Positions 1 through 64,000 of a stretch of 64,000 bases of DNA are shown here, in pieces. The position numbers and the translations under genes are program-made. Under the pieces are notes generated by a model that was not told the origin of the DNA, made no database searches, and was given only the letters and a program-made list of their open reading frames with translations. Each line of letters starts with the position of its first letter. Position 1 is the first letter of the stretch. The stretch lies in the IMG/VR virus record IMGVR_UViG_3300025098_005131. One strand, written 5' to 3'. The DNA is from a virus (taxonomy: Duplodnaviria > Caudoviricetes).

Positions 1-625
1 AATCTAACACTATTCTGTTTAATTCTTTTCTTTCATAATTTTTTTCTGGATCTACAAACAAACTGTCGTCTTGTACTTTGTTTGCTATTGAATACCCACT
101 ATCATTTATATTAGCATCAATCGAAGAAATATTTTTATTAGCGTTAATTGTATATTTAATTTTCTTAACGTTTTCACCTACTTCTTCTGAGAGTTCTTTG
201 AGTGTAGGTGACAAGCCTTTTTCTTTTGAAAGTTTTTCAGAGGCAGCTTTGATTTTTGCGTTAAGCAATCTTGAATGCGTAGGAACTTTAATGTTTGAAG
301 TATTTTCATTTATGTATTGTAAAGCTGCTTGTTTTATCCACCAACAAGCATAAGTGCTAAATTTATGACCTAATTCAGGGTCAAATTTATCTGCTGCCTT
401 AATTAATCCTACGCTGCTTTCTTGAACTAGATCTTCAAAGTCAATATAACTTCTGTGATACTTTTTAGCAATACTTAACACAAGTCTATAGTTTGATTCA
501 ATTAACTTTTTTCTTGCAAAAGAATCTCCTTTTTGCATTTTTCTTGCAAGCTCAATTTCTTGTTTTTTTGTAAGAAGTGGATTGTTTTTAATTGTATCTT
601 TAAAGTATTTATTATTTAGTTGCAT
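1..625 (-). CDS. RNA polymerase sigma70-family factor (3'-truncated by window edge)
   Basis: Not in ORF track (no stop in window). Manual translation from ATG at 625: MQLNNKYFKDTIKNNPLLTKKQEIELARKMQKGDSFARKKLIESNYRLVLSIAKKY...FEDLVQESSVGLIKAADKFDPELGHKFSTYACWWIKQA, i.e. sigma70 regions 1.2-2.4, then a region-3-like segment; SD AGAGGT upstream. Confidence 0.93.
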   Translation of the reverse strand, partial: MQLNNKYFKDTIKNNPLLTKKQEIELARKMQKGDSFARKKLIESNYRLVLSIAKKYHRSYIDFEDLVQESSVGLIKAADKFDPELGHKFSTYACWWIKQAALQYINENTSNIKVPTHSRLLNAKIKAASEKLSKEKGLSPTLKELSEEVGENVKKIKYTINANKNISSIDANINDSGYSIANKVQDDSLFVDPEKNYERKELNRIVLD

Positions 626-643
626 TTTACCTCTTTTTATAAG

Positions 644-673
644 ATTATATCTATAATTCAATAATTATTACAC
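644..673 (-). promoter_or_regulatory. Putative early/middle promoter GTGTAA-N18-TATAAT upstream of sigma gene
   Basis: Same motif pair recurs at seven other gene starts in the window. Confidence 0.65.
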
Positions 674-815
674 GCTTAGGTTCTTCTTTATAGTCTTCCT
701 TCTCTTTTTTATAGTATAAATCTTCTATAGGTAATTCTAACTGCAGTCTTCTGTTTTCTTCATTATTTCTAATTCTAGATATTTCATCTAAGATAACAAC
801 GTCAATATCTTCCAT
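651..815 (-). CDS. Small hypothetical protein (54 aa, MEDIDVVILDEISRIRNNEENRRLQLELPIEDLYYKKEKEDYKEEPKRVIIIEL)
   Basis: Below ORF-track cutoff; ATG 815, TAG 651-653, SD AAGGAG; fills the gap between groEL and sigma. Confidence 0.75.
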   Translation of the reverse strand: MEDIDVVILDEISRIRNNEENRRLQLELPIEDLYYKKEKEDYKEEPKRVIIIEL

Positions 816-836
816 TCTAGAACTCCTTGATGTATA

Positions 837-2468
837 TTAATACATATCATCAGAAAGCTGAACTAGTTGTATTCCTTGATCTTGCGCTGCATTTCCTAAC
901 ACAACACACCCAATTGAAATAAGTGAATTGCACACGCTCGTAGCATTTTTTAGTGCTGTTGCTGTTACCTTTTGAGGATCGATAATTCCTGCCTCTATCA
1001 TGTCACAATACTTTTCTTCTCTTACATTAAAGCCATAAGTAAAGTCACTGTTTTGCTTAAGATTTTCAACAATAAAATCAACTGAGAGATCTGCGTTTTT
1101 AAGAATCTGTCTTAAAGGTGATAAGCAGGCGTCAGAAACTATTTTAGCAACTGTACTCTCTAACAAAGATTCTGACGCCTTATACTTATTGTATAAATCG
1201 ATACTAACTTTTGCTAAAGCTATACCACCGCCTGGTAGAAAACCACTTTCTATTGCAGCTTTTGTTGCATGTAAAGCGTCATCAACTCTATCAACTAATT
1301 CTAAAAGTTCAGATTCAGTATATGCACCGATAGAAAGTACAGCGACAACGCCTTTATTGATAATGAGTCTTTGTCTATAAAAGGCTTCTTCTTCTTTGGT
1401 TAGGCTTTTGTCTTCTAGTTTAGATTCTATTTCTCTAGAAATATCTTTTGCATTTGTGCCTTCACATTCGACAAAAAGAGTTTCATCATGAATAGTCTCA
1501 GTCTTCTTACATGTGCCTAAGTCTGATAGTAAAATGCTGCTAATAGACTTTTCATCTAAGTCATAAAAGACTTTTGTACTTAATGCTTTAGCTAAGTCAT
1601 TTAAAATTGTATTTCTTTTTTCTCCGTAAAAAGGAGATCTGACAGCACAAACATTTAGTAAACCTTTCGAAACATTTGTGAGTAATGACTGGATTACTTC
1701 TTGATCATAGTCGTTTGCAATTAAAAACAAAGGCTTAGAGGTTTGATGAACTTTTTCTAAAACCGGAAGAATTTGTGACAAAGAATTTAACTTACAAGAA
1801 AGTATTAAAATAAGTGGGTCGTCTAAAATGCATTTAGACTTTTCAGTATCATTGATAAAATAAGGAGAAATATATCCTCTATCAATTTTTACGCCTCTTA
1901 CAAGACTCAAGTCTGTACTTGTTGTCTTTGACTTTTCTACTGTGACAAGTCCCGAGGTTCCAACTTCCAGCATCGCATTTGCGATTAAATCACCAATATA
2001 ACTGTCGCCATTAGCACTAATAGTTGCAACCTGATTGATTTCCTCATTGGAAGAAACTTTTCTAGCCTTTTCTGTAAGCATTTGTATTACTTCGTCAACC
2101 TTTTCGTTTAAGACAGAAGTAATTTCTGAAGGTGAACCTATCCCGGTTTGTAAAGCTTGTGATGCTCTAAAGTAGAGTTCTTTTGCTAAGACTGCAGACG
2201 TTGTGCTTCCGTCACCCGCCACAGTTGCAGTATTTTCGCTTGCTTGTTTTAATAGCTGCGCGCCTAAATCTTGCACTCTATTTTCTAGAAATATTGACTT
2301 TGCAACTGTAGCGCCATCTTTTGTAAGATGAGGAGGCTCGTTATTTTTTTCAATAAGCACTAACTTTCCTCGAGGTCCCATGGTAATGCTAACAGCATTT
2401 GATATTTTTTCGACTCCAGCTTTTAATAATCTTTGAGCTTCTGCATCAAAAACAATTGAATTTGTCAT
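837..2468 (-). CDS. groEL: Chaperonin GroEL (phage-encoded)
   Basis: GPRGKLV, TKDGATVAKSI, AGDGSTTS, DDALHATKAAIESGFLPGGG, GIIDP motifs; 543 aa; no C-terminal GGM tail. Confidence 0.97.
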   Translation of the reverse strand: MTNSIVFDAEAQRLLKAGVEKISNAVSITMGPRGKLVLIEKNNEPPHLTKDGATVAKSIFLENRVQDLGAQLLKQASENTATVAGDGSTTSAVLAKELYFRASQALQTGIGSPSEITSVLNEKVDEVIQMLTEKARKVSSNEEINQVATISANGDSYIGDLIANAMLEVGTSGLVTVEKSKTTSTDLSLVRGVKIDRGYISPYFINDTEKSKCILDDPLILILSCKLNSLSQILPVLEKVHQTSKPLFLIANDYDQEVIQSLLTNVSKGLLNVCAVRSPFYGEKRNTILNDLAKALSTKVFYDLDEKSISSILLSDLGTCKKTETIHDETLFVECEGTNAKDISREIESKLEDKSLTKEEEAFYRQRLIINKGVVAVLSIGAYTESELLELVDRVDDALHATKAAIESGFLPGGGIALAKVSIDLYNKYKASESLLESTVAKIVSDACLSPLRQILKNADLSVDFIVENLKQNSDFTYGFNVREEKYCDMIEAGIIDPQKVTATALKNATSVCNSLISIGCVVLGNAAQDQGIQLVQLSDDMY

Positions 2469-2473
2469 TAATT

Positions 2474-2686
2474 TTAACCCTTTAATAAAGTTTTTGTTGT
2501 GGTTTCTTGTAGGTTTTCGTTTCTACTTTGATTAATAATATTTGTTTTAATAATTCTTTTCTCGTTTGTTAACACATTTTTAGCATAAAAAAGATCACCA
2601 ACACTTATAGCAACCTCGTTCTCTGAGATTACATTTTGTGATCTTAAACTCTGTAACATTTCAGGCTGTAGCACTACCTCTGACAT
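2474..2686 (-). CDS. Hypothetical protein (70 aa)
   Basis: ORF packed between exonuclease and groEL. Confidence 0.7.
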   Translation of the reverse strand: MSEVVLQPEMLQSLRSQNVISENEVAISVGDLFYAKNVLTNEKRIIKTNIINQSRNENLQETTTKTLLKG

Positions 2687-3536
2687 ATCTTTCTCCTTTT
2701 AATAATTTTTCAAACGTCTCTTTAAATTTATTCCATGACTTTTCTTTTTCAACTATAGACTTAAATCCCATAAAAGAAAATTCAGACTTAATTTGTTCCC
2801 AGTTAATTTGACCTTCACTGAGTATTTTATTATAATATTTTATTTCGTTAATATCGTCATTAAGATCATGAAACTTTATCATTGTATTGTTTCTTAAAAA
2901 CTTTTGATTGTTTTCTTCAATCGACAAAAAGTCTTCTAACTTTTCTTTATTCTCTAGCAGCTTAATTGCTTTCTTATTACCAATCCCAGAAAAGCCAATT
3001 ATATTGTCTGACTTATCACCAACTAAAGACTTCCACATTATATAGTTATAATTTGGACTTTGGAAATAATCTTTCTTTACAGGATTAAAGACTCTTGTCT
3101 TTTCGTTTATACTTTGAATAAAATCAGTGTCTGTAGATATTATTATTGCATTGTCGTCTGCATGTTTTTCGTTGGCAAGGAAATTTGCAATATCATCACA
3201 TTCATAGTCATCATGCTTAACAACAACAATAGGTAAAAGATTCTTAGTTATCTCAATAATCTTTCTTCTTTGCTCTTGAAAGTTGTCCTTGTTGTGATAA
3301 GTTCTTTGGCCTTTATAGTTTGAATCAATAGCTAATCGCTTTACAGGTCGACCTTCTAAAACAAAATAGCATAAGTCTGGATTAAACTTTTCTATAATAG
3401 ATCTAAGACTTCTAAAAAAATTAAATACAGTAGTAAACTCTCCTGTGTTTCTTCCACTATACCTTGCTCTATAAATTAAATTATATCCATCTAAAACAAG
3501 AATATTATTATTGCTTTTCTGATTCATTGTTGTCAT
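2661..3536 (-). CDS. 5'-3' exonuclease / flap endonuclease (PolA N-terminal / T4 RNase H family), copy 1
   Basis: LVLDGYNLIYRA, YKGQR, YECDDIA, ISTDTDFIQ, LVGDKSDNIIGFSGIGNKKA (H3TH); true start may be ATG 3527. Confidence 0.93.
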   Translation of the reverse strand: MTTMNQKSNNNILVLDGYNLIYRARYSGRNTGEFTTVFNFFRSLRSIIEKFNPDLCYFVLEGRPVKRLAIDSNYKGQRTYHNKDNFQEQRRKIIEITKNLLPIVVVKHDDYECDDIANFLANEKHADDNAIIISTDTDFIQSINEKTRVFNPVKKDYFQSPNYNYIMWKSLVGDKSDNIIGFSGIGNKKAIKLLENKEKLEDFLSIEENNQKFLRNNTMIKFHDLNDDINEIKYYNKILSEGQINWEQIKSEFSFMGFKSIVEKEKSWNKFKETFEKLLKGERYVRGSATA

Positions 3537-3969
3537 TACTTTTAATTTCTTCCATTGAGTCTATATTAAAACTAGCAACTTTACCATCGCCTAAATCAAT
3601 TTTAACATTATTATTTTCATTATTACACGCACTATTATCTTCAATGGCTTCTTTTTCAATAACTACATCTTTGCTTTTATTTTCCTTAAAGTAGTCTTCT
3701 TCTAAATAAATTGCGTCCTCAACCATTTTATCAATTGCTTTTTTTGCATTTTCAATCATATAGTTTGAGACTTCATCTAAGTCTACAAAAAGCTCTTTAA
3801 ACATACTCGTCTTTACTTTTTGCTTTTTGGTATTTGGCAACATAACTTTATAATTTGTCTGCTCGCCCTGTTCATTTTTAATTGTTATTTCTTCAACTAC
3901 TTTAAGAGGAATAATAATTTGTTTTTCTTGCAGAATTGAATATATAACCTGTCCAACAGAATATTTCAT
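3508..3969 (-). CDS. Hypothetical protein with N-terminal SH3/KOW-like segment
   Basis: MKYSVGQVIY start; SD AAGGAG; own promoter motif. Confidence 0.75.
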   Translation of the reverse strand: MKYSVGQVIYSILQEKQIIIPLKVVEEITIKNEQGEQTNYKVMLPNTKKQKVKTSMFKELFVDLDEVSNYMIENAKKAIDKMVEDAIYLEEDYFKENKSKDVVIEKEAIEDNSACNNENNNVKIDLGDGKVASFNIDSMEEIKSNDNNESEKQ

Positions 3970-3990
3970 TACATTTCTCCTTTAAGAGAC

Positions 3991-4019
3991 ATTATAATAA
4001 AATAAAAACTATTTTACAT
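3991..4019 (-). promoter_or_regulatory. Putative promoter ATGTAA-N17-TATAAT
   Basis: Variant of recurring GTGTAA/TATAAT pair directly upstream of ORF 3969. Confidence 0.55.
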
Positions 4020-4332
4020 CAATATTTTTATTTATTTCACCATTTATTTCTTGACCTTTCTTGGCAGCTTCCTTAAGCGGCAAAAGACCTAATGCTTGTC
4101 TTACAACATCATAATGACTTTCTGATAGCTTTTCTTTTAAAAGTGTCATATTGGCATAAGAGTGAACAGCTATTTCTTTCTCGACTTCATCATTACTAAC
4201 ATCTCTTACTTCACACATAAATAAACACCCGGGCATCGAATAATCTTCGGGCACTTTTATAAAAGGCAGACCTGACGTTGGTCCTTCATGTGTTTCTTCG
4301 TAGTAAATTTCTGGCATCCATTTGTTATTCAT
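4009..4332 (-). CDS. Hypothetical protein (107 aa)
   Basis: ORF with SD AAGGA, collinear with neighbours. Confidence 0.75.
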   Translation of the reverse strand: MNNKWMPEIYYEETHEGPTSGLPFIKVPEDYSMPGCLFMCEVRDVSNDEVEKEIAVHSYANMTLLKEKLSESHYDVVRQALGLLPLKEAAKKGQEINGEINKNIDVK

Positions 4333-4358
4333 TTTTTTCCTTTTTATGGTTTAAATTG

Positions 4359-5927
4359 TTATGATTTACTTTCATCATCTTTAGAATCACTATCAGCTTC
4401 TTCTCCAGATTTTTCTTCAGCTTCTTCTCCAGATTTTTCTTCAGCTTCTTCTCCAGGTTTTTCTTCTGCTTCTGCTTCTGTTTCAAGTTCTTTTATCAAA
4501 GCTTGTATTGCATTTATATTATCATCGATTTTAACGTTTTTGACTTCTTTTTTTAAAAAACTAAACAAATAAACAAGATCACTTTTTGATTTATTTACTT
4601 GTGTGCTTTTATCCTCACCCATAGACATGGCATCTTCAACAACAAACTTTTGTATTTTTTCATAATAATTGTTTAATAGCGATGGATAAACTTTAAAATC
4701 TTCTTCCAGAAGCTTTATTATAGATTTGCAAGTTCCAATAAACAAAGCTTTATTACTATTGCCGTCTTCACTTTTAACAGGCTCTATTTTCAAGCCTTTT
4801 AATCTTTCCAAAGCAGACTTATCAGCGTGATTTTCAAAGCCAGAAGGAATCGATTTTTTCAAGCTATTAGCGTAAGATTCAATGCTAAAATTATCTGGAT
4901 TAGGTTTATTTACTTCAATTAAATTTAAATACGACTTGTAAGCAATAATTAATAGACAAATAGTCGAAAAATCTTTTTTAATTTTATCATTTCCTTTTGC
5001 AGCAATAGTGTTTAAGTTTGAAAAGAAAACTTCTATAATTTCTTTTTCAAACATAATACAAGCAGCTATAGCATCTAAAACTTCACCTACGTCTCTAGCG
5101 ATTGTAGAAAGTTCCTGATCAGAAAATTCTCTTAATAAACCTAAGTTTGTATTATTTTTAGTTATTCTTAATATATAAAAACTTTCAACAAGACTGTCTA
5201 TAATACTTCTTATGTCTGCTCTAAGCCTTTCTGATAAAGGTTTTTTTATATCTTTAGCATCACTTTTTAAAAAGCTTAATTTTTTAATTCTAGCAACTAT
5301 CTTTTTATCTTTTTCACTAAAGTCTGTTAAGCCGTTAATCCATTCAACAACTTGTGGTGACATTTTTTGTGTAATTACATTTTTTATAGTATTTGTAACG
5401 TCTGATGAATAAGAAATCTCGCTTGTTTCAGCGCCGGCTAAATAATAATTATACAAGCTTTCTGTAATTGTTACATAAGGATCTGATCCTGCCTTATAAT
5501 CTTTTGGTTTATCTTTAGGTGGGCTATAAGCTTTGTTTTGCAATCTTTCAGCAATTGCACCTGCAGGTATTCCTGCAGCAAAAATCATATCTATTTCTGA
5601 TTCTTTTAAGCCAGCAGATAAAATCATGTTTCTTGTTGTGTTATCTAGACTTTGAATTGCTGCATTTGTATCTGTAATGTATTCTTTGTCTAGATTTTGC
5701 ATTCTTTTTGCAAATTTAGTCATATCTCCATCTTCGTGTAAGATATTATAAAGAAAAGAACCGAAAGACTTATAAATAAGAGTTACACTGGCTTTTACAA
5801 AAGAAGCTATATCTTTACCTGCTTTAAAAGTTGATTCTAGTCCAGACATTTTAAAAAGATTACTCATGTCTTCGTCATCACTATACTCTTTGAGAACAAC
5901 CTTGTCCTTAGTTATTTTTAGTTTCAT
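4359..5927 (-). CDS. Hypothetical protein, probable internal virion protein (leader ending VVLKE; acidic repeat tail)
   Basis: 522-aa ORF; N-terminal MKLKITKDKVVLKE; C-terminal EEK(P/S)GEEA repeats. Confidence 0.7.
   Translation of the reverse strand: MKLKITKDKVVLKEYSDDEDMSNLFKMSGLESTFKAGKDIASFVKASVTLIYKSFGSFLYNILHEDGDMTKFAKRMQNLDKEYITDTNAAIQSLDNTTRNMILSAGLKESEIDMIFAAGIPAGAIAERLQNKAYSPPKDKPKDYKAGSDPYVTITESLYNYYLAGAETSEISYSSDVTNTIKNVITQKMSPQVVEWINGLTDFSEKDKKIVARIKKLSFLKSDAKDIKKPLSERLRADIRSIIDSLVESFYILRITKNNTNLGLLREFSDQELSTIARDVGEVLDAIAACIMFEKEIIEVFFSNLNTIAAKGNDKIKKDFSTICLLIIAYKSYLNLIEVNKPNPDNFSIESYANSLKKSIPSGFENHADKSALERLKGLKIEPVKSEDGNSNKALFIGTCKSIIKLLEEDFKVYPSLLNNYYEKIQKFVVEDAMSMGEDKSTQVNKSKSDLVYLFSFLKKEVKNVKIDDNINAIQALIKELETEAEAEEKPGEEAEEKSGEEAEEKSGEEADSDSKDDESKS
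4394..4465. repeat. 3 x 24-bp in-frame tandem repeat (cagcttcttctccagatttttctt)
   Basis: Units at 4394-4417, 4418-4441, 4442-4465 (one substitution); encodes EEKSGEEA. Confidence 0.95.
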
Positions 5928-5933
5928 AAAATA

Positions 5934-6203
5934 TTACTCACAATCGTGTTTATCTTTTTTGTAAAGGATTAACTTTTTTTTATAAATATCTTCGATTGTT
6001 AACAACAAAGACTTTTCAAAATTATTTAAAGTATGCTTTTTTGTTTTTGCATGTCTTGTCGAAAACAATTTTCTCGTATTAGACTTTGAGTATCTAACAA
6101 CGTACTTTTTAACTTTAATCCAATCGTCTCCGTCATAAAGCGGCAAAATTTCACTTAGCAACTCTAGTATTTCTGACTTTTGTTCTTTTGTGCATTCATT
6201 CAT
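5934..6203 (-). CDS. Hypothetical protein (89 aa)
   Basis: Tightly packed ORF. Confidence 0.75.
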   Translation of the reverse strand: MNECTKEQKSEILELLSEILPLYDGDDWIKVKKYVVRYSKSNTRKLFSTRHAKTKKHTLNNFEKSLLLTIEDIYKKKLILYKKDKHDCE

Positions 6204-6205
6204 TA

Positions 6206-7171
6206 CTAAAATATTTTAGGTAAAAGACTGTCAAAATAAACCATATTTTCTTCTTTTTTTTCTAAATTATCTTGTAATTCTTGACTACTCTCTTCTAAAA
6301 GATTAAAAATAAAATTATCTAAAGAAACATAAGACATTAATGATTTGTCATAAAACATTATATTTTTATGATCAATGCTTTGCAAAAATAAAGTTAGACA
6401 TGTCTGCAAAGCAAAGATAAATTGGTTTTTTTCTTCTATTGTTATTTTAACACTATCGTCCAGAATATTTAATTTTTTTTTGTAAATATTGTATTTTTTG
6501 TTTAATCTATCTCTGTCAAACATACCATTATCTTCTAACAATAATTTAACACCAATTTCAGTTTGAAGTTTATTGTTAAAAACAGAAGTATTATTTAAAT
6601 AATCTAAAAAATTTTTAAACATATTTTTAGAATCTTTAATTTTTACAAAGTTTTGAGAAGTAAATATTTTTAAGTTATTTTCAATTTCTGACAAAAATTC
6701 TATATCTTTTGTAATAACTTTACACTTACAGTCGCAATATGCACCTTCTCTGTATTTGTTTTGACAAAACTGGTATAGACCTCTTATAAAAAAACTTTCT
6801 TCTGTAACGTAGATTAAAAGAAATTTGGTGTGGTTTTTGCAAAGATTGTATTTTTTTAAAAAAGTTCTTGATGATTCTTTATTTAGATATGTAATGATTT
6901 TTAAATAGTTACTGTAAGTTTCACAGCCTTTTTCATAGTATAAACTTAAGTTTTTCTTATTGATTCCAGATATGTCCCTGTTTTTGTTTGTTCCGTTATC
7001 CAATACAAAACTATTTGTTAGTTTACAAAACCTTACTGCAGTGTAATATCCTTTTTCTATTTTATAGTATCCTTCTTTCTGGAGAATGCGGAATACGTTT
7101 TTTGTAAAAACTAAGAAGTCACTAGGTTTTTTAATAGCACTTATCTGGTAGGGTTTGACTACCTTAATCAT
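6206..7171 (-). CDS. Hypothetical protein (321 aa)
   Basis: Long ORF overlapping upstream gene end; no confident catalytic motif. Confidence 0.7.
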   Translation of the reverse strand: MIKVVKPYQISAIKKPSDFLVFTKNVFRILQKEGYYKIEKGYYTAVRFCKLTNSFVLDNGTNKNRDISGINKKNLSLYYEKGCETYSNYLKIITYLNKESSRTFLKKYNLCKNHTKFLLIYVTEESFFIRGLYQFCQNKYREGAYCDCKCKVITKDIEFLSEIENNLKIFTSQNFVKIKDSKNMFKNFLDYLNNTSVFNNKLQTEIGVKLLLEDNGMFDRDRLNKKYNIYKKKLNILDDSVKITIEEKNQFIFALQTCLTLFLQSIDHKNIMFYDKSLMSYVSLDNFIFNLLEESSQELQDNLEKKEENMVYFDSLLPKIF

Positions 7172-7811
7172 TATTTTCTAATATGATTCTTTTTTCTCTA
7201 GACTTATCTTGTTTAGACTCACCTATTTTAATTGGTGACATGCTATCTTCTTTAGCTTGTTCTTTTGATTTTTGTTTTCTTTCGATAGACTTTTTCTTTT
7301 CGCTAGTTGCAGAGCCTTTTTTGAATGTATAATAAAACATAGAAGGTATATATGCTGCGCTGCCATCAACATCAAGTCCTGGCGAAGTTACTTGTATAAG
7401 CCCCTTAACAAAGATATGCAAAACTCTTTTTTCTTCTATTGTTAGACGATTAAAGTATTTTTCTACTTCAACGTATACATCTTTATCTTTAAGCGAACTT
7501 GAAGCTCTAACTTGATTAACCAATCTAATAAACTTGTTTAAATCATCAGCATCAGAAAGATTTATTGCTGTAGGTGATTCATCTTCGCTTTTTACTTTTT
7601 TGTCAAAGTAAGTTAGATCATCATCGTCTTGAGTTTCTTCTTCATCTTCTTCGTCAAACTCAACTTCTTCTTCTTTTTCTGATATTTCATCTTTATTATC
7701 TTCGCTGTGATTTCCTTCTCTACGCATTTCTGCTACAAACTCATCAGCTCTTTCCTGATAATCAGACTCGTTTAAGATTTGATATAAACTCAGTAAAACA
7801 TCGTGATTCAT
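7164..7811 (-). CDS. Hypothetical acidic protein, probable internal virion protein
   Basis: Leader ending YQILNE; acidic tract EEEEVEFDEEDEEE. Confidence 0.7.
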   Translation of the reverse strand: MNHDVLLSLYQILNESDYQERADEFVAEMRREGNHSEDNKDEISEKEEEVEFDEEDEEETQDDDDLTYFDKKVKSEDESPTAINLSDADDLNKFIRLVNQVRASSSLKDKDVYVEVEKYFNRLTIEEKRVLHIFVKGLIQVTSPGLDVDGSAAYIPSMFYYTFKKGSATSEKKKSIERKQKSKEQAKEDSMSPIKIGESKQDKSREKRIILENND

Positions 7812-7982
7812 TTAACTATCTCTCCACACAATTCTATTTTGCCATCTCTCATGATATTGTTCAGCACGAAGTCTTCTTAACCTATCTTGCTCGACAACGT
7901 GGTTTTCTTCTCGCTTTTTTTCAACGATCTTTTCTTTTCTAGATTCAATGTCATCTATAAATTTGCTAAAATCAAACTCCAT
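7812..7982 (-). CDS. Small hypothetical protein (56 aa, MEFDFSKFIDDIESRKEKIVEKKREENHVVEQDRLRRLRAEQYHERWQNRIVWRDS)
   Basis: Not in ORF track; fills gap exactly, its TAA abuts the next ATG. Confidence 0.75.
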   Translation of the reverse strand: MEFDFSKFIDDIESRKEKIVEKKREENHVVEQDRLRRLRAEQYHERWQNRIVWRDS

Positions 7983-8346
7983 TTTCTTTGCCTCTTATCT
8001 TTATCTTAATATTATAACTATCTAATTTTTTCTTAAAACTATAACAATAGTTGTCTTCCAAAGAGTATTCCTTGTTTAAAACTTTAATTTTAACTACTTC
8101 TTTATTTATAAAGTCTTCTACTAAGCTTACATCGCAAGATATTCTAATTGTTATTTCGTTTACACTGTTTTTAAGTTTTGTGACCTCTGCATTTTTAACC
8201 ATAGAATTTGTTACAACATTTGCTGTAATTAGTCTAGAGGTTCTATAACCACTATTAATATCAATTACGTCTTCTAGGTCTTTGCTTATATAAACACTTT
8301 CTTTATTAGACTGACTCTGCAAGTATAAATCATTTTTAGTCTGCAT
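7972..8346 (-). CDS. Hypothetical protein (124 aa)
   Basis: Tightly packed ORF. Confidence 0.7.
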   Translation of the reverse strand: MQTKNDLYLQSQSNKESVYISKDLEDVIDINSGYRTSRLITANVVTNSMVKNAEVTKLKNSVNEITIRISCDVSLVEDFINKEVVKIKVLNKEYSLEDNYCYSFKKKLDSYNIKIKIRGKENGV

Positions 8347-8680
8347 AGTAATACATTACATCTTTTTTGATTTTATCTATATCTTTAGACGCTTCTAGCT
8401 CAATTTCAGAAATATTATAGGAAGTTGAATGTATAAGAACAGCCACAGTATTTTTCTTAAATCTTGTTTCAATTAAAGCGCTAGATTCTCTATTATACTT
8501 AATGATTTCTACGACAAATTGTTCTAGAAACTTTGTTTTTTCAAAACTAAATTTTTTTACAAGCCTTTTTTCTCTTGCTTCCCATGTACTTTTCTTTACT
8601 TCTAAAGGTCTAAAACTATTTTCAACTTCAAACCTCTTGTCTTCATAAAGATAATTTGTCATAATACTTTGTAAATTCAT
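8336..8680 (-). CDS. Pterin-4a-carbinolamine dehydratase-fold protein, degenerate
   Basis: W..RLVKKFSF...FVVEI...V.V.IH....ISEIELEASKDID pattern fits PCD fold, but the HHP catalytic motif is absent; leader ends YLYED. Confidence 0.5.
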   Translation of the reverse strand: MNLQSIMTNYLYEDKRFEVENSFRPLEVKKSTWEAREKRLVKKFSFEKTKFLEQFVVEIIKYNRESSALIETRFKKNTVAVLIHSTSYNISEIELEASKDIDKIKKDVMYYYAD

Positions 8681-8687
8681 TTTTTAC

Positions 8688-11600
8688 TCACTGGAAATTT
8701 TTACCGCCTGGGTTTTTTGAACCTTTAGCGCTGACATCGACAGGCTCAATGCCTAAATAATCATCTAAGAACTCAACAAAGTCCTTACTTAAGAGTTGTG
8801 ACTTATACTTCTTTTTATAATCTTTCAGCGCTTTGCTCGTATCTTTACCAATACCTTCAACAGGCAAGGTAAGCATCTCACTTGTTCCTGTTCTTCTATA
8901 GAAATCTGAGAGTCCCATACCTAATACAATTGCTTGATCAAGCTTTGCTTCAGGATAGTCACCTACCCAAGAAATAATTTCTCCTGCTGATGTCTGATTA
9001 AGTCTTTTCATTTGACTGCCTACTTTTCCAATAATTCCACTCGGGCTAAACATGTCGTCAATTAAATCTTCTAGATCGTCTTGGTTAAAAGGCCCACTAC
9101 CGTATTTACTTAGTAAAGGACGTTTTCCTTGCTGATAATTTCTGTTGTAGGTATCAACTGCTTTAACAAAATCACCTCTAGAATCAGACTTTCCTCGCAT
9201 GTAATCTTTTTGTTCTTCTCTACTTTGACCAACATTAGGTACACCTTTGCCAGAAGTTTTAATGCCTGTTCTTTCCATCACAATGTAAATAATTTTATTA
9301 AACAAATCTTTACCTTCATCAGGTCTAACTTCAGCAGCACCTTCGTTCGGTGATAAAGACTTAGCAATACCGGCAGACGGATATTTCTTTTTAAAGTATT
9401 CTTTAACAGATTGTGCCAGACCAACCTCAGTCCCTGGCCAAATTATATTGTTATAGTATTCTTTCATCAGGCCGGTTGCAAAAATTCTAAATCCTGACTT
9501 GTCATTAAACATAGACTCCATAATTGCGAAAGCCATAGTGTCCGGATCTTCTGCCTCAAGACGCTTCATGAGAGTGTCATATTCTTCTTCAGAATCAGCA
9601 AATGCTTGAATCTGCCTAATTTTTTCGCCTACTGCTTGTGGCAAATTGTCATCACGTTTCTCGTCAAAATATCGCTTAACAAACCTAGGAGAAGTATATT
9701 TGTTTATTAATTCTAGCATGTTTGATACATCAACTAGCTTTTGACTTCTAGAGTATTTTCCTGCAGCTTGTGCTTTGTCCAATACAGATCTTGGTATTGC
9801 TTTATCTAAAGTTGAATCACTTGGATTGACTTTGTCTCTTTTAACAACAAACGACTGATCATCAATTAGATCTAGTTGCTTAAGTCTTTCATACCATCTT
9901 TCTGCAATATAAGAATATATTTCTGCTTTGTCGCTAGGAGAAAAGTTTAGGAATACACTTTTTATCCAAGACTTAACGCCGTACTGTCTAGCACCTTGTG
10001 ACCCTGTAAATGAACCTGCTGATGCTCTCTTGATGTCTTCCCAAGACATAGGCTTATCAGCATCTTCTAGTCTAAACTTCTTATTATATTCTATAAATTC
10101 ATCGACAGTTACAGCTTTGTCTACAAGTTCCTGATAGATTTGTTCTCTTTCAGAGTCATTAATCATCTTAACAACATCTTTAGTGGCAAATCTCTCAATT
10201 ATCTCTTCAAACTCTTTTTTCTCTTCGACAGTAAGTTCTTCTGCTGGGATAATATCTGGAACATCGATTAAATTTCCATTTGTATCGTACTTGAACTCAC
10301 TAAATATCTCTGGATTAATTCTATCTTTAGTTTTTAATTCTAGATACTTAAGTCTTTCTAAGTCTCTACTTATTTGCTGCAAGTATTCTTTTGCCTCTAA
10401 AGAAGTAAAATTAAAATAGTTAGATGTCTTAATATCAGAAATTATATCGCCAGTCTCTATTTTATCTTCTGATTTTTGTTTATTAATTTTTGATATTTCT
10501 TCTTCGTCTGCATATAAAGGCTCACCAGTTTCAGGATCAATTTCTTCAGCGTATGATTGTTTGGTCTGTTGATCCTTACTTTTAAAGTAGTCTTCAACTT
10601 CTTTTTGCGTATCACTACGTTCTTCGTCACTTTGCATTGGTGCTTTTTCAAAATCTGCTCTATTGTCACTAAGTGGATACATCATTTCAAGTGCAGATTC
10701 AAACTCTGACTGCTTTGAAGGATTATCAGAAGAAGATCTTTTTAATAACATCATCAGTCTAGATTCAGAAATTGCAGAGTTGTTTAAATCATAATTTCCT
10801 TTTAGAAGTTCAGCGTGTGTTTCTTTTATGATCGCGTCTCTACCTGCTTTGTTTAGATTACCTCTAGACTTAAGAAAGCTAGCAGCAGCATCTCTTTCTG
10901 TATTGTTAACATCTAGTCTAGACTTTTCTTCGTCAGATATTCCGAGAAAAAATCTTGCTTGTGAGCTAAGCATTAAGCAGCACTCGATTGACTTTAAAAT
11001 CCACCATTTTCTTTTTGCAACAATTGACATGCTAGACTTGCCGTAAGCAGACATTTTACTAGTTACATCTCTTTCTAAAACATCCCAACCTGAAAGGACT
11101 GGATTTTTTTGACCAGGGACATACTTGCCTGTCCCAGTATATCCTAAATTTGTTGCAATCTTTTGTTTAGACATCTTGGCAGGATCTCCGCCAACAATTG
11201 GTTTAAATATGTCTATAATCTTATCAATTGTTTTTCCTGCGCTAGCCCCTAATTCAGAAGAATCATCTCCAGACATACTAAAATCATCAATATCCTCTTC
11301 AGACTCTATATTTGCAAGCTCCTCAGGTCTAGGCCCGACGTCATCAAACATACTTGTCAAGTCAATTGTTTTTCCTTCATTTAGTATACTAATATTCCTC
11401 TTCATTCCTTCGAGCATTATACTGTAAAGTTTTTTATCTACTTGATTACTATAAATAGAAGAAGCGCTCATTTCTTCGTTAATTATATCATTTACTGTTG
11501 TAAAGCCTAGATTACTATACTGAAGGTCTACAGTTTCTTTTAAGTTTTTAATAGCAGCAGTGCTTTTAGACTTCACGCTATATCTACTTTCGTAAAAGTC

Positions 11601-11804
11601 TAAAAGCGACTTTTCACTCGGATATTTTCCGTTTGACTCAACAAGTGATTTTAAATAACACTTAAATTCTGATTTAGCATCTTTATTGATGTATATGTTT
11701 GTAGAAGATATTTCACTTAAAATGTAATATTTTCTTTTAAAACTCTTGTTTTTTTCGTTTAGTATTTTTTGCGCTCTTAGACGCAGTTTACGTTTATTCA
11801 TCAA
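8688..11804 (-). CDS. Large hypothetical protein (1038 aa), probable internal virion protein
   Basis: Several L/I-x-E motifs in first 145 aa (KILNE, YILSE, DIINEE, SILNE). Confidence 0.7.
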   Translation of the reverse strand: MMNKRKLRLRAQKILNEKNKSFKRKYYILSEISSTNIYINKDAKSEFKCYLKSLVESNGKYPSEKSLLDFYESRYSVKSKSTAAIKNLKETVDLQYSNLGFTTVNDIINEEMSASSIYSNQVDKKLYSIMLEGMKRNISILNEGKTIDLTSMFDDVGPRPEELANIESEEDIDDFSMSGDDSSELGASAGKTIDKIIDIFKPIVGGDPAKMSKQKIATNLGYTGTGKYVPGQKNPVLSGWDVLERDVTSKMSAYGKSSMSIVAKRKWWILKSIECCLMLSSQARFFLGISDEEKSRLDVNNTERDAAASFLKSRGNLNKAGRDAIIKETHAELLKGNYDLNNSAISESRLMMLLKRSSSDNPSKQSEFESALEMMYPLSDNRADFEKAPMQSDEERSDTQKEVEDYFKSKDQQTKQSYAEEIDPETGEPLYADEEEISKINKQKSEDKIETGDIISDIKTSNYFNFTSLEAKEYLQQISRDLERLKYLELKTKDRINPEIFSEFKYDTNGNLIDVPDIIPAEELTVEEKKEFEEIIERFATKDVVKMINDSEREQIYQELVDKAVTVDEFIEYNKKFRLEDADKPMSWEDIKRASAGSFTGSQGARQYGVKSWIKSVFLNFSPSDKAEIYSYIAERWYERLKQLDLIDDQSFVVKRDKVNPSDSTLDKAIPRSVLDKAQAAGKYSRSQKLVDVSNMLELINKYTSPRFVKRYFDEKRDDNLPQAVGEKIRQIQAFADSEEEYDTLMKRLEAEDPDTMAFAIMESMFNDKSGFRIFATGLMKEYYNNIIWPGTEVGLAQSVKEYFKKKYPSAGIAKSLSPNEGAAEVRPDEGKDLFNKIIYIVMERTGIKTSGKGVPNVGQSREEQKDYMRGKSDSRGDFVKAVDTYNRNYQQGKRPLLSKYGSGPFNQDDLEDLIDDMFSPSGIIGKVGSQMKRLNQTSAGEIISWVGDYPEAKLDQAIVLGMGLSDFYRRTGTSEMLTLPVEGIGKDTSKALKDYKKKYKSQLLSKDFVEFLDDYLGIEPVDVSAKGSKNPGGKNFQ

Positions 11805-11808
11805 TCTT

Positions 11809-12210
11809 TTATACCTTTTCTAAAATTTTATTCACTGACTTAAATATTTTTTCAATAACCTTGTTATCTATTTCGCTACTATCGTAGTCGTCTAGTTTAC
11901 TTGCTAGATATGTAGACAACTCTTTTTTGTTTGCAGGCGTATAAACTTCAGGATCCATTCTGGCGCCCATATTTCGCTCAGAATAACCAATATAACCGCC
12001 AGAAACAAAGTCATCAGCCACTAAAGGTAAAATATATTCTTCTTCGTCTGGGATGTCTGTATTTCCTTCTTTATCTATAGGTGCAGGCCTATGGTGAACC
12101 ATGTGTCTTAAGTTAGTAAAACCATCTGGTCGCCCGCTTGCAGATACTTGATTTTCAAATAGAATATCTTTTGCTACTAATCTTAACTCGTTTAATGTTA
12201 TTTTTTTCAT
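11809..12210 (-). CDS. Hypothetical protein, probable internal virion protein
   Basis: Leader MKKITLNELRLVAKDILFE. Confidence 0.75.
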   Translation of the reverse strand: MKKITLNELRLVAKDILFENQVSASGRPDGFTNLRHMVHHRPAPIDKEGNTDIPDEEEYILPLVADDFVSGGYIGYSERNMGARMDPEVYTPANKKELSTYLASKLDDYDSSEIDNKVIEKIFKSVNKILEKV

Positions 12211-12262
12211 ACATAAATACTTTCGTAAAACAAATTAATTATTTGGAACATGCAATTATTAA

Positions 12263-12592
12263 TTAATGATATTCTTCTTTTTTTTCTTTTTTTAAAATAT
12301 CAAAATCAAAGTTGTCATGCAAAATACTTTGTTCAATTAAACTGTGTATGTTGTTTATATAGCTCGTTATAGTATAAAAGTCACTTAAGATTACCTTGTT
12401 TTCGTTTTGAACTTTTAAAATAGCATTTTCTAAAACTTTTATTCTATTATCTTTTTCTTTATTTTCTTTTTTTAAATTTTCAATATCTAATTTAATTAAT
12501 TTAATTTTACTAGCTGTCTCATATAAACCTGCTATTTTTTTATTTAAAAGGAGAATTTTTTTCAATTGCATCGTATAAGTCTTTTTCGTCAA
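12263..12592 (-). CDS. Hypothetical coiled-coil protein (start uncertain)
   Basis: Heptad-like segment LIKLDIENLKKENKEKDNRIKVLENAI; overlaps upstream gene. Confidence 0.6.
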   Translation of the reverse strand: MTKKTYTMQLKKILLLNKKIAGLYETASKIKLIKLDIENLKKENKEKDNRIKVLENAILKVQNENKVILSDFYTITSYINNIHSLIEQSILHDNFDFDILKKEKKEEYH

Positions 12593-12836
12593 TATCTCTT
12601 AGCTTATTAAGCTTCTTCTCTTTTATTTCATCAACTCTTTCGTCAACTAGCCGATGAATGTATTGATCTTCATTAACAAACTTTTCTGCAATCATTCGAA
12701 AAAAAGCTTGCATTGACAATTCTTTTAAAAATAAAGAAGCTCTAAGCTTTCTATGAACTTGCCCAGCAAGTTCAAAGTGTATGGTTTTATTATTGACAAC
12801 TTTTTCTATTTGTTTATTTAAATCTTTTTTACTCAT
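12540..12836 (-). CDS. Putative ribbon-helix-helix DNA-binding protein
   Basis: KTIHFEL strand then VHRKLRASL and SMQAFFRMIAEKFV helices. Confidence 0.55.
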   Translation of the reverse strand: MSKKDLNKQIEKVVNNKTIHFELAGQVHRKLRASLFLKELSMQAFFRMIAEKFVNEDQYIHRLVDERVDEIKEKKLNKLRDIDEKDLYDAIEKNSPFK

Positions 12837-13633
12837 TATCCTTGCTTTAAAGCGCCAGAGCTTGTATCATAGTTTGAATTAAAAATGCTGTATTTTTCGT
12901 TAGGATCACGTGAAGATGATATGCGTGTGTAGAAAGCATCTTCAAAGTCCACAACATATTTTTCAGCATAAAAGCCTGCGTCATTTGCAATTATGTTTTG
13001 CATAGTTATGCAGACAATTTTTTCTTTATCATATTTGTCAAACTTTTCCAAAGTGTCTATTGCAACTTCAACGTATCTTTCAATATCTAAGTTTGGATCT
13101 TTCTTTTTCTTGTTTAACTTTTCATATCCGGAATCAAGAGTATCTTCTAGACCTTCCAGCTCTTTTTCAAGTTTCTTAACATCACTCTTTTCTAGTAGAA
13201 ATTCTGATATGCCTTTTCTAGTATACATTACGTTCTTAGACGCTGCAAGCTTTTGTCTCATATCAAGTGCTAAATCAACATGAGGATCTTTAATTACTTT
13301 TGCTCTTAAGTCTTTAAGGCCTTCAATTCCGTCAATTAAAGCAGCAACTTGTTCTTCAGACACGCCTGTTGTTTGATCTTCAGGATCTGCTGCTTCTTCT
13401 TCTTTTTTGTTTTCTTCTTCATCACTGCTACTAGGGTCGTCGCCTGAACTATCTGAATCTGTGTCTAACAAGCTATCATCAAAACCATCACCTGAATCTT
13501 TTTTGCTTTCTTCTTCGTCACTGCTGCTAGAGTCGTCTGAGTCTTTACTTTCATCGTCTTCGTAAAGCACTCTTAAGCTTACTAGTTTGCTTTCATTCAT
13601 ATGATCATAGATTTTTTTACCAAACTTACTCAT
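12836..13633 (-). CDS. Hypothetical acidic low-complexity protein, probable virion protein
   Basis: Leader ending SLRVLYED; Ser/Asp/Glu-rich tract. Confidence 0.7.
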   Translation of the reverse strand: MSKFGKKIYDHMNESKLVSLRVLYEDDESKDSDDSSSSDEEESKKDSGDGFDDSLLDTDSDSSGDDPSSSDEEENKKEEEAADPEDQTTGVSEEQVAALIDGIEGLKDLRAKVIKDPHVDLALDMRQKLAASKNVMYTRKGISEFLLEKSDVKKLEKELEGLEDTLDSGYEKLNKKKKDPNLDIERYVEVAIDTLEKFDKYDKEKIVCITMQNIIANDAGFYAEKYVVDFEDAFYTRISSSRDPNEKYSIFNSNYDTSSGALKQG

Positions 13634-13642
13634 CTTACTCTC

Positions 13643-14371
13643 CTATAGGATTTTCGAAATCTTTTCAGCTTTTTGAATTCTCTCTTCTATGATATCCCAA
13701 TTAAGTTCTTTCATCATAGCGAAAACATATGCTTTACGATCTTTTAAATAATCCCTGTAATAACTATGCTCCCAACAGTCCATTACCACTATAGGAATGC
13801 AATTAATTAAAACAGAGTCACTATGTAAATCAACTACAGTATTAATATATTTCTTCAAGTTCATGTTGTAAACTGTCATAGCCCAGCCGTTTCTAGCAGA
13901 AAGGCAGCATGCGACAAAGTCTTCTTGCCAAGCATCAAATGTCCCGAAATCTTTTGATAACTTCATGTAAGATAAAGAGTCCATAGAAATATTACTGTTT
14001 AAGTCGCTAATATTTTGAAAATATAATCCATGCAAAAAAGCTGCATTGTGATTGTAAGTTTCGTCTATTTTAAGACTTCTAAATTGAGAATTATTTAAGT
14101 TTGCTTTTGACTTATCTACGCCATCAAGTCTTGCTGATATGTCGTTTAACTCTTTTACATAACCATCTAGCAACTCTTGATGTGCTTTTTTAGTCTTTTG
14201 GGACAACAGTTCAGTTCGCAAATCAAACTTTCCACTTTGCGTCACATATGCTTCAGATATCATTTGACTTTTTTCGTTGCTTCTCTTATTAGTAACAGGC
14301 TCGGTTTTAAGATTGTTTTCTCTTAAAGTTTTTTCAACTGCTTCTTTTACTAATTCATTTAAATCTTTCAT
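13643..14371 (-). CDS. sod: Fe/Mn superoxide dismutase with ~40-aa N-terminal leader
   Basis: KKAHQELL, HNAAFLHGLYF, FGTFDAW, NGWA, MDCWEHSYY (DxWEHxYY) ligand motifs. Confidence 0.92.
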   Translation of the reverse strand: MKDLNELVKEAVEKTLRENNLKTEPVTNKRSNEKSQMISEAYVTQSGKFDLRTELLSQKTKKAHQELLDGYVKELNDISARLDGVDKSKANLNNSQFRSLKIDETYNHNAAFLHGLYFQNISDLNSNISMDSLSYMKLSKDFGTFDAWQEDFVACCLSARNGWAMTVYNMNLKKYINTVVDLHSDSVLINCIPIVVMDCWEHSYYRDYLKDRKAYVFAMMKELNWDIIEERIQKAEKISKIL

Positions 14372-14898
14372 AGTGTAAATTCTCTCTCAAATTCTTTTAT
14401 TTCAACATCAAAAAAAACTTTATCATCACTCTTTATTAAATCATAATCGTTAAATGCAGGAGAGTCTGATGCATTTGTCTCAAATGATCTTTTTGTCTTT
14501 GCATCCGGATTTCTTTTAATAATAGTATTATCTTCAGGCTTTGATTTTTTACTTTTGTCTTTTAACTGTTCACTAGATTTCTTTCTAGCTTTTTCTTTCT
14601 TAACAAACTTTTCTTCTTCGTCACTTTCGTAAATAGGACTTTTTGACTGACTCATAGTTAAATCTTCTAAAGGCTCACCTGAAGAAAGTAGTCTGACATA
14701 TATAATGCCTTCTTTTTCTACTACACCTGCAATTGTATACATAAAGCCGGCTTTGTCTTTTACTTTTAACCCTTTTGCGTTTGCAATTAAATCGTTGTCA
14801 TTGTTATCTTTTACTTCAATTTCTCTTAAGTAGTGATTTATACGAGTATCATATTCCTCACGTAAAAGCCTAATCATTTTTTTCTCGTTAAGACTCAT
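14368..14898 (-). CDS. Hypothetical protein, probable virion protein
   Basis: Leader MSLNEKKMIRLLREE. Confidence 0.7.
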   Translation of the reverse strand: MSLNEKKMIRLLREEYDTRINHYLREIEVKDNNDNDLIANAKGLKVKDKAGFMYTIAGVVEKEGIIYVRLLSSGEPLEDLTMSQSKSPIYESDEEEKFVKKEKARKKSSEQLKDKSKKSKPEDNTIIKRNPDAKTKRSFETNASDSPAFNDYDLIKSDDKVFFDVEIKEFEREFTL

Positions 14899-14912
14899 TT
14901 TGATTCCTTACT

Positions 14913-17900
14913 TTATTTATATATATTCCAAAGTCTACGCCACTCTTTCTCCAGACTCGAAGAATTAACGCTGTCTTTCTTATTATATACTCTTTTAACC
15001 ACGCTTAAATCTTCTTTGTTACTACTCTCAAACAATAAATTAGTTAAACTACCTAGTATGTAGTCACTACTACTTTTATTTGATTTGTTTTCTAACTTTA
15101 GATTTTCTTCATTGTCCATCAAATCTTTAAACAACGCTTTCTTTACAGAATTACTATCTTCATCTAAAAATTTTCGTAAAAAATTTTTAACTTCTTTTTT
15201 GTAATCTTTTATTTTATTAGATTTAGGATAATAAATGTAATAATCGACGTTTTCCTCACTGCCAGTTTGAATTTTTTGCTTAAATTTGAATAAATTCAAG
15301 GTTCCATCAGATATTTGAGTTTTGCTGAACGACTCAAAATTCACCGGGGCGCCAAATGGTCCCGAGCTGATTGAAGCACATGTGAATTTATTTTCATGAA
15401 CAAATCCTACTATAAACGCAGTGTTTTCTTTTTTATACACGACTGGTAATAACAAATTTTTATCAAGTTTATTACCGTCTAAAAATTTTACCAAATTCTT
15501 CCGGAAGTCAATATTGCTACTGATTTCCTTTCTGGACACGCAAGTATTATCTGTATAAAAGTCCTGAAGCACAGATACTTCAACTTTTAAACTAGACAAC
15601 TTGCTGTTTGAAGATGATGATTTTGATTTATCTTTAGAAGGCTGTAATATATTGCCATCATCATCTTCTGTTCCATCTTGTGGTTCTTGTCCTGATTTAT
15701 CTTTATAAGCCTGTGATTCTGGCTCATCTGCGTCTATAAAACTAGCATTTAAGTTTGAAAAATCAAAACTGATGTTTTCAACGTCTAAATTACTAAACGA
15801 ATTTCCTATATCTTCAGGTGTAAGAGGAATATCATGTTGCACGGTAGTTTGATTAAACTCTTCCACGAGTTGTTGACCAGCATTATCTCCGAGTGAATCT
15901 TTTGCAGCTTCTAATCTATTAGAAACTGCAGTTTGTAAAGTAACTGCTTTTACTTCAGCTTTACTTGTAGCTTGCTTTACATTTTCAATTGTTGCGTTGT
16001 AGTAATATGAAAGTAATAAATTTAGACTTTCGATAAACTCGTTTTTAACTGCTGATATGTCTGCTGGAGAACTGGCGTATTTAGAATCATACATTAAGAC
16101 TTTATTTCTTGTTAGTATATCTTCAAAGTCTTTTCTTTTAATCTCTTTTTTCTTTATTTCTTTCTTTCTGCTCTTTTTGCCGATTACATCAAAATCTTTA
16201 AGCTCAAATAAAAGCTCTGTCAAAGATCTTTCGTGAACATAGATACCTTCAACAATTTTCGCATCTTTTAGAGCTTCGATTATTGAAGAGTCTAATCCTT
16301 TTAGATGCTTCTTAGCTTCCGCATCAATTTTTTTTGTTAAATCAGATTTATTTACTTCATCTTTCTGCACAGGACCAAGTCCTACAGTGCTATGACCAAT
16401 TAAAGCGCCAACAGGCATACCAAGAATACCTGCAGTAGCAAGTGCTACAGCACCTAAACCACCAGTTGCAATAGCGCCTAGAACACCAACAGTTAAAGGA
16501 ATGGCAGCACCAACCCCAAACCTAAAGCCTTCCTTTCGAACTTGTTCTTTCTTGGCATCAAGCATTTCTTTTTCGTACTTCTCTTGAGCTTCACGACGCT
16601 TCTCGTTATATGCTTTTTCATCTTCTGCTTCGAGAAGCTTTCTACTTATGCTCTTACATAATTCTTCTAACTGCGAATCTTTTGCTTCTTCTTCACTAGG
16701 TTCTACTCCGTAAAATAACTCACACTGGTCTTTATATTCTTGACAACCATTAATTATTTCTTGAACTTTTTCTTCATCACCTTGAAAGAGATCATTTAAA
16801 ACTTCTTTCATAATTTCTTCAATTGGAGTTGGTTCTTGATTAAGATTAGATCTTAAAACATAGAAAATCAAGCTTTTAAATTCTCTTTCTTTTACATGCC
16901 TCTGAAAGTTTTCAAACAAGCTGTCAATAAGCTTACCATCAAAGTCAAACATAGGAGAAAAAGAAAAATACTTTAAAATCGTAGCCAACTCATCAACGTC
17001 TTTTCCTTGTAGTAATTTTGCAAAGAAATCTTCGTAACTTTTTTCTTCTTCTCTTATCTTTCTTGCAACAAAATTTAAAATAGGCTTATTCTTTAAAACA
17101 AGATTTCTCTGCGTGCTTGAACTTCCTATATTCACTGTTTTTAATACTTTATTAAATCTTTGACAAGTTTCGTTTACTCTTTTCTTAAACTCATCCAGAC
17201 TCTCAATATAAGTACTTTGGTCTTCATCACTACCAGCAGATTCTGTTGCAGCGGCTGTAATTGCTGCTTCTAGCGACTTAGGCACTTTGTTGTTAAATAT
17301 GTCTGTATATAATTGATCAGGCTCAAGATCTTTTTCTAACTTAATCTTTAGTTCTTGAAGATCTGAAGTAATAATAGAGTTAAACGACTTAAGCAAAGCA
17401 TCGTCTACAGGCTTAGCATCGTTATCACCATACAACAGTTTTTTTATAGTTTCACTCGAATTAGTGTCATCTTTTTGTAGTGCTTCTTTTTGTTTATCAC
17501 TACCGCTAGCGTACAAGTTTCTAGCAAGGACTATATTTGGTTCTTCAGATTGTTCTTGTCTATTTACGATTAAAGATAGACTTCTTTCAAGTTCTCTAGC
17601 TGCGTTTTCTAATCTACCTTTAAAGTCTGTCGGGCTTGGTGGTTTAGTTGGCGGTTTAGACTCAGGTTGTACTACCTGTTCTTCTTCTGGCTGCACTTGG
17701 TCATCTTGAGAAGCACTTTCATCTGATGGCTCGTTATCTTCGAGATTCTCGCCGCTTAAGTTTTCAATAGCAGCTTCCGAAGCTTTATGTGAAGCTTTTA
17801 TTACCTGCGCAAATTCATACGCTAGTTGCTCATTATAGATACCCCAGAACTTTTGAGTTTCAATATGTTTACATATTCTAGCAAGTCTTTGTTCGCTTTT

Positions 17901-19526
17901 AGCCACGTTATTTGTAAGCCCAGAAGTACCGAAATAAGCCATTGTGCTGGCAAGTAAAGTGAGTGGCACTGCATAATTATTTACATAATTTAATACAACC
18001 TGTAGGTCTTCTTTTAATAACACTTTATTAAAATCGTTATATGTTTTACTTTCAAGTTTTAATGTTTGTTTTTTAGCAAGACAGTAAACAACTAGATTTG
18101 CAAAGCCGGCTTCGAAATTGTTGTCAACCTCATCAAGTTTATCAGGATTACTTCCCCTAGTGATAAATCTTTTTACATCATATGATTGAAAATCTACTTT
18201 TTTCACTTTATTGTAAAGAAATCGCCATTTGGAAAGTAAATCTTTTATCGTACTACTATCAAAAACTTTTTTAATGTCTTCTTTATTTTTTTTAATAAAT
18301 TCTTCGCCTTCAAAAGATTCAGCAATACTTTGAATTCTTAGGATAGTTTTATTTTTTTTGTTATCCTTATCCAGCCTATCAGCCTCGAAGCTATAATTTT
18401 TTATAATAGCAAATATCGTCTCATCATTTGAAGGCATTTCCATTTGATCAAGAGTGCTTTTATAAAACAAAGATTTTAATTGCTTGTCATTTCTTATTTT
18501 TTCTACTACAGTTGACCAATATAACTTATTGCTAGAATCTCCACCCTTCTTACTTAAATGCTCAATAACTTCCTGTAGACTCATTAAATCTTCATAATGG
18601 CTTTTAAACGCAATATAGTCGTTACCACTACTTTCAGCAAGAAGGGATTTTATTCCTTGTTTATACACCAAAGAATTGTTTTCAAAGAGTCCTGCATTTA
18701 ATTCTTCTTGTGATTGGCGTTCTGCAGGAGAATCGCCTTTTTCTTCTTCGTCTCTAACTATATTTTGCATTGTACTCCTATACGTGGTTTGAAGTTTTTG
18801 AACTAAGGCGGGCAAAGTTTTCTGGTTTTTAAATGCTTGTTGCACAAACTTTAAGATTTCGCTATCTATTGGCACAACAGGCAACTCTAAGTTTTCTACA
18901 TTCGCAGCAAACTTACTCTCTTCTCCGTTAATTATATGATTTTCTAGCAAACCCGGAAATAGTTCTTCATATACTGGAACGTTTTTTTCTTCTATTTTTG
19001 CATAATAAGCAGGTGCAAGAAACGCATAACCAAAAGAACCTTTTCTATTATTTTCTCCTGATAACACTTCACCTTCTTTTGTCATTACAAGAAAAGGAAT
19101 AATTTGCGTGCTTTTTATAAGCTCTAAATCTATTCCTGTAAATCCTTTTACTTGTTCCTTACCAGTTTTCATTTGCGCAACATCAAACACCACTGGGCCT
19201 AACCTTGAGACATTTGTTGTTGATATTGCTATTCGCATCAAATCTTGTTTAGAAAAAGCACCAAGAGGATCGCTTATTATAGGCTCGACTTGCTTTTGAA
19301 TCTTGTCTTTTTCTTCTTGCGAGTCAACGCTTTTTATTTCGTCAATTACTTTTTTGACTAATTTAGCATCAGGTAGTTTACTAAAAATTTTACCAGACAC
19401 AGTTTTTTTTAGCGAATTTAAAAACGCTTGATTGACTGTGAAATCTTCTGATGCAGTCTCTGGTAGCGGTTGATTGTTTTTAAGGGTAGCATCCTCAAAC
19501 AATAATTCAGCAATACTTAGAGTCAT
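14913..19526 (-). CDS. Large (1537 aa) probable internal head/ejection protein with repeated SxxxLLFE motifs and a Gly/Ala-rich hydrophobic segment
   Basis: SIAELLFE, SLTELLFE, SLTNLLFE plus SLLAE, VLLKE, KLLE; hydrophobic GVGAAIPLTVGVLGAIATGGLGAVALATAGILGMPVGALIG. Confidence 0.7.
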   Translation of the reverse strand: MTLSIAELLFEDATLKNNQPLPETASEDFTVNQAFLNSLKKTVSGKIFSKLPDAKLVKKVIDEIKSVDSQEEKDKIQKQVEPIISDPLGAFSKQDLMRIAISTTNVSRLGPVVFDVAQMKTGKEQVKGFTGIDLELIKSTQIIPFLVMTKEGEVLSGENNRKGSFGYAFLAPAYYAKIEEKNVPVYEELFPGLLENHIINGEESKFAANVENLELPVVPIDSEILKFVQQAFKNQKTLPALVQKLQTTYRSTMQNIVRDEEEKGDSPAERQSQEELNAGLFENNSLVYKQGIKSLLAESSGNDYIAFKSHYEDLMSLQEVIEHLSKKGGDSSNKLYWSTVVEKIRNDKQLKSLFYKSTLDQMEMPSNDETIFAIIKNYSFEADRLDKDNKKNKTILRIQSIAESFEGEEFIKKNKEDIKKVFDSSTIKDLLSKWRFLYNKVKKVDFQSYDVKRFITRGSNPDKLDEVDNNFEAGFANLVVYCLAKKQTLKLESKTYNDFNKVLLKEDLQVVLNYVNNYAVPLTLLASTMAYFGTSGLTNNVAKSEQRLARICKHIETQKFWGIYNEQLAYEFAQVIKASHKASEAAIENLSGENLEDNEPSDESASQDDQVQPEEEQVVQPESKPPTKPPSPTDFKGRLENAARELERSLSLIVNRQEQSEEPNIVLARNLYASGSDKQKEALQKDDTNSSETIKKLLYGDNDAKPVDDALLKSFNSIITSDLQELKIKLEKDLEPDQLYTDIFNNKVPKSLEAAITAAATESAGSDEDQSTYIESLDEFKKRVNETCQRFNKVLKTVNIGSSSTQRNLVLKNKPILNFVARKIREEEKSYEDFFAKLLQGKDVDELATILKYFSFSPMFDFDGKLIDSLFENFQRHVKEREFKSLIFYVLRSNLNQEPTPIEEIMKEVLNDLFQGDEEKVQEIINGCQEYKDQCELFYGVEPSEEEAKDSQLEELCKSISRKLLEAEDEKAYNEKRREAQEKYEKEMLDAKKEQVRKEGFRFGVGAAIPLTVGVLGAIATGGLGAVALATAGILGMPVGALIGHSTVGLGPVQKDEVNKSDLTKKIDAEAKKHLKGLDSSIIEALKDAKIVEGIYVHERSLTELLFELKDFDVIGKKSRKKEIKKKEIKRKDFEDILTRNKVLMYDSKYASSPADISAVKNEFIESLNLLLSYYYNATIENVKQATSKAEVKAVTLQTAVSNRLEAAKDSLGDNAGQQLVEEFNQTTVQHDIPLTPEDIGNSFSNLDVENISFDFSNLNASFIDADEPESQAYKDKSGQEPQDGTEDDDGNILQPSKDKSKSSSSNSKLSSLKVEVSVLQDFYTDNTCVSRKEISSNIDFRKNLVKFLDGNKLDKNLLLPVVYKKENTAFIVGFVHENKFTCASISSGPFGAPVNFESFSKTQISDGTLNLFKFKQKIQTGSEENVDYYIYYPKSNKIKDYKKEVKNFLRKFLDEDSNSVKKALFKDLMDNEENLKLENKSNKSSSDYILGSLTNLLFESSNKEDLSVVKRVYNKKDSVNSSSLEKEWRRLWNIYK

Positions 19527-19551
19527 TATACACCTTACATTATTAGTTTTA

Positions 19552-19971
19552 TTAGTCTAAATATGACCTTACTTTTAAATTTGCTTCTTTAAGAATATTT
19601 ACTCCACCTAGATCTCTATAAGGTTTTAAGTAAATGACTTCTTCTATTTTGCTATTTACTATAGCTTTCGCACAATATTCACACGGGCTAAGAGTTAAAT
19701 ACATTTTTTTTGTCTTCGGGTTGTTGTAGTCCAATTTTAACAGTGCGTTAATTTCAGCATGCAGCAAACCACTACAACCAGGTTCTTCAGATTGAGGTGC
19801 GTTTGACATACCAGCAGCATTACCATTATACCCTAAAGAAAGCACTTGTGTATTATCTGACGTCACTATAAGTGCCCCTACCTTAAATGTGGAATGATGG
19901 CTTCGTTGTGCTATTGTTTCTGCCATTTGCATCCAAATTTTATCCCAAGATGGCCTATTTATATTTACCAT
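19552..19971 (-). CDS. dCMP deaminase
   Basis: KVGALIV, LGYNG, HAEINAL, SPCEYCAKAI. Confidence 0.93.
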   Translation of the reverse strand: MVNINRPSWDKIWMQMAETIAQRSHHSTFKVGALIVTSDNTQVLSLGYNGNAAGMSNAPQSEEPGCSGLLHAEINALLKLDYNNPKTKKMYLTLSPCEYCAKAIVNSKIEEVIYLKPYRDLGGVNILKEANLKVRSYLD

Positions 19972-19990
19972 TAAATTGCTCCGAGGTAAA

Positions 19991-20566
19991 ATGTCTATTT
20001 TATTATTAGAAGATTATATAAAAAATATTTTAAAAGAAAACAAAGAATTTATTAAAACTATAAATGTTTTTGACTTTGATATGACTTTGTTTAAATCGCT
20101 AACAGCACCTAATCGTTGGAATACAAAAGAGTCAGGATTTTGGTGGAATTCAGAGGAATCTTTAAATCAAGCATATCATAAGGACAACTTAAACAGTTTG
20201 TGGATAGAAAACACAGTTAATTCTGTAAAGCTGTCTATGAGTGATCCAGCATCACTAACAGTATTATGCACAGCAAGAAGCAAGACACCAGAAATTATGT
20301 ATGTTACAAATAATTTACTTCGATTAAAAGTTTTGCTTTTTGACGACAATTGTCTTTTCTATAAACCTTTAGGCATAAAAATGTCAACTGCACAGTATAA
20401 AACTGACGTCATAGTCAGACTTCTCAACGCTTATAGTTATGCAAACGAAGTTAATTTCTGGGAAGACAATATAGAAAACCTACAGCATGCTAAAAGTTTT
20501 ATTGATCAAAACAATAAACATAATAGCAGAAAAATTCAATTTAATTCACATGTTGTAATTGCTTAG
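19991..20566 (+). CDS. HAD-superfamily phosphatase (Swiss-army-knife RNA-repair-like HAD) with virion-type leader
   Basis: VFDFDMTLF (DxD), CTAR, YKTDVI, FWEDNIENL; ATG 19991 has SD GAGGT (ORF track starts at 19976). Confidence 0.8.
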   Translation: MSILLLEDYIKNILKENKEFIKTINVFDFDMTLFKSLTAPNRWNTKESGFWWNSEESLNQAYHKDNLNSLWIENTVNSVKLSMSDPASLTVLCTARSKTPEIMYVTNNLLRLKVLLFDDNCLFYKPLGIKMSTAQYKTDVIVRLLNAYSYANEVNFWEDNIENLQHAKSFIDQNNKHNSRKIQFNSHVVIA

Positions 20567-21427
20567 TTCTTTCTTCCAAGATGCTATTTTCTTTTCTAGT
20601 TTAAGACTTTTGTTTTCTTTTGATGCTTCCTTTAAAGTTATTCTATTCCAAGGAAATATTTTTCCTGTATTTGATCCAGAAGAAATTGTATCAATACCTT
20701 TTACAGAATATAAGTAGACTTTACTGTCCTTAATTTCTGTGCCTCTTTTAAAATAAAGACACTTTGGCGGTCGACCTAAACTAGACATTTCTTCGTCTTT
20801 TATTAATAACTCACTGCTACTCCACGGTATTGCAAACTTAATTGCGTCTTCTTTGTACGGTGTAACATAAGAATATTTATTTAAGCTATCAAATCTTTTA
20901 CTACTGCCATGATAAAATATTCTTTTTCTAGTCTCAGGTATGTAACAGTCTGGTTTTACTTTAAAAGGAACAAAGACCTGTATGTCTTTTTTAGATCTGC
21001 CTTCTATATTAAGATCTTTAATTTCTGTATGCCAAAGCTTATAGACATCAGCGAAACCTTGTATTCCTTTAGAAAATACTTGCTCGCCGTTTACATTAAT
21101 TAAAAACAAGCACTTTTCTATTTCGCTAGGCAGCATTTTAAAATAGTAAGTGTATTCATCTCGCTGAAGTATCTGGTCTGGTCTTGATGTGTTAGTTGCA
21201 TTAAACAACGAAGCCCTTAAAAAAGAAGTATCTCTCCCGTGATCAGGAAAATATTTTCTTAATTCATTCTCTGCCTCTTTTAGTCTTTCTCCTCCAGGTA
21301 TTTTTGAATACCTTTGCGGTCGTAAGACTCTCTTGTATTTTTTATCATGCAAAGTAAACCAAATATCAGAAGTTAAAAACTTTGTGCCTAAATCTTTTAT
21401 TTCAAAAGGAACATTTATCTTTTTCAA
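20546..21427 (-). CDS. Putative ADP-ribosyltransferase-fold protein (C-terminal HG-S/T type domain)
   Basis: IFYHGS, YSYVTPYKEDAIKFA, VYLYSV pattern of H-Y-type ART folds. Confidence 0.45.
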   Translation of the reverse strand: MKKINVPFEIKDLGTKFLTSDIWFTLHDKKYKRVLRPQRYSKIPGGERLKEAENELRKYFPDHGRDTSFLRASLFNATNTSRPDQILQRDEYTYYFKMLPSEIEKCLFLINVNGEQVFSKGIQGFADVYKLWHTEIKDLNIEGRSKKDIQVFVPFKVKPDCYIPETRKRIFYHGSSKRFDSLNKYSYVTPYKEDAIKFAIPWSSSELLIKDEEMSSLGRPPKCLYFKRGTEIKDSKVYLYSVKGIDTISSGSNTGKIFPWNRITLKEASKENKSLKLEKKIASWKKELSNYNM

Positions 21428-21429
21428 TT

Positions 21430-21996
21430 TTATTTCTCTTTAAATGTAGTGTAATGTTTTGAACATCTTGGCTCATACATTCCAAACGAACCAACACGCT
21501 CTTCAGCAGTTGCATTATTTATATCGAACATTGCCTCAGTAAAGTAAGCATCTTGATCGCACATGGTGCAAACAGCCGGACAAATTTCAATTTTTGTTGC
21601 CCAAGGCATCATGTTTTTTATATTTTGAAAAGGTATTTCGTTTGCGTCTAATTGAATTGATGACACAATTATATTAACACCTTTACGATACAAAGAAATC
21701 AAAACAGAGTCAATATCCTGAATCATAAAAGCTTCATCAACCGCTACTATTGTATTTGAATTATGCATATCTTCATTTACATAACGCAATATTTCTTCTG
21801 CATGATTTATACAGAATGCTGGGTAAGTTGCACCGGTATGGGTGCTAATCGTTTCTTTTGTATAACGCTTATCTTTATTTGCTTTAAAAGCTACAACTTG
21901 ACGACCTTTATATAAGGCTCTATCAATATCAGACATTAGTCTTGTTGTTTTTGATCCAAACATTGGGCCAGTATAAATTATAAATTGTGGGTTCAT
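21430..21996 (-). CDS. tdk: Thymidine kinase (type II)
   Basis: YTGPMFGSKTT P-loop, VAVDEAF, CTMC...RCSKH zinc site. Confidence 0.95.
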   Translation of the reverse strand: MNPQFIIYTGPMFGSKTTRLMSDIDRALYKGRQVVAFKANKDKRYTKETISTHTGATYPAFCINHAEEILRYVNEDMHNSNTIVAVDEAFMIQDIDSVLISLYRKGVNIIVSSIQLDANEIPFQNIKNMMPWATKIEICPAVCTMCDQDAYFTEAMFDINNATAEERVGSFGMYEPRCSKHYTTFKEK

Positions 21997-22005
21997 GAAA
22001 TTTCT

Positions 22006-22896
22006 CTAAGGTATTATGTGTGCCGATCGAATACTAACTGTAAGATTTATAGCACAATCTTCAGGTAAAGACATTTCTTTGGCGGTTTTAACGCTAAGTA
22101 TCTTAAGAAATTCATAGTCAGCCCATAAAGTTTTTGATACGTTTGAAGACCTTAGAGTAGCCGATACATTTAATTTATTTTGACGCCACAAAACATGAAT
22201 TATTGAAATGCAACTATCATCAGTGTATACAAATCTCCTACTATCATGTTTTTGGGCTTGATTATACTCGTTTAGACCTGTAAACTCTCTAAATATTTTA
22301 TTGAAAAACTCAAACTCAATTTTTTCATAGTACTCTTTTTCTTGAGGAAAGTCTAGCACAGTTAAATCCAATTGGTTTTTATCAACTACTTCTTTACATT
22401 GAACATCAACAAGCTCGTTTCTTCCGCTGTTAAGCACTAAAGACTTTATTAATTCTTGCCCTGGCATTTCGTTTAAAGAATTAATGAACTGTAGTAATTT
22501 GTTAATGTTTCTATCTAAGTCATCTTCTTCAAGAACTAAAACATTAGGATAAGAACCAAAACCCATTTTAGCAATATTTCTAAAATAGCTTCTTACTTTT
22601 AAAATACTGTCCTTATCTTGAAACTCGTCACCTCTTTTTTCCAGTCTGTCAAGAATAGTTGATTCAGAAGGTAGAAGTAATATGTAAAGTGTGTCTAGTC
22701 GTTTAAGATCGTCTAAAATTTTATCAAACCAAAGTGATGCATCTTCTCTTTCATACATCTTTGCATAAACAAACATAGACATACAACTTCTGTCTTGAAT
22801 ATTATACTTAAAGTTAGTTTTTTTATGAAGTTGATTGTATAGTGTAGTTTTACCACTACAATCAGGACCTTCAATATTAATATTAAAAAATCGCAT
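22006..22896 (-). CDS. Fusion: dNMP (thymidylate-like) kinase + truncated thymidylate synthase/dCMP hydroxymethylase-fold domain
   Basis: N-term NIEGPDCSGKTT and IQDRS; C-term SRR, catalytic Cys exactly 20 residues before RS, RSSNVSKTLWAD, SAH. Confidence 0.85.
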   Translation of the reverse strand: MRFFNINIEGPDCSGKTTLYNQLHKKTNFKYNIQDRSCMSMFVYAKMYEREDASLWFDKILDDLKRLDTLYILLLPSESTILDRLEKRGDEFQDKDSILKVRSYFRNIAKMGFGSYPNVLVLEEDDLDRNINKLLQFINSLNEMPGQELIKSLVLNSGRNELVDVQCKEVVDKNQLDLTVLDFPQEKEYYEKIEFEFFNKIFREFTGLNEYNQAQKHDSRRFVYTDDSCISIIHVLWRQNKLNVSATLRSSNVSKTLWADYEFLKILSVKTAKEMSLPEDCAINLTVSIRSAHIIP

Positions 22897-22944
22897 TTAA
22901 AACCTTTTTTATTTTATATTATAATTACAAACAATAAATTTTAT

Positions 22945-22987
22945 CATATTTAAAAATATATTTAAAAACATATTTAAAAACATATTT
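22945..22987 (+). repeat. 3.5 x 12-bp tandem repeat (c/t)atatttaaaaa upstream of ORF 23003
   Basis: Units 22945-22956, 22957-22968, 22969-22980, partial 22981-22987. Confidence 0.9.
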
Positions 22988-23002
22988 CAGGAGAAAATAA
23001 AT

Positions 23003-23419
23003 ATGAAAATTACAGAAAGACGTTTACGTTCAATTATTAGAAGTGTTATTAGAGAGTCACGTGCTGACAAGATGTTAGATTATCACGTAGGTCATGGTGA
23101 TCATCCAGACTATGATCCTGCAGTAGGTCAAGATCGTTCTGAGACGTTGTTTGATATAAGCGGCGATCGCCCTACTGAGCCTTATTCTCCTCCTATGAAA
23201 GTATCAAAACAACTTATGGATTCTGCAAGAGCAAACTCATATCTTCAAAAGTATAGTCCATTAAAATCAAGAATACAAGGAAGTGTAAGTTGTAAACGTT
23301 CTAGCGAGCGTTTTCCTGATGGCTGGAGCTGTAGTGTTAAACTGTCTGAAGACGGGCGCATTGTGCCTGTAATTATTCACATGAGCTACGACGGTGACAT
23401 AGAAGTACAATACATGTAA
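23003..23419 (+). CDS. Hypothetical protein with virion-type leader (MKITERRLRSIIRSVIRE)
   Basis: Strong SD CAGGAG; lone plus-strand gene filling the gap between kinase-TS fusion and dnaE. Confidence 0.8.
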   Translation: MKITERRLRSIIRSVIRESRADKMLDYHVGHGDHPDYDPAVGQDRSETLFDISGDRPTEPYSPPMKVSKQLMDSARANSYLQKYSPLKSRIQGSVSCKRSSERFPDGWSCSVKLSEDGRIVPVIIHMSYDGDIEVQYM

Positions 23420-26400
23420 TTAATCAAAAGCATTAATCTTTTTAAGTTTAGCAAGTGTAGATGACATACCCCAACCTGCATCGTTCTTTACATCAGCAAG
23501 CCATGTACTAAACTCAACACCATCTTCAACACTACCCCAAACCCTTAACCAGCCACTACGATTGTCTGAGTCAACGCATTTCCAACGCATAAACGCTTTA
23601 CCGTTTTTTGTTGTTTTATGAATAACTTCTGTAACAGTAAACCAGCCAATTCCTCTTTCACCTTGAGGTATATCAAATACACTCTTGATTTGCTTGTCGT
23701 TTAACTTTTTAATTAGACTAGGTGGAAACAGGAGGTCGTCACTTGCATCGTTGCTGAGATCAAAATAATTCCTAATTTTTTCTGATCTATTCCAGTCAGA
23801 CACAACACGATACTTTGTCAATAAATCTTCAACAATTGGAACAATTTCTTCTTCGTTCTTTTTTGCTCTTTTTACTGCAGTTTTTGTCATTCCCCAATAA
23901 CCTTTCTTGAGTGTAGTATAGTTATCAAGTATTAAATCATGGAGTTGCTTGTGATTATCCAGTTCATCGTTTTTAAACTCGTCAAGAGACTTAAATGCTT
24001 CCATCTTCGCTAGCGATGAAAAAGCTGTTTTGTTTAACTTGGAATGTTTCCATACTCCTTCTGCATCGTAAAATAGAGTATTTAAATTTTTGTATGGTCT
24101 ATTCGCAAATACTTCTTCAACAGCTTTATCTCCTACTCCTTTAAGCGATGTTAGCGGAGGAACAAAAGCTTTTAATACGTCTGAATATTCCCATTCTGCT
24201 TCAGAGTGGTTTATATCTATTGCTGCAATTTCGTATCCAAATGATTTAATCTCTGATATGGCTTTTGACATGCCTTTGGGGTTACCATTTTCAGACTGTA
24301 ATATTGCAGCCAACCACTCAGTCTCGTGATGTGTATGCAGCCAAGCCGCGTAATATGAACCAATAGCATAAGCAACTGCGTGAGACTTGTTAAAGCCATA
24401 AACAGCAAAATTTTCTATATCTGCCCATAACTTAGAAGATACCGACTCCGGGACATCGTTTAATTCTTTAGCACCTTTAATAAACTTTTCTCTAGCAATT
24501 GCTTTTTCTGAGCCTTTAGAATGCAGTGTATCTAGTGACTTCTTAACCAGCGTCTTTCTAAGCTTATCAGCCTCACCTGGATCAAATCCACTTAACTCTT
24601 GTGCAAGTAACATAAACTGCTCTTGAAAAACTACGTAGTTAAACGTAGGCCCTAATATCTTTTCAATAATAGGGTGATCATACTTAATGTCAGATGCATT
24701 TCTTTTTGCTTTAACATACTTCTTATGAACATTTGCTTTAAGCGGACCAGGTCTGTATATAGCTGTTAAGGCTGCAAGTTCTTCAATAGAATCAGGTTCT
24801 GCCTCTTTGGCAAAGTTTCTAGCACCAGGAGCTGTAAATTGGAATATGCCACAAAACTTTCCGTCTTTATATACATGTTCCCAAACTTTAGGGTCATCTT
24901 GTTTGACAAACCTACAGTTTAAATGTTTATCAAAGAATGCTCTTGCATCTGTAAATGTAGGATTATTATTTCCTTGCTTCTTGAGAATTCTATAAATGCA
25001 GTTTTCTACGTCTTTAAGCAATGTCAATCCTAAGAAGTCAAACTTAAGAAAGCCGTTATCTTCAAGATTTCTAAAGTTCATACCTTCTGTCCAAGGAGTT
25101 TGTAGTTCGCCGCGAACACCAACAATCGGCATTGACTCAGCAAGAGAATCAGCATCAGCTATTATTACACCACCTGCGTGTCTACCAATAGCTCTATTTT
25201 GCATAAACAACGTTTCAACATGCTCGGCAACTTCCGGATAGGTTGTCATAAATTCATTATACTCAGGAGAGTATTTCATACAGTCTTCATGCTTAAGGAC
25301 GAATACAGATTTTTCTTGATTTTTATCCATCGCTTTTTGCATAACTTGATCTTGAAGAGGACCAGTTACTTTGTTTACTTCATCAAAAGGAATATCATAA
25401 AACTTTGCAATATCTTTAATAAGCGATTTAAGCTTAAGTGTATTAAAGTTTGATACTGGAATAACTGCATCGTCGCCGTATAATTCTTTTGCTGCATTAA
25501 TAAGTTCATCTCTGTCGCCAGCGTCTGTATCAATGTCAGGCCACGAAACTCTGTGTCTTCCTAAAAATCTACTCCAAAGTAAGTTATAAGGAATAGGATC
25601 AAGTTGAGTAATACCTAGCAAGTAATTAACTAAAGAACCTCCGCCTGAGCCACGGGCCGGTCCAAATAGAGTCTTTGTTTCAGCTTTTTTAAAGATCTCA
25701 TACATTGTAATGAAGTAAGCTTCGTGCCCAAGATACTTAATGTCAGACAGCTCATATTTAGCTCTATCTACATATTCTTTGTTTGTATGCAAACCTTCAC
25801 TAATCAAAGCATTCTTGACTAAGTCTGATAGATGTTTAAACGGCGTCTTATCAGGTACTGATATTGTTGGAAGCTTTGCGCTTACATCTATCCATGTATC
25901 TTCGAAATCATTCCAAACAATGTCATGTGTTCTTTCTATCGACTCTTTAACTAGCTGCTCGTTTCCTTTATAGAAATCGTGTTCTTTATATCCTTCTAAG
26001 AATTCATCCCACATTTGTTGCGCATTCTTAGGATATAGCTCACATTTAAGATCTTCAAAAGCAGGCAGTGTCATGCCATCCTTCTTACCTAACCATCCAA
26101 GCTTCTTATATAATTCTCTCGCTTGCCACTTATCATTACTTGGGTAGTGAGAATCTGCTGTTGAGATAAGAGGAATACCCGTCAACTTATGATGTTCTAT
26201 GAGGTAATCATTAACAACATGTTGTTTATTAAGCTTGTTGAATTGTAGTTCTAATTTAAAGTTTTCAATACCAACAGCATCTGTAAACCTGTCTGATAGA
26301 CTTAAAAGATCTTTTTGGATTTCGTCGCGTGACTTATCATGAGCTACGCCTCGAAGTATTCTATTGCTAAAAATGCCGCCTAAACATGCAGTATTAACAT

Positions 26401-26995
26401 GCAAACCTTCACCGTGTTCTTTAAGCATTTTAAAGTCAATACGTGGGTATCGATAGAAACCATCCTTATACGACTTCTTTACAAGGGTAAACAGATTATT
26501 AAGACCTTTTCTATTTCTTGCTGTAACAACTAAGTGATATCGACGTTTCCATTCATCCTTAAGAATATCAATCTTCTTGGACTCATCTTCATCCTCGATT
26601 ACAAGACCACCACTTTCATCATCAGCGTCAATAACAATTTTTTCTTTGCTTTTTCTTTCAGCAGCAGCAGCAGTTTTTGCATCTTTAATTGCTTGCCTGT
26701 GTGATGCATAGTCATCTGTCCATTGATCTAACGAAGGAACAAAATAAAATTCTACACCATAAATCTGTCTAAACTTTCGACCTGCTTTTTGCATTTTAAC
26801 TGCATATGAATGTGCATGTGCAAGACCGTTACCGTTACCGTGGTCTGTTAGCGCCCAAGCATCCATGCCTTGTGATTCAGAAAGAACAAAGTCTATATGA
26901 TCTGATGGGTATCCTAGTCCATCGAAAGTGCTGAACGTTGAGTGTGAATGAAGAGAAACAAATCTGTCTGGTGGTGTTATTAAATCAATAGACAA
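23420..26995 (-). CDS. dnaE: DNA polymerase III alpha subunit (family C)
   Basis: PHP FVSLHSHSTFS...ALTDHG, PARGSGGGSL, PDIDTD, KFDFLGL, GFNKSHAVAY, C-terminal OB; TTG start with SD AAAGGT; no intein. Confidence 0.97.
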   Translation of the reverse strand: MSIDLITPPDRFVSLHSHSTFSTFDGLGYPSDHIDFVLSESQGMDAWALTDHGNGNGLAHAHSYAVKMQKAGRKFRQIYGVEFYFVPSLDQWTDDYASHRQAIKDAKTAAAAERKSKEKIVIDADDESGGLVIEDEDESKKIDILKDEWKRRYHLVVTARNRKGLNNLFTLVKKSYKDGFYRYPRIDFKMLKEHGEGLHVNTACLGGIFSNRILRGVAHDKSRDEIQKDLLSLSDRFTDAVGIENFKLELQFNKLNKQHVVNDYLIEHHKLTGIPLISTADSHYPSNDKWQARELYKKLGWLGKKDGMTLPAFEDLKCELYPKNAQQMWDEFLEGYKEHDFYKGNEQLVKESIERTHDIVWNDFEDTWIDVSAKLPTISVPDKTPFKHLSDLVKNALISEGLHTNKEYVDRAKYELSDIKYLGHEAYFITMYEIFKKAETKTLFGPARGSGGGSLVNYLLGITQLDPIPYNLLWSRFLGRHRVSWPDIDTDAGDRDELINAAKELYGDDAVIPVSNFNTLKLKSLIKDIAKFYDIPFDEVNKVTGPLQDQVMQKAMDKNQEKSVFVLKHEDCMKYSPEYNEFMTTYPEVAEHVETLFMQNRAIGRHAGGVIIADADSLAESMPIVGVRGELQTPWTEGMNFRNLEDNGFLKFDFLGLTLLKDVENCIYRILKKQGNNNPTFTDARAFFDKHLNCRFVKQDDPKVWEHVYKDGKFCGIFQFTAPGARNFAKEAEPDSIEELAALTAIYRPGPLKANVHKKYVKAKRNASDIKYDHPIIEKILGPTFNYVVFQEQFMLLAQELSGFDPGEADKLRKTLVKKSLDTLHSKGSEKAIAREKFIKGAKELNDVPESVSSKLWADIENFAVYGFNKSHAVAYAIGSYYAAWLHTHHETEWLAAILQSENGNPKGMSKAISEIKSFGYEIAAIDINHSEAEWEYSDVLKAFVPPLTSLKGVGDKAVEEVFANRPYKNLNTLFYDAEGVWKHSKLNKTAFSSLAKMEAFKSLDEFKNDELDNHKQLHDLILDNYTTLKKGYWGMTKTAVKRAKKNEEEIVPIVEDLLTKYRVVSDWNRSEKIRNYFDLSNDASDDLLFPPSLIKKLNDKQIKSVFDIPQGERGIGWFTVTEVIHKTTKNGKAFMRWKCVDSDNRSGWLRVWGSVEDGVEFSTWLADVKNDAGWGMSSTLAKLKKINAFD

Positions 26996-27021
26996 ATCAT
27001 ATACCTTTCTTGTTTTTATTT

Positions 27022-27050
27022 ATTATATTTAATTAATAATTAATTTACAC
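27022..27050 (-). promoter_or_regulatory. Putative promoter GTGTAA-N17-TATAAT upstream of dnaE
   Basis: Recurring motif pair. Confidence 0.7.
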
Positions 27051-27059
27051 GAATTTAAA

Positions 27060-28253
27060 TTACTTGATTACTTCTTTACCATCGATTAGCCTAAAAGTTC
27101 TTTCTTTGTTATACTTCATGACTTTACCGTAAGACATGCGCATGCACCCAATACAACTCACTATATTATTTGGGCTTTGTCCATCTTCACTGTAACGATT
27201 AAAAAACTCAATTAGAGCTTCTAAAGATTTAAATCCTCCGCCGAGACCCCAGTAACACTCACCAGAAAGCCACATTCGAAGTCGATTAGGCATCCATCTA
27301 TTTTGAATACACAGTTTTATTTCTTTGTCAAGTAAATTAATTCCTGTGTTTCCATTCATAAACTGGTCTTTTGTAAAAACTGCGTCAAACTCGTTATCGC
27401 GGAGGTTATTGAAAGACTTTTCATCAAGTAGCTTTTTAGCTGTCACTTTTATGTCGTCAAAAAGACCAATGCTTTTTTCTCGACACTTTCTTATGCTAAT
27501 CTCTCTAAATGCTAACTGTCTAAGCAAAGGAACAGTTGGAAAGTCTTTTTCAATGTAATGAGGAGATACTGCAAGTGTAAGATACGTTATAACTCTTGCA
27601 TCTATTAATCCATGATGAAAAAACTTTGAAAGCTTAGTGCTACCTTCGCGCTCATTTCTTGTTATATGATACGTTATTAGCTTTTCTTTAAATCGTCTAT
27701 AGACGTTGACGACTTCTTGTCTTATTTCTTCAGCATTCGCTTTATTAACAATATGCACGCTGCCTATGTTTCCAAAGTCATTAACTTTTCTATAGGCACA
27801 GTAAATATCGTTATTTGAAAGTTTGTTTTTTGCCCAATAAATCCATCTGCTCTTTGCTGTCATTTTTGTGCATGAGTCTATAAAAGAGTCAGAGTCAACT
27901 TCTTCGACGTTTAAATTATTAAATACAAGTTGATTAGAAAACAAAGGTTTGTCGTAAAAGACTTTTTCAACATTTTCTTTTTTACAGAATTCTTCGATAA
28001 CACTTACAGCTGAAGGTGTCTTTATTATTTTAAGACTTAAGTCATACTTCTTTTTTATTTGGCATGCAAAGTCATCTAAGACTTTGTAGTAGTATTCATT
28101 GTTGCTCATTTCATAAAAACTTTTAAACTTTTCGCTTAAGTAATAATTTGAAACATGAACAACACACACATTACTATATGAATTTAGCGCCTTATAAAAT
28201 AAAAGGCTGTTTGTTCTAAAGCTATGATCTATAATAATTAGACACTTCGACAT
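27060..28253 (-). CDS. Photolyase/cryptochrome-family protein, divergent and C-terminally short
   Basis: STKLSKFFHHG, LLRQLAFRE, GNTG..LLD, WMPNRLRMW, EDGQSPNN. Confidence 0.8.
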   Translation of the reverse strand: MSKCLIIIDHSFRTNSLLFYKALNSYSNVCVVHVSNYYLSEKFKSFYEMSNNEYYYKVLDDFACQIKKKYDLSLKIIKTPSAVSVIEEFCKKENVEKVFYDKPLFSNQLVFNNLNVEEVDSDSFIDSCTKMTAKSRWIYWAKNKLSNNDIYCAYRKVNDFGNIGSVHIVNKANAEEIRQEVVNVYRRFKEKLITYHITRNEREGSTKLSKFFHHGLIDARVITYLTLAVSPHYIEKDFPTVPLLRQLAFREISIRKCREKSIGLFDDIKVTAKKLLDEKSFNNLRDNEFDAVFTKDQFMNGNTGINLLDKEIKLCIQNRWMPNRLRMWLSGECYWGLGGGFKSLEALIEFFNRYSEDGQSPNNIVSCIGCMRMSYGKVMKYNKERTFRLIDGKEVIK

Positions 28254-28276
28254 TTATAACCTTTCTATTTTTATTT

Positions 28277-28306
28277 ATTATATTAACATTATATTTATAT
28301 TTACAC
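28277..28306 (-). promoter_or_regulatory. Putative promoter GTGTAA-N18-TATAAT upstream of photolyase-like gene
   Basis: Recurring motif pair; the -10-to-SD stretch is nearly identical to that of dnaE. Confidence 0.7.
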
Positions 28307-28330
28307 ATAAAAGATATAATAAGGCTTATA

Positions 28331-31096
28331 ATGACAAAGTATAGTTTAAAAGAAAATTTTCTTATTAAAGAAAATAAAGGAATAGAGTTAAGAGGAAACA
28401 AGCTTTCAGTTTATCACTTAACAGGTGCAGAAAAGTTTAAAAATTACTCGTCTTATGTAAAAGATACAAAAAAGCCTTTTAAACCTAGTAAACCAAGAAA
28501 AGTCAAAGATCGTGCTAGAAACATTATTAATAGAGTTACTTATGACAAAGGCAGGAGTGGTGCAACCACGCAAAGCAAAAGTGACATAGAGTTTCAAGGA
28601 ATTACAGAACTACTATCAGACCCGTATACAGTAGGAACTGGGTTTACACCTGGCCACGGAGATATGTACGGCCCAGGATTATATACATGTTACGACTTTA
28701 ACCCTTCTATTGTTCATTTGTATGGGGATATATGTTTTAAATTTGAAGTTGACATTAGCAATTATATTATATTTTTTGAAGATCTGGCTAAACAAATTCA
28801 CGGTGATAAATGGAAGCTAGAAGACCAGATAGAAAAGTTGTTTGATGAAAAGTTTTCTTCTCTTGCAAAAGACGAATTATTTGCGAAAACAAAAGAAGAC
28901 TTAAAACAATATTGCACTCCATTAACACAACGAATAAATGGGACTAGTTATTTAGTGGACGATCCTAACAATAAAAATCTAACTTCATCTTCTGCTTTTT
29001 CTTTTACTAAATACGTCATGGGTAATTATACACCTAAGTATTTAACTTCTGTCATAGACGGTATTATATTTAGAGGTGACCATGACGGACCTGTTTGCGT
29101 TGTTTACAATCCGCAAAGAAAAGCAAAAGTTGTAGAATTAGGTAGAGTTGTAGGTAAAGAAGTAGAATGGCATTCAAACGTTGCGAGTTTTTTTCCAGAC
29201 CAAAAGCTAGCATTAGACATAGATTTTGAAACTCTAAATGATATTGCACAAGAAAACGATGTCGACGAAGAAGACTTTAAACAAGATCAGCTACAAAAAG
29301 TAGAAGGACTTTTGCCTACACTTTATTGGTGCAATGAAATCAATAAAGTTGCAGACTCTCCTGATCTAACATACGAAATGATACAGAAGGTTTATGACTT
29401 AGTTGTTAATGACAACTTAAAAATAGAAACAATGTTTATCAATCACGTTTTGTTTGCAAATACAAAAAGTAAAGTAAATAAAGCTGTTGGCACAGGTGGT
29501 AATCCATTACAAGCCTTTAAAGTTGACCAAAATAACATAGAAAATATTCACTTAGAATGTTTAAACTTAATAACTGAACTTTGTAAAAAAATAAACTATT
29601 TCACAGACAATGACGTTAATTATTATTTTCCAAGATTTTTAGATGTAATAACTTCTCCAATAAACAAGCAAAGTGTTACAAAAAAAGATTTCGAAAGGTT
29701 TATTGATATTTACATAGAAAATGCAGACAAAGTCAGCTATGGTATGTTAGTTTTTCGTAACATACAATATGGCGGCCACTTATCTGTAAATGATATGTTA
29801 TTTTCTAGAAAGTCTCTAAATAAGTTAAACAGTCTTGACAATAGTCGTTTAATGATGAACGTAGAATTGTATCAAGTTTCTCAATTAGCAAGATATCGAA
29901 GTCGCTTAGATAATCTTACTGGCCAAGATATACTTGATGTTTTAATAAAAATGCTTACTTTTTACTTTCCGACAAAAAACAAAGACTATAAAACAGCAAT
30001 TTGCAAGCTTCCTTGGGAAAGAAAATACTTTACAGAATTACCTGAAATTCAGCAGTTTCTGTTTGAAGAGCTTGATACAATTTCTTCAGCACAAATTGCA
30101 GGATCTATTGACACTATGACTCGTGGTGTTTTTACCTTATTCCAAAATGAAATAATAAGCTGTGTAAGAATTGATCTTTTAAATAAAATAATTGATATAA
30201 TTTTTGAAGACATCGATAGATTAGGCACAAAAGCTAGACAGAATGTTGAACAAAATTTATTAGACATTAGAGATGAAAACATTAAAAAACAGATTACAAA
30301 CCAGAAATACCACCAATTTGTTAATCAAAAGCTTGACACTGCAAACAATTGGAGTCCTTTAATTGATGAACTCAAGCAATCACAAACGCCTGCAGAAACC
30401 CGATTAATACTTAAAAATAATAGAAAAGTTGAAACAAAGAACAAAGAATACGCTGAAGCATTGGTTTCAGGCATAATTTCAGGTGATATTCCTCCAGATA
30501 TTAGCAATCTCCAAATGTATTTAAGATGGATTAGTTATGAAATAAAGCTACCATTTCAGACACTCATCTCTTTATGTGAAGCTTGTTTTAGTTATATTGA
30601 TATCAAACCAAACAGTAAAAAACATTTTAATGATCTTTTAATGCTTTTGTTAAGATCTTCGAAAGGTGTAGAACAATATCTTGAGACTATTGCTCTGTTA
30701 AAAACAATACCAGAAGCTCACATGAATAGTTTAGAACTAGGTAGAATACATTATACAGAAGGTGACAACGATTTATTTGAACAGGTTGCAAATAATTCTA
30801 GTCTGCTATCATTGTTTTTTAGTGGGATGAGTCAGCGGCAAGTTCTTAAAATTGCTAAGGGCATACATCGAAGCGTCAATTATGCAGTAACACTTGCACC
30901 TGGCGCCAATTTATATTTACCTGACGAAGGTATTGAAATCGTAATAGATTATATAGAAAAAATGTTTGGCAAAGGATCTATACTTAAATTAATTAGTGAG
31001 ACTAGACATCTACTTCTACAAAGACAAAACTCGCAAGATCCGCAAGAATCAAATGAGACACTAATTAAAAGATACATTTCTTTAATTCTGTCTTAA
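28331..31096 (+). CDS. Probable virion protein with N-terminal PARP-like ADP-ribosyltransferase domain
   Basis: Leader SLKE/LIKE; VYHLTG ... FTPGHGDMYGPGLYTC ... YG ... IDGIIF ... VCVVY; helical C-terminal region. Confidence 0.7.
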   Translation: MTKYSLKENFLIKENKGIELRGNKLSVYHLTGAEKFKNYSSYVKDTKKPFKPSKPRKVKDRARNIINRVTYDKGRSGATTQSKSDIEFQGITELLSDPYTVGTGFTPGHGDMYGPGLYTCYDFNPSIVHLYGDICFKFEVDISNYIIFFEDLAKQIHGDKWKLEDQIEKLFDEKFSSLAKDELFAKTKEDLKQYCTPLTQRINGTSYLVDDPNNKNLTSSSAFSFTKYVMGNYTPKYLTSVIDGIIFRGDHDGPVCVVYNPQRKAKVVELGRVVGKEVEWHSNVASFFPDQKLALDIDFETLNDIAQENDVDEEDFKQDQLQKVEGLLPTLYWCNEINKVADSPDLTYEMIQKVYDLVVNDNLKIETMFINHVLFANTKSKVNKAVGTGGNPLQAFKVDQNNIENIHLECLNLITELCKKINYFTDNDVNYYFPRFLDVITSPINKQSVTKKDFERFIDIYIENADKVSYGMLVFRNIQYGGHLSVNDMLFSRKSLNKLNSLDNSRLMMNVELYQVSQLARYRSRLDNLTGQDILDVLIKMLTFYFPTKNKDYKTAICKLPWERKYFTELPEIQQFLFEELDTISSAQIAGSIDTMTRGVFTLFQNEIISCVRIDLLNKIIDIIFEDIDRLGTKARQNVEQNLLDIRDENIKKQITNQKYHQFVNQKLDTANNWSPLIDELKQSQTPAETRLILKNNRKVETKNKEYAEALVSGIISGDIPPDISNLQMYLRWISYEIKLPFQTLISLCEACFSYIDIKPNSKKHFNDLLMLLLRSSKGVEQYLETIALLKTIPEAHMNSLELGRIHYTEGDNDLFEQVANNSSLLSLFFSGMSQRQVLKIAKGIHRSVNYAVTLAPGANLYLPDEGIEIVIDYIEKMFGKGSILKLISETRHLLLQRQNSQDPQESNETLIKRYISLILS

Positions 31097-31143
31097 AATC
31101 GAGATATGATTAAAATATTTATTAAAAACAAATAAGGTTTGAA

Positions 31144-33339
31144 ATGAAAATTAGACTACTTAAAAAATATATTAAAGAATCACTTGGAAGAGAAATTATG
31201 TCTTCTCCAAAAAGGTTGTCTTTACCAAATACAGCTGCAGACCAGCAAAGATTTTTAACAAAAATAGAAACAATAGACAAAACAAAGCTTTCTTTAGAAG
31301 AAATACTAGAAGAACTTATTGTTGCAGCTGGTCCGACTACTTATATACGATATCAAAATAAGTTTGGAGACGTAGAAGTCCCTCCGATGGAAGTTAGCCC
31401 GCAAGTTAGATTTCAAACGCCTCACGGAATATATGGTTATCCCTTAAACCAAAACAACTTACAGTCAATAATTACAAGAGGACAGCCAACTAGTGCAGGC
31501 TTTGCGACAAACTATGATTATTTCCATGTTTACAAAATTGATACGTCAAAAACAGCTAACGTAAAAAAAGATAAAGAAAGTCTAAGTGTAATACAAGGCA
31601 AATACACTAACAAGGAAAAAGTGATAGATGACATAGCTGAATGTATAAGGCTTTCTACAAGTTTAATTAAAGACAAAGAAAAAGAAGATGCTATTTTGCA
31701 AGATTATAAAGATCTAGAAAAAGACATTAAAAATCTTAAAAGTAACGTCTCATATGATAATTATTACTTCAACTCAATCTTTACAAAATATAGTCATCTA
31801 GTCGGTGAGGTTGACGAAGAAAAGATCGATGAAAAACAAAGTTTAATTAACATATATAAATTTGAAATTGCTGACGCAATATATGCGCATATGAGAAGTC
31901 ATTTTGAAAAATTTGGTTATTATAATAAAAACGTTAGCAAACAATATTCATTTTTTGTTATTTTAAAAGATGCTATAGGAAGTATATCTTCTGCTATTGC
32001 AGAGATAAATGAAACAAGCAGAGGACAGTATTATTCAATTTTATTAAAAGCAATAGGCATTACAGGCATCACAGACGATTCAACTAGCACTATTCACGGA
32101 AACGAGCCGAGTCAATCTGTTTCTTTCGACTTTTCAGGTAATACAATTACACCTATAGGAACATTTAGAAATGTTTTTAAGAAAAATATTAGCAATTTAA
32201 AAGAAACTTTCGATGTTATATTAAAAGATTTGATAGACAGTGGGTTAGTAAACTGGTCACCAAAAATAGATAGAAATATTGCAAATTATGACTATGAAAA
32301 CTTAAGTCTTAAATCGTTTAATACAGTAGTTAAAACATTAAGTAAAAATGAAGAATTATTTGATTTTATTACAGAAGTGGCAAGACAGAATGTAAACAAA
32401 AAAGTATTAAATTTTATATACAATAAATATAAAAACTTTGAATTATCATCAGGACAAAATGTTTTATATTACTTATTAGAAAATAAAAGTATTGATAAAA
32501 AAGTAATGTATGATTATTATAATCAATTTGTTAAAGGCTTGTTAAACTCTACTATGTCAAGTGGTGAAATGTATAATGAAGGCTTAGGTTGCATTTTACA
32601 ATTTGTATCTAGTCCGTCGTTACCAAAATCAATTCAGCTTGATATAGTGAGAAATTCAGAACTTGTAAATAAAGGAGAGAAAATGGTGTTTCCGGACATT
32701 TTAGGCCGACTAGAGTGGTCTCATGTTCTGGACAAAGAAACGTGCATACAAATTTTTAACAAATTTGGTTATGAAAAATCCAGTTTAACTAACAATCGTT
32801 ATGCACCAATTGCTAATTATTTAATTAATGATCTTGATGAATTTTTAGATAATGAAAATATATTAGATAAAACTACTGTTATACAGGCTCGAGCAATGAA
32901 AAGAATTAACACAATTTTTGTTAACCAAAAAATAACTAAAGATGAGTTGTTATATGTTTCTGAAAAGATAGATAAATTAATAGCTGGGAGGCATTTAAAA
33001 AATAGCACAAGTAATGAACATGGTATAGACACTTGGATAGTGTATTGCACAGTTAGTTTAATTAATAATAAAAACTTTAGCAGAGAAATTTTAGATGCAA
33101 TGAACATTACGCTAGAAGAAGAAATCAACATGCTGTCAACAGTTTTGGAATATGAGAGAGAGTCTGATGAGATGATTGAGGAAGAGGACTACGACGAAGA
33201 TGATGAACCTAAAAAGTTTGATTTAATTAAAGATGGCTTGCCTTACTTAGAGTATTATCCTGGCGGAGAAAATCTTAAGAAAAAATTACCAAGAGCATAC
33301 AATTATTTAAAGAATGCATCAAAGCATGGAATAGGCTAA
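31144..33339 (+). CDS. Probable virion protein, possible divergent ART-fold N-terminal domain
   Basis: Leader MKIRLLKKYIKES; TPHGIYGYPL ... FA ... GITGITDD ... IHGNEPSQSVSF. Confidence 0.5.
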   Translation: MKIRLLKKYIKESLGREIMSSPKRLSLPNTAADQQRFLTKIETIDKTKLSLEEILEELIVAAGPTTYIRYQNKFGDVEVPPMEVSPQVRFQTPHGIYGYPLNQNNLQSIITRGQPTSAGFATNYDYFHVYKIDTSKTANVKKDKESLSVIQGKYTNKEKVIDDIAECIRLSTSLIKDKEKEDAILQDYKDLEKDIKNLKSNVSYDNYYFNSIFTKYSHLVGEVDEEKIDEKQSLINIYKFEIADAIYAHMRSHFEKFGYYNKNVSKQYSFFVILKDAIGSISSAIAEINETSRGQYYSILLKAIGITGITDDSTSTIHGNEPSQSVSFDFSGNTITPIGTFRNVFKKNISNLKETFDVILKDLIDSGLVNWSPKIDRNIANYDYENLSLKSFNTVVKTLSKNEELFDFITEVARQNVNKKVLNFIYNKYKNFELSSGQNVLYYLLENKSIDKKVMYDYYNQFVKGLLNSTMSSGEMYNEGLGCILQFVSSPSLPKSIQLDIVRNSELVNKGEKMVFPDILGRLEWSHVLDKETCIQIFNKFGYEKSSLTNNRYAPIANYLINDLDEFLDNENILDKTTVIQARAMKRINTIFVNQKITKDELLYVSEKIDKLIAGRHLKNSTSNEHGIDTWIVYCTVSLINNKNFSREILDAMNITLEEEINMLSTVLEYERESDEMIEEEDYDEDDEPKKFDLIKDGLPYLEYYPGGENLKKKLPRAYNYLKNASKHGIG

Positions 33340-33566
33340 GCTCCAGCCTTAGCAACCCACAGCCCGTCTTGATTTTCCAAGTCAATCGTTTCTCTAGAAG
33401 TTCCATTTAGATAAACAAGCAAACCTTTTATAAAATAGTGGTCTTGAATAATCTCTACAATTAAGCAGTTATTCTTTATTTTTTTACCGTAATAAAATAT
33501 ATCAATCATATCTCCTTCTTTTAACTGTGATACAAATCGTATTTCTTCTTTATGTTTATCTGACAT
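33336..33566 (-). CDS. Small SH3/KOW-like hypothetical protein
   Basis: LKEGDMIDI ... CLIVEI pattern. Confidence 0.65.
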   Translation of the reverse strand: MSDKHKEEIRFVSQLKEGDMIDIFYYGKKIKNNCLIVEIIQDHYFIKGLLVYLNGTSRETIDLENQDGLWVAKAGA

Positions 33567-34767
33567 TTATTTTAGTCTTTCCCCATCGCAAAGTAATTTG
33601 TGCATTGCTACTCAACATTTCAGTGCATGCATAAAAAGGTGCTACATCGTAGAATTTAAATATTTTTTCTTCATCGTTGTATGTATAATCAATATTTTCT
33701 TCCAGAAGAGTCAAACCATTAAATATATTTGCTGGGTAATCTGCTAGTACTGGACCAATCTTACACATTATCTCTTCAATAATCGCGTTGAATGCACCAT
33801 TAACTTGTTGTGTATTAACAATATAGTTATAGTCAATTGAGTTTTGATTCAACACGTTACCACTGACACTTTGTAAAGCAGCAACGTTTGCATTGTCTAC
33901 ACCTAGCGTATACGTTGTTATACAAGGATTTTGAACAGTTGTTTGTCTGCAATTATCTGGATTAATACTGAAAATATTATTTTGCACAAAGTCTCGAGAA
34001 GGATCAATGCCTTCATTGGGCGATCCGTCACTAATTAGAATAATATAATAAGATTCATAATCAGTATTTCTAATTTTAGATAGAGCGCTATTTAAAGGGG
34101 AAAGAAAATTAGTTCCTCCTCCAGCGTTGTAAGTATTTAAAATAGACAATACGTTTAATTTGTGTTGCTGACCTTTTCCAATAGGAGTTTCTATTATAAC
34201 ATTGTCGTTGTAAAGAACTACTGAATAGTTTAAATTATAGTCAGCATTTACAAATTGCCTTGCAGTAGTTTTTAGCTGATTTATTCTATTTCCTTGCATA
34301 GAGCCGCTAAAGTCTAGCAAAAGTATAACAGCTGTGTCTATTAACTCAATGTCATGAACTTCTTCGTTTACCTCTAAGATGTTTTCTTTAGAGACATATC
34401 CTCTTCCTGGATCATATGTGGATGTAATTTTAAATCTTCTCTTACACAAATCTTCAGCATTACATTCGAGTCCTAAGTCTTCACAAGAAAAGTCTGGCTC
34501 TGGTGAATCAAGAATTATTGCACATTGGTTTAAAGTATTACTCGAACAAATTGTTTCAATGTCATTTGAATTTCTTATGCCTTCTCCTGCGTCAATACTA
34601 CACGTATCGAGCAGCTGTTTTTCGTAAGATATGTTTAAAGATATTCTTCCATATTGAATTACTATTAAAGAAATGCTAGCCAAGACAGCAGCTAGTAAAA
34701 CTGTTGTTAGTGCTGCAAATCCTTTACTTTGAAGACTTTTTGAGGTATATAAGATGTTTTGTTCCAT
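33556..34767 (-). CDS. TadG-like pilin-domain / von Willebrand factor A protein
   Basis: KG|FAALTTVLLAAVLASISLIVIQYGR...QLLDTCSIDAG (Tad N-terminus, prepilin-like site); DFSGS MIDAS, GGTNF, LISDGSPN; Cys-rich flanks. Confidence 0.85.
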   Translation of the reverse strand: MEQNILYTSKSLQSKGFAALTTVLLAAVLASISLIVIQYGRISLNISYEKQLLDTCSIDAGEGIRNSNDIETICSSNTLNQCAIILDSPEPDFSCEDLGLECNAEDLCKRRFKITSTYDPGRGYVSKENILEVNEEVHDIELIDTAVILLLDFSGSMQGNRINQLKTTARQFVNADYNLNYSVVLYNDNVIIETPIGKGQQHKLNVLSILNTYNAGGGTNFLSPLNSALSKIRNTDYESYYIILISDGSPNEGIDPSRDFVQNNIFSINPDNCRQTTVQNPCITTYTLGVDNANVAALQSVSGNVLNQNSIDYNYIVNTQQVNGAFNAIIEEIMCKIGPVLADYPANIFNGLTLLEENIDYTYNDEEKIFKFYDVAPFYACTEMLSSNAQITLRWGKTKINVR

Positions 34768-35494
34768 TGTAATTTTTATTTTCTATATTGTCTATATTCC
34801 AATAATGATTGCTCTGTTTAATCTGAGTATAAAACTCATGCATTAGCAAAACATCAATGTTTACACCCTGCTGTTTTAGAATGTCAGCAGCTAAGAGATT
34901 TGAATTAAACTTCCTGTCTCGACGTATTGCCTTCAACTCTACATATTTACCAGTGTCAGGATGATAAAAGTCCGGTGTGTATTGTTTGTCTCTTCCGTCA
35001 TATTGAACTGTAAATGTTTTGTGCTCATATATATATGGCTTATTTGTAGCTTCACACCACCTTGCATAGTCTGCTTCTAAAGATGATTTAAAGAAATAAT
35101 TTGAAGGTAAATCATACCTAAATCCTAGTCTGCCGTTAGAAGGTATTTCATGAAGACCACTGCTTTGTGCCTTGTTTTGACATTCCTTACCACAATACTT
35201 TGTTTCTCTGCCTTTAGGTCTTTGATATTCTATTGCACAATATTCACATTTAAGATTAACTCTTTCTTTTTTATTCTTTTTTAAATAACAAGCTCTAGAG
35301 CAATAAGTCTTTCCGCGTTTAGACTTAAATTCAATTCCACAAACTTCACATTGTTTTATTTCGTATTTGACGCTTGATTTGTTTTTGCACTCTTTAGAAC
35401 AATATTTAGATGTTTTTGCTCTTGAAGCGGGCTTCTTGTATTCTTTTTTACAACATTCACAAATTAATGTGACTTGGGTTGATGTTCTTGACAT
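34724..35494 (-). CDS. Zn-finger-repeat PD-(D/E)XK endonuclease, probable free-standing homing endonuclease
   Basis: Three CxxC...YC(S/G)xxC repeats, then SSLEADY ... YIYE ... YTPDFY ... VELK. Confidence 0.8.
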   Translation of the reverse strand: MSRTSTQVTLICECCKKEYKKPASRAKTSKYCSKECKNKSSVKYEIKQCEVCGIEFKSKRGKTYCSRACYLKKNKKERVNLKCEYCAIEYQRPKGRETKYCGKECQNKAQSSGLHEIPSNGRLGFRYDLPSNYFFKSSLEADYARWCEATNKPYIYEHKTFTVQYDGRDKQYTPDFYHPDTGKYVELKAIRRDRKFNSNLLAADILKQQGVNIDVLLMHEFYTQIKQSNHYWNIDNIENKNYNGTKHLIYLKKSSK

Positions 35495-35521
35495 ACTTAC
35501 TCCTTTTAAAATAAGTATGTC
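35490..35521 (-). promoter_or_regulatory. 10-bp perfect hairpin sequestering the endonuclease start codon, SD in loop
   Basis: mRNA sense GACATACTTA-ttttaaaaggag-TAAGTATGTC; the ATG (35494-35492) lies in the 3' arm. Confidence 0.8.
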
Positions 35522-35544
35522 TTAGGGTTAAAACCCTGAGTAAA

Positions 35545-36531
35545 CTACTTAGGAAAGAATTGTTTTAGATCGATATCTTGCTCTTTAGCTTGATCTAAAT
35601 ATTTTAAAGGATTATAAAAGTAGATATTTGAATCTTTAATTGATTGCCAAGATTGTCGAATGCCTTCCTTTAAATCTCTTGTCCTACTAAAGCCCAAGGT
35701 ATCTACAAGTTTTTTATTGCTTAACCTATGATTTCCAAGATAATCAGTTTGTGGGTGCCATTGTATTACAGGCTTTAAATTAAGACCAGTTACTTCTTCT
35801 ATTAATTCTACAATTTCCAAAGTATTATGTGGGTTTTCTGCTGTAATATTGAAATCGTCGTTTAATATATTGTTTGTAATTAAGTCCATTATACTACTAC
35901 AAAAGTCCTCAACATGCATATAGTCTTTTATTTTTTCTGGATTTAAAAACATATCTAAACTATTTATTTTGTTTTTTAAACAGAACAAAGACTTAGATAT
36001 AAGAGAGTTCATGTCACCTTCTCCGCCGTAAGCAAATAGCGGTCTCACGACGAGCCAGCTTTTAGCGTTATTTTTAACTGTCATTTCACCTGCATATTTT
36101 TGAATTGCATAGTTTGTCCTAGGTAATATTTTGCTATCTTCAAAAATATCAGATTCTTGATATTGATATGTATCATAAATAACTGTCGTTCCAATATATA
36201 CGATCGTTGTGTTTGTATTATTAGCAGCTTCAGTTAGAACATGTGTGCCTAATATGTTTGTATTAATTGCTCGCTCAGGGTTTAATGCAACTACATCTGT
36301 ACCTACTAGGGCTGCATTGTGAACAATAACGTCAAGCTCTAAGTCTGAAAGTAGTTGTGACCACTCTTCAATAGAATTTCTATATACACAAACTTCTCCT
36401 ACTCCTGTACGAATATAATCTTGTGAATAAATACTTTTATCTAACGATACAAAAGTATGATTATAATTTTCTATTTGATTAGCCAAGTTAGTTGCAATAA
36501 AACCTTTTTCACCAGTGATGCCTATTCTCAT
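35545..36531 (-). CDS. NAD-dependent NDP-sugar epimerase/dehydratase (extended SDR)
   Basis: ITGEKGFIA, VHNAA, YAIQK (YxxxK), RPLFAYG, HVEDF. Confidence 0.92.
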   Translation of the reverse strand: MRIGITGEKGFIATNLANQIENYNHTFVSLDKSIYSQDYIRTGVGEVCVYRNSIEEWSQLLSDLELDVIVHNAALVGTDVVALNPERAINTNILGTHVLTEAANNTNTTIVYIGTTVIYDTYQYQESDIFEDSKILPRTNYAIQKYAGEMTVKNNAKSWLVVRPLFAYGGEGDMNSLISKSLFCLKNKINSLDMFLNPEKIKDYMHVEDFCSSIMDLITNNILNDDFNITAENPHNTLEIVELIEEVTGLNLKPVIQWHPQTDYLGNHRLSNKKLVDTLGFSRTRDLKEGIRQSWQSIKDSNIYFYNPLKYLDQAKEQDIDLKQFFPK

Positions 36532-36779
36532 TAATTGTTTCCTTTAATAATTTTAACGACTTTAATGTCTTTTGTTTTAACGTTATACACTTTATTGCTT
36601 TGTGTATCTAGCATTTTATAGTCAAAAAACTTCTTAATACCATATTTTGTTTTATTCTCAAAAAGATATTCTCTACCTAAAACCAGTGCTGTTCGTGGTC
36701 CTAAAAATTGATTTTTAAAAACTTTATGCATAAATGTTACAAGATCAGAAGATTCCAGTCCTTCTGTGTAAGATGACAT
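36531..36779 (-). CDS. Small hypothetical protein (82 aa)
   Basis: Packed ORF with SD GGAG. Confidence 0.65.
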   Translation of the reverse strand: MSSYTEGLESSDLVTFMHKVFKNQFLGPRTALVLGREYLFENKTKYGIKKFFDYKMLDTQSNKVYNVKTKDIKVVKIIKGNN

Positions 36780-36787
36780 ATAACTCC

Positions 36788-37045
36788 CTAACTTAGATAT
36801 TTAACTTGTATATCAATTATTTTGTGTATTGTTATATTCTCTACTTTACCATCCCAGAAAATGGTCATTCCGGTGGGTCTAAGACCATCTTTAAGAGATA
36901 ATCCTACTAATAAGCAATTTTCATATTTCTTTGGTTTATTATAATATGAATAATCAATAATTACACTTATCATTTTGCCAATATCGTTTTTGTCTAAATA
37001 AAAGTCTTGATTTAACCTTATAAAATCGCTGTTTATTTTCGTCAT
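36788..37045 (-). CDS. Small hypothetical protein (85 aa)
   Basis: Packed ORF, ATGA overlap with upstream gene. Confidence 0.65.
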   Translation of the reverse strand: MTKINSDFIRLNQDFYLDKNDIGKMISVIIDYSYYNKPKKYENCLLVGLSLKDGLRPTGMTIFWDGKVENITIHKIIDIQVKYLS

Positions 37046-37296
37046 ACTGTCGTAACGCTAACAAATACATCCTCATCTTCTAAATCAACAGCCTGAAGTC
37101 TGCCTTTTTCTGTCATAAAAAGCAACAAGTCTTTATTTAAATTTCCTTTTTCAATGCATATCAAAAGGCAGTTTTGATAATTAGATATGAAGCTGTAACT
37201 CTTATACTGGATTGATATATTAACTATTTCTTTTATGTGTTGTTTAATTTTTTCTATCAAGAACTTTATACTCCATAATGCTATAAGGCACAACAT
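37042..37296 (-). CDS. Small hypothetical protein (start uncertain)
   Basis: Fills gap; listed start overlaps upstream gene by about 50 nt. Confidence 0.55.
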   Translation of the reverse strand: MLCLIALWSIKFLIEKIKQHIKEIVNISIQYKSYSFISNYQNCLLICIEKGNLNKDLLLFMTEKGRLQAVDLEDEDVFVSVTTV

Positions 37297-37450
37297 CAGT
37301 TATCTTATTGCCTATTACATAAATCATTGCAGAAAAATTTAGATCTTTTTTAATCTTATAGACTATCCCTAACTTTTCTTCTTCGTTCGAGTAAAGAAAA
37401 TTATATCTAATTAGGTCGCCTATTTTCAGGTCGTGTATATAATCTATCAT
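37244..37450 (-). CDS. Small SH3/KOW-like hypothetical protein
   Basis: LKIGDLIRY ... LGIVYKI pattern. Confidence 0.7.
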   Translation of the reverse strand: MIDYIHDLKIGDLIRYNFLYSNEEEKLGIVYKIKKDLNFSAMIYVIGNKITDVVPYSIMEYKVLDRKN

Positions 37451-38265
37451 TGAAAATCTCTTTTTTTAGCTCCGATCGTTTGTCTTTCTCTAACCCAGTG
37501 TGTTGTCCTTTTATCGAGCGTCGTTTCTTTAATTACATTATGACCATTACAGTCTTTGTTTCTTCCATAAACAACAAAACCTTGAACAGCATTCCCATTA
37601 TTACCATCAAAAGTATAGTAACTTTGAATTGTTGCTCCTTGTTCATTATATGACTTGTTAATTACAAATCTTATCGCTTTATAAAGAGTTATCAGGTTTT
37701 TGTCTGTTAAATCTTTTATTAAAGAATGTGGATTTATACGTGAATACCATAAAGATTCTGCCTTGATATAATTACCAACTCCAGAAATAACCTTTTGATT
37801 CATCAATACATCACATATATTTTTGTTGTTTTTTTGTCTTAAAAATTTAATAAAATCAGATGAAGAAGGGGGATTAGACAACATGTCAGGCCCAATAGAT
37901 TTAAGCTTTTTTGCCAAATCTTTTTGATTTTTAATCTGAACTGTTCCAAAATTTCTAATATCATTGAAATACAATGTATCGTCCTCATAAAAGTTAATCT
38001 CTATTCTAGAATGATCTGTTTTTTTTCTAGACCAGTTTCCTGTCATTCCTAAAGTATTGAAAATAATTATGTCTTCTAAATCAAGCCATATAAACTTGCC
38101 TTTACAATTAAAGCTTTTAATTTCTTTGTCTAATAATGTTTCTAGGTTTGGAATTGGTTTTTTAATATATCTTCCGCTCAATATATTAACTGACTTTATT
38201 TGATAATGTCTAAAATTTTGATTTAGTTTATCAACAAACAATTTAACTTCAGGTCCTTCTGGAAT
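37447..38265 (-). CDS. fpg: Fpg/Nei DNA glycosylase-AP lyase, zincless-finger type, ATT start
   Basis: Extending 8 codons upstream of the track start gives (ATT)-PEGPEVKLF; KGKF, LGMTG, NDIRNFG, LMNQKVISGVGNYIKAESL (H2TH). Confidence 0.93.
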   Translation of the reverse strand: MPEGPEVKLFVDKLNQNFRHYQIKSVNILSGRYIKKPIPNLETLLDKEIKSFNCKGKFIWLDLEDIIIFNTLGMTGNWSRKKTDHSRIEINFYEDDTLYFNDIRNFGTVQIKNQKDLAKKLKSIGPDMLSNPPSSSDFIKFLRQKNNKNICDVLMNQKVISGVGNYIKAESLWYSRINPHSLIKDLTDKNLITLYKAIRFVINKSYNEQGATIQSYYTFDGNNGNAVQGFVVYGRNKDCNGHNVIKETTLDKRTTHWVRERQTIGAKKRDFQ

Positions 38266-38305
38266 AATACACCTTCCTAACTATTTTTCTACAAAATTAA
38301 AGCCT

Positions 38306-38515
38306 TTAATTGTTTAAAATCCTATTGGCTTCTGGGTCATCTAAGTCTGTATTTGCTAAATCTTTTTCATTTTCTTCCAAGTCAGGCAAGGTATTGTCAT
38401 GCACATAATTTGCTAAATCATCTTTTCCGACCCATTTAAGGAATTGCATTAGAGGGTGACCAATTATATTGTGAAATGCATAGTTTTTAATAAATTTTTC
38501 GTATTTAAAATTCAT
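38306..38515 (-). CDS. Small His-motif hypothetical protein
   Basis: FHNIIGHPL ... VHDNTLP. Confidence 0.7.
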   Translation of the reverse strand: MNFKYEKFIKNYAFHNIIGHPLMQFLKWVGKDDLANYVHDNTLPDLEENEKDLANTDLDDPEANRILNN

Positions 38516-38518
38516 AGC

Positions 38519-38968
38519 TTATTCAATTGCATCTGCATAAGGTTCATTTGGTAAGATACCTGTTTCAATAATTCTATCAAGATAGTCTTCTAATTGTTCA
38601 AATGTTGTGCAGACCTTAATACCACTTCTCGCGAGCATTAAATTAAATTTTGCGCCTTTAGGAAGTCCGGCACAGAAATAGATTATAGGCTTATTAAATG
38701 CAAAAGCGTATCCTGCTTCCCAAATTGTACCAATATCTTTATCTCTAGTATTTACTAGTAAAAAGTCTGCTGTCTGTATATGATGAAGATTGCCACTAAA
38801 TGTTTCATCTTGCACGCTTTTTGGCGCATTAGGCGGGCAAACAAAAATTCTTCGAGGAGAAGCTAGTTCAAAGTGGTTAACTCGATCATCAAAAATCTTT
38901 TCCAGATGTGTAAGTTCTGCGTCTTGAATAGGATTAAACCAACCGCTTGCTAAATAAATCTTTTTCAT
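38519..38968 (-). CDS. Nucleoside 2-deoxyribosyltransferase / dNMP N-glycosidase family
   Basis: KIYLASGWF, ADFLL, DIGTIWEAGYAFAFNKPII. Confidence 0.9.
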   Translation of the reverse strand: MKKIYLASGWFNPIQDAELTHLEKIFDDRVNHFELASPRRIFVCPPNAPKSVQDETFSGNLHHIQTADFLLVNTRDKDIGTIWEAGYAFAFNKPIIYFCAGLPKGAKFNLMLARSGIKVCTTFEQLEDYLDRIIETGILPNEPYADAIE

Positions 38969-39021
38969 TAAATTGTTCCTTTTGTAAATAAATTAAATTT
39001 GTTGTTTATAATTGTTTTAGG

Positions 39022-39993
39022 TTAAAATTCATTATCTAGCTGCTGTCTAATTAAACTTACAGCTGCTACGTCATCGTTCCACATCCTTGTAAAGATTTTT
39101 TCTTCACCAGATTTGTTGCCATTAATCTCTTCACGACGACATGCATAAATTGAATCTTTTTCATTAAATTCAAATAAATCGTTCTTTGGTTCTGGCTGAT
39201 AAAGATTTGTGCCTCGTGAAGTAAAGGAACCATCGGGTAATTCAACTCTAAAAGTGCGAACATAATGCATGTCAGGTTTTTCAAAGTTTAAGCATGTAGA
39301 AACTTCTGGAATTGATTCGCAAACAATTTTTGCAATACGCGTTGCAATAATATTGTCTACTTCTGGTTGAATTTGCACATCTTGACGCTGTCTAATAAAA
39401 CCAATTAAATCTTTAAGATTAAATCGAGCAACGTAAAAAGTCTCAAGTGCCTTAGGCAAAATAACTCGTGCATCCATTAAAGACACAACTCGAGAATCAA
39501 CCATATCAGAATAAAGTTGTTTTGCTGCAGAAGCAACTTCAATAAATCGATGATGAAAGTCTGAATTTTCAACAGACTCAGGAACTAAAATGTTGTCATT
39601 CCTAAGATCACGATCACCGGTGCACTGCGCTGCAAATGAACCTGCTCTATGTCTAATTAAATGCGTCACTGTTTGTGTATCAATTCCGCTAATTTTAAAA
39701 GTAAAACCTAAACATTCCATAGGTGTAGGTAATGCTCTAAAATTAAGAACATCTTGTAAGTTAATTGAAGCTTCTTCTGGTAAAGCATTTTCAAATGAAG
39801 TCTCAGAAGGTGTGTCAGCCCAGGTTGCTTTGGTCATGTGCCAAGCAATTTTTTGAGCTTGTTCTCTAGTGGGCCCATCAATCAACTCAATGTTAAGTGA
39901 TTCTAAGTTATTAATGTAATTAGTATTAGGAACTTGATCAAATTTAAGCTCCATAGGAAGTGTGACTTGTTTAAGATCATTATTAATTGGCAA
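39022..39993 (-). CDS. Divergent ThyX-like flavoprotein (second copy, altered active site)
   Basis: FTFKISGI ... HLIRHRAGSFAAQCTGDR, DARVILP, NLKDLIGFIRQR; TTG start with SD AAGGAG. Confidence 0.85.
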   Translation of the reverse strand: MPINNDLKQVTLPMELKFDQVPNTNYINNLESLNIELIDGPTREQAQKIAWHMTKATWADTPSETSFENALPEEASINLQDVLNFRALPTPMECLGFTFKISGIDTQTVTHLIRHRAGSFAAQCTGDRDLRNDNILVPESVENSDFHHRFIEVASAAKQLYSDMVDSRVVSLMDARVILPKALETFYVARFNLKDLIGFIRQRQDVQIQPEVDNIIATRIAKIVCESIPEVSTCLNFEKPDMHYVRTFRVELPDGSFTSRGTNLYQPEPKNDLFEFNEKDSIYACRREEINGNKSGEEKIFTRMWNDDVAAVSLIRQQLDNEF

Positions 39994-40020
39994 ATTTATT
40001 CTCCTTTGTATTTACCATTT

Positions 40021-40049
40021 ATTTTAATATTAAAAATTAAAATTTACAC
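40021..40049 (-). promoter_or_regulatory. Putative promoter GTGTAA-N17-TAAAAT upstream of ThyX-like gene
   Basis: Recurring motif pair. Confidence 0.6.
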
Positions 40050-40051
40050 AT

Positions 40052-40702
40052 TTATGTTTTATTGATCTGGTTTCTTAACTGGATCAAAAGTTCTTTGTCT
40101 TTTCGTGAAGCACTTAAAGTTTTTAATACATCAGTAAAACTGACTTTTTTTAAAATGCAAGTAGTCATAATATATTCGTACAAAGAATCGATATCAGCTT
40201 GGACTGCATCTTTTTTTTCTATATCTAGATGTAAAACATTTTTATTAACGACAAATTGTAGTTCTTTAGCTAGAACGCAAAAAAGCGAGGTCTTGAATTT
40301 ATTTAAATCTTTAATTGTTAAATTCGAGGATATTATACATTCTATAAATCCTTCATCACTTTTATGTTTTTTATCATAATAAAAATTACAATTTAAAACT
40401 TCAAAATAAAAATTTTTAAAAGTATCAATTAAATTTAACGTAATGTCACACATAAAGTCGTAACATACGAGCAAAGAGTGGTTAAAGTTAATCTCATAGG
40501 TTTTATTAAAAATGTTTTTAAAGCTCGAGGTCGCTGTCATTTGTAAAATGTCAGACTCTATATTGATTGTAATGTTTCCGTTGTTTATCATTCCTGAAAT
40601 ATAAATTAAATCAAATTCAATAATTCGCCATATGTTGTCAAGATAATAATAAGACCTAAAGTTATTGTTTCTATATAGTTCTAGATCTTCGTGGAAAAAC
40701 AT
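40052..40702 (-). CDS. Hypothetical protein (216 aa)
   Basis: Packed ORF with SD AAAGGT. Confidence 0.65.
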   Translation of the reverse strand: MFFHEDLELYRNNNFRSYYYLDNIWRIIEFDLIYISGMINNGNITINIESDILQMTATSSFKNIFNKTYEINFNHSLLVCYDFMCDITLNLIDTFKNFYFEVLNCNFYYDKKHKSDEGFIECIISSNLTIKDLNKFKTSLFCVLAKELQFVVNKNVLHLDIEKKDAVQADIDSLYEYIMTTCILKKVSFTDVLKTLSASRKDKELLIQLRNQINKT

Positions 40703-40716
40703 ATTACACCTTTAGA

Positions 40717-41091
40717 TTAATACCCTTTTGTTAACCTTTCTTTAATTATCTCGTCTTTCTTTTTAAATGCATTGTAAAATTCGTCAACATCTACACCTAT
40801 TAAAATAATAAGAGAATAAAAGTAATTAAAAGCATCAACAATTTCTTCTAAAAACTCTTCTCTATTTATTTCTGGCACTTCTGTTTCTCTATGCGGCTTC
40901 CAGTTTTTTAAATGACCTAGTGCTTCAAACATTTCTTCTACACCTTTAAGAGCTGTTTCACGCAGTAAAGCTTGACTACTTTTACTTGAAATATTTACTG
41001 GCCAAGACGGATATGAATCTTTATATTTTTCTTTAATTAAGTGCATAAAGACTTCTCTTTTTTCAAAGATTTCGTCTAATCTATCTTGCAT
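40717..41091 (-). CDS. All-alpha dNTP pyrophosphatase (dimeric dUTPase/dCTPase/MazG superfamily)
   Basis: VEEMFEAL ... WKPHR ... EEFLEEIVDAFNY acidic motifs. Confidence 0.88.
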   Translation of the reverse strand: MQDRLDEIFEKREVFMHLIKEKYKDSYPSWPVNISSKSSQALLRETALKGVEEMFEALGHLKNWKPHRETEVPEINREEFLEEIVDAFNYFYSLIILIGVDVDEFYNAFKKKDEIIKERLTKGY

Positions 41092-41094
41092 GTT

Positions 41095-41313
41095 TTAACT
41101 TTCTGTCTCAAAACTAGATTCTTGCGATGCGTCTACCATTTTTTCAACTTGCTCGTTAAATATTTTTTCATATTCACTGTTTAAAACTACCTTATTCTTT
41201 TCATTTACTTCCATCTGCATCATTCTTAAATGATCAACAATGTCTGTTCCTGTTAATAGTGCCATTTGTATAAGTTTGACAATTTGTGCAATTGTTGTAT
41301 CGTCTAAATTCAT
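41095..41313 (-). CDS. Small hypothetical protein (72 aa)
   Basis: Packed ORF with SD AGGAG. Confidence 0.75.
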   Translation of the reverse strand: MNLDDTTIAQIVKLIQMALLTGTDIVDHLRMMQMEVNEKNKVVLNSEYEKIFNEQVEKMVDASQESSFETES

Positions 41314-41321
41314 TTTTTCTC

Positions 41322-41681
41322 CTAAATTATTATGGGTCTTTTCTTTAAATTTTTATCTATAGTTTGATCGTCATGCTCCATTACTTTAATCATGTCTACT
41401 CCTTCTATCTTCTTGAGGGACTTAATCATATCTAAAAAAGGTTTTCTTGTTTCAATAAACGTGGGTATATAAGAAACGTTAAGCTCAATTAGTCTGTGTC
41501 CGTATGAAGAAACGACGTCTGATATTGGTCGTGTTTGCCTGACAGTTACAACTCCCGGAAGAGCTCTCATATCTGTCATGATGTCTAAAACAGTTGGATC
41601 TTCTCTTTCTTCGATTTTTATTCTACATCTTACTAAGGTGTTAACTAAGTCAGTATGTCTTTCTAGTATTAAGTTTTTCAT
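41322..41681 (-). CDS. Hypothetical protein, possible virion protein
   Basis: MKNLILE leader; SD AAGGAG; ATAGTTA motif upstream. Confidence 0.7.
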   Translation of the reverse strand: MKNLILERHTDLVNTLVRCRIKIEEREDPTVLDIMTDMRALPGVVTVRQTRPISDVVSSYGHRLIELNVSYIPTFIETRKPFLDMIKSLKKIEGVDMIKVMEHDDQTIDKNLKKRPIII

Positions 41682-41705
41682 ATAATTCTCCTTCTATTAT
41701 AATAA

Positions 41706-42410
41706 CTATTTATTATTGAGAATATAACTTTCTACTGTGACTGGCCAAAGTTCCTGAATAATCTCAAGCATTTTACTAGCCAATGCTTGAATTTCTAGCT
41801 GTGATCCTTCATGAGTTCTAAGCTTAATAAATTTTAAAATATTATTTAGATTAGCAGTCGCATAATATTCTGTATATAGATTTTGAGGAAGAATCATTCT
41901 TGCTTGCTCACGAGCAATACCTTTTTTAATCATATCATAATATAATTTAACAGAATTTTGTACGTGATAATCTACAGCTTCATTACATAGCCTACTTTCA
42001 AGTAAAATCGGATAAGAATCCATTTGTGGATTAATTTGGTTATCTATGTTAGATGCTTGTCTATTAGACTTATGCTGCGTCCTATAAGATTTTGGAATAT
42101 AAAATTCCATGTTTACATCTGTATATCGACGTGATATTTCATTATAAGACCATGTCCTATGTCTATGGTGTTGTGATCTAACAAATAAAGGAACTTTTAT
42201 TCTAAATGTAGCAATGTTATGTTCTAAAGTAGAAGTATGTTGATGATCAATTAAATAATTGATCAGCTTTTTGTCTTTACTATCTAAAGTTTCTTTCTGG
42301 ACTCCAAAAGAAACACGAGCAGAATTAACAACAGTAATATCGTTACCCATATGTTGTACTAGCTCTATTTTTCCAATATTGTCTTTATAAAGATAATGTG
42401 TATTTGTCAT
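41706..42410 (-). CDS. thyX: FAD-dependent thymidylate synthase
   Basis: NSARVSF, HTSTLEH, RHRTWSYNEISRRY canonical motif, EQARMILP. Confidence 0.96.
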   Translation of the reverse strand: MTNTHYLYKDNIGKIELVQHMGNDITVVNSARVSFGVQKETLDSKDKKLINYLIDHQHTSTLEHNIATFRIKVPLFVRSQHHRHRTWSYNEISRRYTDVNMEFYIPKSYRTQHKSNRQASNIDNQINPQMDSYPILLESRLCNEAVDYHVQNSVKLYYDMIKKGIAREQARMILPQNLYTEYYATANLNNILKFIKLRTHEGSQLEIQALASKMLEIIQELWPVTVESYILNNK

Positions 42411-42436
42411 ATAAAACCTTTTATTTAATAATATTG

Positions 42437-42465
42437 ATTATATTAAATTAAAACATAATTTACAC
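42437..42465 (-). promoter_or_regulatory. Putative promoter GTGTAA-N17-TATAAT upstream of thyX
   Basis: Recurring motif pair. Confidence 0.7.
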
Positions 42466-42487
42466 AAATATTAAAAATAAATTAAAA

Positions 42488-43282
42488 CTAAACTATATCT
42501 TTATCAATACCGTAATAAAGTTTTTCTGCCCAAGGAATAACATCCCATTTTTTTGCTGAAATATTATGGTGGCCTACTACACTATATTTCGAAGCTTCGG
42601 CAACCGGCATTACATCTAAGCTTTCACATACAGGCTTGTCTTCTAGACCTGTTGCCTCTCTTAAAGATTGTAAAAACTGTCGACAAACATCTGCAAAGTC
42701 ATCACCAATCATTACGAGCTTTCGACCTTTAACTCTGCGATCAGGTATTTTACAAACTTGAAGTGATGCATCTGGGTACCAGTCTTTAGTTTTTTCCCAA
42801 TACTTGTCGTCTGGATGCATGCAAATATCAATACCGATAGAATGCTTATTAAACTTGCCGGCATGATATGCCACAAGCCCTGTGTCTAGACATTGTAGTA
42901 TTTCATATTCATTAGTTTTATGATTTCTGCCAATTAAAAAATGTGAAGATACGTGTCTTCCTCTCGCAAGATTAAATACATTATAACAATGTCTAGAGTT
43001 TAAGCCTCCCCAGTGAACGCATATTGTTGAAGGATCTGCTTTTCTTTTATACCAATTTTTTGTGCCGTCATCTAGCTCATAAAGTGATGCTGACCAGTCG
43101 ACCTCTAATGGCGAATCAATAGGAACAACTTTTCCCATGTGCATCATAATAGGCATTCCGTAATAATTCCTTACAGCTTTATGTGTATTTGGTCCATACA
43201 CTCCGTCTGCCTTGACTCCGACTTCTTGTTGAAGTGAAATTACGTAGTCCTTATTTTTATTTAAAGTTTTAAATTGTTCCAT
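42488..43282 (-). CDS. N-acetylmuramoyl-L-alanine amidase (Amidase_2) with N-terminal peptidoglycan-binding segment; probable endolysin
   Basis: LQQEVGVKADGVYGPNT; ICVHW, SSHFLIG, AYHAGKFNKHSIGIDI, VGHHNI ... KWD. Confidence 0.88.
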   Translation of the reverse strand: MEQFKTLNKNKDYVISLQQEVGVKADGVYGPNTHKAVRNYYGMPIMMHMGKVVPIDSPLEVDWSASLYELDDGTKNWYKRKADPSTICVHWGGLNSRHCYNVFNLARGRHVSSHFLIGRNHKTNEYEILQCLDTGLVAYHAGKFNKHSIGIDICMHPDDKYWEKTKDWYPDASLQVCKIPDRRVKGRKLVMIGDDFADVCRQFLQSLREATGLEDKPVCESLDVMPVAEASKYSVVGHHNISAKKWDVIPWAEKLYYGIDKDIV

Positions 43283-43293
43283 AATGTTGTTCC

Positions 43294-43899
43294 TTAGTCT
43301 AATTCAATAGCAACAGTGACCTTTCCTTTTAACGAAGGAACTCTTAACTGTTGCACTATATTATGTTCTTTTGCTTCTTCGGCTTCTAAAAACCAATCGG
43401 CATGACCTTTGTCATGTATAAGATCTAAAAAGTAATTATCAGCTTTGCCGCAATTTCTTGCCATCATTGTATATAACTTTTTATTAAGTCTTTCAGCTTC
43501 TCTTGCATCAGCTTTTAATTCTTCAACTTTACCAAATGCCATCGTAGAAACATCATGTATCATTAAGACAGCATCTTTGTCCATAAATCGTAGGCCTTCT
43601 TCTCCAAAAGAAGCAAATAAAGCGCCGCATGACATTGCCTTACCTTTAATTATCGTGGCAATTGGTATTTTTGATGATTTTAATGTTGCTATCATTGATA
43701 ATAACGAATAAGCTTCACCACCGTAAGAGTCAATAACTACAGGAACTACTCTTTGGCCAGTATTTTGAGCAGCACTTATTAGTGACGCAAATTCATTTGC
43801 AGACTCTTCGTCAAACTTATTAACGGTAATAACTACTGGATCACTTCTAAGCTCAATCTCTTTAATTAAGGGCGACACATCTGCAATAAAATTAATCAT
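43294..43899 (-). CDS. clpP: ClpP-family serine protease
   Basis: IDSYGG, GKAMSCGAL (Ser), LMIHD (His), DWFLEAEEAKEHNIV. Confidence 0.9.
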   Translation of the reverse strand: MINFIADVSPLIKEIELRSDPVVITVNKFDEESANEFASLISAAQNTGQRVVPVVIDSYGGEAYSLLSMIATLKSSKIPIATIIKGKAMSCGALFASFGEEGLRFMDKDAVLMIHDVSTMAFGKVEELKADAREAERLNKKLYTMMARNCGKADNYFLDLIHDKGHADWFLEAEEAKEHNIVQQLRVPSLKGKVTVAIELD

Positions 43900-43947
43900 A
43901 AATAACCTTTCTTTTGTTTTTTAATATAATATTAAAAATAATTTAAT

Positions 43948-44190
43948 TTACATCTTTTGAAGATTTTCAATTGTTGTTGAGCCAATTTTTCTTGATACTT
44001 CAACACCGTCTTTTAAAACTACAAATGTAGGAACTGACATAATCTGATGGCTTGTTGCTAAATCCATGTCTTTTGTTATATCAATTAATTTTATATTTAT
44101 TTCATCTCTAATTTTTTCGTTAAGAGATTCTTTTATTTGTTTACAAGGCTCACACCACGGTGCACTAAAAAATAATATTTCTTTACTCAT
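43948..44190 (-). CDS. trxA: Thioredoxin
   Basis: FSAPWCEPCK, IMSVPTF. Confidence 0.92.
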   Translation of the reverse strand: MSKEILFFSAPWCEPCKQIKESLNEKIRDEINIKLIDITKDMDLATSHQIMSVPTFVVLKDGVEVSRKIGSTTIENLQKM

Positions 44191-44202
44191 AATTTTCTTC
44201 CT

Positions 44203-45168
44203 TTAACTCACTAATTCCCAGCCCCAGCTATCTCCGCTCATACCGTCAGCATTATAATCAGTAACAGTTCCTTCAAAAAAGTTTTTAAAGCTATCACCAT
44301 TAATGATCCAGTCAAGCCAATCTAAGGGGTTGTTTTTTACCTTAAAATTAGGTTTTAAACCTAACTGTATTAGTCGTCTGTCTGCAAGGTATCTAATATA
44401 TAATTTTACTTCTTCTTTGTCTAATCCTACAATATGTCCCATTTCGTATGCCAAGTCTATGACTTTATCTTCAAGCTTAACAGCTTCTCTATACATTTTG
44501 TAAATTGACTTTTTAAAAGCATCGTTTACAATTCTTGGATGCTCTTTGACATATTCTCTAAACAATTGCGTCATACCTTGAACGTGCATTGTTTCATCTC
44601 GAATACTCCATTCGACGATTTCACACATCCCCTTCATTTTACCAAAACGTTGATAGTTTAGCAGCATAACAAATGCTGAAAATAGACTCATGCCTTCATT
44701 ACAAGCAGACTGTGCAATTGCAATACCTAATCCTTTTTTAGTGCTTACATCGTTTTGTTGCATAAATTCAATTTTAGCACTCATTTCTTCATATTCTAAA
44801 AAAGCACTGTATTCTTCTTCTGGTAAACCAAGAGTATCGTTAAGAAGAGCATAACTACGTTGATGCGTGCCTTCACGATTTGCAAAGCTTAATAGCATAC
44901 TCCTGATTTCATTATTTTTAAATTTAGGAATAAACAGATCACAATAGTTACCACCTACTTGTACGTCACTTTGTGTAAACAGACGAAGTATTTGTGTAAT
45001 GTGATTTTTTTCTTCTGCAGAAATCTTTCCACCTTTCCATTGATTCACGTCCTCGGCAAGCTTTGCTTCCCAACTACCCCAGTGAATTTTTTCGTGACTT
45101 TCTGCGATTTCCATTGCCCATGCATATTTAAAGGGCTTATATGTTGTATTATATTTAAGTAATGACAT
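44203..45168 (-). CDS. nrdB: Ribonucleotide reductase class I beta subunit
   Basis: FTQSDV, REGTHQRSY, NEGMSLF, SIRDETMHV iron ligands. Confidence 0.96.
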   Translation of the reverse strand: MSLLKYNTTYKPFKYAWAMEIAESHEKIHWGSWEAKLAEDVNQWKGGKISAEEKNHITQILRLFTQSDVQVGGNYCDLFIPKFKNNEIRSMLLSFANREGTHQRSYALLNDTLGLPEEEYSAFLEYEEMSAKIEFMQQNDVSTKKGLGIAIAQSACNEGMSLFSAFVMLLNYQRFGKMKGMCEIVEWSIRDETMHVQGMTQLFREYVKEHPRIVNDAFKKSIYKMYREAVKLEDKVIDLAYEMGHIVGLDKEEVKLYIRYLADRRLIQLGLKPNFKVKNNPLDWLDWIINGDSFKNFFEGTVTDYNADGMSGDSWGWELVS

Positions 45169-45202
45169 CGTTCAACCTTTGTTTAATCCTTGTATAATAT
45201 AA

Positions 45203-46990
45203 TTATCCTTGACAGCTTAAACATTCATCAGGATCTGCAAAGTCTTGTAGTTTATCTTGTTCTACTTTTTGACTTACTTTTTCTGCTGAAGCACCTGCAT
45301 TTGTTCTAAGATAATATAATCCTTTTAATTTCTTTTTCCATGCTCTAATATGTACAGCATTAACAACTGACTTATCTGTTCCTGCTGGAAAGAACAAGTT
45401 AACACTTTGACCTTGACAAATAAACTCTTGTCTATCACCTGCATGATCAACGATCCATCGTTGATCTAATTCAAATGCTGTTTTAAATACTTGTTTATGC
45501 CAATCTGACATGTATTCTAAATGTTGCACAGAGCCTTCTGAAAGTATTATAGACTTCCATTGCTGTTTTAACCATATTTCTGTGTCTTTAACCTCTAAAT
45601 CTTTAGAGTATTGATTTAAAACTTTTTCTAAATGAGGATTCTTAACAAGATAAGATCCTACTCTAGTACGATGAGTATATGCATTTGACTTCCACGGTTC
45701 TATTGAAGGAGATGTTCCTGCAATAATTGAAGAATTTGCATTAGGAGCAATTGCTAGCAAGTGAGCATTTCTAACTCCATGGCCAATTCCGTCAGGACAC
45801 TCACCTTTTAATCTAGCCAACTCTATTGTTTTCTGTTTTGCTTTTTCTTTAATATCCATAAATATCTTTTTATTTGCTACAATAGCAATACTGGATTCAA
45901 ACGGTATATTTTTTTTCTGGAGGTATGCGTGAAAACCCATTGCGCCTAAACCAAGGCTTCGTTCAGCGATTGCCGATCTAATTGCTCGCTCTAAAGACTT
46001 AGGCGCATTCTTAATAAAGTAAGTAATTACGTTGTCAAGATATTCAATTAAATCTTCTACTATTGTAGAGTCTTTCCACTCATCATACTTTTCAATATTA
46101 AGAGAGCTTAAACAGCAAACTGCACTGCGGTCTGGTGATGTTGCCAAGTGGATTTCATTGCAAAGATTACTACCATGAATTTTAAGACCTAAGTCTTTTT
46201 GAAACTTTGGCAAGTGTTTATTTGCTTCATCAATAAAGTTAATATAAGGTTCGCCAGTTCTAAATCTTACTTGTAATATTCTTTGCCAAAGCTGCCTAGC
46301 ATCAACTGTGTCTCTAACTGTATTTTCATTCGGGTCTTTTAGGTTCCACGTCTCACCATTAACCACAGATTCCATAAACTCATTTGTTACATTTACAGCA
46401 TTGTTTAAGTTAAAACATTTTCGATTAATGTCACCGCCAGTTGGAACTCTAATGTTAAGGAACTCTACAATATCAGGATGGGAAACATTCATGTAAGCTG
46501 CATATGAGCCTTTTCTAGTCTTACCTTGACGATAAGCTGTCATGTCGCTGTCAACAGTCTTTAAAAAAGGCATAGGTCCTGGAGAAATAGAGCTATTGGA
46601 TCTAACGTCACTCCAGTGACCGCCAACTCCACCGCCTTTAACAGACATCCACCTTAGCTCGTCTGAATGTGATATTAATCCTTCAAGTGAATCGTCAACG
46701 TAAGTTAAGAAACATGATATTGGCAATCCTCGAGTTGTCTCATTAGGTCTTGGCGCATTTGACAAGATTGGCGAGCTAAACATAAACCAACCTTTAGACG
46801 CGTAGTCGTATATTCGCTGGGATAAATCTAAACAATTACCAGAAAATGCTACAGCGGCTCTTGCAAAGCTTTCTTGAGGTGACTTCTCATATTCGTTCAT
46901 ATAGTAGTCACGTAACAAGTTTTTTGAAAATTCTGTGAGTGAGTCGTCTCTATCTAAATCTATAGTAATACCATAGCATTCTTTTTTCAT
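45203..46990 (-). CDS. nrdA: Ribonucleotide reductase class I alpha subunit (no ATP cone)
   Basis: PISCF, GSNLCNEI, VCCLSS, APNANSS, GLYYLR, C-terminal CLSC. Confidence 0.96.
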   Translation of the reverse strand: MKKECYGITIDLDRDDSLTEFSKNLLRDYYMNEYEKSPQESFARAAVAFSGNCLDLSQRIYDYASKGWFMFSSPILSNAPRPNETTRGLPISCFLTYVDDSLEGLISHSDELRWMSVKGGGVGGHWSDVRSNSSISPGPMPFLKTVDSDMTAYRQGKTRKGSYAAYMNVSHPDIVEFLNIRVPTGGDINRKCFNLNNAVNVTNEFMESVVNGETWNLKDPNENTVRDTVDARQLWQRILQVRFRTGEPYINFIDEANKHLPKFQKDLGLKIHGSNLCNEIHLATSPDRSAVCCLSSLNIEKYDEWKDSTIVEDLIEYLDNVITYFIKNAPKSLERAIRSAIAERSLGLGAMGFHAYLQKKNIPFESSIAIVANKKIFMDIKEKAKQKTIELARLKGECPDGIGHGVRNAHLLAIAPNANSSIIAGTSPSIEPWKSNAYTHRTRVGSYLVKNPHLEKVLNQYSKDLEVKDTEIWLKQQWKSIILSEGSVQHLEYMSDWHKQVFKTAFELDQRWIVDHAGDRQEFICQGQSVNLFFPAGTDKSVVNAVHIRAWKKKLKGLYYLRTNAGASAEKVSQKVEQDKLQDFADPDECLSCQG

Positions 46991-47004
46991 ATATATTCCT
47001 TTAT

Positions 47005-47472
47005 TTAATCTGAACTACCAATCTTCCCATGATTTCTCTGAGAAGATGTTGTAATGTTTAAATATTCTTCTTTGTCTACAATAGAGAATTGATTGTCACA
47101 TTTAACAACAACAATTTGAACGGGTAATTTTACGTTTGAGTCTAATATAAATTCTTCTGAACCTACGTTAACTAAATTAACAAAAACTTCACCTGTATAC
47201 CCATAGTCAATAACACCTGCTCTTACTTTAAGTGGTGTCTTTGTAATCGATCCTCTTTCTTGAATTAGCGCAACATAACCTTTAGGCACTTGCATTTTTA
47301 AACCGGTTGGAATTAATGTTTTATTGTTTTTAGGTAAGACTGATTGTGGGCAAATTGTTACTTTATTACCTGCATTGTATAGATCGAGACCAGCGCTTTC
47401 TCCATTATATGCAGGAGAGTAATCTTCTACAGCTATTTTATTTGTCCCTAAAGTAAACTTTAAACTTTCCAT
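47005..47472 (-). CDS. dut: Trimeric dUTPase
   Basis: SAGLDLY, ERGS, AGVIDYGYTGEV, VQIVV, RNHGKIGSS; start placed at ATG 47472 (track gives 47490, overlapping helicase stop). Confidence 0.93.
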   Translation of the reverse strand: MESLKFTLGTNKIAVEDYSPAYNGESAGLDLYNAGNKVTICPQSVLPKNNKTLIPTGLKMQVPKGYVALIQERGSITKTPLKVRAGVIDYGYTGEVFVNLVNVGSEEFILDSNVKLPVQIVVVKCDNQFSIVDKEEYLNITTSSQRNHGKIGSSD

Positions 47473-47482
47473 TAAAAAAATA

Positions 47483-48859
47483 TTAACCATCTTTTTGATT
47501 TACCTCTTTCCACTTTTCTCTTAATTTTTCTTTCATTGTGTTATTGTCTTGAGCGACTGCTTCATTCAATGACATTTCAGTATCATCAAGAATTTCAAAT
47601 TTTGATTTAGCTGTGTCTATGTTTATTGGAAATAACAATCCATCTCTTCCAGCACGATTCTTAGCTACAAATATTCGACCTCCGCCTGTAGACTTTTCCA
47701 TTGGCTTACGACTTATCGATAAAACTACGTCTGCAACTTGTGCCTTGCCATAAGACTCACCTAGATTTTCTAAGCCTACAACGTCAGACTTTGAAGAATC
47801 TTTGTTCGCTTGTGAAGCAGTCCAAATAGGTATTTGCAATTCCACAGCAAGATTTCTTAATTCTGTATAAATTAACTTTAACTCGTGCCTTAAAGAATCG
47901 TATGCTTTAGAAGACTTCATTACGTCAGCATAGTCAACAGTCACCAAACTAGGTTTAAAACCTTTCAGTGTAAGCTTTTCAATATGATTTCTTAATGTCA
48001 TAACTGAAGCTGAACCTGTTGGGTACTCTTTTATAATAAGCTTTCCTAGCTCCATTTTTTTGTATTTGTTAACTACTTCAAGTTTTCTTTCAATAATCTC
48101 GTTACTTGGTATATCACAAAGATTTGAATCATACCGCTTGCCTGTGTCATGTTCTGATAGTTCGAATGTATAGTGTATTACATTTTTGCCAGCTCTCATA
48201 GCTGCACAGCCCATTGCAACTAAGAAGTGTGATTTACCTACGCCTGTGTTTGCTGCAATGACGCCTAGTTCACCTCTGCCTAAACCGCCTCTTAATATGT
48301 CTTGCGAGTCAATCTTGTCTAAACCAGTCGGACAAACTTGCCTGTTTATTTGAACAAATCTTGCTTCAATGTCATCAAAGAAATTATGACCTGCTGTGTT
48401 AGGCATACCAACAGAAATAGCTTCTTTCATAATTTTTAAGACTGATTCATACTTTTCTGTTTGAATTAGTTCAACACTTTGTTCTAATGCATCTCTAAAT
48501 GCTTGACGTTTGCAGAATTCAAGAGACTTATCTTTAACATATTGCAAATCGCCAATATCTGGGTTAGTTTTCATTCTATGAAGATATTCTATAATCTGAT
48601 CTCTCAATACATGATCTTTTGATTTTGATAAATCTTCTTTAATGATTGTGATAAGAATTGTTAGCGTTGGAAATGTCTTGTATTTATTATAATAAGAATA
48701 GTATCTTTCGCAAAGAAAAGAAAGATACTTTAAATCAAAATAGTCGTGACTCATTACCTCAATCATTTGAGCTGACCAGTTTATATCTGTAAGCATGCTT
48801 TGGAAGACTTTTTCCTGAAATGGCTTGCCAAACTTAGAAAAGTTTTTGTTTTGACTCAT
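47483..48859 (-). CDS. dnaB: Replicative helicase (DnaB / T4 gp41 family)
   Basis: RGELGVIAANTGVGKS, FELSE, VDYADVM, WTASQAN, KNRAG. Confidence 0.93.
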   Translation of the reverse strand: MSQNKNFSKFGKPFQEKVFQSMLTDINWSAQMIEVMSHDYFDLKYLSFLCERYYSYYNKYKTFPTLTILITIIKEDLSKSKDHVLRDQIIEYLHRMKTNPDIGDLQYVKDKSLEFCKRQAFRDALEQSVELIQTEKYESVLKIMKEAISVGMPNTAGHNFFDDIEARFVQINRQVCPTGLDKIDSQDILRGGLGRGELGVIAANTGVGKSHFLVAMGCAAMRAGKNVIHYTFELSEHDTGKRYDSNLCDIPSNEIIERKLEVVNKYKKMELGKLIIKEYPTGSASVMTLRNHIEKLTLKGFKPSLVTVDYADVMKSSKAYDSLRHELKLIYTELRNLAVELQIPIWTASQANKDSSKSDVVGLENLGESYGKAQVADVVLSISRKPMEKSTGGGRIFVAKNRAGRDGLLFPINIDTAKSKFEILDDTEMSLNEAVAQDNNTMKEKLREKWKEVNQKDG

Positions 48860-49827
48860 TGAATTTTGTTCCTTAGAGATGATTTAAGTGCAATTAGAAA
48901 TGTGTGAATATTAAAAAAGTTTAAGCCTTCACGATTCATAATTTTAAGAAGATTCATTTTGTTAATGCTTGACTCTTTATTGTCATATTGATGATTGATT
49001 TTTTTAACTTGATCAGCGCTTAACATAGCAGAGTCTAAATACATTAATTTCCAGTTTTTATGTAATAGTAATTTGTTATTTATTATATTCTCATAAAGCT
49101 TTATTTTACACTTTAAGTTAACTTTTTTACTTGATTCATTAATTATATCACTTATTGACATTTCTTTTTGCTGTGTTAATTCTGGAAATCGTTTGACCAT
49201 GGTTTTTATACCAGCACCTTTTATACCTTTAATACCGTCGCTAGTGTCACCTGCAAAGCATCTTACTAAACAAAAATTATATGCTGGTACGCTCCACTTG
49301 TCTAATACATATTTTTTATCAATCAGTATTTTCTTGTTAGGCGACCAAATTTTTGTATTTTCATCTAAAAGTTGATAGTAGTCTTTGTCAGAGGTAACAA
49401 TTATTTTTTCATGATCAACATTTTTAGTCTTAGTTAGATATGAAATAACATCATCAGCTTCGCAATCACTAACATAGATTTGTGTTACTGGAGTTTCGTA
49501 TAATATTTCAATAAGTATTTTAAGTTGATTGTTTCTGTTCTCAGAAGTATCAGGTATATCGCTATAATAAGAACTTCTATTAAGTCTGACTGGTCGCCTG
49601 CCATTTTTATAGTCAGGATCAATACTTCTTCGTCTTAAAGAACCTCCACCTTCCCACGCAACTACGATTTTTTGAGGATTAAACTTGGCTGATAAATGCT
49701 CTATGTTACGCAAAAACCCAACAATGGCTCCACATAAATTACCGTTAAGAGACTTTGTTGGGTTTGCTGCAAAGTGTCGCATAAAAACATTCAAGCCGTC
49801 AATATAGATAACAGGCTTGTTGCTCAT
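48856..49827 (-). CDS. 5'-3' exonuclease / flap endonuclease (T4 RNase H-like), copy 2
   Basis: YIDGLNVFMR, YKNGR, CEADDVI, VTSDKDYYQL, GDTSDGIKGIKGAG. Confidence 0.93.
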   Translation of the reverse strand: MSNKPVIYIDGLNVFMRHFAANPTKSLNGNLCGAIVGFLRNIEHLSAKFNPQKIVVAWEGGGSLRRRSIDPDYKNGRRPVRLNRSSYYSDIPDTSENRNNQLKILIEILYETPVTQIYVSDCEADDVISYLTKTKNVDHEKIIVTSDKDYYQLLDENTKIWSPNKKILIDKKYVLDKWSVPAYNFCLVRCFAGDTSDGIKGIKGAGIKTMVKRFPELTQQKEMSISDIINESSKKVNLKCKIKLYENIINNKLLLHKNWKLMYLDSAMLSADQVKKINHQYDNKESSINKMNLLKIMNREGLNFFNIHTFLIALKSSLRNKIQ

Positions 49828-49834
49828 TATACTC

Positions 49835-51034
49835 CTATTTTAACATTTCAAAAGCTTCAGAGTGTTCTTCCATAATATGATCATGAACAGCTTTAATGTC
49901 TGTATAGCTTTCTGTGTCAATCTCAGGATCTTCAGTCTCATTTTTACGAATCATAGCTTTTTCAAGAATCATATCAACATATTGACCAAATTCAGGATGA
50001 GAAATAATTTGATCAAAGTCTGCCTTGTAGAATTTCTTATCTACAATAACTTCACCTGTATCTAAAGTAGAAACTATTAAGTTTTTCCATGCACCATTAC
50101 CAGATATTTCAATATGATAGTTATCGATTTCTTCTGGTCCATGCTTTCTTAACAAATCAAACATCTGTTCATGCTCTTTAATACCTTTGCCAAAATGTAT
50201 CTCAAAGTTACATGTTCTAAAAGGAGCTGATACTTTGTTTTTGATTATCTTTGCAGAGACATTAATACCAATCGGCTCTTTTTCTTTGTTTACGATTTGA
50301 GAACCAGCCCCAAGTTTAATCCTAACAGAGCTGTGAAAAGGTATTGCCATACCACCTGGCGTAGTTGTAGGGTCACCGTACATTACACCAACTTTTGTTC
50401 TGATTTGATTTAAACAAACCATTAGAACTTTTTCATTAGCAATAACGCCTGTAATCTTTCGCATACCTTTTGATATCGCGCGGGCTTGAAGCCCTATACT
50501 CTCCTTATCATAGTCACCTACTAGCTCTGCTTTAGGACTAGTTGCTGCAACGGAGTCCCATATAATAGTAACTGGGACATCCTTGTCCATTGCTTTAGCT
50601 TTGATAATAGTAGACTCTGCGATAGAAAGCACTTCTTCTGTGCAGTGTGTGTCTACGTAGACAAATCTTTTTGATATGTCAACCCCTAGTATTCTAAGAT
50701 TCTCTACAGAAGTAGCGTTTTCTGTGTCAATATAAACAACTATTCCACCCATTTTTTGTGTAGATCTAGCTATTTGAGTTGCAATGTGTGACTTACCAAT
50801 AGAAGGAGGACCAAATATTTCTACAATTCTACCTTCTGGCAAGCCCCCACTTTTTTGGTTTGAAATGATATAGTCTAATTGTTTAGAACCTGTACTTATC
50901 CATCTTTTAACATGAGTAGGGGACTCATCTGTGCTTAGATTGTAAGCTACTCTAGCGCCTCTTTCTTTATTTAAAGACTTAATTAAGTCAGAAGTAAAGT
51001 CGTCTAACTCTTCTTTTTTTTTAGATTTAGCCAT
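49835..51034 (-). CDS. recA: RecA/UvsX recombinase
   Basis: ISTGSKQLD, EIFGPPSIGKS, IDTEN, IWDSVAA, NQIRTKVGVMYGDPTTTPGG, KNKVSAPF. Confidence 0.96.
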   Translation of the reverse strand: MAKSKKKEELDDFTSDLIKSLNKERGARVAYNLSTDESPTHVKRWISTGSKQLDYIISNQKSGGLPEGRIVEIFGPPSIGKSHIATQIARSTQKMGGIVVYIDTENATSVENLRILGVDISKRFVYVDTHCTEEVLSIAESTIIKAKAMDKDVPVTIIWDSVAATSPKAELVGDYDKESIGLQARAISKGMRKITGVIANEKVLMVCLNQIRTKVGVMYGDPTTTPGGMAIPFHSSVRIKLGAGSQIVNKEKEPIGINVSAKIIKNKVSAPFRTCNFEIHFGKGIKEHEQMFDLLRKHGPEEIDNYHIEISGNGAWKNLIVSTLDTGEVIVDKKFYKADFDQIISHPEFGQYVDMILEKAMIRKNETEDPEIDTESYTDIKAVHDHIMEEHSEAFEMLK

Positions 51035-51055
51035 TATGATCGTTAACTTTCTTTG

Positions 51056-51844
51056 TTATAGTGAGTCCAAGTCAGCAAATGCGTCATCAAGGCTTTTATA
51101 TTTTCCGTTAATTGCATCAGGAGAATTGTCATCAGCTTGAGTTGTCTTCTGATTAAATCCTCCACGAGTTGTTTCTTTAACTTCTTCTTCGTCACCGTTT
51201 AGCCATTCGTTAATGATTCTTTCTAAGTCTTCATAGGTCTTAAGTTCAAATAAGTTGTTAACGTCTGGAATGTTATCTAGCCACTGCTTTGACTTTGATG
51301 AGTCTTCTGAAAGAGGGGAATCTTTTCCTCGAGGCCTCACATCAGTTGTTGCCCATTGCTGTCCTGGATTTTTTTGACAACTAATACGAACATCACGGCC
51401 TTCATGTGGGTCTGTAATGTCGCCGTAATCTTCATCAAGCATGTAGTTCAAAAGTGTTTGATAAACAGTCTTTCCAAATGCCCATAAACGCACGCCTTTT
51501 TCTTCTTCACCTCTTACAACAACTGGAGCATAACAACGCATCTTTGGGTATAACTTTTTTGCTAGCTCATATGATTCTTTTGAACCTTCATCACGAAGCT
51601 TTGTAATAAGCTCCTGGATAGGATCTGGCTTGTCAAATTGATAAGGTGCTAAAAGACCAGGATTATTGCCAATGTTGTAATAGAACATTAGCTCTTTAAA
51701 TGGTTGACCGTCATTATTTGGGTATGCCATAAGACGAACAGTAGTCTCTGCACCTTCTTCAGGACGCCACATAGTGTTTTTCTTTGAATTTTGTCCGCTT
51801 AGTTGTCCAAGTTTCTTGCGAATTGCTGCTAGGTCGATAGCCAT
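51056..51844 (-). CDS. Single-stranded DNA-binding protein, T4 gp32-like
   Basis: WRP...VRL, DPIQE, GVRLWAFGKTVY, YGDITDPHEGRD, acidic C-terminus LDDAFADLDSL. Confidence 0.88.
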   Translation of the reverse strand: MAIDLAAIRKKLGQLSGQNSKKNTMWRPEEGAETTVRLMAYPNNDGQPFKELMFYYNIGNNPGLLAPYQFDKPDPIQELITKLRDEGSKESYELAKKLYPKMRCYAPVVVRGEEEKGVRLWAFGKTVYQTLLNYMLDEDYGDITDPHEGRDVRISCQKNPGQQWATTDVRPRGKDSPLSEDSSKSKQWLDNIPDVNNLFELKTYEDLERIINEWLNGDEEEVKETTRGGFNQKTTQADDNSPDAINGKYKSLDDAFADLDSL

Positions 51845-51941
51845 ATTATTTAATACCTTTCATAGTATTTGTTTAAATTTTTAATTGGTTATTTGTTATT
51901 TGTTATTTTTTTAATTTGTTTTGATCACCAATTGTGATACC

Positions 51942-51970
51942 ATTATATTATAGATTTTTAATTTTTACAC
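51942..51970 (-). promoter_or_regulatory. Putative promoter GTGTAA-N17-TATAAT heading the SSB-recA-nuclease-helicase-dut-nrdAB-trx-clpP-amidase operon
   Basis: Recurring motif pair; about 90-nt AU-rich leader follows. Confidence 0.7.
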
Positions 51971-51999
51971 ATTAAATTAATTTATTTTTATAACTCTTC

Positions 52000-53649
52000 T
52001 CAGCTAAGCCTTTCAGCTTTTTCTTTAGCTTTCTTCTCAGCTTTTAGCCTTTTAATCTCTTCTATCTTAGAACATAAGTTGTCAAATGCTTGAGTTATAA
52101 TTGCAATATTTTCATTGTTATAGTTATCGCTTGGCTCAACAATCCGCCAAGCTCTTTTGTTTCTTACAACTCCTAACATTGTTTTCATTATCTTAGAAGC
52201 CAAGCTTTTATTTGGATTGTTTAACAAGTCAACAATATCACTTGTAAATTCATAAAAACTTTCAGGTGTAAAGAAGACCCTTAGTTTAGGCCTTAGGTTT
52301 ATGTTGCCAAGTGTCACTGCGTAGTTTAAAGTATTATATCCTGATGAGTTTTTTCTTATTTGATCACTTGAATCTAAGGTTACATCTTGTAGTTTTATTG
52401 CTTCAGCAACTTCAAACAAGCTTTGAGAAGCTGATCTTATGTTGATAGCTCCATACTCAAATGATGATGCAAATGGACTTTGGATTCGTTGTAAGTCTCC
52501 ATAGGCTGGATTAGGTATCTTAAATCCTATTTGATCTTTTATAGAAACAAAAAGACCTTCAAAAGGAGAGTTAGGTGCAATTAAAGATCCACTTAGAGAA
52601 GTCATAAGCAATTCAGTTAGCTGTGGTTTTATGTTTTCTAAAACAAACTGCTTAAAAGATCCTGTTGAATGACTTTGAATTTTCTGTTTTAAAGAAGAAA
52701 GTATATCAATATATTCCTGAGTTAACTCAGGAAATCTTTTTGCTTGATTTGGTCCCATAAAATAAATATTGTATTTTGGATTTGTCATTGCTTTTGCATC
52801 TTCTTCGGTAAATTCTCCTGAGTATACAACTGCATATTCTTTTCTACCAGGTATACTATAAGATATGTAGTCACCTTTTCTATCATCTGACTTAAGTGAT
52901 TCAACGCCAAAGTATTTATAAGTTCCTTCTGGCATTTTATGAGGATAAGAATATTTAAAAGCATTATAAATACTACTAGAAGCTCCGGATCTATTTAAAA
53001 ATAGATACCAATTATACCCAGCACGTCTACTATATTTTTCTTTTTTAAACTCATCATATGTATATAAGTCGCTATATTTTGTTTTCATAATATCAACATT
53101 AGATACTGGCAGACCTTTGTTTAACCTATCAGACTTTGCTTTATCAAAAGATTTTTTTGTCGCAATAAAAATCTGTGGTCCTGTGTTTATAGTTTTATTA
53201 GTCTTTTTGTCTTTTTTGTAACCATCTGGTCCAACCAAAACTGAAACGTGTTGACCACTAAACTTTTCTGTCATACTTATTTGATAGCCTTCAACAGCAT
53301 TACCTAACATATGCTCTATAAAAGCTAAGATCTGATCTTTAGAAAGATTTTCTAGCTGTGGTGTTTTTTTTGCTTCAAACAAAAAAGAATAATTTTCTTT
53401 TAGTGTCCTCTTTCTACCTTTTTCTCCGCCGTGTTTAAGATACCACTGTACAGATCTTGTATATGTCTTTTTCTTTTTACCTTTTGATCTATGCTTTTTA
53501 TCTGTTGCCGTAGACTTTTTATATATGTTTACACCACGAGATCCAGCTTTAGGGCCTGTGCCTAGAGGGGTTGATACGCCACCTACTGCGCCGGCGCCAC
53601 TAAATTCTCTAACTAAAGCTTCTAAAACTCTACTATAAATATCTTGCAT
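52000..53649 (-). CDS. Probable virion protein with degenerate ligase-like nucleotidyltransferase motifs
   Basis: Leader motifs LVRE, TLKE, FLFE; TEKFSG (motif I KxDG-like), FEGLFV (motif IV-like), FKIPN (motif V-like). Confidence 0.5.
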   Translation of the reverse strand: MQDIYSRVLEALVREFSGAGAVGGVSTPLGTGPKAGSRGVNIYKKSTATDKKHRSKGKKKKTYTRSVQWYLKHGGEKGRKRTLKENYSFLFEAKKTPQLENLSKDQILAFIEHMLGNAVEGYQISMTEKFSGQHVSVLVGPDGYKKDKKTNKTINTGPQIFIATKKSFDKAKSDRLNKGLPVSNVDIMKTKYSDLYTYDEFKKEKYSRRAGYNWYLFLNRSGASSSIYNAFKYSYPHKMPEGTYKYFGVESLKSDDRKGDYISYSIPGRKEYAVVYSGEFTEEDAKAMTNPKYNIYFMGPNQAKRFPELTQEYIDILSSLKQKIQSHSTGSFKQFVLENIKPQLTELLMTSLSGSLIAPNSPFEGLFVSIKDQIGFKIPNPAYGDLQRIQSPFASSFEYGAINIRSASQSLFEVAEAIKLQDVTLDSSDQIRKNSSGYNTLNYAVTLGNINLRPKLRVFFTPESFYEFTSDIVDLLNNPNKSLASKIMKTMLGVVRNKRAWRIVEPSDNYNNENIAIITQAFDNLCSKIEEIKRLKAEKKAKEKAERLS

Positions 53650-53679
53650 AATATACCTCTTTAATATATTATATATTTA

Positions 53680-54285
53680 TCAAAAAGGAATTTTATATAT
53701 ACCTAAAATTTTATCTCTTTCATCTTTTAGCACAGATTCATGTGCCATCTGTACAACTAAAGAAAGTCTAGACTTGTATGCATTGTAAAATTTATTGTCT
53801 TCAGAAGTCATATCTTTCATTAGTGACAAAGCTTCCCATTCTTCCCAGGTTAAATTAATTTTATACCTTTGAAGTAGAAAAAGTGTCATATCATTTACCT
53901 GATACTTTGGACATTTTTCATTCCAGTCATAATATTGACCAAGTTTTTCTTTATGCCAGTCTGATGTACATTCGACATATCTATCTTGTGTTTCGTTGCC
54001 TACTCTACCTAAGATAGACAGTAAAGAACATTTAATAATAGACATTGGGTTTGTATCGTAATTAAGAGCTTTTAAGATATTATTTGAAGCTTTTGCTAAT
54101 TCTAAAGAATATTCAACTAATCCTCCAATGCCACAAAAAGGCTCTTTTTCTCTTTGTGAGTAAGAAGACGTAATTATTCTTTGGTCCCACTTATTTATTA
54201 GATTGTCCACGTTTTCATCGTTTAGCTTATTTAATAAATTACTATACTTGTTCCATAAAGTTTCAACGTCACGTTCTTTGTACAT
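53680..54285 (-). CDS. HD-domain-fold protein with substituted metal ligands
   Basis: GGLVEYSL ... SLLSILGRVG ... QMAH occupy the GGLxxH / LLHDxGK / AD positions of YhaM-like HD proteins. Confidence 0.6.
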   Translation of the reverse strand: MYKERDVETLWNKYSNLLNKLNDENVDNLINKWDQRIITSSYSQREKEPFCGIGGLVEYSLELAKASNNILKALNYDTNPMSIIKCSLLSILGRVGNETQDRYVECTSDWHKEKLGQYYDWNEKCPKYQVNDMTLFLLQRYKINLTWEEWEALSLMKDMTSEDNKFYNAYKSRLSLVVQMAHESVLKDERDKILGIYKIPF

Positions 54286-54293
54286 TTATTTCC

Positions 54294-54542
54294 TTATAAT
54301 TTCCATTCAATTCCTGTAAGGTCTTGAAATTTTTTAGTGTAAATTTTTTTTTTGTTTGCAAGTTCTAAAACTTCATCTAAAGAGTTTTCTTTGCAAAGAG
54401 ATTCTCTAAGTTTTTTTGATGTATCTAAAAGATTTTGAAACACTTCTAATTGAATTTTTTCTCCTGATAATTCTGCCTCAATATTATTTCCAACTATATA
54501 GTTGGCAGCAACTTGATGTAAAAAACTACTTTTGTTTTTCAT
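54294..54542 (-). CDS. Small hypothetical protein (82 aa)
   Basis: Packed ORF with SD. Confidence 0.7.
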   Translation of the reverse strand: MKNKSSFLHQVAANYIVGNNIEAELSGEKIQLEVFQNLLDTSKKLRESLCKENSLDEVLELANKKKIYTKKFQDLTGIEWKL

Positions 54543-54551
54543 AATATTCCT

Positions 54552-55613
54552 TCAAATAAAGTCTTCTATGCTAAGAGGAAAATATCCTAGACCTTTTTCT
54601 AAATATCCTTTATCTACTATAACATTTAACTCTTTTATGTAATTACTACTTACGTCAAAAATAATTGCATCATGCAAAACATAAATTGGTCTACATAAGT
54701 TTTTGTCAATTGTGTTAGACAATTCTGAAAAACATTTTAAAGATATATCTACTGCAGTTGATTGTATGTAGTTATTTACTATTATGTTTTCTTTTATTTC
54801 TTTAATATTATGCAAAGGTCTTCCGAAATAGTTTCTTCTAAAAGAATTATTCTTTTTACTTTCAGCAATATTTAAAAGATTTGGAATATTAAAATAACTT
54901 TTTAACATATTAAATACTTCTTCAGACCTAGCATGCGTTAAGTCTGCTAAATTATTACTTTTTGCTCCGTAGAGAATAGAAATAACTGCTCTTTTAATAA
55001 CTGATCTGTCTACGTTAAACGATACCTTATCTCTAAAGTATTCGTATATATCTTCATTGTTGCTTTTATCAAGAAGGTGCAATGCAAGACGAGGCTCTAG
55101 ATTGCAAAAGTCGACTGATACTATTTTACCATTTAAAAATGAAGATTTTAATATGTTTCTACACCTTTTAGGTAAGGTTAATATTCTTGGGCCTTCTTTT
55201 ACAGTTAATCTTCCTGTTACTGTATTGTTTGCATACTCTATTTTACTTGCAAAACTATTTGTAGGCTTAAAAGATTTAATTGACGACTTTACTGTTTCAT
55301 TACTTTCTATCTCAAGAAAAGCTTTGTAAGCTAAAATATCGATTTTGGACTCTACGAAACTATTAAGAAAATCTTCATATAAATCATACCTTTTCAAGAA
55401 GCTAAAGTCTTTATCTAAATCGCTTAGTCTATTTTTAATTAAATCAATATCGTCGTAAAAATCTTCTAAAAAGTGATCAGGTAAAATAGACTGCCAATCT
55501 AAACTTTTTATTTCTTTCTTAAGAAATTTTAGATTTAAACTGTAGAGTCTTGGTAAGTCTAAATTATAAATCTTTGCAAAATTAATTGTTTTATTTATAT
55601 CTTTTATGTTCAT
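54552..55613 (-). CDS. Minimal family A DNA polymerase (palm/fingers only)
   Basis: TVTGRLT, motif A VDFCNLEPR, motif B RSVIKRAVISILYG, motif C VLHDAI; no exonuclease domains. Confidence 0.88.
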   Translation of the reverse strand: MNIKDINKTINFAKIYNLDLPRLYSLNLKFLKKEIKSLDWQSILPDHFLEDFYDDIDLIKNRLSDLDKDFSFLKRYDLYEDFLNSFVESKIDILAYKAFLEIESNETVKSSIKSFKPTNSFASKIEYANNTVTGRLTVKEGPRILTLPKRCRNILKSSFLNGKIVSVDFCNLEPRLALHLLDKSNNEDIYEYFRDKVSFNVDRSVIKRAVISILYGAKSNNLADLTHARSEEVFNMLKSYFNIPNLLNIAESKKNNSFRRNYFGRPLHNIKEIKENIIVNNYIQSTAVDISLKCFSELSNTIDKNLCRPIYVLHDAIIFDVSSNYIKELNVIVDKGYLEKGLGYFPLSIEDFI

Positions 55614-55619
55614 ATTTAA

Positions 55620-55648
55620 ATATTAAAAACAAATAATATAATTTACAC
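55620..55648 (-). promoter_or_regulatory. Putative promoter GTGTAA-N17-TAATAT giving a leaderless transcript
   Basis: -10 ends 7 nt before the ATG at 55613; no SD in between. Confidence 0.55.
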
Positions 55649-55663
55649 TATTTTATTTAAATT

Positions 55664-56761
55664 TTAACTATGACTATGCTCATCTTTAAGTGCCTTAAGC
55701 CAAGGCGCCAAGTTTTTACCTCTAGCACTTGATCCTCGCCCCCAAGCTTTGACGTTGTTTGTGTTTTTTATTTTTTTAGCAATTAATTGTGATAAATTAC
55801 TTACAAGCTTGTCTTTAGCAATATCTTGCAATATTTTTCTTTTTGTTATTACATCAAGCTGATCCATGGTAATTTTTTTATACGGACTATCTTCTCCTGT
55901 GACTTCTACGTTTCTTTTTGCTATATCGATATGAAAGCCTATTCCTTTGGAATATTCTGCGTGCGCGCCTATACCATGTGCTCCTAACATATAACAGTAT
56001 CTTGCAAATGTTTTTATTATTTTTGCATCTTTTTCTATTTTTAAAGACATGTTTTTGCCACTTTTATCTTTAAGTCTTACATCACATGCAAAGCCTTTAT
56101 CATGTCTAATAGTTCTAGATGCAAGTCTCGGTGGCACTTTTATCTCTTGTTTACCAATCTTTAAAGTTTTTCCAGCTTCGTACAAAGGAAATTGTCCACC
56201 GCTATAAATTACAATATGATCTAAGTCATTAAAAGCTTCATTCGTTAAAAGAAAAGCAAAATGAACAAGTTTAAACAATACTGGTTGAACCAAAAGTCTT
56301 CTAACTTGATTAGGTTTAGGAAAATCTATTTTGTTATTCTTTCCTACCCTATTATATATAACTTTTCCGCCTGTTTGTTTTTCCATTACAGTTAATTTAT
56401 TTTTATCTGTTAAAAACTCATAAGACATTTCGAGGCTTATTTTGTTTAGCTCTTCAATATAGCCATTTATCTTTGCATCACTTGTTTTTGATATTTTTGG
56501 AAGTAAGTCTTCACTTGAATAATAATATCTTTGACTTGATCGTGACGCTTTAATTGCAGACAATTTTTTTGATGGGCCTTTAACAACTCTTAAGTTTAAA
56601 CTAAGACCAGCCAAAGCTTTGTCGTCAATTTCTTTGACGTCAACAGGAGCGCTTGCTGCGCGAGGAAGAGGTAGACTTATTTGTGGCGTAGAATCAGTCA
56701 AGTATGTGCGTGCAAGTGTTTCTATTATTGATTTTATTTTGTTTTGATCTATATTTGCCAT
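55664..56761 (-). CDS. Probable virion-associated peptidase M15-family (LAS fold) protein
   Basis: YSGGQ, RHDKGFACDV (HxxxxxxD), GIG, FHIDI; last gene of baseplate operon. Confidence 0.7.
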   Translation of the reverse strand: MANIDQNKIKSIIETLARTYLTDSTPQISLPLPRAASAPVDVKEIDDKALAGLSLNLRVVKGPSKKLSAIKASRSSQRYYYSSEDLLPKISKTSDAKINGYIEELNKISLEMSYEFLTDKNKLTVMEKQTGGKVIYNRVGKNNKIDFPKPNQVRRLLVQPVLFKLVHFAFLLTNEAFNDLDHIVIYSGGQFPLYEAGKTLKIGKQEIKVPPRLASRTIRHDKGFACDVRLKDKSGKNMSLKIEKDAKIIKTFARYCYMLGAHGIGAHAEYSKGIGFHIDIAKRNVEVTGEDSPYKKITMDQLDVITKRKILQDIAKDKLVSNLSQLIAKKIKNTNNVKAWGRGSSARGKNLAPWLKALKDEHSHS

Positions 56762-56762
56762 G

Positions 56763-59700
56763 TTACTTGTAAAACTCCGAAGAATATTCTATTTCTTTAA
56801 ACTGATTTATAAATTCTCTTAACGACAAAGAATATGTATATTCTTTTTTATGCGCTATAATTTCTCCTTTGTCATTTACTACATTTTCTATTATATTTTC
56901 ATCTTTTTTGTTAAAGTCTAATTTGAAAAAATTCGTATATAATGTTAGCACTGGAACTTTACAAACAAAACCTTCATTCATTACTTCGTCCTTTACTTTA
57001 AATAACTTAGCTATATTGCGCTCATCACTAAAATAAGTATTTAAGATAATAATTATCTCTTCTTCGTCTGTATTTAAAGAAAGATTCATGTCAAAAAGTT
57101 GACCATCATTTATATTTTTTATATTTTTATCAAATTTAATTTCAACTTTATTGATCAATTCGCTTCCGATGTTTTTTACGATATTTCTGCTTTCAACCAT
57201 AAACTGGTTTTTTGTTTTATAAAATATTTTAAAATATGAACTTTCTTTTTTGTCAAACAGTTCTTTTGTAAAATTTTTTGTTTTAATCTTTGAATAATAA
57301 AAATTATCATTATCAGATGCAATTTCTTCAAATTCATCAGGTGCATCTTCTGCCTTAGATCTTGGTGAGTCATTAATAATTTTTGTTGTAGCTTCTACTT
57401 CAAGCCATACAGACTTTTTATCAATTGTGTTTATTAGAGAAACAATGTCTTCTCCGTTTAGTTGTTTTTGTATTACTGGTTTTATTTCTTTAAATTTATC
57501 AATATGAAAACTAGACTTTGAAATATCAATAAAAAAGTCTAAACCTGTATTTAAACTTTCTGAATCTTCTATGAAAAAGCTAGGTTTGTACTTAGGATTG
57601 ACTTTGCAATTTAATGATTTTGTTTGAACAAAAGGGTACTTACCAGCTTCAGTTATTATATTGTTTTGATCAGAAGCTAAAGTAAATTTAACAGGAGATT
57701 TCAAGTGTTTATCTTCAATTACTTTAAAAAAAATACTTCTCTCTCTAAAAGTATTTAAATAATAACTAATTACGCTTGAAAGATTTTTACCTTTATCAGG
57801 TTTAGATTTTGAAGCTTTTGTAAAACTAAAGTTGCGTTTATTGTTTTTTGTGTCAAAACTTTTCATTTCTTTTAAAATATCAGCAGATTTTACTAATTTT
57901 TCTAAAAAGCTATTGTTGTAAATCAAAAAACAGAAAATACTTCTAAACTGGGTGATAATGTCAGAATATATAGGTACTTCTATCGATTTTGCGTCTAGAG
58001 CTATAAGTGCTGTATTGATAAATCCTGTGCCGGCAAGATCAGACTTCCACGTTTTTCTTATAGGTATTGCATTAATTGGAACACCAAAATCACTTTCAGT
58101 CAAAGTTTCTTCTGCATTGCTACTAAATACCTCAAGACCTTCACCTCCTGTTTCTTTGAGTAGTTTATCTATTAAGTCTGCAGAAGATTCAAACTGTCCG
58201 TAATTGTCACCATAAGAAAGCTTTAGACTTGTAGTAAACTTACCAGGAGAAAGATTATGCGTAATTCCAGTTACTACATACTTGTTGTCAATTGTTGTGC
58301 CTGTTTCAAAATCAAGAAAAATACTTTGTCCAAAGTTAATCCATGGGCAGCCTACTATTTCAACGCTTGCTTGAGTAGGTAATATTCTTAACGGAAGATC
58401 AGCATTTACTCTATTGTTTATCTCGTTTTGATTATTTCTATCTGGTCTTGTAAGAAATATTGTTTGCAATTTGTTTTCGTTTATGGTTGAAACATTTGCG
58501 CTTATTAATGCCGTATTTTGTGTACCAAATGTTAAAGAAGGATATATCTGCTTGTAAAAATCTTTTGTATTACCTATAAAGCTAGACGACAGTTTGCTGT
58601 TTTTTGAAATATTTTCGTGATTAATAAAATATTTTTTGCCTTTTTTTAGGAGAATTCCTTCTTTTTCGAGCTTTTGTATTTCTTTTTTTGCATTTTCAAT
58701 GTAACTTTTTCTTGTTCCTTTTCCTGACTTTAAATCTTTTCTAGTTTTTGCAAGTAAATTAATAGGTTTTAACAAGTTTTCGCCATATATCTGCTCTAAA
58801 ATATTAGCTGAAGATGCAAAAGGTATTTCAGTTCTGTCATAAATAGATATTCTTAATACTGTTCTTTCAAAATTAGAATGTTTTTTCTCTGTAAGGCAAT
58901 CAAAATTCATACTAATTTGTGGTATAATAAACTTAACATCATTTTCTTTGTTATAAGGCTCATCTGGGTAATAAATTTCATGCAACTTTCTAGCTAGCTT
59001 AAGTTGATATCTTTGAGATTCATCTTGTGCGTCTTTCGGTTTAACAGGGTCAAAAACACTTTCTCTTTCTTCGTAAAGATCTTTTAATCCGTAAGAAGGA
59101 TTGTCTTTATGCTGAATGCACCTTAATATTATTTGTGTTATTAATGACTCTGGAGTGATTACTGTTCTCTTGCTAAATATACCTAAAAGCAATTCTTTGA
59201 GTTCAAACTTTGATACTAAAAGAGTCGCAATATTGTAACAAGACATTGCACCACAAAACTCATTTGTATTATAAAAAATAGTTTGAACTTCATCAAAGTT
59301 TCCAGAGTTTGCGACATATCCTTGCACTATTGTATTGATTATAGTGCCTAAAGAAACATAGTCACCTTCGCTTTCTACGTTTTCTGGTAAATCAATTGGA
59401 AAAAAAGGGTCGATTAGTCCATATCCGCCTACAACACTTTGTATTATTTCTTTTTCTCGCTCTTCTTCTTCAGCATCTTGATCTACTACTTTTTTTAATG
59501 TTTGTATTATATTCGAAAAAGACTCCTTTACTTCTTCAAAAGACCTAGTTAGAGCTGACACGTCGTAATCATCGTTTAATTGTAAAATACCCTTTGATCC
59601 GGTCAATCCTAACAAACCCATTATTTTAGGAAAATTATTATTACCAAATCCATTAAGATCGATTTTTTTTTGATCATCTATAATAAAAGTGCTGTCTTCT

Positions 59701-61358
59701 TGAAAAAAAGACCAGTTATCAATAAATACTCTTATGTTTTCAATACTAGACTCAGAAATTCTTTGTGTGCTACTAAATATATCTGTAAAGTTATTAAGAA
59801 TAGCATTAGATATTGTGTCTAATTTTTCTGAATTGTCTATTGATGACGACTTTACTAGTATTTTTCTATTATGTCTTATTAAATTAAAGTAGTTAGAAAT
59901 TTCTTTTATAGTTATTCTATTGGCAATTGATGTTTCTATTTGCTGAGCTTTAAACTCATAAGGACCTTTCATTGCTATAGAAAGATCAATGTTGACAAGA
60001 CCAGAGTTGTCTATACTCATAGAAGAATTAACAATCATATACTTTTCTGTAACTCTTGAATTGCCTAAAAAGTAACTAAGTGGATTGTTTTTATTATCGA
60101 CGTCAGAATTAATCCAGCCGTATTCCAAAACAAGTTCAGCGCCAAAAACACCGAACAAATCAGGCTTTACAAAAGGTGCGATGTCATTCATTCTTGTTCT
60201 ATCATGTAAAACTAGACTTAGCTTTCCAGTTTTATAGGACATTAATCCTTTTGTTGGCGCTGCATTTATGCTAAAGTTTTTAAGCGTCATAAAAGGCTTT
60301 GCAGGATCGTGTACTGTTGTTAGTCTATTTTTTACTTTATGATTTTGTGCATGCCCTATAGGCTCATTCATATTGACTATAGATTGAGGCGTGCTAAATA
60401 AAGATAGATTTGTTCTAATTCTATTTTTACCGAGGTGATCTCCTTCGAAGCTTGTGTAATTACTCGTAACTTCACCAGAATTTCTTGTCCCAAAAAGAAA
60501 TTGATTCATGGTTGATGTTCTTAGCTTTGCATGAGAATCTTGAGGAGACCCTTTGTCTGATATGTTTGGCAAGACAAAAGTGGCATCAAGAAAAGGATAA
60601 GCTTTACTCAACTCTATGCTATTCATAGAATTAAAAAAGGCAGAAAGCTCTAGCGCATTTTGGGTGCCAACTTTCATGTCTGGATTTGTCACTAAAATAC
60701 TTGAAACAGAAGTTTTGGTCTTGGATGGATTTTTTATGTTTTTATTAAAAGAACTTGCCTTAAAACTCTGAGCAATAGATTTTTCTATTGCTTTACCTGT
60801 TGTAGTAGTTGTATTTACAAGAGCAGCATTTGCTGCATTAAAATTTGCAAACGCTGAGAGAGTCTTGAGGTCTCTTTTATAAGCTGGTTTTTTTGAGAGC
60901 AGGCTTGCCCCAGTAGCAGATGTATAAGCACCTAAGTTAGACTTTACGTGGTTAAATAAAAAGTTTTTTGCGACACTATAATTTCGGCCGTCAAGCTTTC
61001 CTTCATAATTAGAGTGATAAATCATTATTGACTTTTTAAGATAATCAATTACTTCTGGTTTTACAGACTTAAGTTGAGTATTAATTGTTTGACTAATAAA
61101 TGTAACTATTTCGTAAGTAGTATATCCAGTGTTTGTTAAGGATTGAAAAAGATTTGAAATAAATGTATAAAACTGTTTTTGATCAAGCTTCTTGTTAATT
61201 TTTTTACTATTTGTTTCGAAAAGTATTTCTTCGTTTGTAACAAGCTGCAAATAGTTTATTAAGCCTGAGTCATCAATTACTTTATGCACTTTTCCGTAAT
61301 TAGTTGAATCACTTACATTACTGTAAATTGATTTTTTTGGAATTAACCCAGTTGACAT
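56763..61358 (-). CDS. Baseplate hub-like protein (gp27/late control D-like segment), 1531 aa
   Basis: ASVEIVGCPWINFGQSIFL...KYVVTGITHNLSPGKFTTSLKL hub motif; follows LysM/gp53-like gene. Confidence 0.7.
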   Translation of the reverse strand: MSTGLIPKKSIYSNVSDSTNYGKVHKVIDDSGLINYLQLVTNEEILFETNSKKINKKLDQKQFYTFISNLFQSLTNTGYTTYEIVTFISQTINTQLKSVKPEVIDYLKKSIMIYHSNYEGKLDGRNYSVAKNFLFNHVKSNLGAYTSATGASLLSKKPAYKRDLKTLSAFANFNAANAALVNTTTTTGKAIEKSIAQSFKASSFNKNIKNPSKTKTSVSSILVTNPDMKVGTQNALELSAFFNSMNSIELSKAYPFLDATFVLPNISDKGSPQDSHAKLRTSTMNQFLFGTRNSGEVTSNYTSFEGDHLGKNRIRTNLSLFSTPQSIVNMNEPIGHAQNHKVKNRLTTVHDPAKPFMTLKNFSINAAPTKGLMSYKTGKLSLVLHDRTRMNDIAPFVKPDLFGVFGAELVLEYGWINSDVDNKNNPLSYFLGNSRVTEKYMIVNSSMSIDNSGLVNIDLSIAMKGPYEFKAQQIETSIANRITIKEISNYFNLIRHNRKILVKSSSIDNSEKLDTISNAILNNFTDIFSSTQRISESSIENIRVFIDNWSFFQEDSTFIIDDQKKIDLNGFGNNNFPKIMGLLGLTGSKGILQLNDDYDVSALTRSFEEVKESFSNIIQTLKKVVDQDAEEEEREKEIIQSVVGGYGLIDPFFPIDLPENVESEGDYVSLGTIINTIVQGYVANSGNFDEVQTIFYNTNEFCGAMSCYNIATLLVSKFELKELLLGIFSKRTVITPESLITQIILRCIQHKDNPSYGLKDLYEERESVFDPVKPKDAQDESQRYQLKLARKLHEIYYPDEPYNKENDVKFIIPQISMNFDCLTEKKHSNFERTVLRISIYDRTEIPFASSANILEQIYGENLLKPINLLAKTRKDLKSGKGTRKSYIENAKKEIQKLEKEGILLKKGKKYFINHENISKNSKLSSSFIGNTKDFYKQIYPSLTFGTQNTALISANVSTINENKLQTIFLTRPDRNNQNEINNRVNADLPLRILPTQASVEIVGCPWINFGQSIFLDFETGTTIDNKYVVTGITHNLSPGKFTTSLKLSYGDNYGQFESSADLIDKLLKETGGEGLEVFSSNAEETLTESDFGVPINAIPIRKTWKSDLAGTGFINTALIALDAKSIEVPIYSDIITQFRSIFCFLIYNNSFLEKLVKSADILKEMKSFDTKNNKRNFSFTKASKSKPDKGKNLSSVISYYLNTFRERSIFFKVIEDKHLKSPVKFTLASDQNNIITEAGKYPFVQTKSLNCKVNPKYKPSFFIEDSESLNTGLDFFIDISKSSFHIDKFKEIKPVIQKQLNGEDIVSLINTIDKKSVWLEVEATTKIINDSPRSKAEDAPDEFEEIASDNDNFYYSKIKTKNFTKELFDKKESSYFKIFYKTKNQFMVESRNIVKNIGSELINKVEIKFDKNIKNINDGQLFDMNLSLNTDEEEIIIILNTYFSDERNIAKLFKVKDEVMNEGFVCKVPVLTLYTNFFKLDFNKKDENIIENVVNDKGEIIAHKKEYTYSLSLREFINQFKEIEYSSEFYK

Positions 61359-61359
61359 T

Positions 61360-61635
61360 TTAAATACTATCCTTTATTTGTTCTATATCACTTAAGTTTA
61401 AAGGTATCTTTAAAACAACACCTTCAGGCACTTGTAACCACCAACCTACACCACTAGCTGCAGCAATTATCCACCACAAAGATCCATCTTCATAGTAATC
61501 ATATGCATAGTGATCTAGTCGTTTACCACTTTGCGTAATAACTAAATCATAATCTATCTCTTCGTTGTTAACAGATTTGTATATATAAGGTGAAATATTG
61601 ACTTCAGTGTCATTAACTAATTTATACTTTTCCAT
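61360..61635 (-). CDS. Baseplate LysM-like protein (T4 gp53 / P2 gpX-like)
   Basis: GKRLDHYAYDYYEDGSLWWIIAAA...PEGVVLKIP. Confidence 0.85.
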   Translation of the reverse strand: MEKYKLVNDTEVNISPYIYKSVNNEEIDYDLVITQSGKRLDHYAYDYYEDGSLWWIIAAASGVGWWLQVPEGVVLKIPLNLSDIEQIKDSI

Positions 61636-61638
61636 GAA

Positions 61639-64000
61639 CTAGCTTCTTTCTTTCATGTCAGTGATAACATCTCTATATATTTCTGCACGATTAACACCTG
61701 TTGCATCAATCCCCGGTGGTATATCGTGAATAGGTGCAAATTGTACTGTTATTTTGGCACCCATTGGCAATGAAACATCTCCCTCAAATCGTCCTTCAAC
61801 ATTTGTTGTTTCCCAAAGTTGGTTGTTTGTATCTATGCTTAAAGAAGTTATAAATCCAGCAAGACCCAAGCCTTGAGTCGACTCAAATGCTTTTTGATAA
61901 GGATTGTTAATTCTTTTGTCACTATTTAAATGTGCAGGAAAAACGCTTTCTAGTTTTCTCTCGTCAGAGTCTTCTGCTAAATCATAGACATTTTTATATA
62001 CTGCCTGTCTAACACTAGTTATTTCATTTTCGTGTATTAAAAAAGCATTTCCGTTATTAATTTCTTTAATTTTAAATATATAATACTTTTGTCTAAAGCT
62101 TTTATTACCCTGGGAAATAAAGGTTTTTACCTTAAATTTGTCTTTGAATGTATACATTTTTTTTGGATTAGTAACTTCCAAAGAATTTTCTTGGTTACTT
62201 CCCGAAAGATAAAAATCACTCACGCCTCTGGAACTTAAACCCTTATTCAAAAACATACTTAAGTCACCTGAAATTGTTGACATGTCAGAATTATATATAT
62301 TCTCACTATCATCATTGAAAACATAAAAAAACTTTGACTTATCAAAATCTTTAGTAATGTTAAAGCTTACTTCGCCTTCTCTAACAAGTAATTCTTTTTT
62401 AAATACTTTGTTAAATTTGTTTTTAATTCCTTTTGAATAGAGTTTTTTCATGTCATACTCAGTATAGTTTGAGCGTATAAGATCGCCGACTTTAAGTCTT
62501 ATTAAAGGTGAAGCTGTTGGAACTTGCGTAAAAGGAAATCTAAAACTTCTATTTTCTTTAAAATCTCCTGTATTTGCTGGCAGACCGTCTGACCATTGTG
62601 GATAAACTAAAGTCACTAGTTTGTTAATTTGCTGCCACATTAAAGCAAAGTCTTCTTCGTTCATTGTAACAAGAGAGAAAGATACGCTAATACTTCGTGT
62701 TGTTTTTGTATAATGCTGTGCATCATCAATTCTACCAAAACCAGTAATTGGACTATACTGAGGTTGGAAGCTATCTGAGATATTGTCTATAAAAGCATGA
62801 AAAGAAAGCATTTCATTTGTTCTAAGATCATGAAAATAAAAAGGTGCCATTTCTCTATTAAAAGCTTTTTCTATTTGATCTTTTAACTTTTTACTAAATC
62901 TTTTGTTTTGAGATGCAGCACCTTTGTATTTATATTTTTTAAAGTCTTCTCTATTAGTTGTTAATAACTCGAAATCGTATTTTATAAGTTGTTGTAACGT
63001 TGACGAAGATATGTCAGAAACGATTTTAGTCTCAGCGTCACTTGACCGGGCTTTGTCAACATATAACTCTTTTTCTCCACCTTTACCGTAACCATCTTTA
63101 AATTTTAAATCACCATAGTCATAAAAGCCTTGTGGGTCTTTTAAAGTTGAAAGACCATTTGTATAAAAAACTGATCTTTTATTTGCTGAATATCTGTTGG
63201 TATTACTAAGCAAGCCAAAATTAGCAGAATTCTGATCTGCAAAAATGGTAAATACGTTTTCTCCTTGCAAACTTTTAAAAGATCTATATCCGGCACTTAT
63301 CTTTCCAATTTGTACTCTTTCTATAATAAACTTAAAATAATATCTACTAAACTCAACAAAAAATTTATCAATAGGATTCTCTTGAGATATAGAGTTTCTT
63401 CCAATGTAATCACTTTCTGTAGTTTTAGCCTTATAAAGTATATTTGTGTGCCAATAAGACTGCATTTGAAATTTTCTTATAAGCATATTAAGTCTATTAT
63501 AACCTTGTTTAGAAAAGCTTAAGACTGTTCGAACAAATTGTTGCACAGCTGAGTCAAATGGACTCTCCTTAGTTGCCATTGGATTTTTTTTAAGCCAGTT
63601 AACGTTTTTTGGATCTGTGTTTAAAAATAAATCAAACCCGTGTATAAAACTAACAATAACTTGTGTCAAAGTCATTTCATCAAATCCAAAAAATCTTAAT
63701 CCTAAGTGGTCTGAAAAAAATCTTTCAAAGTTTGTAAATTTATCACTATTTACACCACTAATATTGTCTGTTATGAAAAAATTGTAAATTTCATTTGCAA
63801 CAATTATATAAACAATTGTGTTAATTAGATATTGAGTAACAAAGAAAAGAGCAGTTAAGTCTGCGCCTTTAGCTGAAATAAAGCCTAATGAATTAAAATC
63901 ATATCCAGCAAGTATTTCTAATTCGTCTGCAAAAACTGAAGAGGTTTGAAAATCACCATTAAAGCTATCAAACGAAGTATAATTTTTTAGTGGGCTGTCG
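61639..64000 (-). CDS. Tail tube initiator / baseplate protein (gp48/gp54-like), 5'-truncated by window edge
   Basis: FYFHDLR...FHAFIDNISDSF...GRID...TRSISVSF...INKLVTLVYP...PLIRLKVGD; the frame is open for 108 more codons upstream of the track ATG at 63675 (DSPLKNYTSF...GFDEM). Confidence 0.7.
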   Translation of the reverse strand, partial: DSPLKNYTSFDSFNGDFQTSSVFADELEILAGYDFNSLGFISAKGADLTALFFVTQYLINTIVYIIVANEIYNFFITDNISGVNSDKFTNFERFFSDHLGLRFFGFDEMTLTQVIVSFIHGFDLFLNTDPKNVNWLKKNPMATKESPFDSAVQQFVRTVLSFSKQGYNRLNMLIRKFQMQSYWHTNILYKAKTTESDYIGRNSISQENPIDKFFVEFSRYYFKFIIERVQIGKISAGYRSFKSLQGENVFTIFADQNSANFGLLSNTNRYSANKRSVFYTNGLSTLKDPQGFYDYGDLKFKDGYGKGGEKELYVDKARSSDAETKIVSDISSSTLQQLIKYDFELLTTNREDFKKYKYKGAASQNKRFSKKLKDQIEKAFNREMAPFYFHDLRTNEMLSFHAFIDNISDSFQPQYSPITGFGRIDDAQHYTKTTRSISVSFSLVTMNEEDFALMWQQINKLVTLVYPQWSDGLPANTGDFKENRSFRFPFTQVPTASPLIRLKVGDLIRSNYTEYDMKKLYSKGIKNKFNKVFKKELLVREGEVSFNITKDFDKSKFFYVFNDDSENIYNSDMSTISGDLSMFLNKGLSSRGVSDFYLSGSNQENSLEVTNPKKMYTFKDKFKVKTFISQGNKSFRQKYYIFKIKEINNGNAFLIHENEITSVRQAVYKNVYDLAEDSDERKLESVFPAHLNSDKRINNPYQKAFESTQGLGLAGFITSLSIDTNNQLWETTNVEGRFEGDVSLPMGAKITVQFAPIHDIPPGIDATGVNRAEIYRDVITDMKERS

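What the first reader, a model, noticed from the sequence alone, without database searches (positions are those of the whole stretch)
39022..39993. Second ThyX with a rewired substrate pocket
Seen: the canonical copy has RHRTWSYNEISRRY, while this one has RHRAGSFAAQCTGDR. The FAD-binding RHRxxS is kept, but positions equivalent to T. maritima N85, E86, S88, R90 and Y91 are A, A, C, G and D. It has N- and C-terminal extensions (323 versus 234 aa). Established: E86/S88/R90 contact dUMP. Inference: a flavoenzyme acting on a different nucleotide or doing different C5 chemistry.
Basis: partly seen in the sequence, partly recalled or inferred. Interest (0 to 1): 0.75.

Follow-up and report, generated by a model that had tools for sequence, protein, structure and literature searches.

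The report
Repurposed ThyX enzyme in ocean phages
An uncultured marine giant phage carries, beside a normal flavin-dependent thymidylate synthase, a second copy from a large undescribed phage-only branch whose methyl-transfer residues are replaced by a new conserved loop and which travels with nucleotide-modification genes, so it probably makes a modified DNA building block rather than thymidylate.

Summary
ORF 39022-39993 (-) encodes a 323-aa ThyX-fold protein (AlphaFold pLDDT 95.7). Three alignments put A, A, C, G and D at T. maritima N85, E86, S88, R90 and Y91, and Leu or Ala at the folate-stacking H53. The FAD contacts and nucleotide arginines R147 and R174 are kept.

This is not decay. 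dN/dS is about 0.09, tighter than the canonical copy. The loop C-[TS]-G-D-x-D-x-R defines a clade with 100% branch support and over 100 sequence clusters, all from phage-like contigs where context was seen.

The clade coexists with a canonical ThyX in two unrelated phage lineages. It scores below NCBI's ThyX cut-off. Unlike ordinary phage ThyX genes (5 of 67), it sits within 5 kb of an NDT-like enzyme, a mini nucleotide kinase or a MazG-type pyrophosphatase (17 of 18). A cytosine-type mini-ThyA protein often follows it, and some relatives are fused to a glycosyltransferase domain.

Best reading (0.55): a flavoenzyme making a C5-hydroxy or C5-hydroxymethyl pyrimidine deoxynucleotide for phage DNA. 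Main rival (0.2): an unorthodox dTMP synthase. No biochemistry exists, and I found no published description.

First readers of this scan flagged the same paralogue in windows of at least six other genomes.

The parts
39022..39993 (-). ThyX-like ORF, 323 aa, TTG start. ThyX fold with about 20 extra residues at the N-terminus and about 81 at the C-terminus.
   Evidence: Pfam Thy1, 69 bits; NCBIfam thyX 52 bits, below the 87.9 cut-off; AlphaFold pLDDT 95.7; Foldseek: ThyX structures, target TM about 0.75.
39601..39639 (-). Codons for residues 119-131, the rewired active-site loop S-F-A-A-Q-C124-T-G126-D127-R-D129-L-R131. Cys124 is encoded at 39622-39624.
   Evidence: mapping to S88/R90/Y91. (family conservation: Cys 75%, Gly 75%, Asp 75% plus Glu 10%, Asp 65%, Arg 65%). 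(sequence).
39727..39738 (-). Codons for R86-A87-L88-P89, the segment that replaces the canonical H-x-H(53) folate-stacking histidine.
   Evidence: L88 opposite H53; A87 opposite H53; Leu in 88% of the family; role of H53 from PMC11940539.
40021..40049 (-). Promoter-like element GTGTAA-N17-TAAAAT heading the ThyX-like/NDT-like gene pair.
   Evidence: 18 such motifs in the window against 4.8 expected; none of 100 shuffles reached 18..
40001..40006 (-). Shine-Dalgarno AAGGAG, 7 nt before the TTG start.
38519..38968 (-). NDT-like (nucleoside 2'-deoxyribosyltransferase family) gene starting 53 nt downstream, with the catalytic D-x-G-T-x-W-E-x-G motif intact. It is the most constant neighbour.
   Evidence: PDB 6EVS, E 1e-8; adjacent in 79 of 80 marine loci. 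Also near the gene in GR1, L083, L084 and L086.
40717..41091 (-). MazG-like all-alpha nucleoside-triphosphate pyrophosphohydrolase, upstream neighbour.
   Evidence: within 5 kb in 68 of 80 marine loci and 9 of 18 other new-loop loci, against 4 of 67 canonical-loop loci.
22006..22896 (-). 296-aa fusion of a small Tmk-like kinase (residues about 1-140) and a 'mini-ThyA' domain (residues about 141-296: catalytic Cys, R-S-S-N, cytosine-type Asp). It is the recurrent partner of the clade.
41706..42410 (-). Canonical ThyX, 234 aa, all motifs intact, with its own GTGTAA promoter at 42465-42437.
   Evidence: 169 bits; E 1e-39 to T. maritima and T. thermophilus ThyX.
37447..38241 (-). Fpg/Nei-family DNA glycosylase-like gene downstream, with no GTGTAA promoter motif in between, so probably in the same transcription unit.
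   Evidence: H2TH and Fapy_DNA_glyco domains; present near the gene in many relatives; next minus-strand promoter motif at 36966-36938.
35545..36531 (-). NDP-sugar epimerase/dehydratase-like gene, syntenic in most relatives. Its link to the pathway is not established.

Best explanation
The gene encodes a member of a large, phage-specific and apparently undescribed clade of ThyX-fold flavoproteins that is no longer a thymidylate synthase in the canonical sense.

Shown here:
- It keeps the ThyX fold.
- It keeps the FAD-contact residues (R114-H115-R116, T90, N192, K194).
- It keeps the nucleotide-binding arginines (R114, R176, R203 = T. maritima R78, R147, R174).
- It has replaced as a block the residues that canonical ThyX uses to stack folate and pass the methylene group to dUMP: H53 to Leu, N85 to Ala, S88 to Cys, R90 to Gly, and the Tyr91 'lid' to Asp. 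In their place is a new conserved loop, C-[TS]-G-D-x-D-x-R.

Inferred mechanism:
1. A pyrimidine deoxynucleoside monophosphate still stacks on the flavin. I lean towards dCMP, with dUMP possible.
2. With the lid and the folate clamp gone, the reduced flavin delivers an oxygen-bearing group to C5. I favour hydroxylation with O2. Hydroxymethylation by hydration of a flavin-relayed methylene is the alternative. Cys124, or the Cys of the linked mini-ThyA protein, would activate C6.
3. The linked mini-kinase takes the product towards the triphosphate for incorporation by the phage polymerase.
4. The MazG-type pyrophosphatase and the NDT-like enzyme trim or recycle the competing normal nucleotide.
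5. In some lineages a glycosyltransferase, methyltransferase or radical-SAM enzyme decorates the base further.

The canonical ThyX in the same genome continues to make dTMP.
For: 1. Fold and cofactor site are kept. AlphaFold pLDDT 95.7. Foldseek matches ThyX structures at about 3.3 A over about 213 residues. FAD contacts listed in PMC6514825 map to conserved or conservative residues.

2. The catalytic apparatus is replaced. S88 and Y91 are 'strictly conserved' and critical, Y91 mutants are about 1000-fold slower, H53 stacks the folate and is held by Y91 and N85 (PMC11940539), and Y108(Mtb) is the lid over C5/N5 (PMC6514825). All are substituted here and across the clade.

3. The protein scores 52 bits against the 87.9-bit NCBIfam ThyX equivalog cut-off, as do eight other clade members tested.

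4. It is a real, constrained clade. 138 clusters at 50% identity score E<=1e-10. One branch with SH-aLRT 100 holds all new-loop sequences and no canonical ones. dN/dS is 0.087, against 0.186 for the canonical ThyX in the same phages.

5. It is not redundant. A canonical ThyX and the ThyX-like gene coexist in the complete 284-kb marine relative and two further marine contigs, and in an unrelated complete 96-kb group-B phage.

6. Linkage is clade-specific. Outside the marine lineage, 17 of 18 new-loop loci have an NDT-like gene, a mini Tmk-like kinase or a MazG-domain gene within 5 kb, against 5 of 67 canonical-loop phage ThyX loci. A cytosine-type mini-ThyA lies immediately downstream in 8 of 18 against 0 of 67. 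It is present in 5 of 5 marine relatives and 0 of 5 canonical-loop control contigs.

7. There are hints that the product carries a hydroxyl. A conserved GT-A glycosyltransferase/ThyX-like fusion occurs in at least 5 proteins that have diverged to 36-41% identity. GR1 has a glycosyltransferase whose only cultured relatives, phage G gp313 and gp306, sit beside a ThyA-fold cytosine-type hydroxymethylase-like gene, whereas GR1 has no ThyA-fold gene at all. O-methyltransferase and radical-SAM neighbours occur in other lineages.

8. There is a precedent for flavin-plus-O2 C5 hydroxylation of dCMP by thymidylate-synthase relatives, in the ThyA fold (PMC13326640).
Against: No enzymology, and no analysis of DNA from any phage that carries the gene.

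In GR1 and four complete small phage genomes the protein is the only thymidylate-synthase-family gene. Its usual neighbours (kinase, NDT, nucleotidase, pyrophosphatase) would also suit a plain dTTP-supply module.

R174, which in ThyX contacts the uracil, is kept, and that argues for a uracil rather than a cytosine substrate.

Cys124 is absent from 25% of members, and the His of RHR from 60%.

The mini-ThyA partner is missing from three complete new-loop genomes.

Loss of H53 does not by itself abolish folate binding: an H53A mutant was crystallised with folate (PDB 4GTF title).

Linkage counts use loci that are not phylogenetically independent.

The glycosyltransferase model is only moderate (pLDDT 63.5), and the GR1 'alpha-glucosyltransferase' label is an unverified annotation.
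Confidence: 0.55

Rival explanations
1. It is still a dTMP synthase. On this view it belongs to a divergent ThyX lineage that reaches the same product with a different active-site loop, for example using Cys124 as a ThyA-style nucleophile, or a different reductant or one-carbon donor. In giant phages it is kept beside the canonical copy for different conditions or stages of infection.
For: It has the Thy1 fold and scores over the Pfam threshold. R78, R147, R174 and the FAD contacts are kept. It is the sole thymidylate-synthase-family gene in GR1 and in four complete small phages. Kinase, NDT-like, HD-nucleotidase and dUTPase-type neighbours fit a dTTP supply role.
Against: All of S88, Y91, R90, N85 and H53 are substituted, and these are described as critical or strictly conserved for methylene transfer. 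The protein scores below the NCBIfam equivalog cut-off. It coexists with a canonical ThyX in two unrelated lineages under tighter constraint than that copy. Ordinary phage ThyX genes do not share its neighbours. Its links to a cytosine-type mini-ThyA, glycosyltransferase fusions, methyltransferases and radical-SAM enzymes are hard to explain for a dTMP synthase.
Confidence: 0.2
2. It is the flavin component of a two-protein enzyme. The ThyX-like protein only binds and reduces flavin with NAD(P)H, and hands reduced flavin (or a flavin adduct) to the mini-ThyA protein. That protein has the nucleotide site and catalytic Cys but no cofactor pocket, and performs the C5 chemistry on dCMP.
For: The mini-ThyA lies immediately downstream, with overlapping or abutting reading frames, in GR1, L094-L096, L098-L100 and L102, and occurs in all marine relatives checked. 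It keeps only the nucleotide-binding and catalytic half of ThyA, with Cys146, N177D and, in the window copy, D169N. D169N is reported as diagnostic of flavin-dependent 5-hydroxy-dCMP synthases whose flavin is loosely bound. GR1 also has a nitroreductase-type flavin reductase next to the gene.
Against: Three complete genomes have the ThyX-like gene but no detectable mini-ThyA or ThyA, so the ThyX-like enzyme must be able to work alone. The nucleotide-contacting arginines and a new conserved Cys/Asp loop are under selection in the ThyX-like protein itself. That selection is not expected of a mere reductase.
Confidence: 0.12
3. It makes a free modified base or nucleoside and not a DNA precursor. 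The ThyX-like enzyme modifies a nucleotide, and the NDT-family enzyme then removes or swaps the base. This would resemble the thymidylate-synthase-like plus NDT-family glycosidase pairs of nucleoside-antibiotic pathways (MilA/MilB and BcmA/BcmB, recalled from my own knowledge). The product could be a metabolite that acts on the host.
For: The NDT-like gene is the most constant neighbour, adjacent in 79 of 80 marine loci and present in distant lineages. It has an intact catalytic motif. MilA is cited as a CMP hydroxymethylase of the thymidylate synthase family in PMC13326640.
Against: Dedicated nucleotide kinases and NTP pyrophosphatases in the same modules point towards a triphosphate for DNA synthesis. 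The modules always sit among replication genes, next to PolA, PolB or DnaE polymerases. DNA-glycosylase-type neighbours (Fpg/Nei, UDG superfamily) suggest that DNA is where the product ends up.
Confidence: 0.08
4. It is a non-catalytic ThyX relic that only binds flavin or a nucleotide, for example as a regulator or a structural subunit.
For: Key catalytic residues of ThyX are gone.
Against: A new, conserved, polar Cys/Asp/Arg loop has replaced them rather than random drift. The cofactor and nucleotide arginines are nearly invariant, dN/dS is about 0.09, and both extensions are conserved and confidently folded.
Confidence: 0.05

Closest known systems
Canonical flavin-dependent thymidylate synthase ThyX/FDTS (T. 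maritima TM0449, M. tuberculosis ThyX; Pfam Thy1 PF02511, NCBIfam TIGR02170)
   Same: Same fold: target TM about 0.75 and about 20% identity. The RHR motif, the FAD contacts and the R78/R147/R174 equivalents are kept.
   Different: H53, N85, S88, R90 and the Tyr91 lid are replaced by Leu, Ala, Cys, Gly and Asp. There are about 20 extra N-terminal and about 81 extra C-terminal residues. The score is below the equivalog cut-off. It forms a separate, fully supported clade and has different gene neighbours.
PolB of Streptomyces cacaoi, a ThyX-fold UMP/dUMP C5-methylase of polyoxin biosynthesis (PDB 4P5A/4P5B)
   Same: It is the only ThyX-fold entry among the structural matches whose title gives a substrate other than dUMP alone. 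It is structurally similar to the query (target TM 0.72, rmsd 3.3 A).
   Different: By its PDB title PolB is still a methylase. The family profile scores it lower than ordinary ThyX structures, so the query is no closer to PolB than to ordinary ThyX. I did not check PolB's active-site loop.
Flavin-dependent 5-hydroxy-dCMP synthases of the ThyA fold (RB69 gp48, DLP3 gp80, HY126 AfhB; Lee et al. 2026, PMC13326640)
   Same: Both are phage thymidylate-synthase relatives that have dropped folate chemistry for flavin chemistry to make a C5-oxygenated pyrimidine dNMP, which a cognate kinase then activates and glycosyltransferases decorate. This is the mechanism I propose by analogy. The window's mini-ThyA partner shares their Cys146, N177D and D169N signature.
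   Different: The fold is entirely different: ThyA, not ThyX. The ThyX-like protein is not a member of this family. Its product is unknown.
Phage T4 pre-replicative cytosine replacement module (dCTPase gp56, dCMP hydroxymethylase gp42, dNMP kinase gp1, glucosyltransferases)
   Same: The same logic of parts is seen around this clade: an NTP pyrophosphatase, a thymidylate-synthase-derived modifying enzyme, a dedicated kinase, and in some lineages a glycosyltransferase.
   Different: The modifying enzyme is of the ThyX fold and not the ThyA fold. An NDT-family enzyme is an additional constant member. The T4 comparison rests on textbook knowledge and was not tested here.
Corynebacterium glutamicum atypical ThyX (PDB 3FNN/3GE9)
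   Same: A ThyX-fold protein that its PDB title reports as not required for thymidylate biosynthesis. It is among the best profile and fold matches.
   Different: It is a cellular protein of normal length. I did not check whether it has the new loop. There is no evidence of a relationship to the phage clade beyond the shared fold.

Membership tests
ThyX / flavin-dependent thymidylate synthase (EC 2.1.1.148) | ThyX (Thy1) fold | tested here: met
   AlphaFold model pLDDT 95.7. Foldseek: T. maritima, M. tuberculosis and T. thermophilus ThyX, probability 1.0, target TM 0.66-0.77.
ThyX / flavin-dependent thymidylate synthase (EC 2.1.1.148) | Pfam Thy1 (PF02511) above the gathering score | tested here: met
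   69.2 bits against a 24.8 cut-off. The canonical copy scores 169 bits.
ThyX / flavin-dependent thymidylate synthase (EC 2.1.1.148) | NCBIfam equivalog TIGR02170 above its curated cut-off | tested here: not met
   52.0 bits against an 87.9 cut-off. Eight other clade members score 29-52 bits.
ThyX / flavin-dependent thymidylate synthase (EC 2.1.1.148) | ThyX signature RHR-x7-S-x-R-Y (S88, R90, Y91 of T. maritima) | tested here: not met
   The query reads RHR-x7-C-T-G-D. In the clade, Cys is found in 75%, Gly in 75% and Asp/Glu in 85%. S88 and Y91 are described as strictly conserved and critical (PMC11940539).
ThyX / flavin-dependent thymidylate synthase (EC 2.1.1.148) | Folate-stacking His53 held by Asn85 and Tyr91 | tested here: not met
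   Leu88 or Ala87 lies opposite His53, Ala121 opposite Asn85 and Asp127 opposite Tyr91. Leu is found in 88% of the clade.
ThyX / flavin-dependent thymidylate synthase (EC 2.1.1.148) | FAD-contact residues (RHR; Mtb Ser71, Asn188, Arg190) | tested here: met
   R114-H115-R116, T90, N192 and K194, by alignment. This is sequence evidence only. Flavin binding was not measured, and the His is kept in only 40% of the clade.
ThyX / flavin-dependent thymidylate synthase (EC 2.1.1.148) | dUMP contacts (Mtb R95, R199, R172 from one side; R87, S105, R107 from the other) | tested here: inconclusive
   R114, R203 and R176 are kept (97-100% in the clade). The S105, R107 and R87 equivalents are Cys, Gly and Thr.
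ThyX / flavin-dependent thymidylate synthase (EC 2.1.1.148) | Makes dTMP from dUMP; complements thyA | not testable with these tools
   Needs expression and assay.
ThyA-fold flavin-dependent 5-hydroxy-dCMP synthase (RB69 gp48 type) | ThyA fold with Cys146, N177D and D169N | tested here: not met
   The ThyX-like protein has the ThyX fold. The signature is instead found in the linked mini-ThyA domain at 22006-22896, which lacks the N-terminal half of ThyA.
Pre-replicative nucleotide-modification module (T4 type) | Modifying enzyme linked to an NTP pyrophosphatase and a dedicated dNMP kinase | tested here: met
   A MazG-like gene is adjacent. The kinase fusion is at 22006-22896. Linkage is clade-specific, 17 of 18 against 5 of 67.
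Pre-replicative nucleotide-modification module (T4 type) | Virion DNA contains the modified base | not testable with these tools
   Needs nucleoside LC-MS of phage DNA. Geobacillus phage GR1 is the cultured candidate.
PolB-type ThyX-fold UMP/dUMP methylase | Closer to PolB than to ordinary ThyX | tested here: not met
   The family profile gives E 1.7e-8 to 4P5A against 1e-17 to M. tuberculosis ThyX. Fold similarity is comparable to that with other ThyX structures.

The most novel reading that the evidence does not exclude
A whole branch of the ThyX family, common in abundant marine giant phages and scattered through many other phages, is a flavin-dependent pyrimidine C5-hydroxylase or C5-hydroxymethylase. 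It often works with a stripped-down ThyA-fold partner, which would make a hybrid of the two unrelated thymidylate-synthase folds. These phages would then carry a modified, sometimes glycosylated or methylated, pyrimidine in their DNA that has not been recognised.
Probability: 0.3. Interest if true: 0.9.

Novelty: new variant of a known kind. Interest (0 to 1): 0.75.

Why it matters
In the papers I could search, the phage enzymes that make modified pyrimidine precursors (hydroxymethyl-dCMP, hydroxymethyl-dUMP, 5-hydroxy-dCMP) are of the ThyA fold. The ThyX fold is described there only for uracil methylation.

A ThyX-derived modifying enzyme would add a second evolutionary route to DNA base modification, and possibly new flavin chemistry.

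The clade is large, with over 1000 database proteins, many of them from seawater. If it marks a modified base, a sizeable share of ocean giant-phage DNA would be chemically different from what sequencing suggests. That would affect restriction and CRISPR evasion, and it could bias sequencing.

It also means that 'thymidylate synthase ThyX' annotations on these genes are probably wrong.

The hypothesis is directly testable, because one carrier, Geobacillus phage GR1, is in culture.

Tried and rejected
- Complex prediction with two copies of the ThyX-like protein plus the mini-ThyA domain returned no verdict (score 0.00). This is no evidence either way.
- The search for related loci with the group-A alignment A3 failed for lack of a conserved stretch.
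- tblastn of a group-B member against cultured phages found only two weak Streptomyces-phage hits. GR1 remains the only clear cultured carrier found.
- The next-best cultured hits, Mycobacterium phage Onyinye and Moorella phage MTATph1, have canonical-type loops.
- The GR1 glycosyltransferase and the P0134 N-terminal domain gave no sequence-level PDB match. The 'alpha-glucosyltransferase' name is therefore unverified.
- Iterating the mini-ThyA profile found no further copies.
- Public runs: the DNA is in many marine metagenomes, but only one RNA run holds 7% of the sampled words, and I did not lay reads. I make no claim of expression.
- Literature searches for ThyX with hydroxymethyl, DNA modification, 'ThyX-like' or deoxyribosyltransferase found no description of this clade. 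Subscription journals are not covered. PMC4744818, the ThyX mechanism paper, is not held.
- I considered and rejected decay or pseudogenisation (dN/dS 0.09, intact in over 1000 copies).
- I considered and rejected an obligatory two-protein enzyme (three complete genomes lack the partner).
Full report
**Setting**

The window is a low-GC (about 31%) stretch of an uncultured marine giant phage. Nearly all genes are on the minus strand. They encode replication and nucleotide-metabolism functions: DnaE-type and mini PolA polymerases, DnaB, RecA-like and gp32-like proteins, ribonucleotide reductase, a dUTPase-like protein, dCMP deaminase, thymidine kinase and ClpP. Relatives in IMG/VR reach 284 kb.

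**Observation**

ORF 39022-39993 (-) encodes 323 aa from a TTG start. An AAGGAG ribosome-binding site lies 7 nt upstream. A GTGTAA-N17-TAAAAT element of the phage's recurrent promoter class lies further upstream; this motif occurs 18 times in the window against 4.8 expected.

- The protein is a Thy1-family member at 69 bits, where the canonical ThyX at 41706-42410 scores 169 bits.
- Three alignments place A121, A122, C124, G126 and D127 opposite T. maritima N85, E86, S88, R90 and Y91. They are phmmer to T. maritima ThyX, the family profile to M. tuberculosis ThyX, and a profile-profile alignment to canonical ThyX at probability 99.96%.
- A naturally occurring intermediate loop (QQGGRDNDWR) supports this register.
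- The folate-stacking His53 is also missing. Leu88 or Ala87 takes its place, depending on the alignment.
- The core aligns as residues 21-242 to the whole canonical protein. That leaves about 20 N-terminal and about 81 C-terminal extra residues.
- Alignments A1/A2 and the model lack the start codon, so their residue numbers are one lower than the full-length numbers used here.

**Structure**

An AlphaFold model built from 78 family sequences is very confident throughout, extensions included (pLDDT 95.7, pTM 0.92). It matches only ThyX-fold structures: T. maritima, M. tuberculosis and T. thermophilus ThyX and the UMP/dUMP methylase PolB, with target TM 0.66-0.77 and about 20% identity.

**What is kept and what is lost**

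Figures below are across 72 diverged relatives, 20-45% identical to the query.

| T. maritima residue | Query residue | Frequency of that residue in the clade |
|---|---|---|
| R78 | R114 | 100% |
| R80 | R116 | 93% |
| E58 | E93 | 89% |
| R147 | R176 | 97% |
| R174 | R203 | 99% |
| H53 | L88 | Leu 88% |
| S88 | C124 | Cys 75% |
| R90 | G126 | Gly 75% |
| Y91 | D127 | Asp 75%, Glu 10% |
| (new) | D129 | Asp 65% |
| (new) | R131 | Arg 65% |
| H79 (His of RHR) | H115 | His 40% |

- The FAD contacts listed for M. tuberculosis ThyX (RHR, Ser71, Asn188, Arg190; PMC6514825) map to R114-H115-R116, T90, N192 and K194.
- According to PMC11940539, Ser88 and Tyr91 are strictly conserved and critical. Tyr91 mutants oxidise flavin about 1000-fold more slowly during methylation. 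His53 stacks the folate pterin and is held by Tyr91 and Asn85. Arg90 tunes Tyr91.
- According to PMC6514825, the equivalent Tyr108 is a lid over uracil C5 and flavin N5.
- The protein therefore keeps the cofactor and part of the nucleotide site, but has exchanged the whole methylene-transfer and folate apparatus for a different conserved loop.
- It scores 52 bits against the 87.9-bit cut-off of NCBI's ThyX equivalog model, as do other clade members.

**A real clade under selection**

- More than 1000 proteins match in the large database, many from Tara and other marine samples.
- An exhaustive search of 50%-identity representatives finds 42 clusters at E<=1e-30 and 138 at E<=1e-10.
- In a maximum-likelihood tree of 162 Thy1 proteins, a branch with 100% SH-aLRT support separates 75 sequences, and no canonical-loop sequence falls on that side. 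The 75 are all 48 with the recognisable new loop plus 27 loop variants. The intermediates lie just outside.
- Against 37 marine orthologues with unsaturated synonymous divergence, dN/dS is 0.087. The canonical ThyX of the same phages gives 0.186, and the NDT-like neighbour 0.085.
- In the closer marine relatives (for example L004-L006, L008 and L009) the ThyX-like protein is 91-94% identical to the window's, where the canonical ThyX is only about 69-70% identical.

**Redundancy**

- The complete 284-kb marine relative has both genes 234 kb apart. Two further marine contigs also have both, and none has a ThyA.
- An unrelated, complete 96-kb phage of the other subgroup (group B) also has both.
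- Geobacillus phage GR1, the only clear cultured carrier (43% identity), has the ThyX-like gene as its only thymidylate-synthase-family gene. So do four complete phage genomes of 38-70 kb.

**Gene neighbourhood**

In 80 marine loci, an NDT-family gene directly follows in 79 and a MazG-like pyrophosphatase is nearby in 68. The NDT-like protein resembles a Bacillus nucleoside 2'-deoxyribosyltransferase (PDB 6EVS, E 1e-8) and keeps the catalytic Glu motif.

Outside the marine lineage I compared 18 distinct new-loop loci with 67 phage loci whose ThyX has a canonical-type loop.

| Neighbour within 5 kb | New-loop loci (n = 18) | Canonical-loop loci (n = 67) | Fisher p |
|---|---|---|---|
| NDT-like | 6 | 0 | 4e-5 |
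| Mini Tmk-like kinase | 11 | 1 | 2e-8 |
| MazG-domain protein | 9 | 4 | 5e-5 |
| Any of the three | 17 | 5 | not calculated |

The loci are not phylogenetically independent. These modules sit on phage backbones with PolA, PolB or DnaE replicases.

Further neighbours in new-loop loci are UDG-superfamily proteins, radical-SAM enzymes, TylF-type and CMAS-type methyltransferases, and an all-alpha dUTPase-type domain.

**A second recurrent partner**

The window's 296-aa gene at 22006-22896 fuses a small kinase to a domain that I verified as the nucleotide-binding and catalytic half of the ThyA fold.

- Its family profile hits ThyA structures (E 3e-5). The hits include the 5-hydroxy-dCMP synthase entries 9IQC/9IQU and T4 dCMP hydroxymethylase.
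- The S-R-R phosphate clamp, Cys146, R166-S167 and an invariant Asp at the N177 position (cytosine type) are conserved.
- Position 169 is Asn in the window copy. Lee et al. 2026 report D169N as diagnostic of flavin-dependent 5-hydroxy-dCMP synthases.
- Free-standing homologues of this mini-ThyA lie immediately downstream of the ThyX-like gene in GR1 and seven other distant loci. That is 8 of 18 new-loop loci against 0 of 67 canonical-loop loci.
- All five marine contigs checked have the fusion. Five phage contigs with a canonical-loop ThyX, four of them rated 100% complete, have none.
- Three complete new-loop genomes lack it and lack any ThyA. It is therefore a frequent partner, not an obligatory one.

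**Clues to the product**

- Five proteins of 541-577 aa from different metagenomes fuse a conserved N-terminal domain to a new-loop ThyX-like domain. The N-terminal domains have diverged to 36-41% identity.
- That domain has an invariant H-D-N-D motif and a weak GT2 Pfam hit. It has GT2-type look-alikes in the ESM Atlas (score 0.97).
- In a moderate model (pLDDT 63.5, core confident) it shows a GT-A glycosyltransferase fold, matching TarS, SpsA, GnT-I and others at E about 1e-6, together with some related nucleotidyltransferases.
- GR1 encodes, four genes upstream of the ThyX-like gene, a glycosyltransferase of PHROG 2888 (E 6e-53).
- The only cultured relatives of that glycosyltransferase are Bacillus phage G gp313 and gp306. 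These sit beside a ThyA-fold enzyme with the cytosine-type Asp (gp319), a kinase (gp315) and a sugar-nucleotide gene.
- GR1 has no ThyA-fold gene. There the ThyX-like enzyme, with its own kinase, mini-ThyA and an adjacent nitroreductase-type flavin reductase, occupies the place that a hydroxymethylase occupies in phage G.
- These points suggest a product with a hydroxyl that can be glycosylated or methylated.

**Mechanism proposed**

Shown here: the fold, retention of the cofactor and nucleotide arginines, loss of the methylene-transfer residues, clade coherence, selection, coexistence with a canonical ThyX, and the gene linkage.

Inferred:
1. A pyrimidine dNMP still stacks on the flavin.
2. 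Without the Tyr lid and the folate clamp, reduced flavin reacts with O2 to hydroxylate C5. Alternatively it relays a methylene that is hydrated and not reduced.
3. Cys124 or the mini-ThyA Cys acts as the C6 nucleophile.
4. The kinase activates the product for the phage polymerase.
5. The pyrophosphatase and the NDT-like enzyme deplete or recycle the normal nucleotide.

The cytosine-type partner, the two new loop aspartates and the presence of a normal dTMP pathway make me lean towards dCMP. The retained Arg174 equivalent argues for a uracil. The substrate is open.

**Rivals**

- An unorthodox dTMP synthase remains possible (0.2), chiefly because small phages carry this gene alone and its neighbours also suit dTTP supply.
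- A pure flavin-donor role for the mini-ThyA (0.12) is weakened by genomes that lack that partner.
- A free-base metabolite pathway through the NDT-like enzyme (0.08) is the third alternative.
- A non-catalytic relic (0.05) is the least likely.

**Comparison and novelty**

The protein is a ThyX-fold, Pfam-Thy1 protein, but it fails the defining signature, the folate histidine and the curated equivalog threshold. I do not file it as a thymidylate synthase.

It may work like the ThyA-fold 5-hydroxy-dCMP synthases or like the T4 hydroxymethylase module, but it is not a member of those families.

I found no paper describing this clade or its pairing in the open literature searched. First readers of this scan flagged the same paralogue in windows of at least six other genomes.

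I rate it a new variant of a known kind, with high interest because it is widespread, mechanistically unexpected and directly testable in a cultured phage.

Noticed in passing
window 22006-22896 (-); L001:9969-10424; L095:11312-11857; L100:10974-11492; L102:10990-11502: A 'mini-ThyA' lies directly after the ThyX-like gene in distant phages and is fused to a kinase in the marine lineage. It is the nucleotide-binding half of the ThyA fold with the catalytic Cys and a cytosine-type Asp. Remnants of the two unrelated thymidylate-synthase folds thus appear as gene partners.
   Followed up: yes
window 37447-38241 (-): An Fpg/Nei-family glycosylase gene probably shares the transcription unit with the ThyX-like and NDT-like genes. 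UDG-superfamily genes occupy a similar place next to group-B ThyX-like genes (L120:10781-11374, L093:11130-12017, L084:10879-11754). From general knowledge, Nei-type enzymes remove 5-hydroxypyrimidines. A dedicated glycosylase might clear deamination products of a modified cytosine.
   Followed up: partly
L170 (Bacillus phage G, JN638751) 4647-5693 and 9001-15954: Phage G gp319, annotated as thymidylate synthase, is a ThyA-fold enzyme with Asp at the N177 position (cytosine type). It sits near two paralogous glycosyltransferases, a kinase, a HAD phosphatase and a glucose-1-phosphate thymidylyltransferase. This suggests glycosylated modified cytosine in phage G DNA.
   Followed up: partly
P0153 (515 aa) and P0270 (700 aa): Two clade members are interrupted or extended by mobile elements: an HNH/His-Me endonuclease domain, and an intein with Hint and homing-endonuclease parts.
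   Followed up: no
L101:11218-12270, L103:11568-12623, L093:10558-11130, L086:11487-12272: Radical-SAM, TylF-type O-methyltransferase and CMAS-type methyltransferase genes lie within two genes of new-loop ThyX-like genes in different phage lineages. This suggests several different downstream elaborations of the same precursor.
   Followed up: partly
L094, L095, L096, L101, L103, L120: ORFs of 404-449 aa directly upstream of the ThyX-like gene: These large proteins have a C-terminal MazG-like or dUTPase_2-like domain and an N-terminal part of unknown function. They are a constant upstream neighbour in group B.
   Followed up: partly
window, 18 sites, for example 40021-40049, 42437-42465, 51942-51970: The GTGTAA-N16-19-TAnnnT promoter-like motif is about fourfold enriched (18 found, 4.8 expected). 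It precedes both ThyX genes, so both are probably in the same temporal class.
   Followed up: partly
L001 (GR1) 8286-8885: A nitroreductase-family NAD(P)H flavin reductase gene lies immediately upstream of the GR1 ThyX-like gene. It could be a supplier of reduced flavin.
   Followed up: no
window 35545-36531 (-): An NDP-sugar epimerase/dehydratase gene is syntenic with the module in most marine relatives (43-81% identity). I found no glycosyltransferase among the window ORFs of 100 aa or more that I scanned with Pfam.
   Followed up: partly
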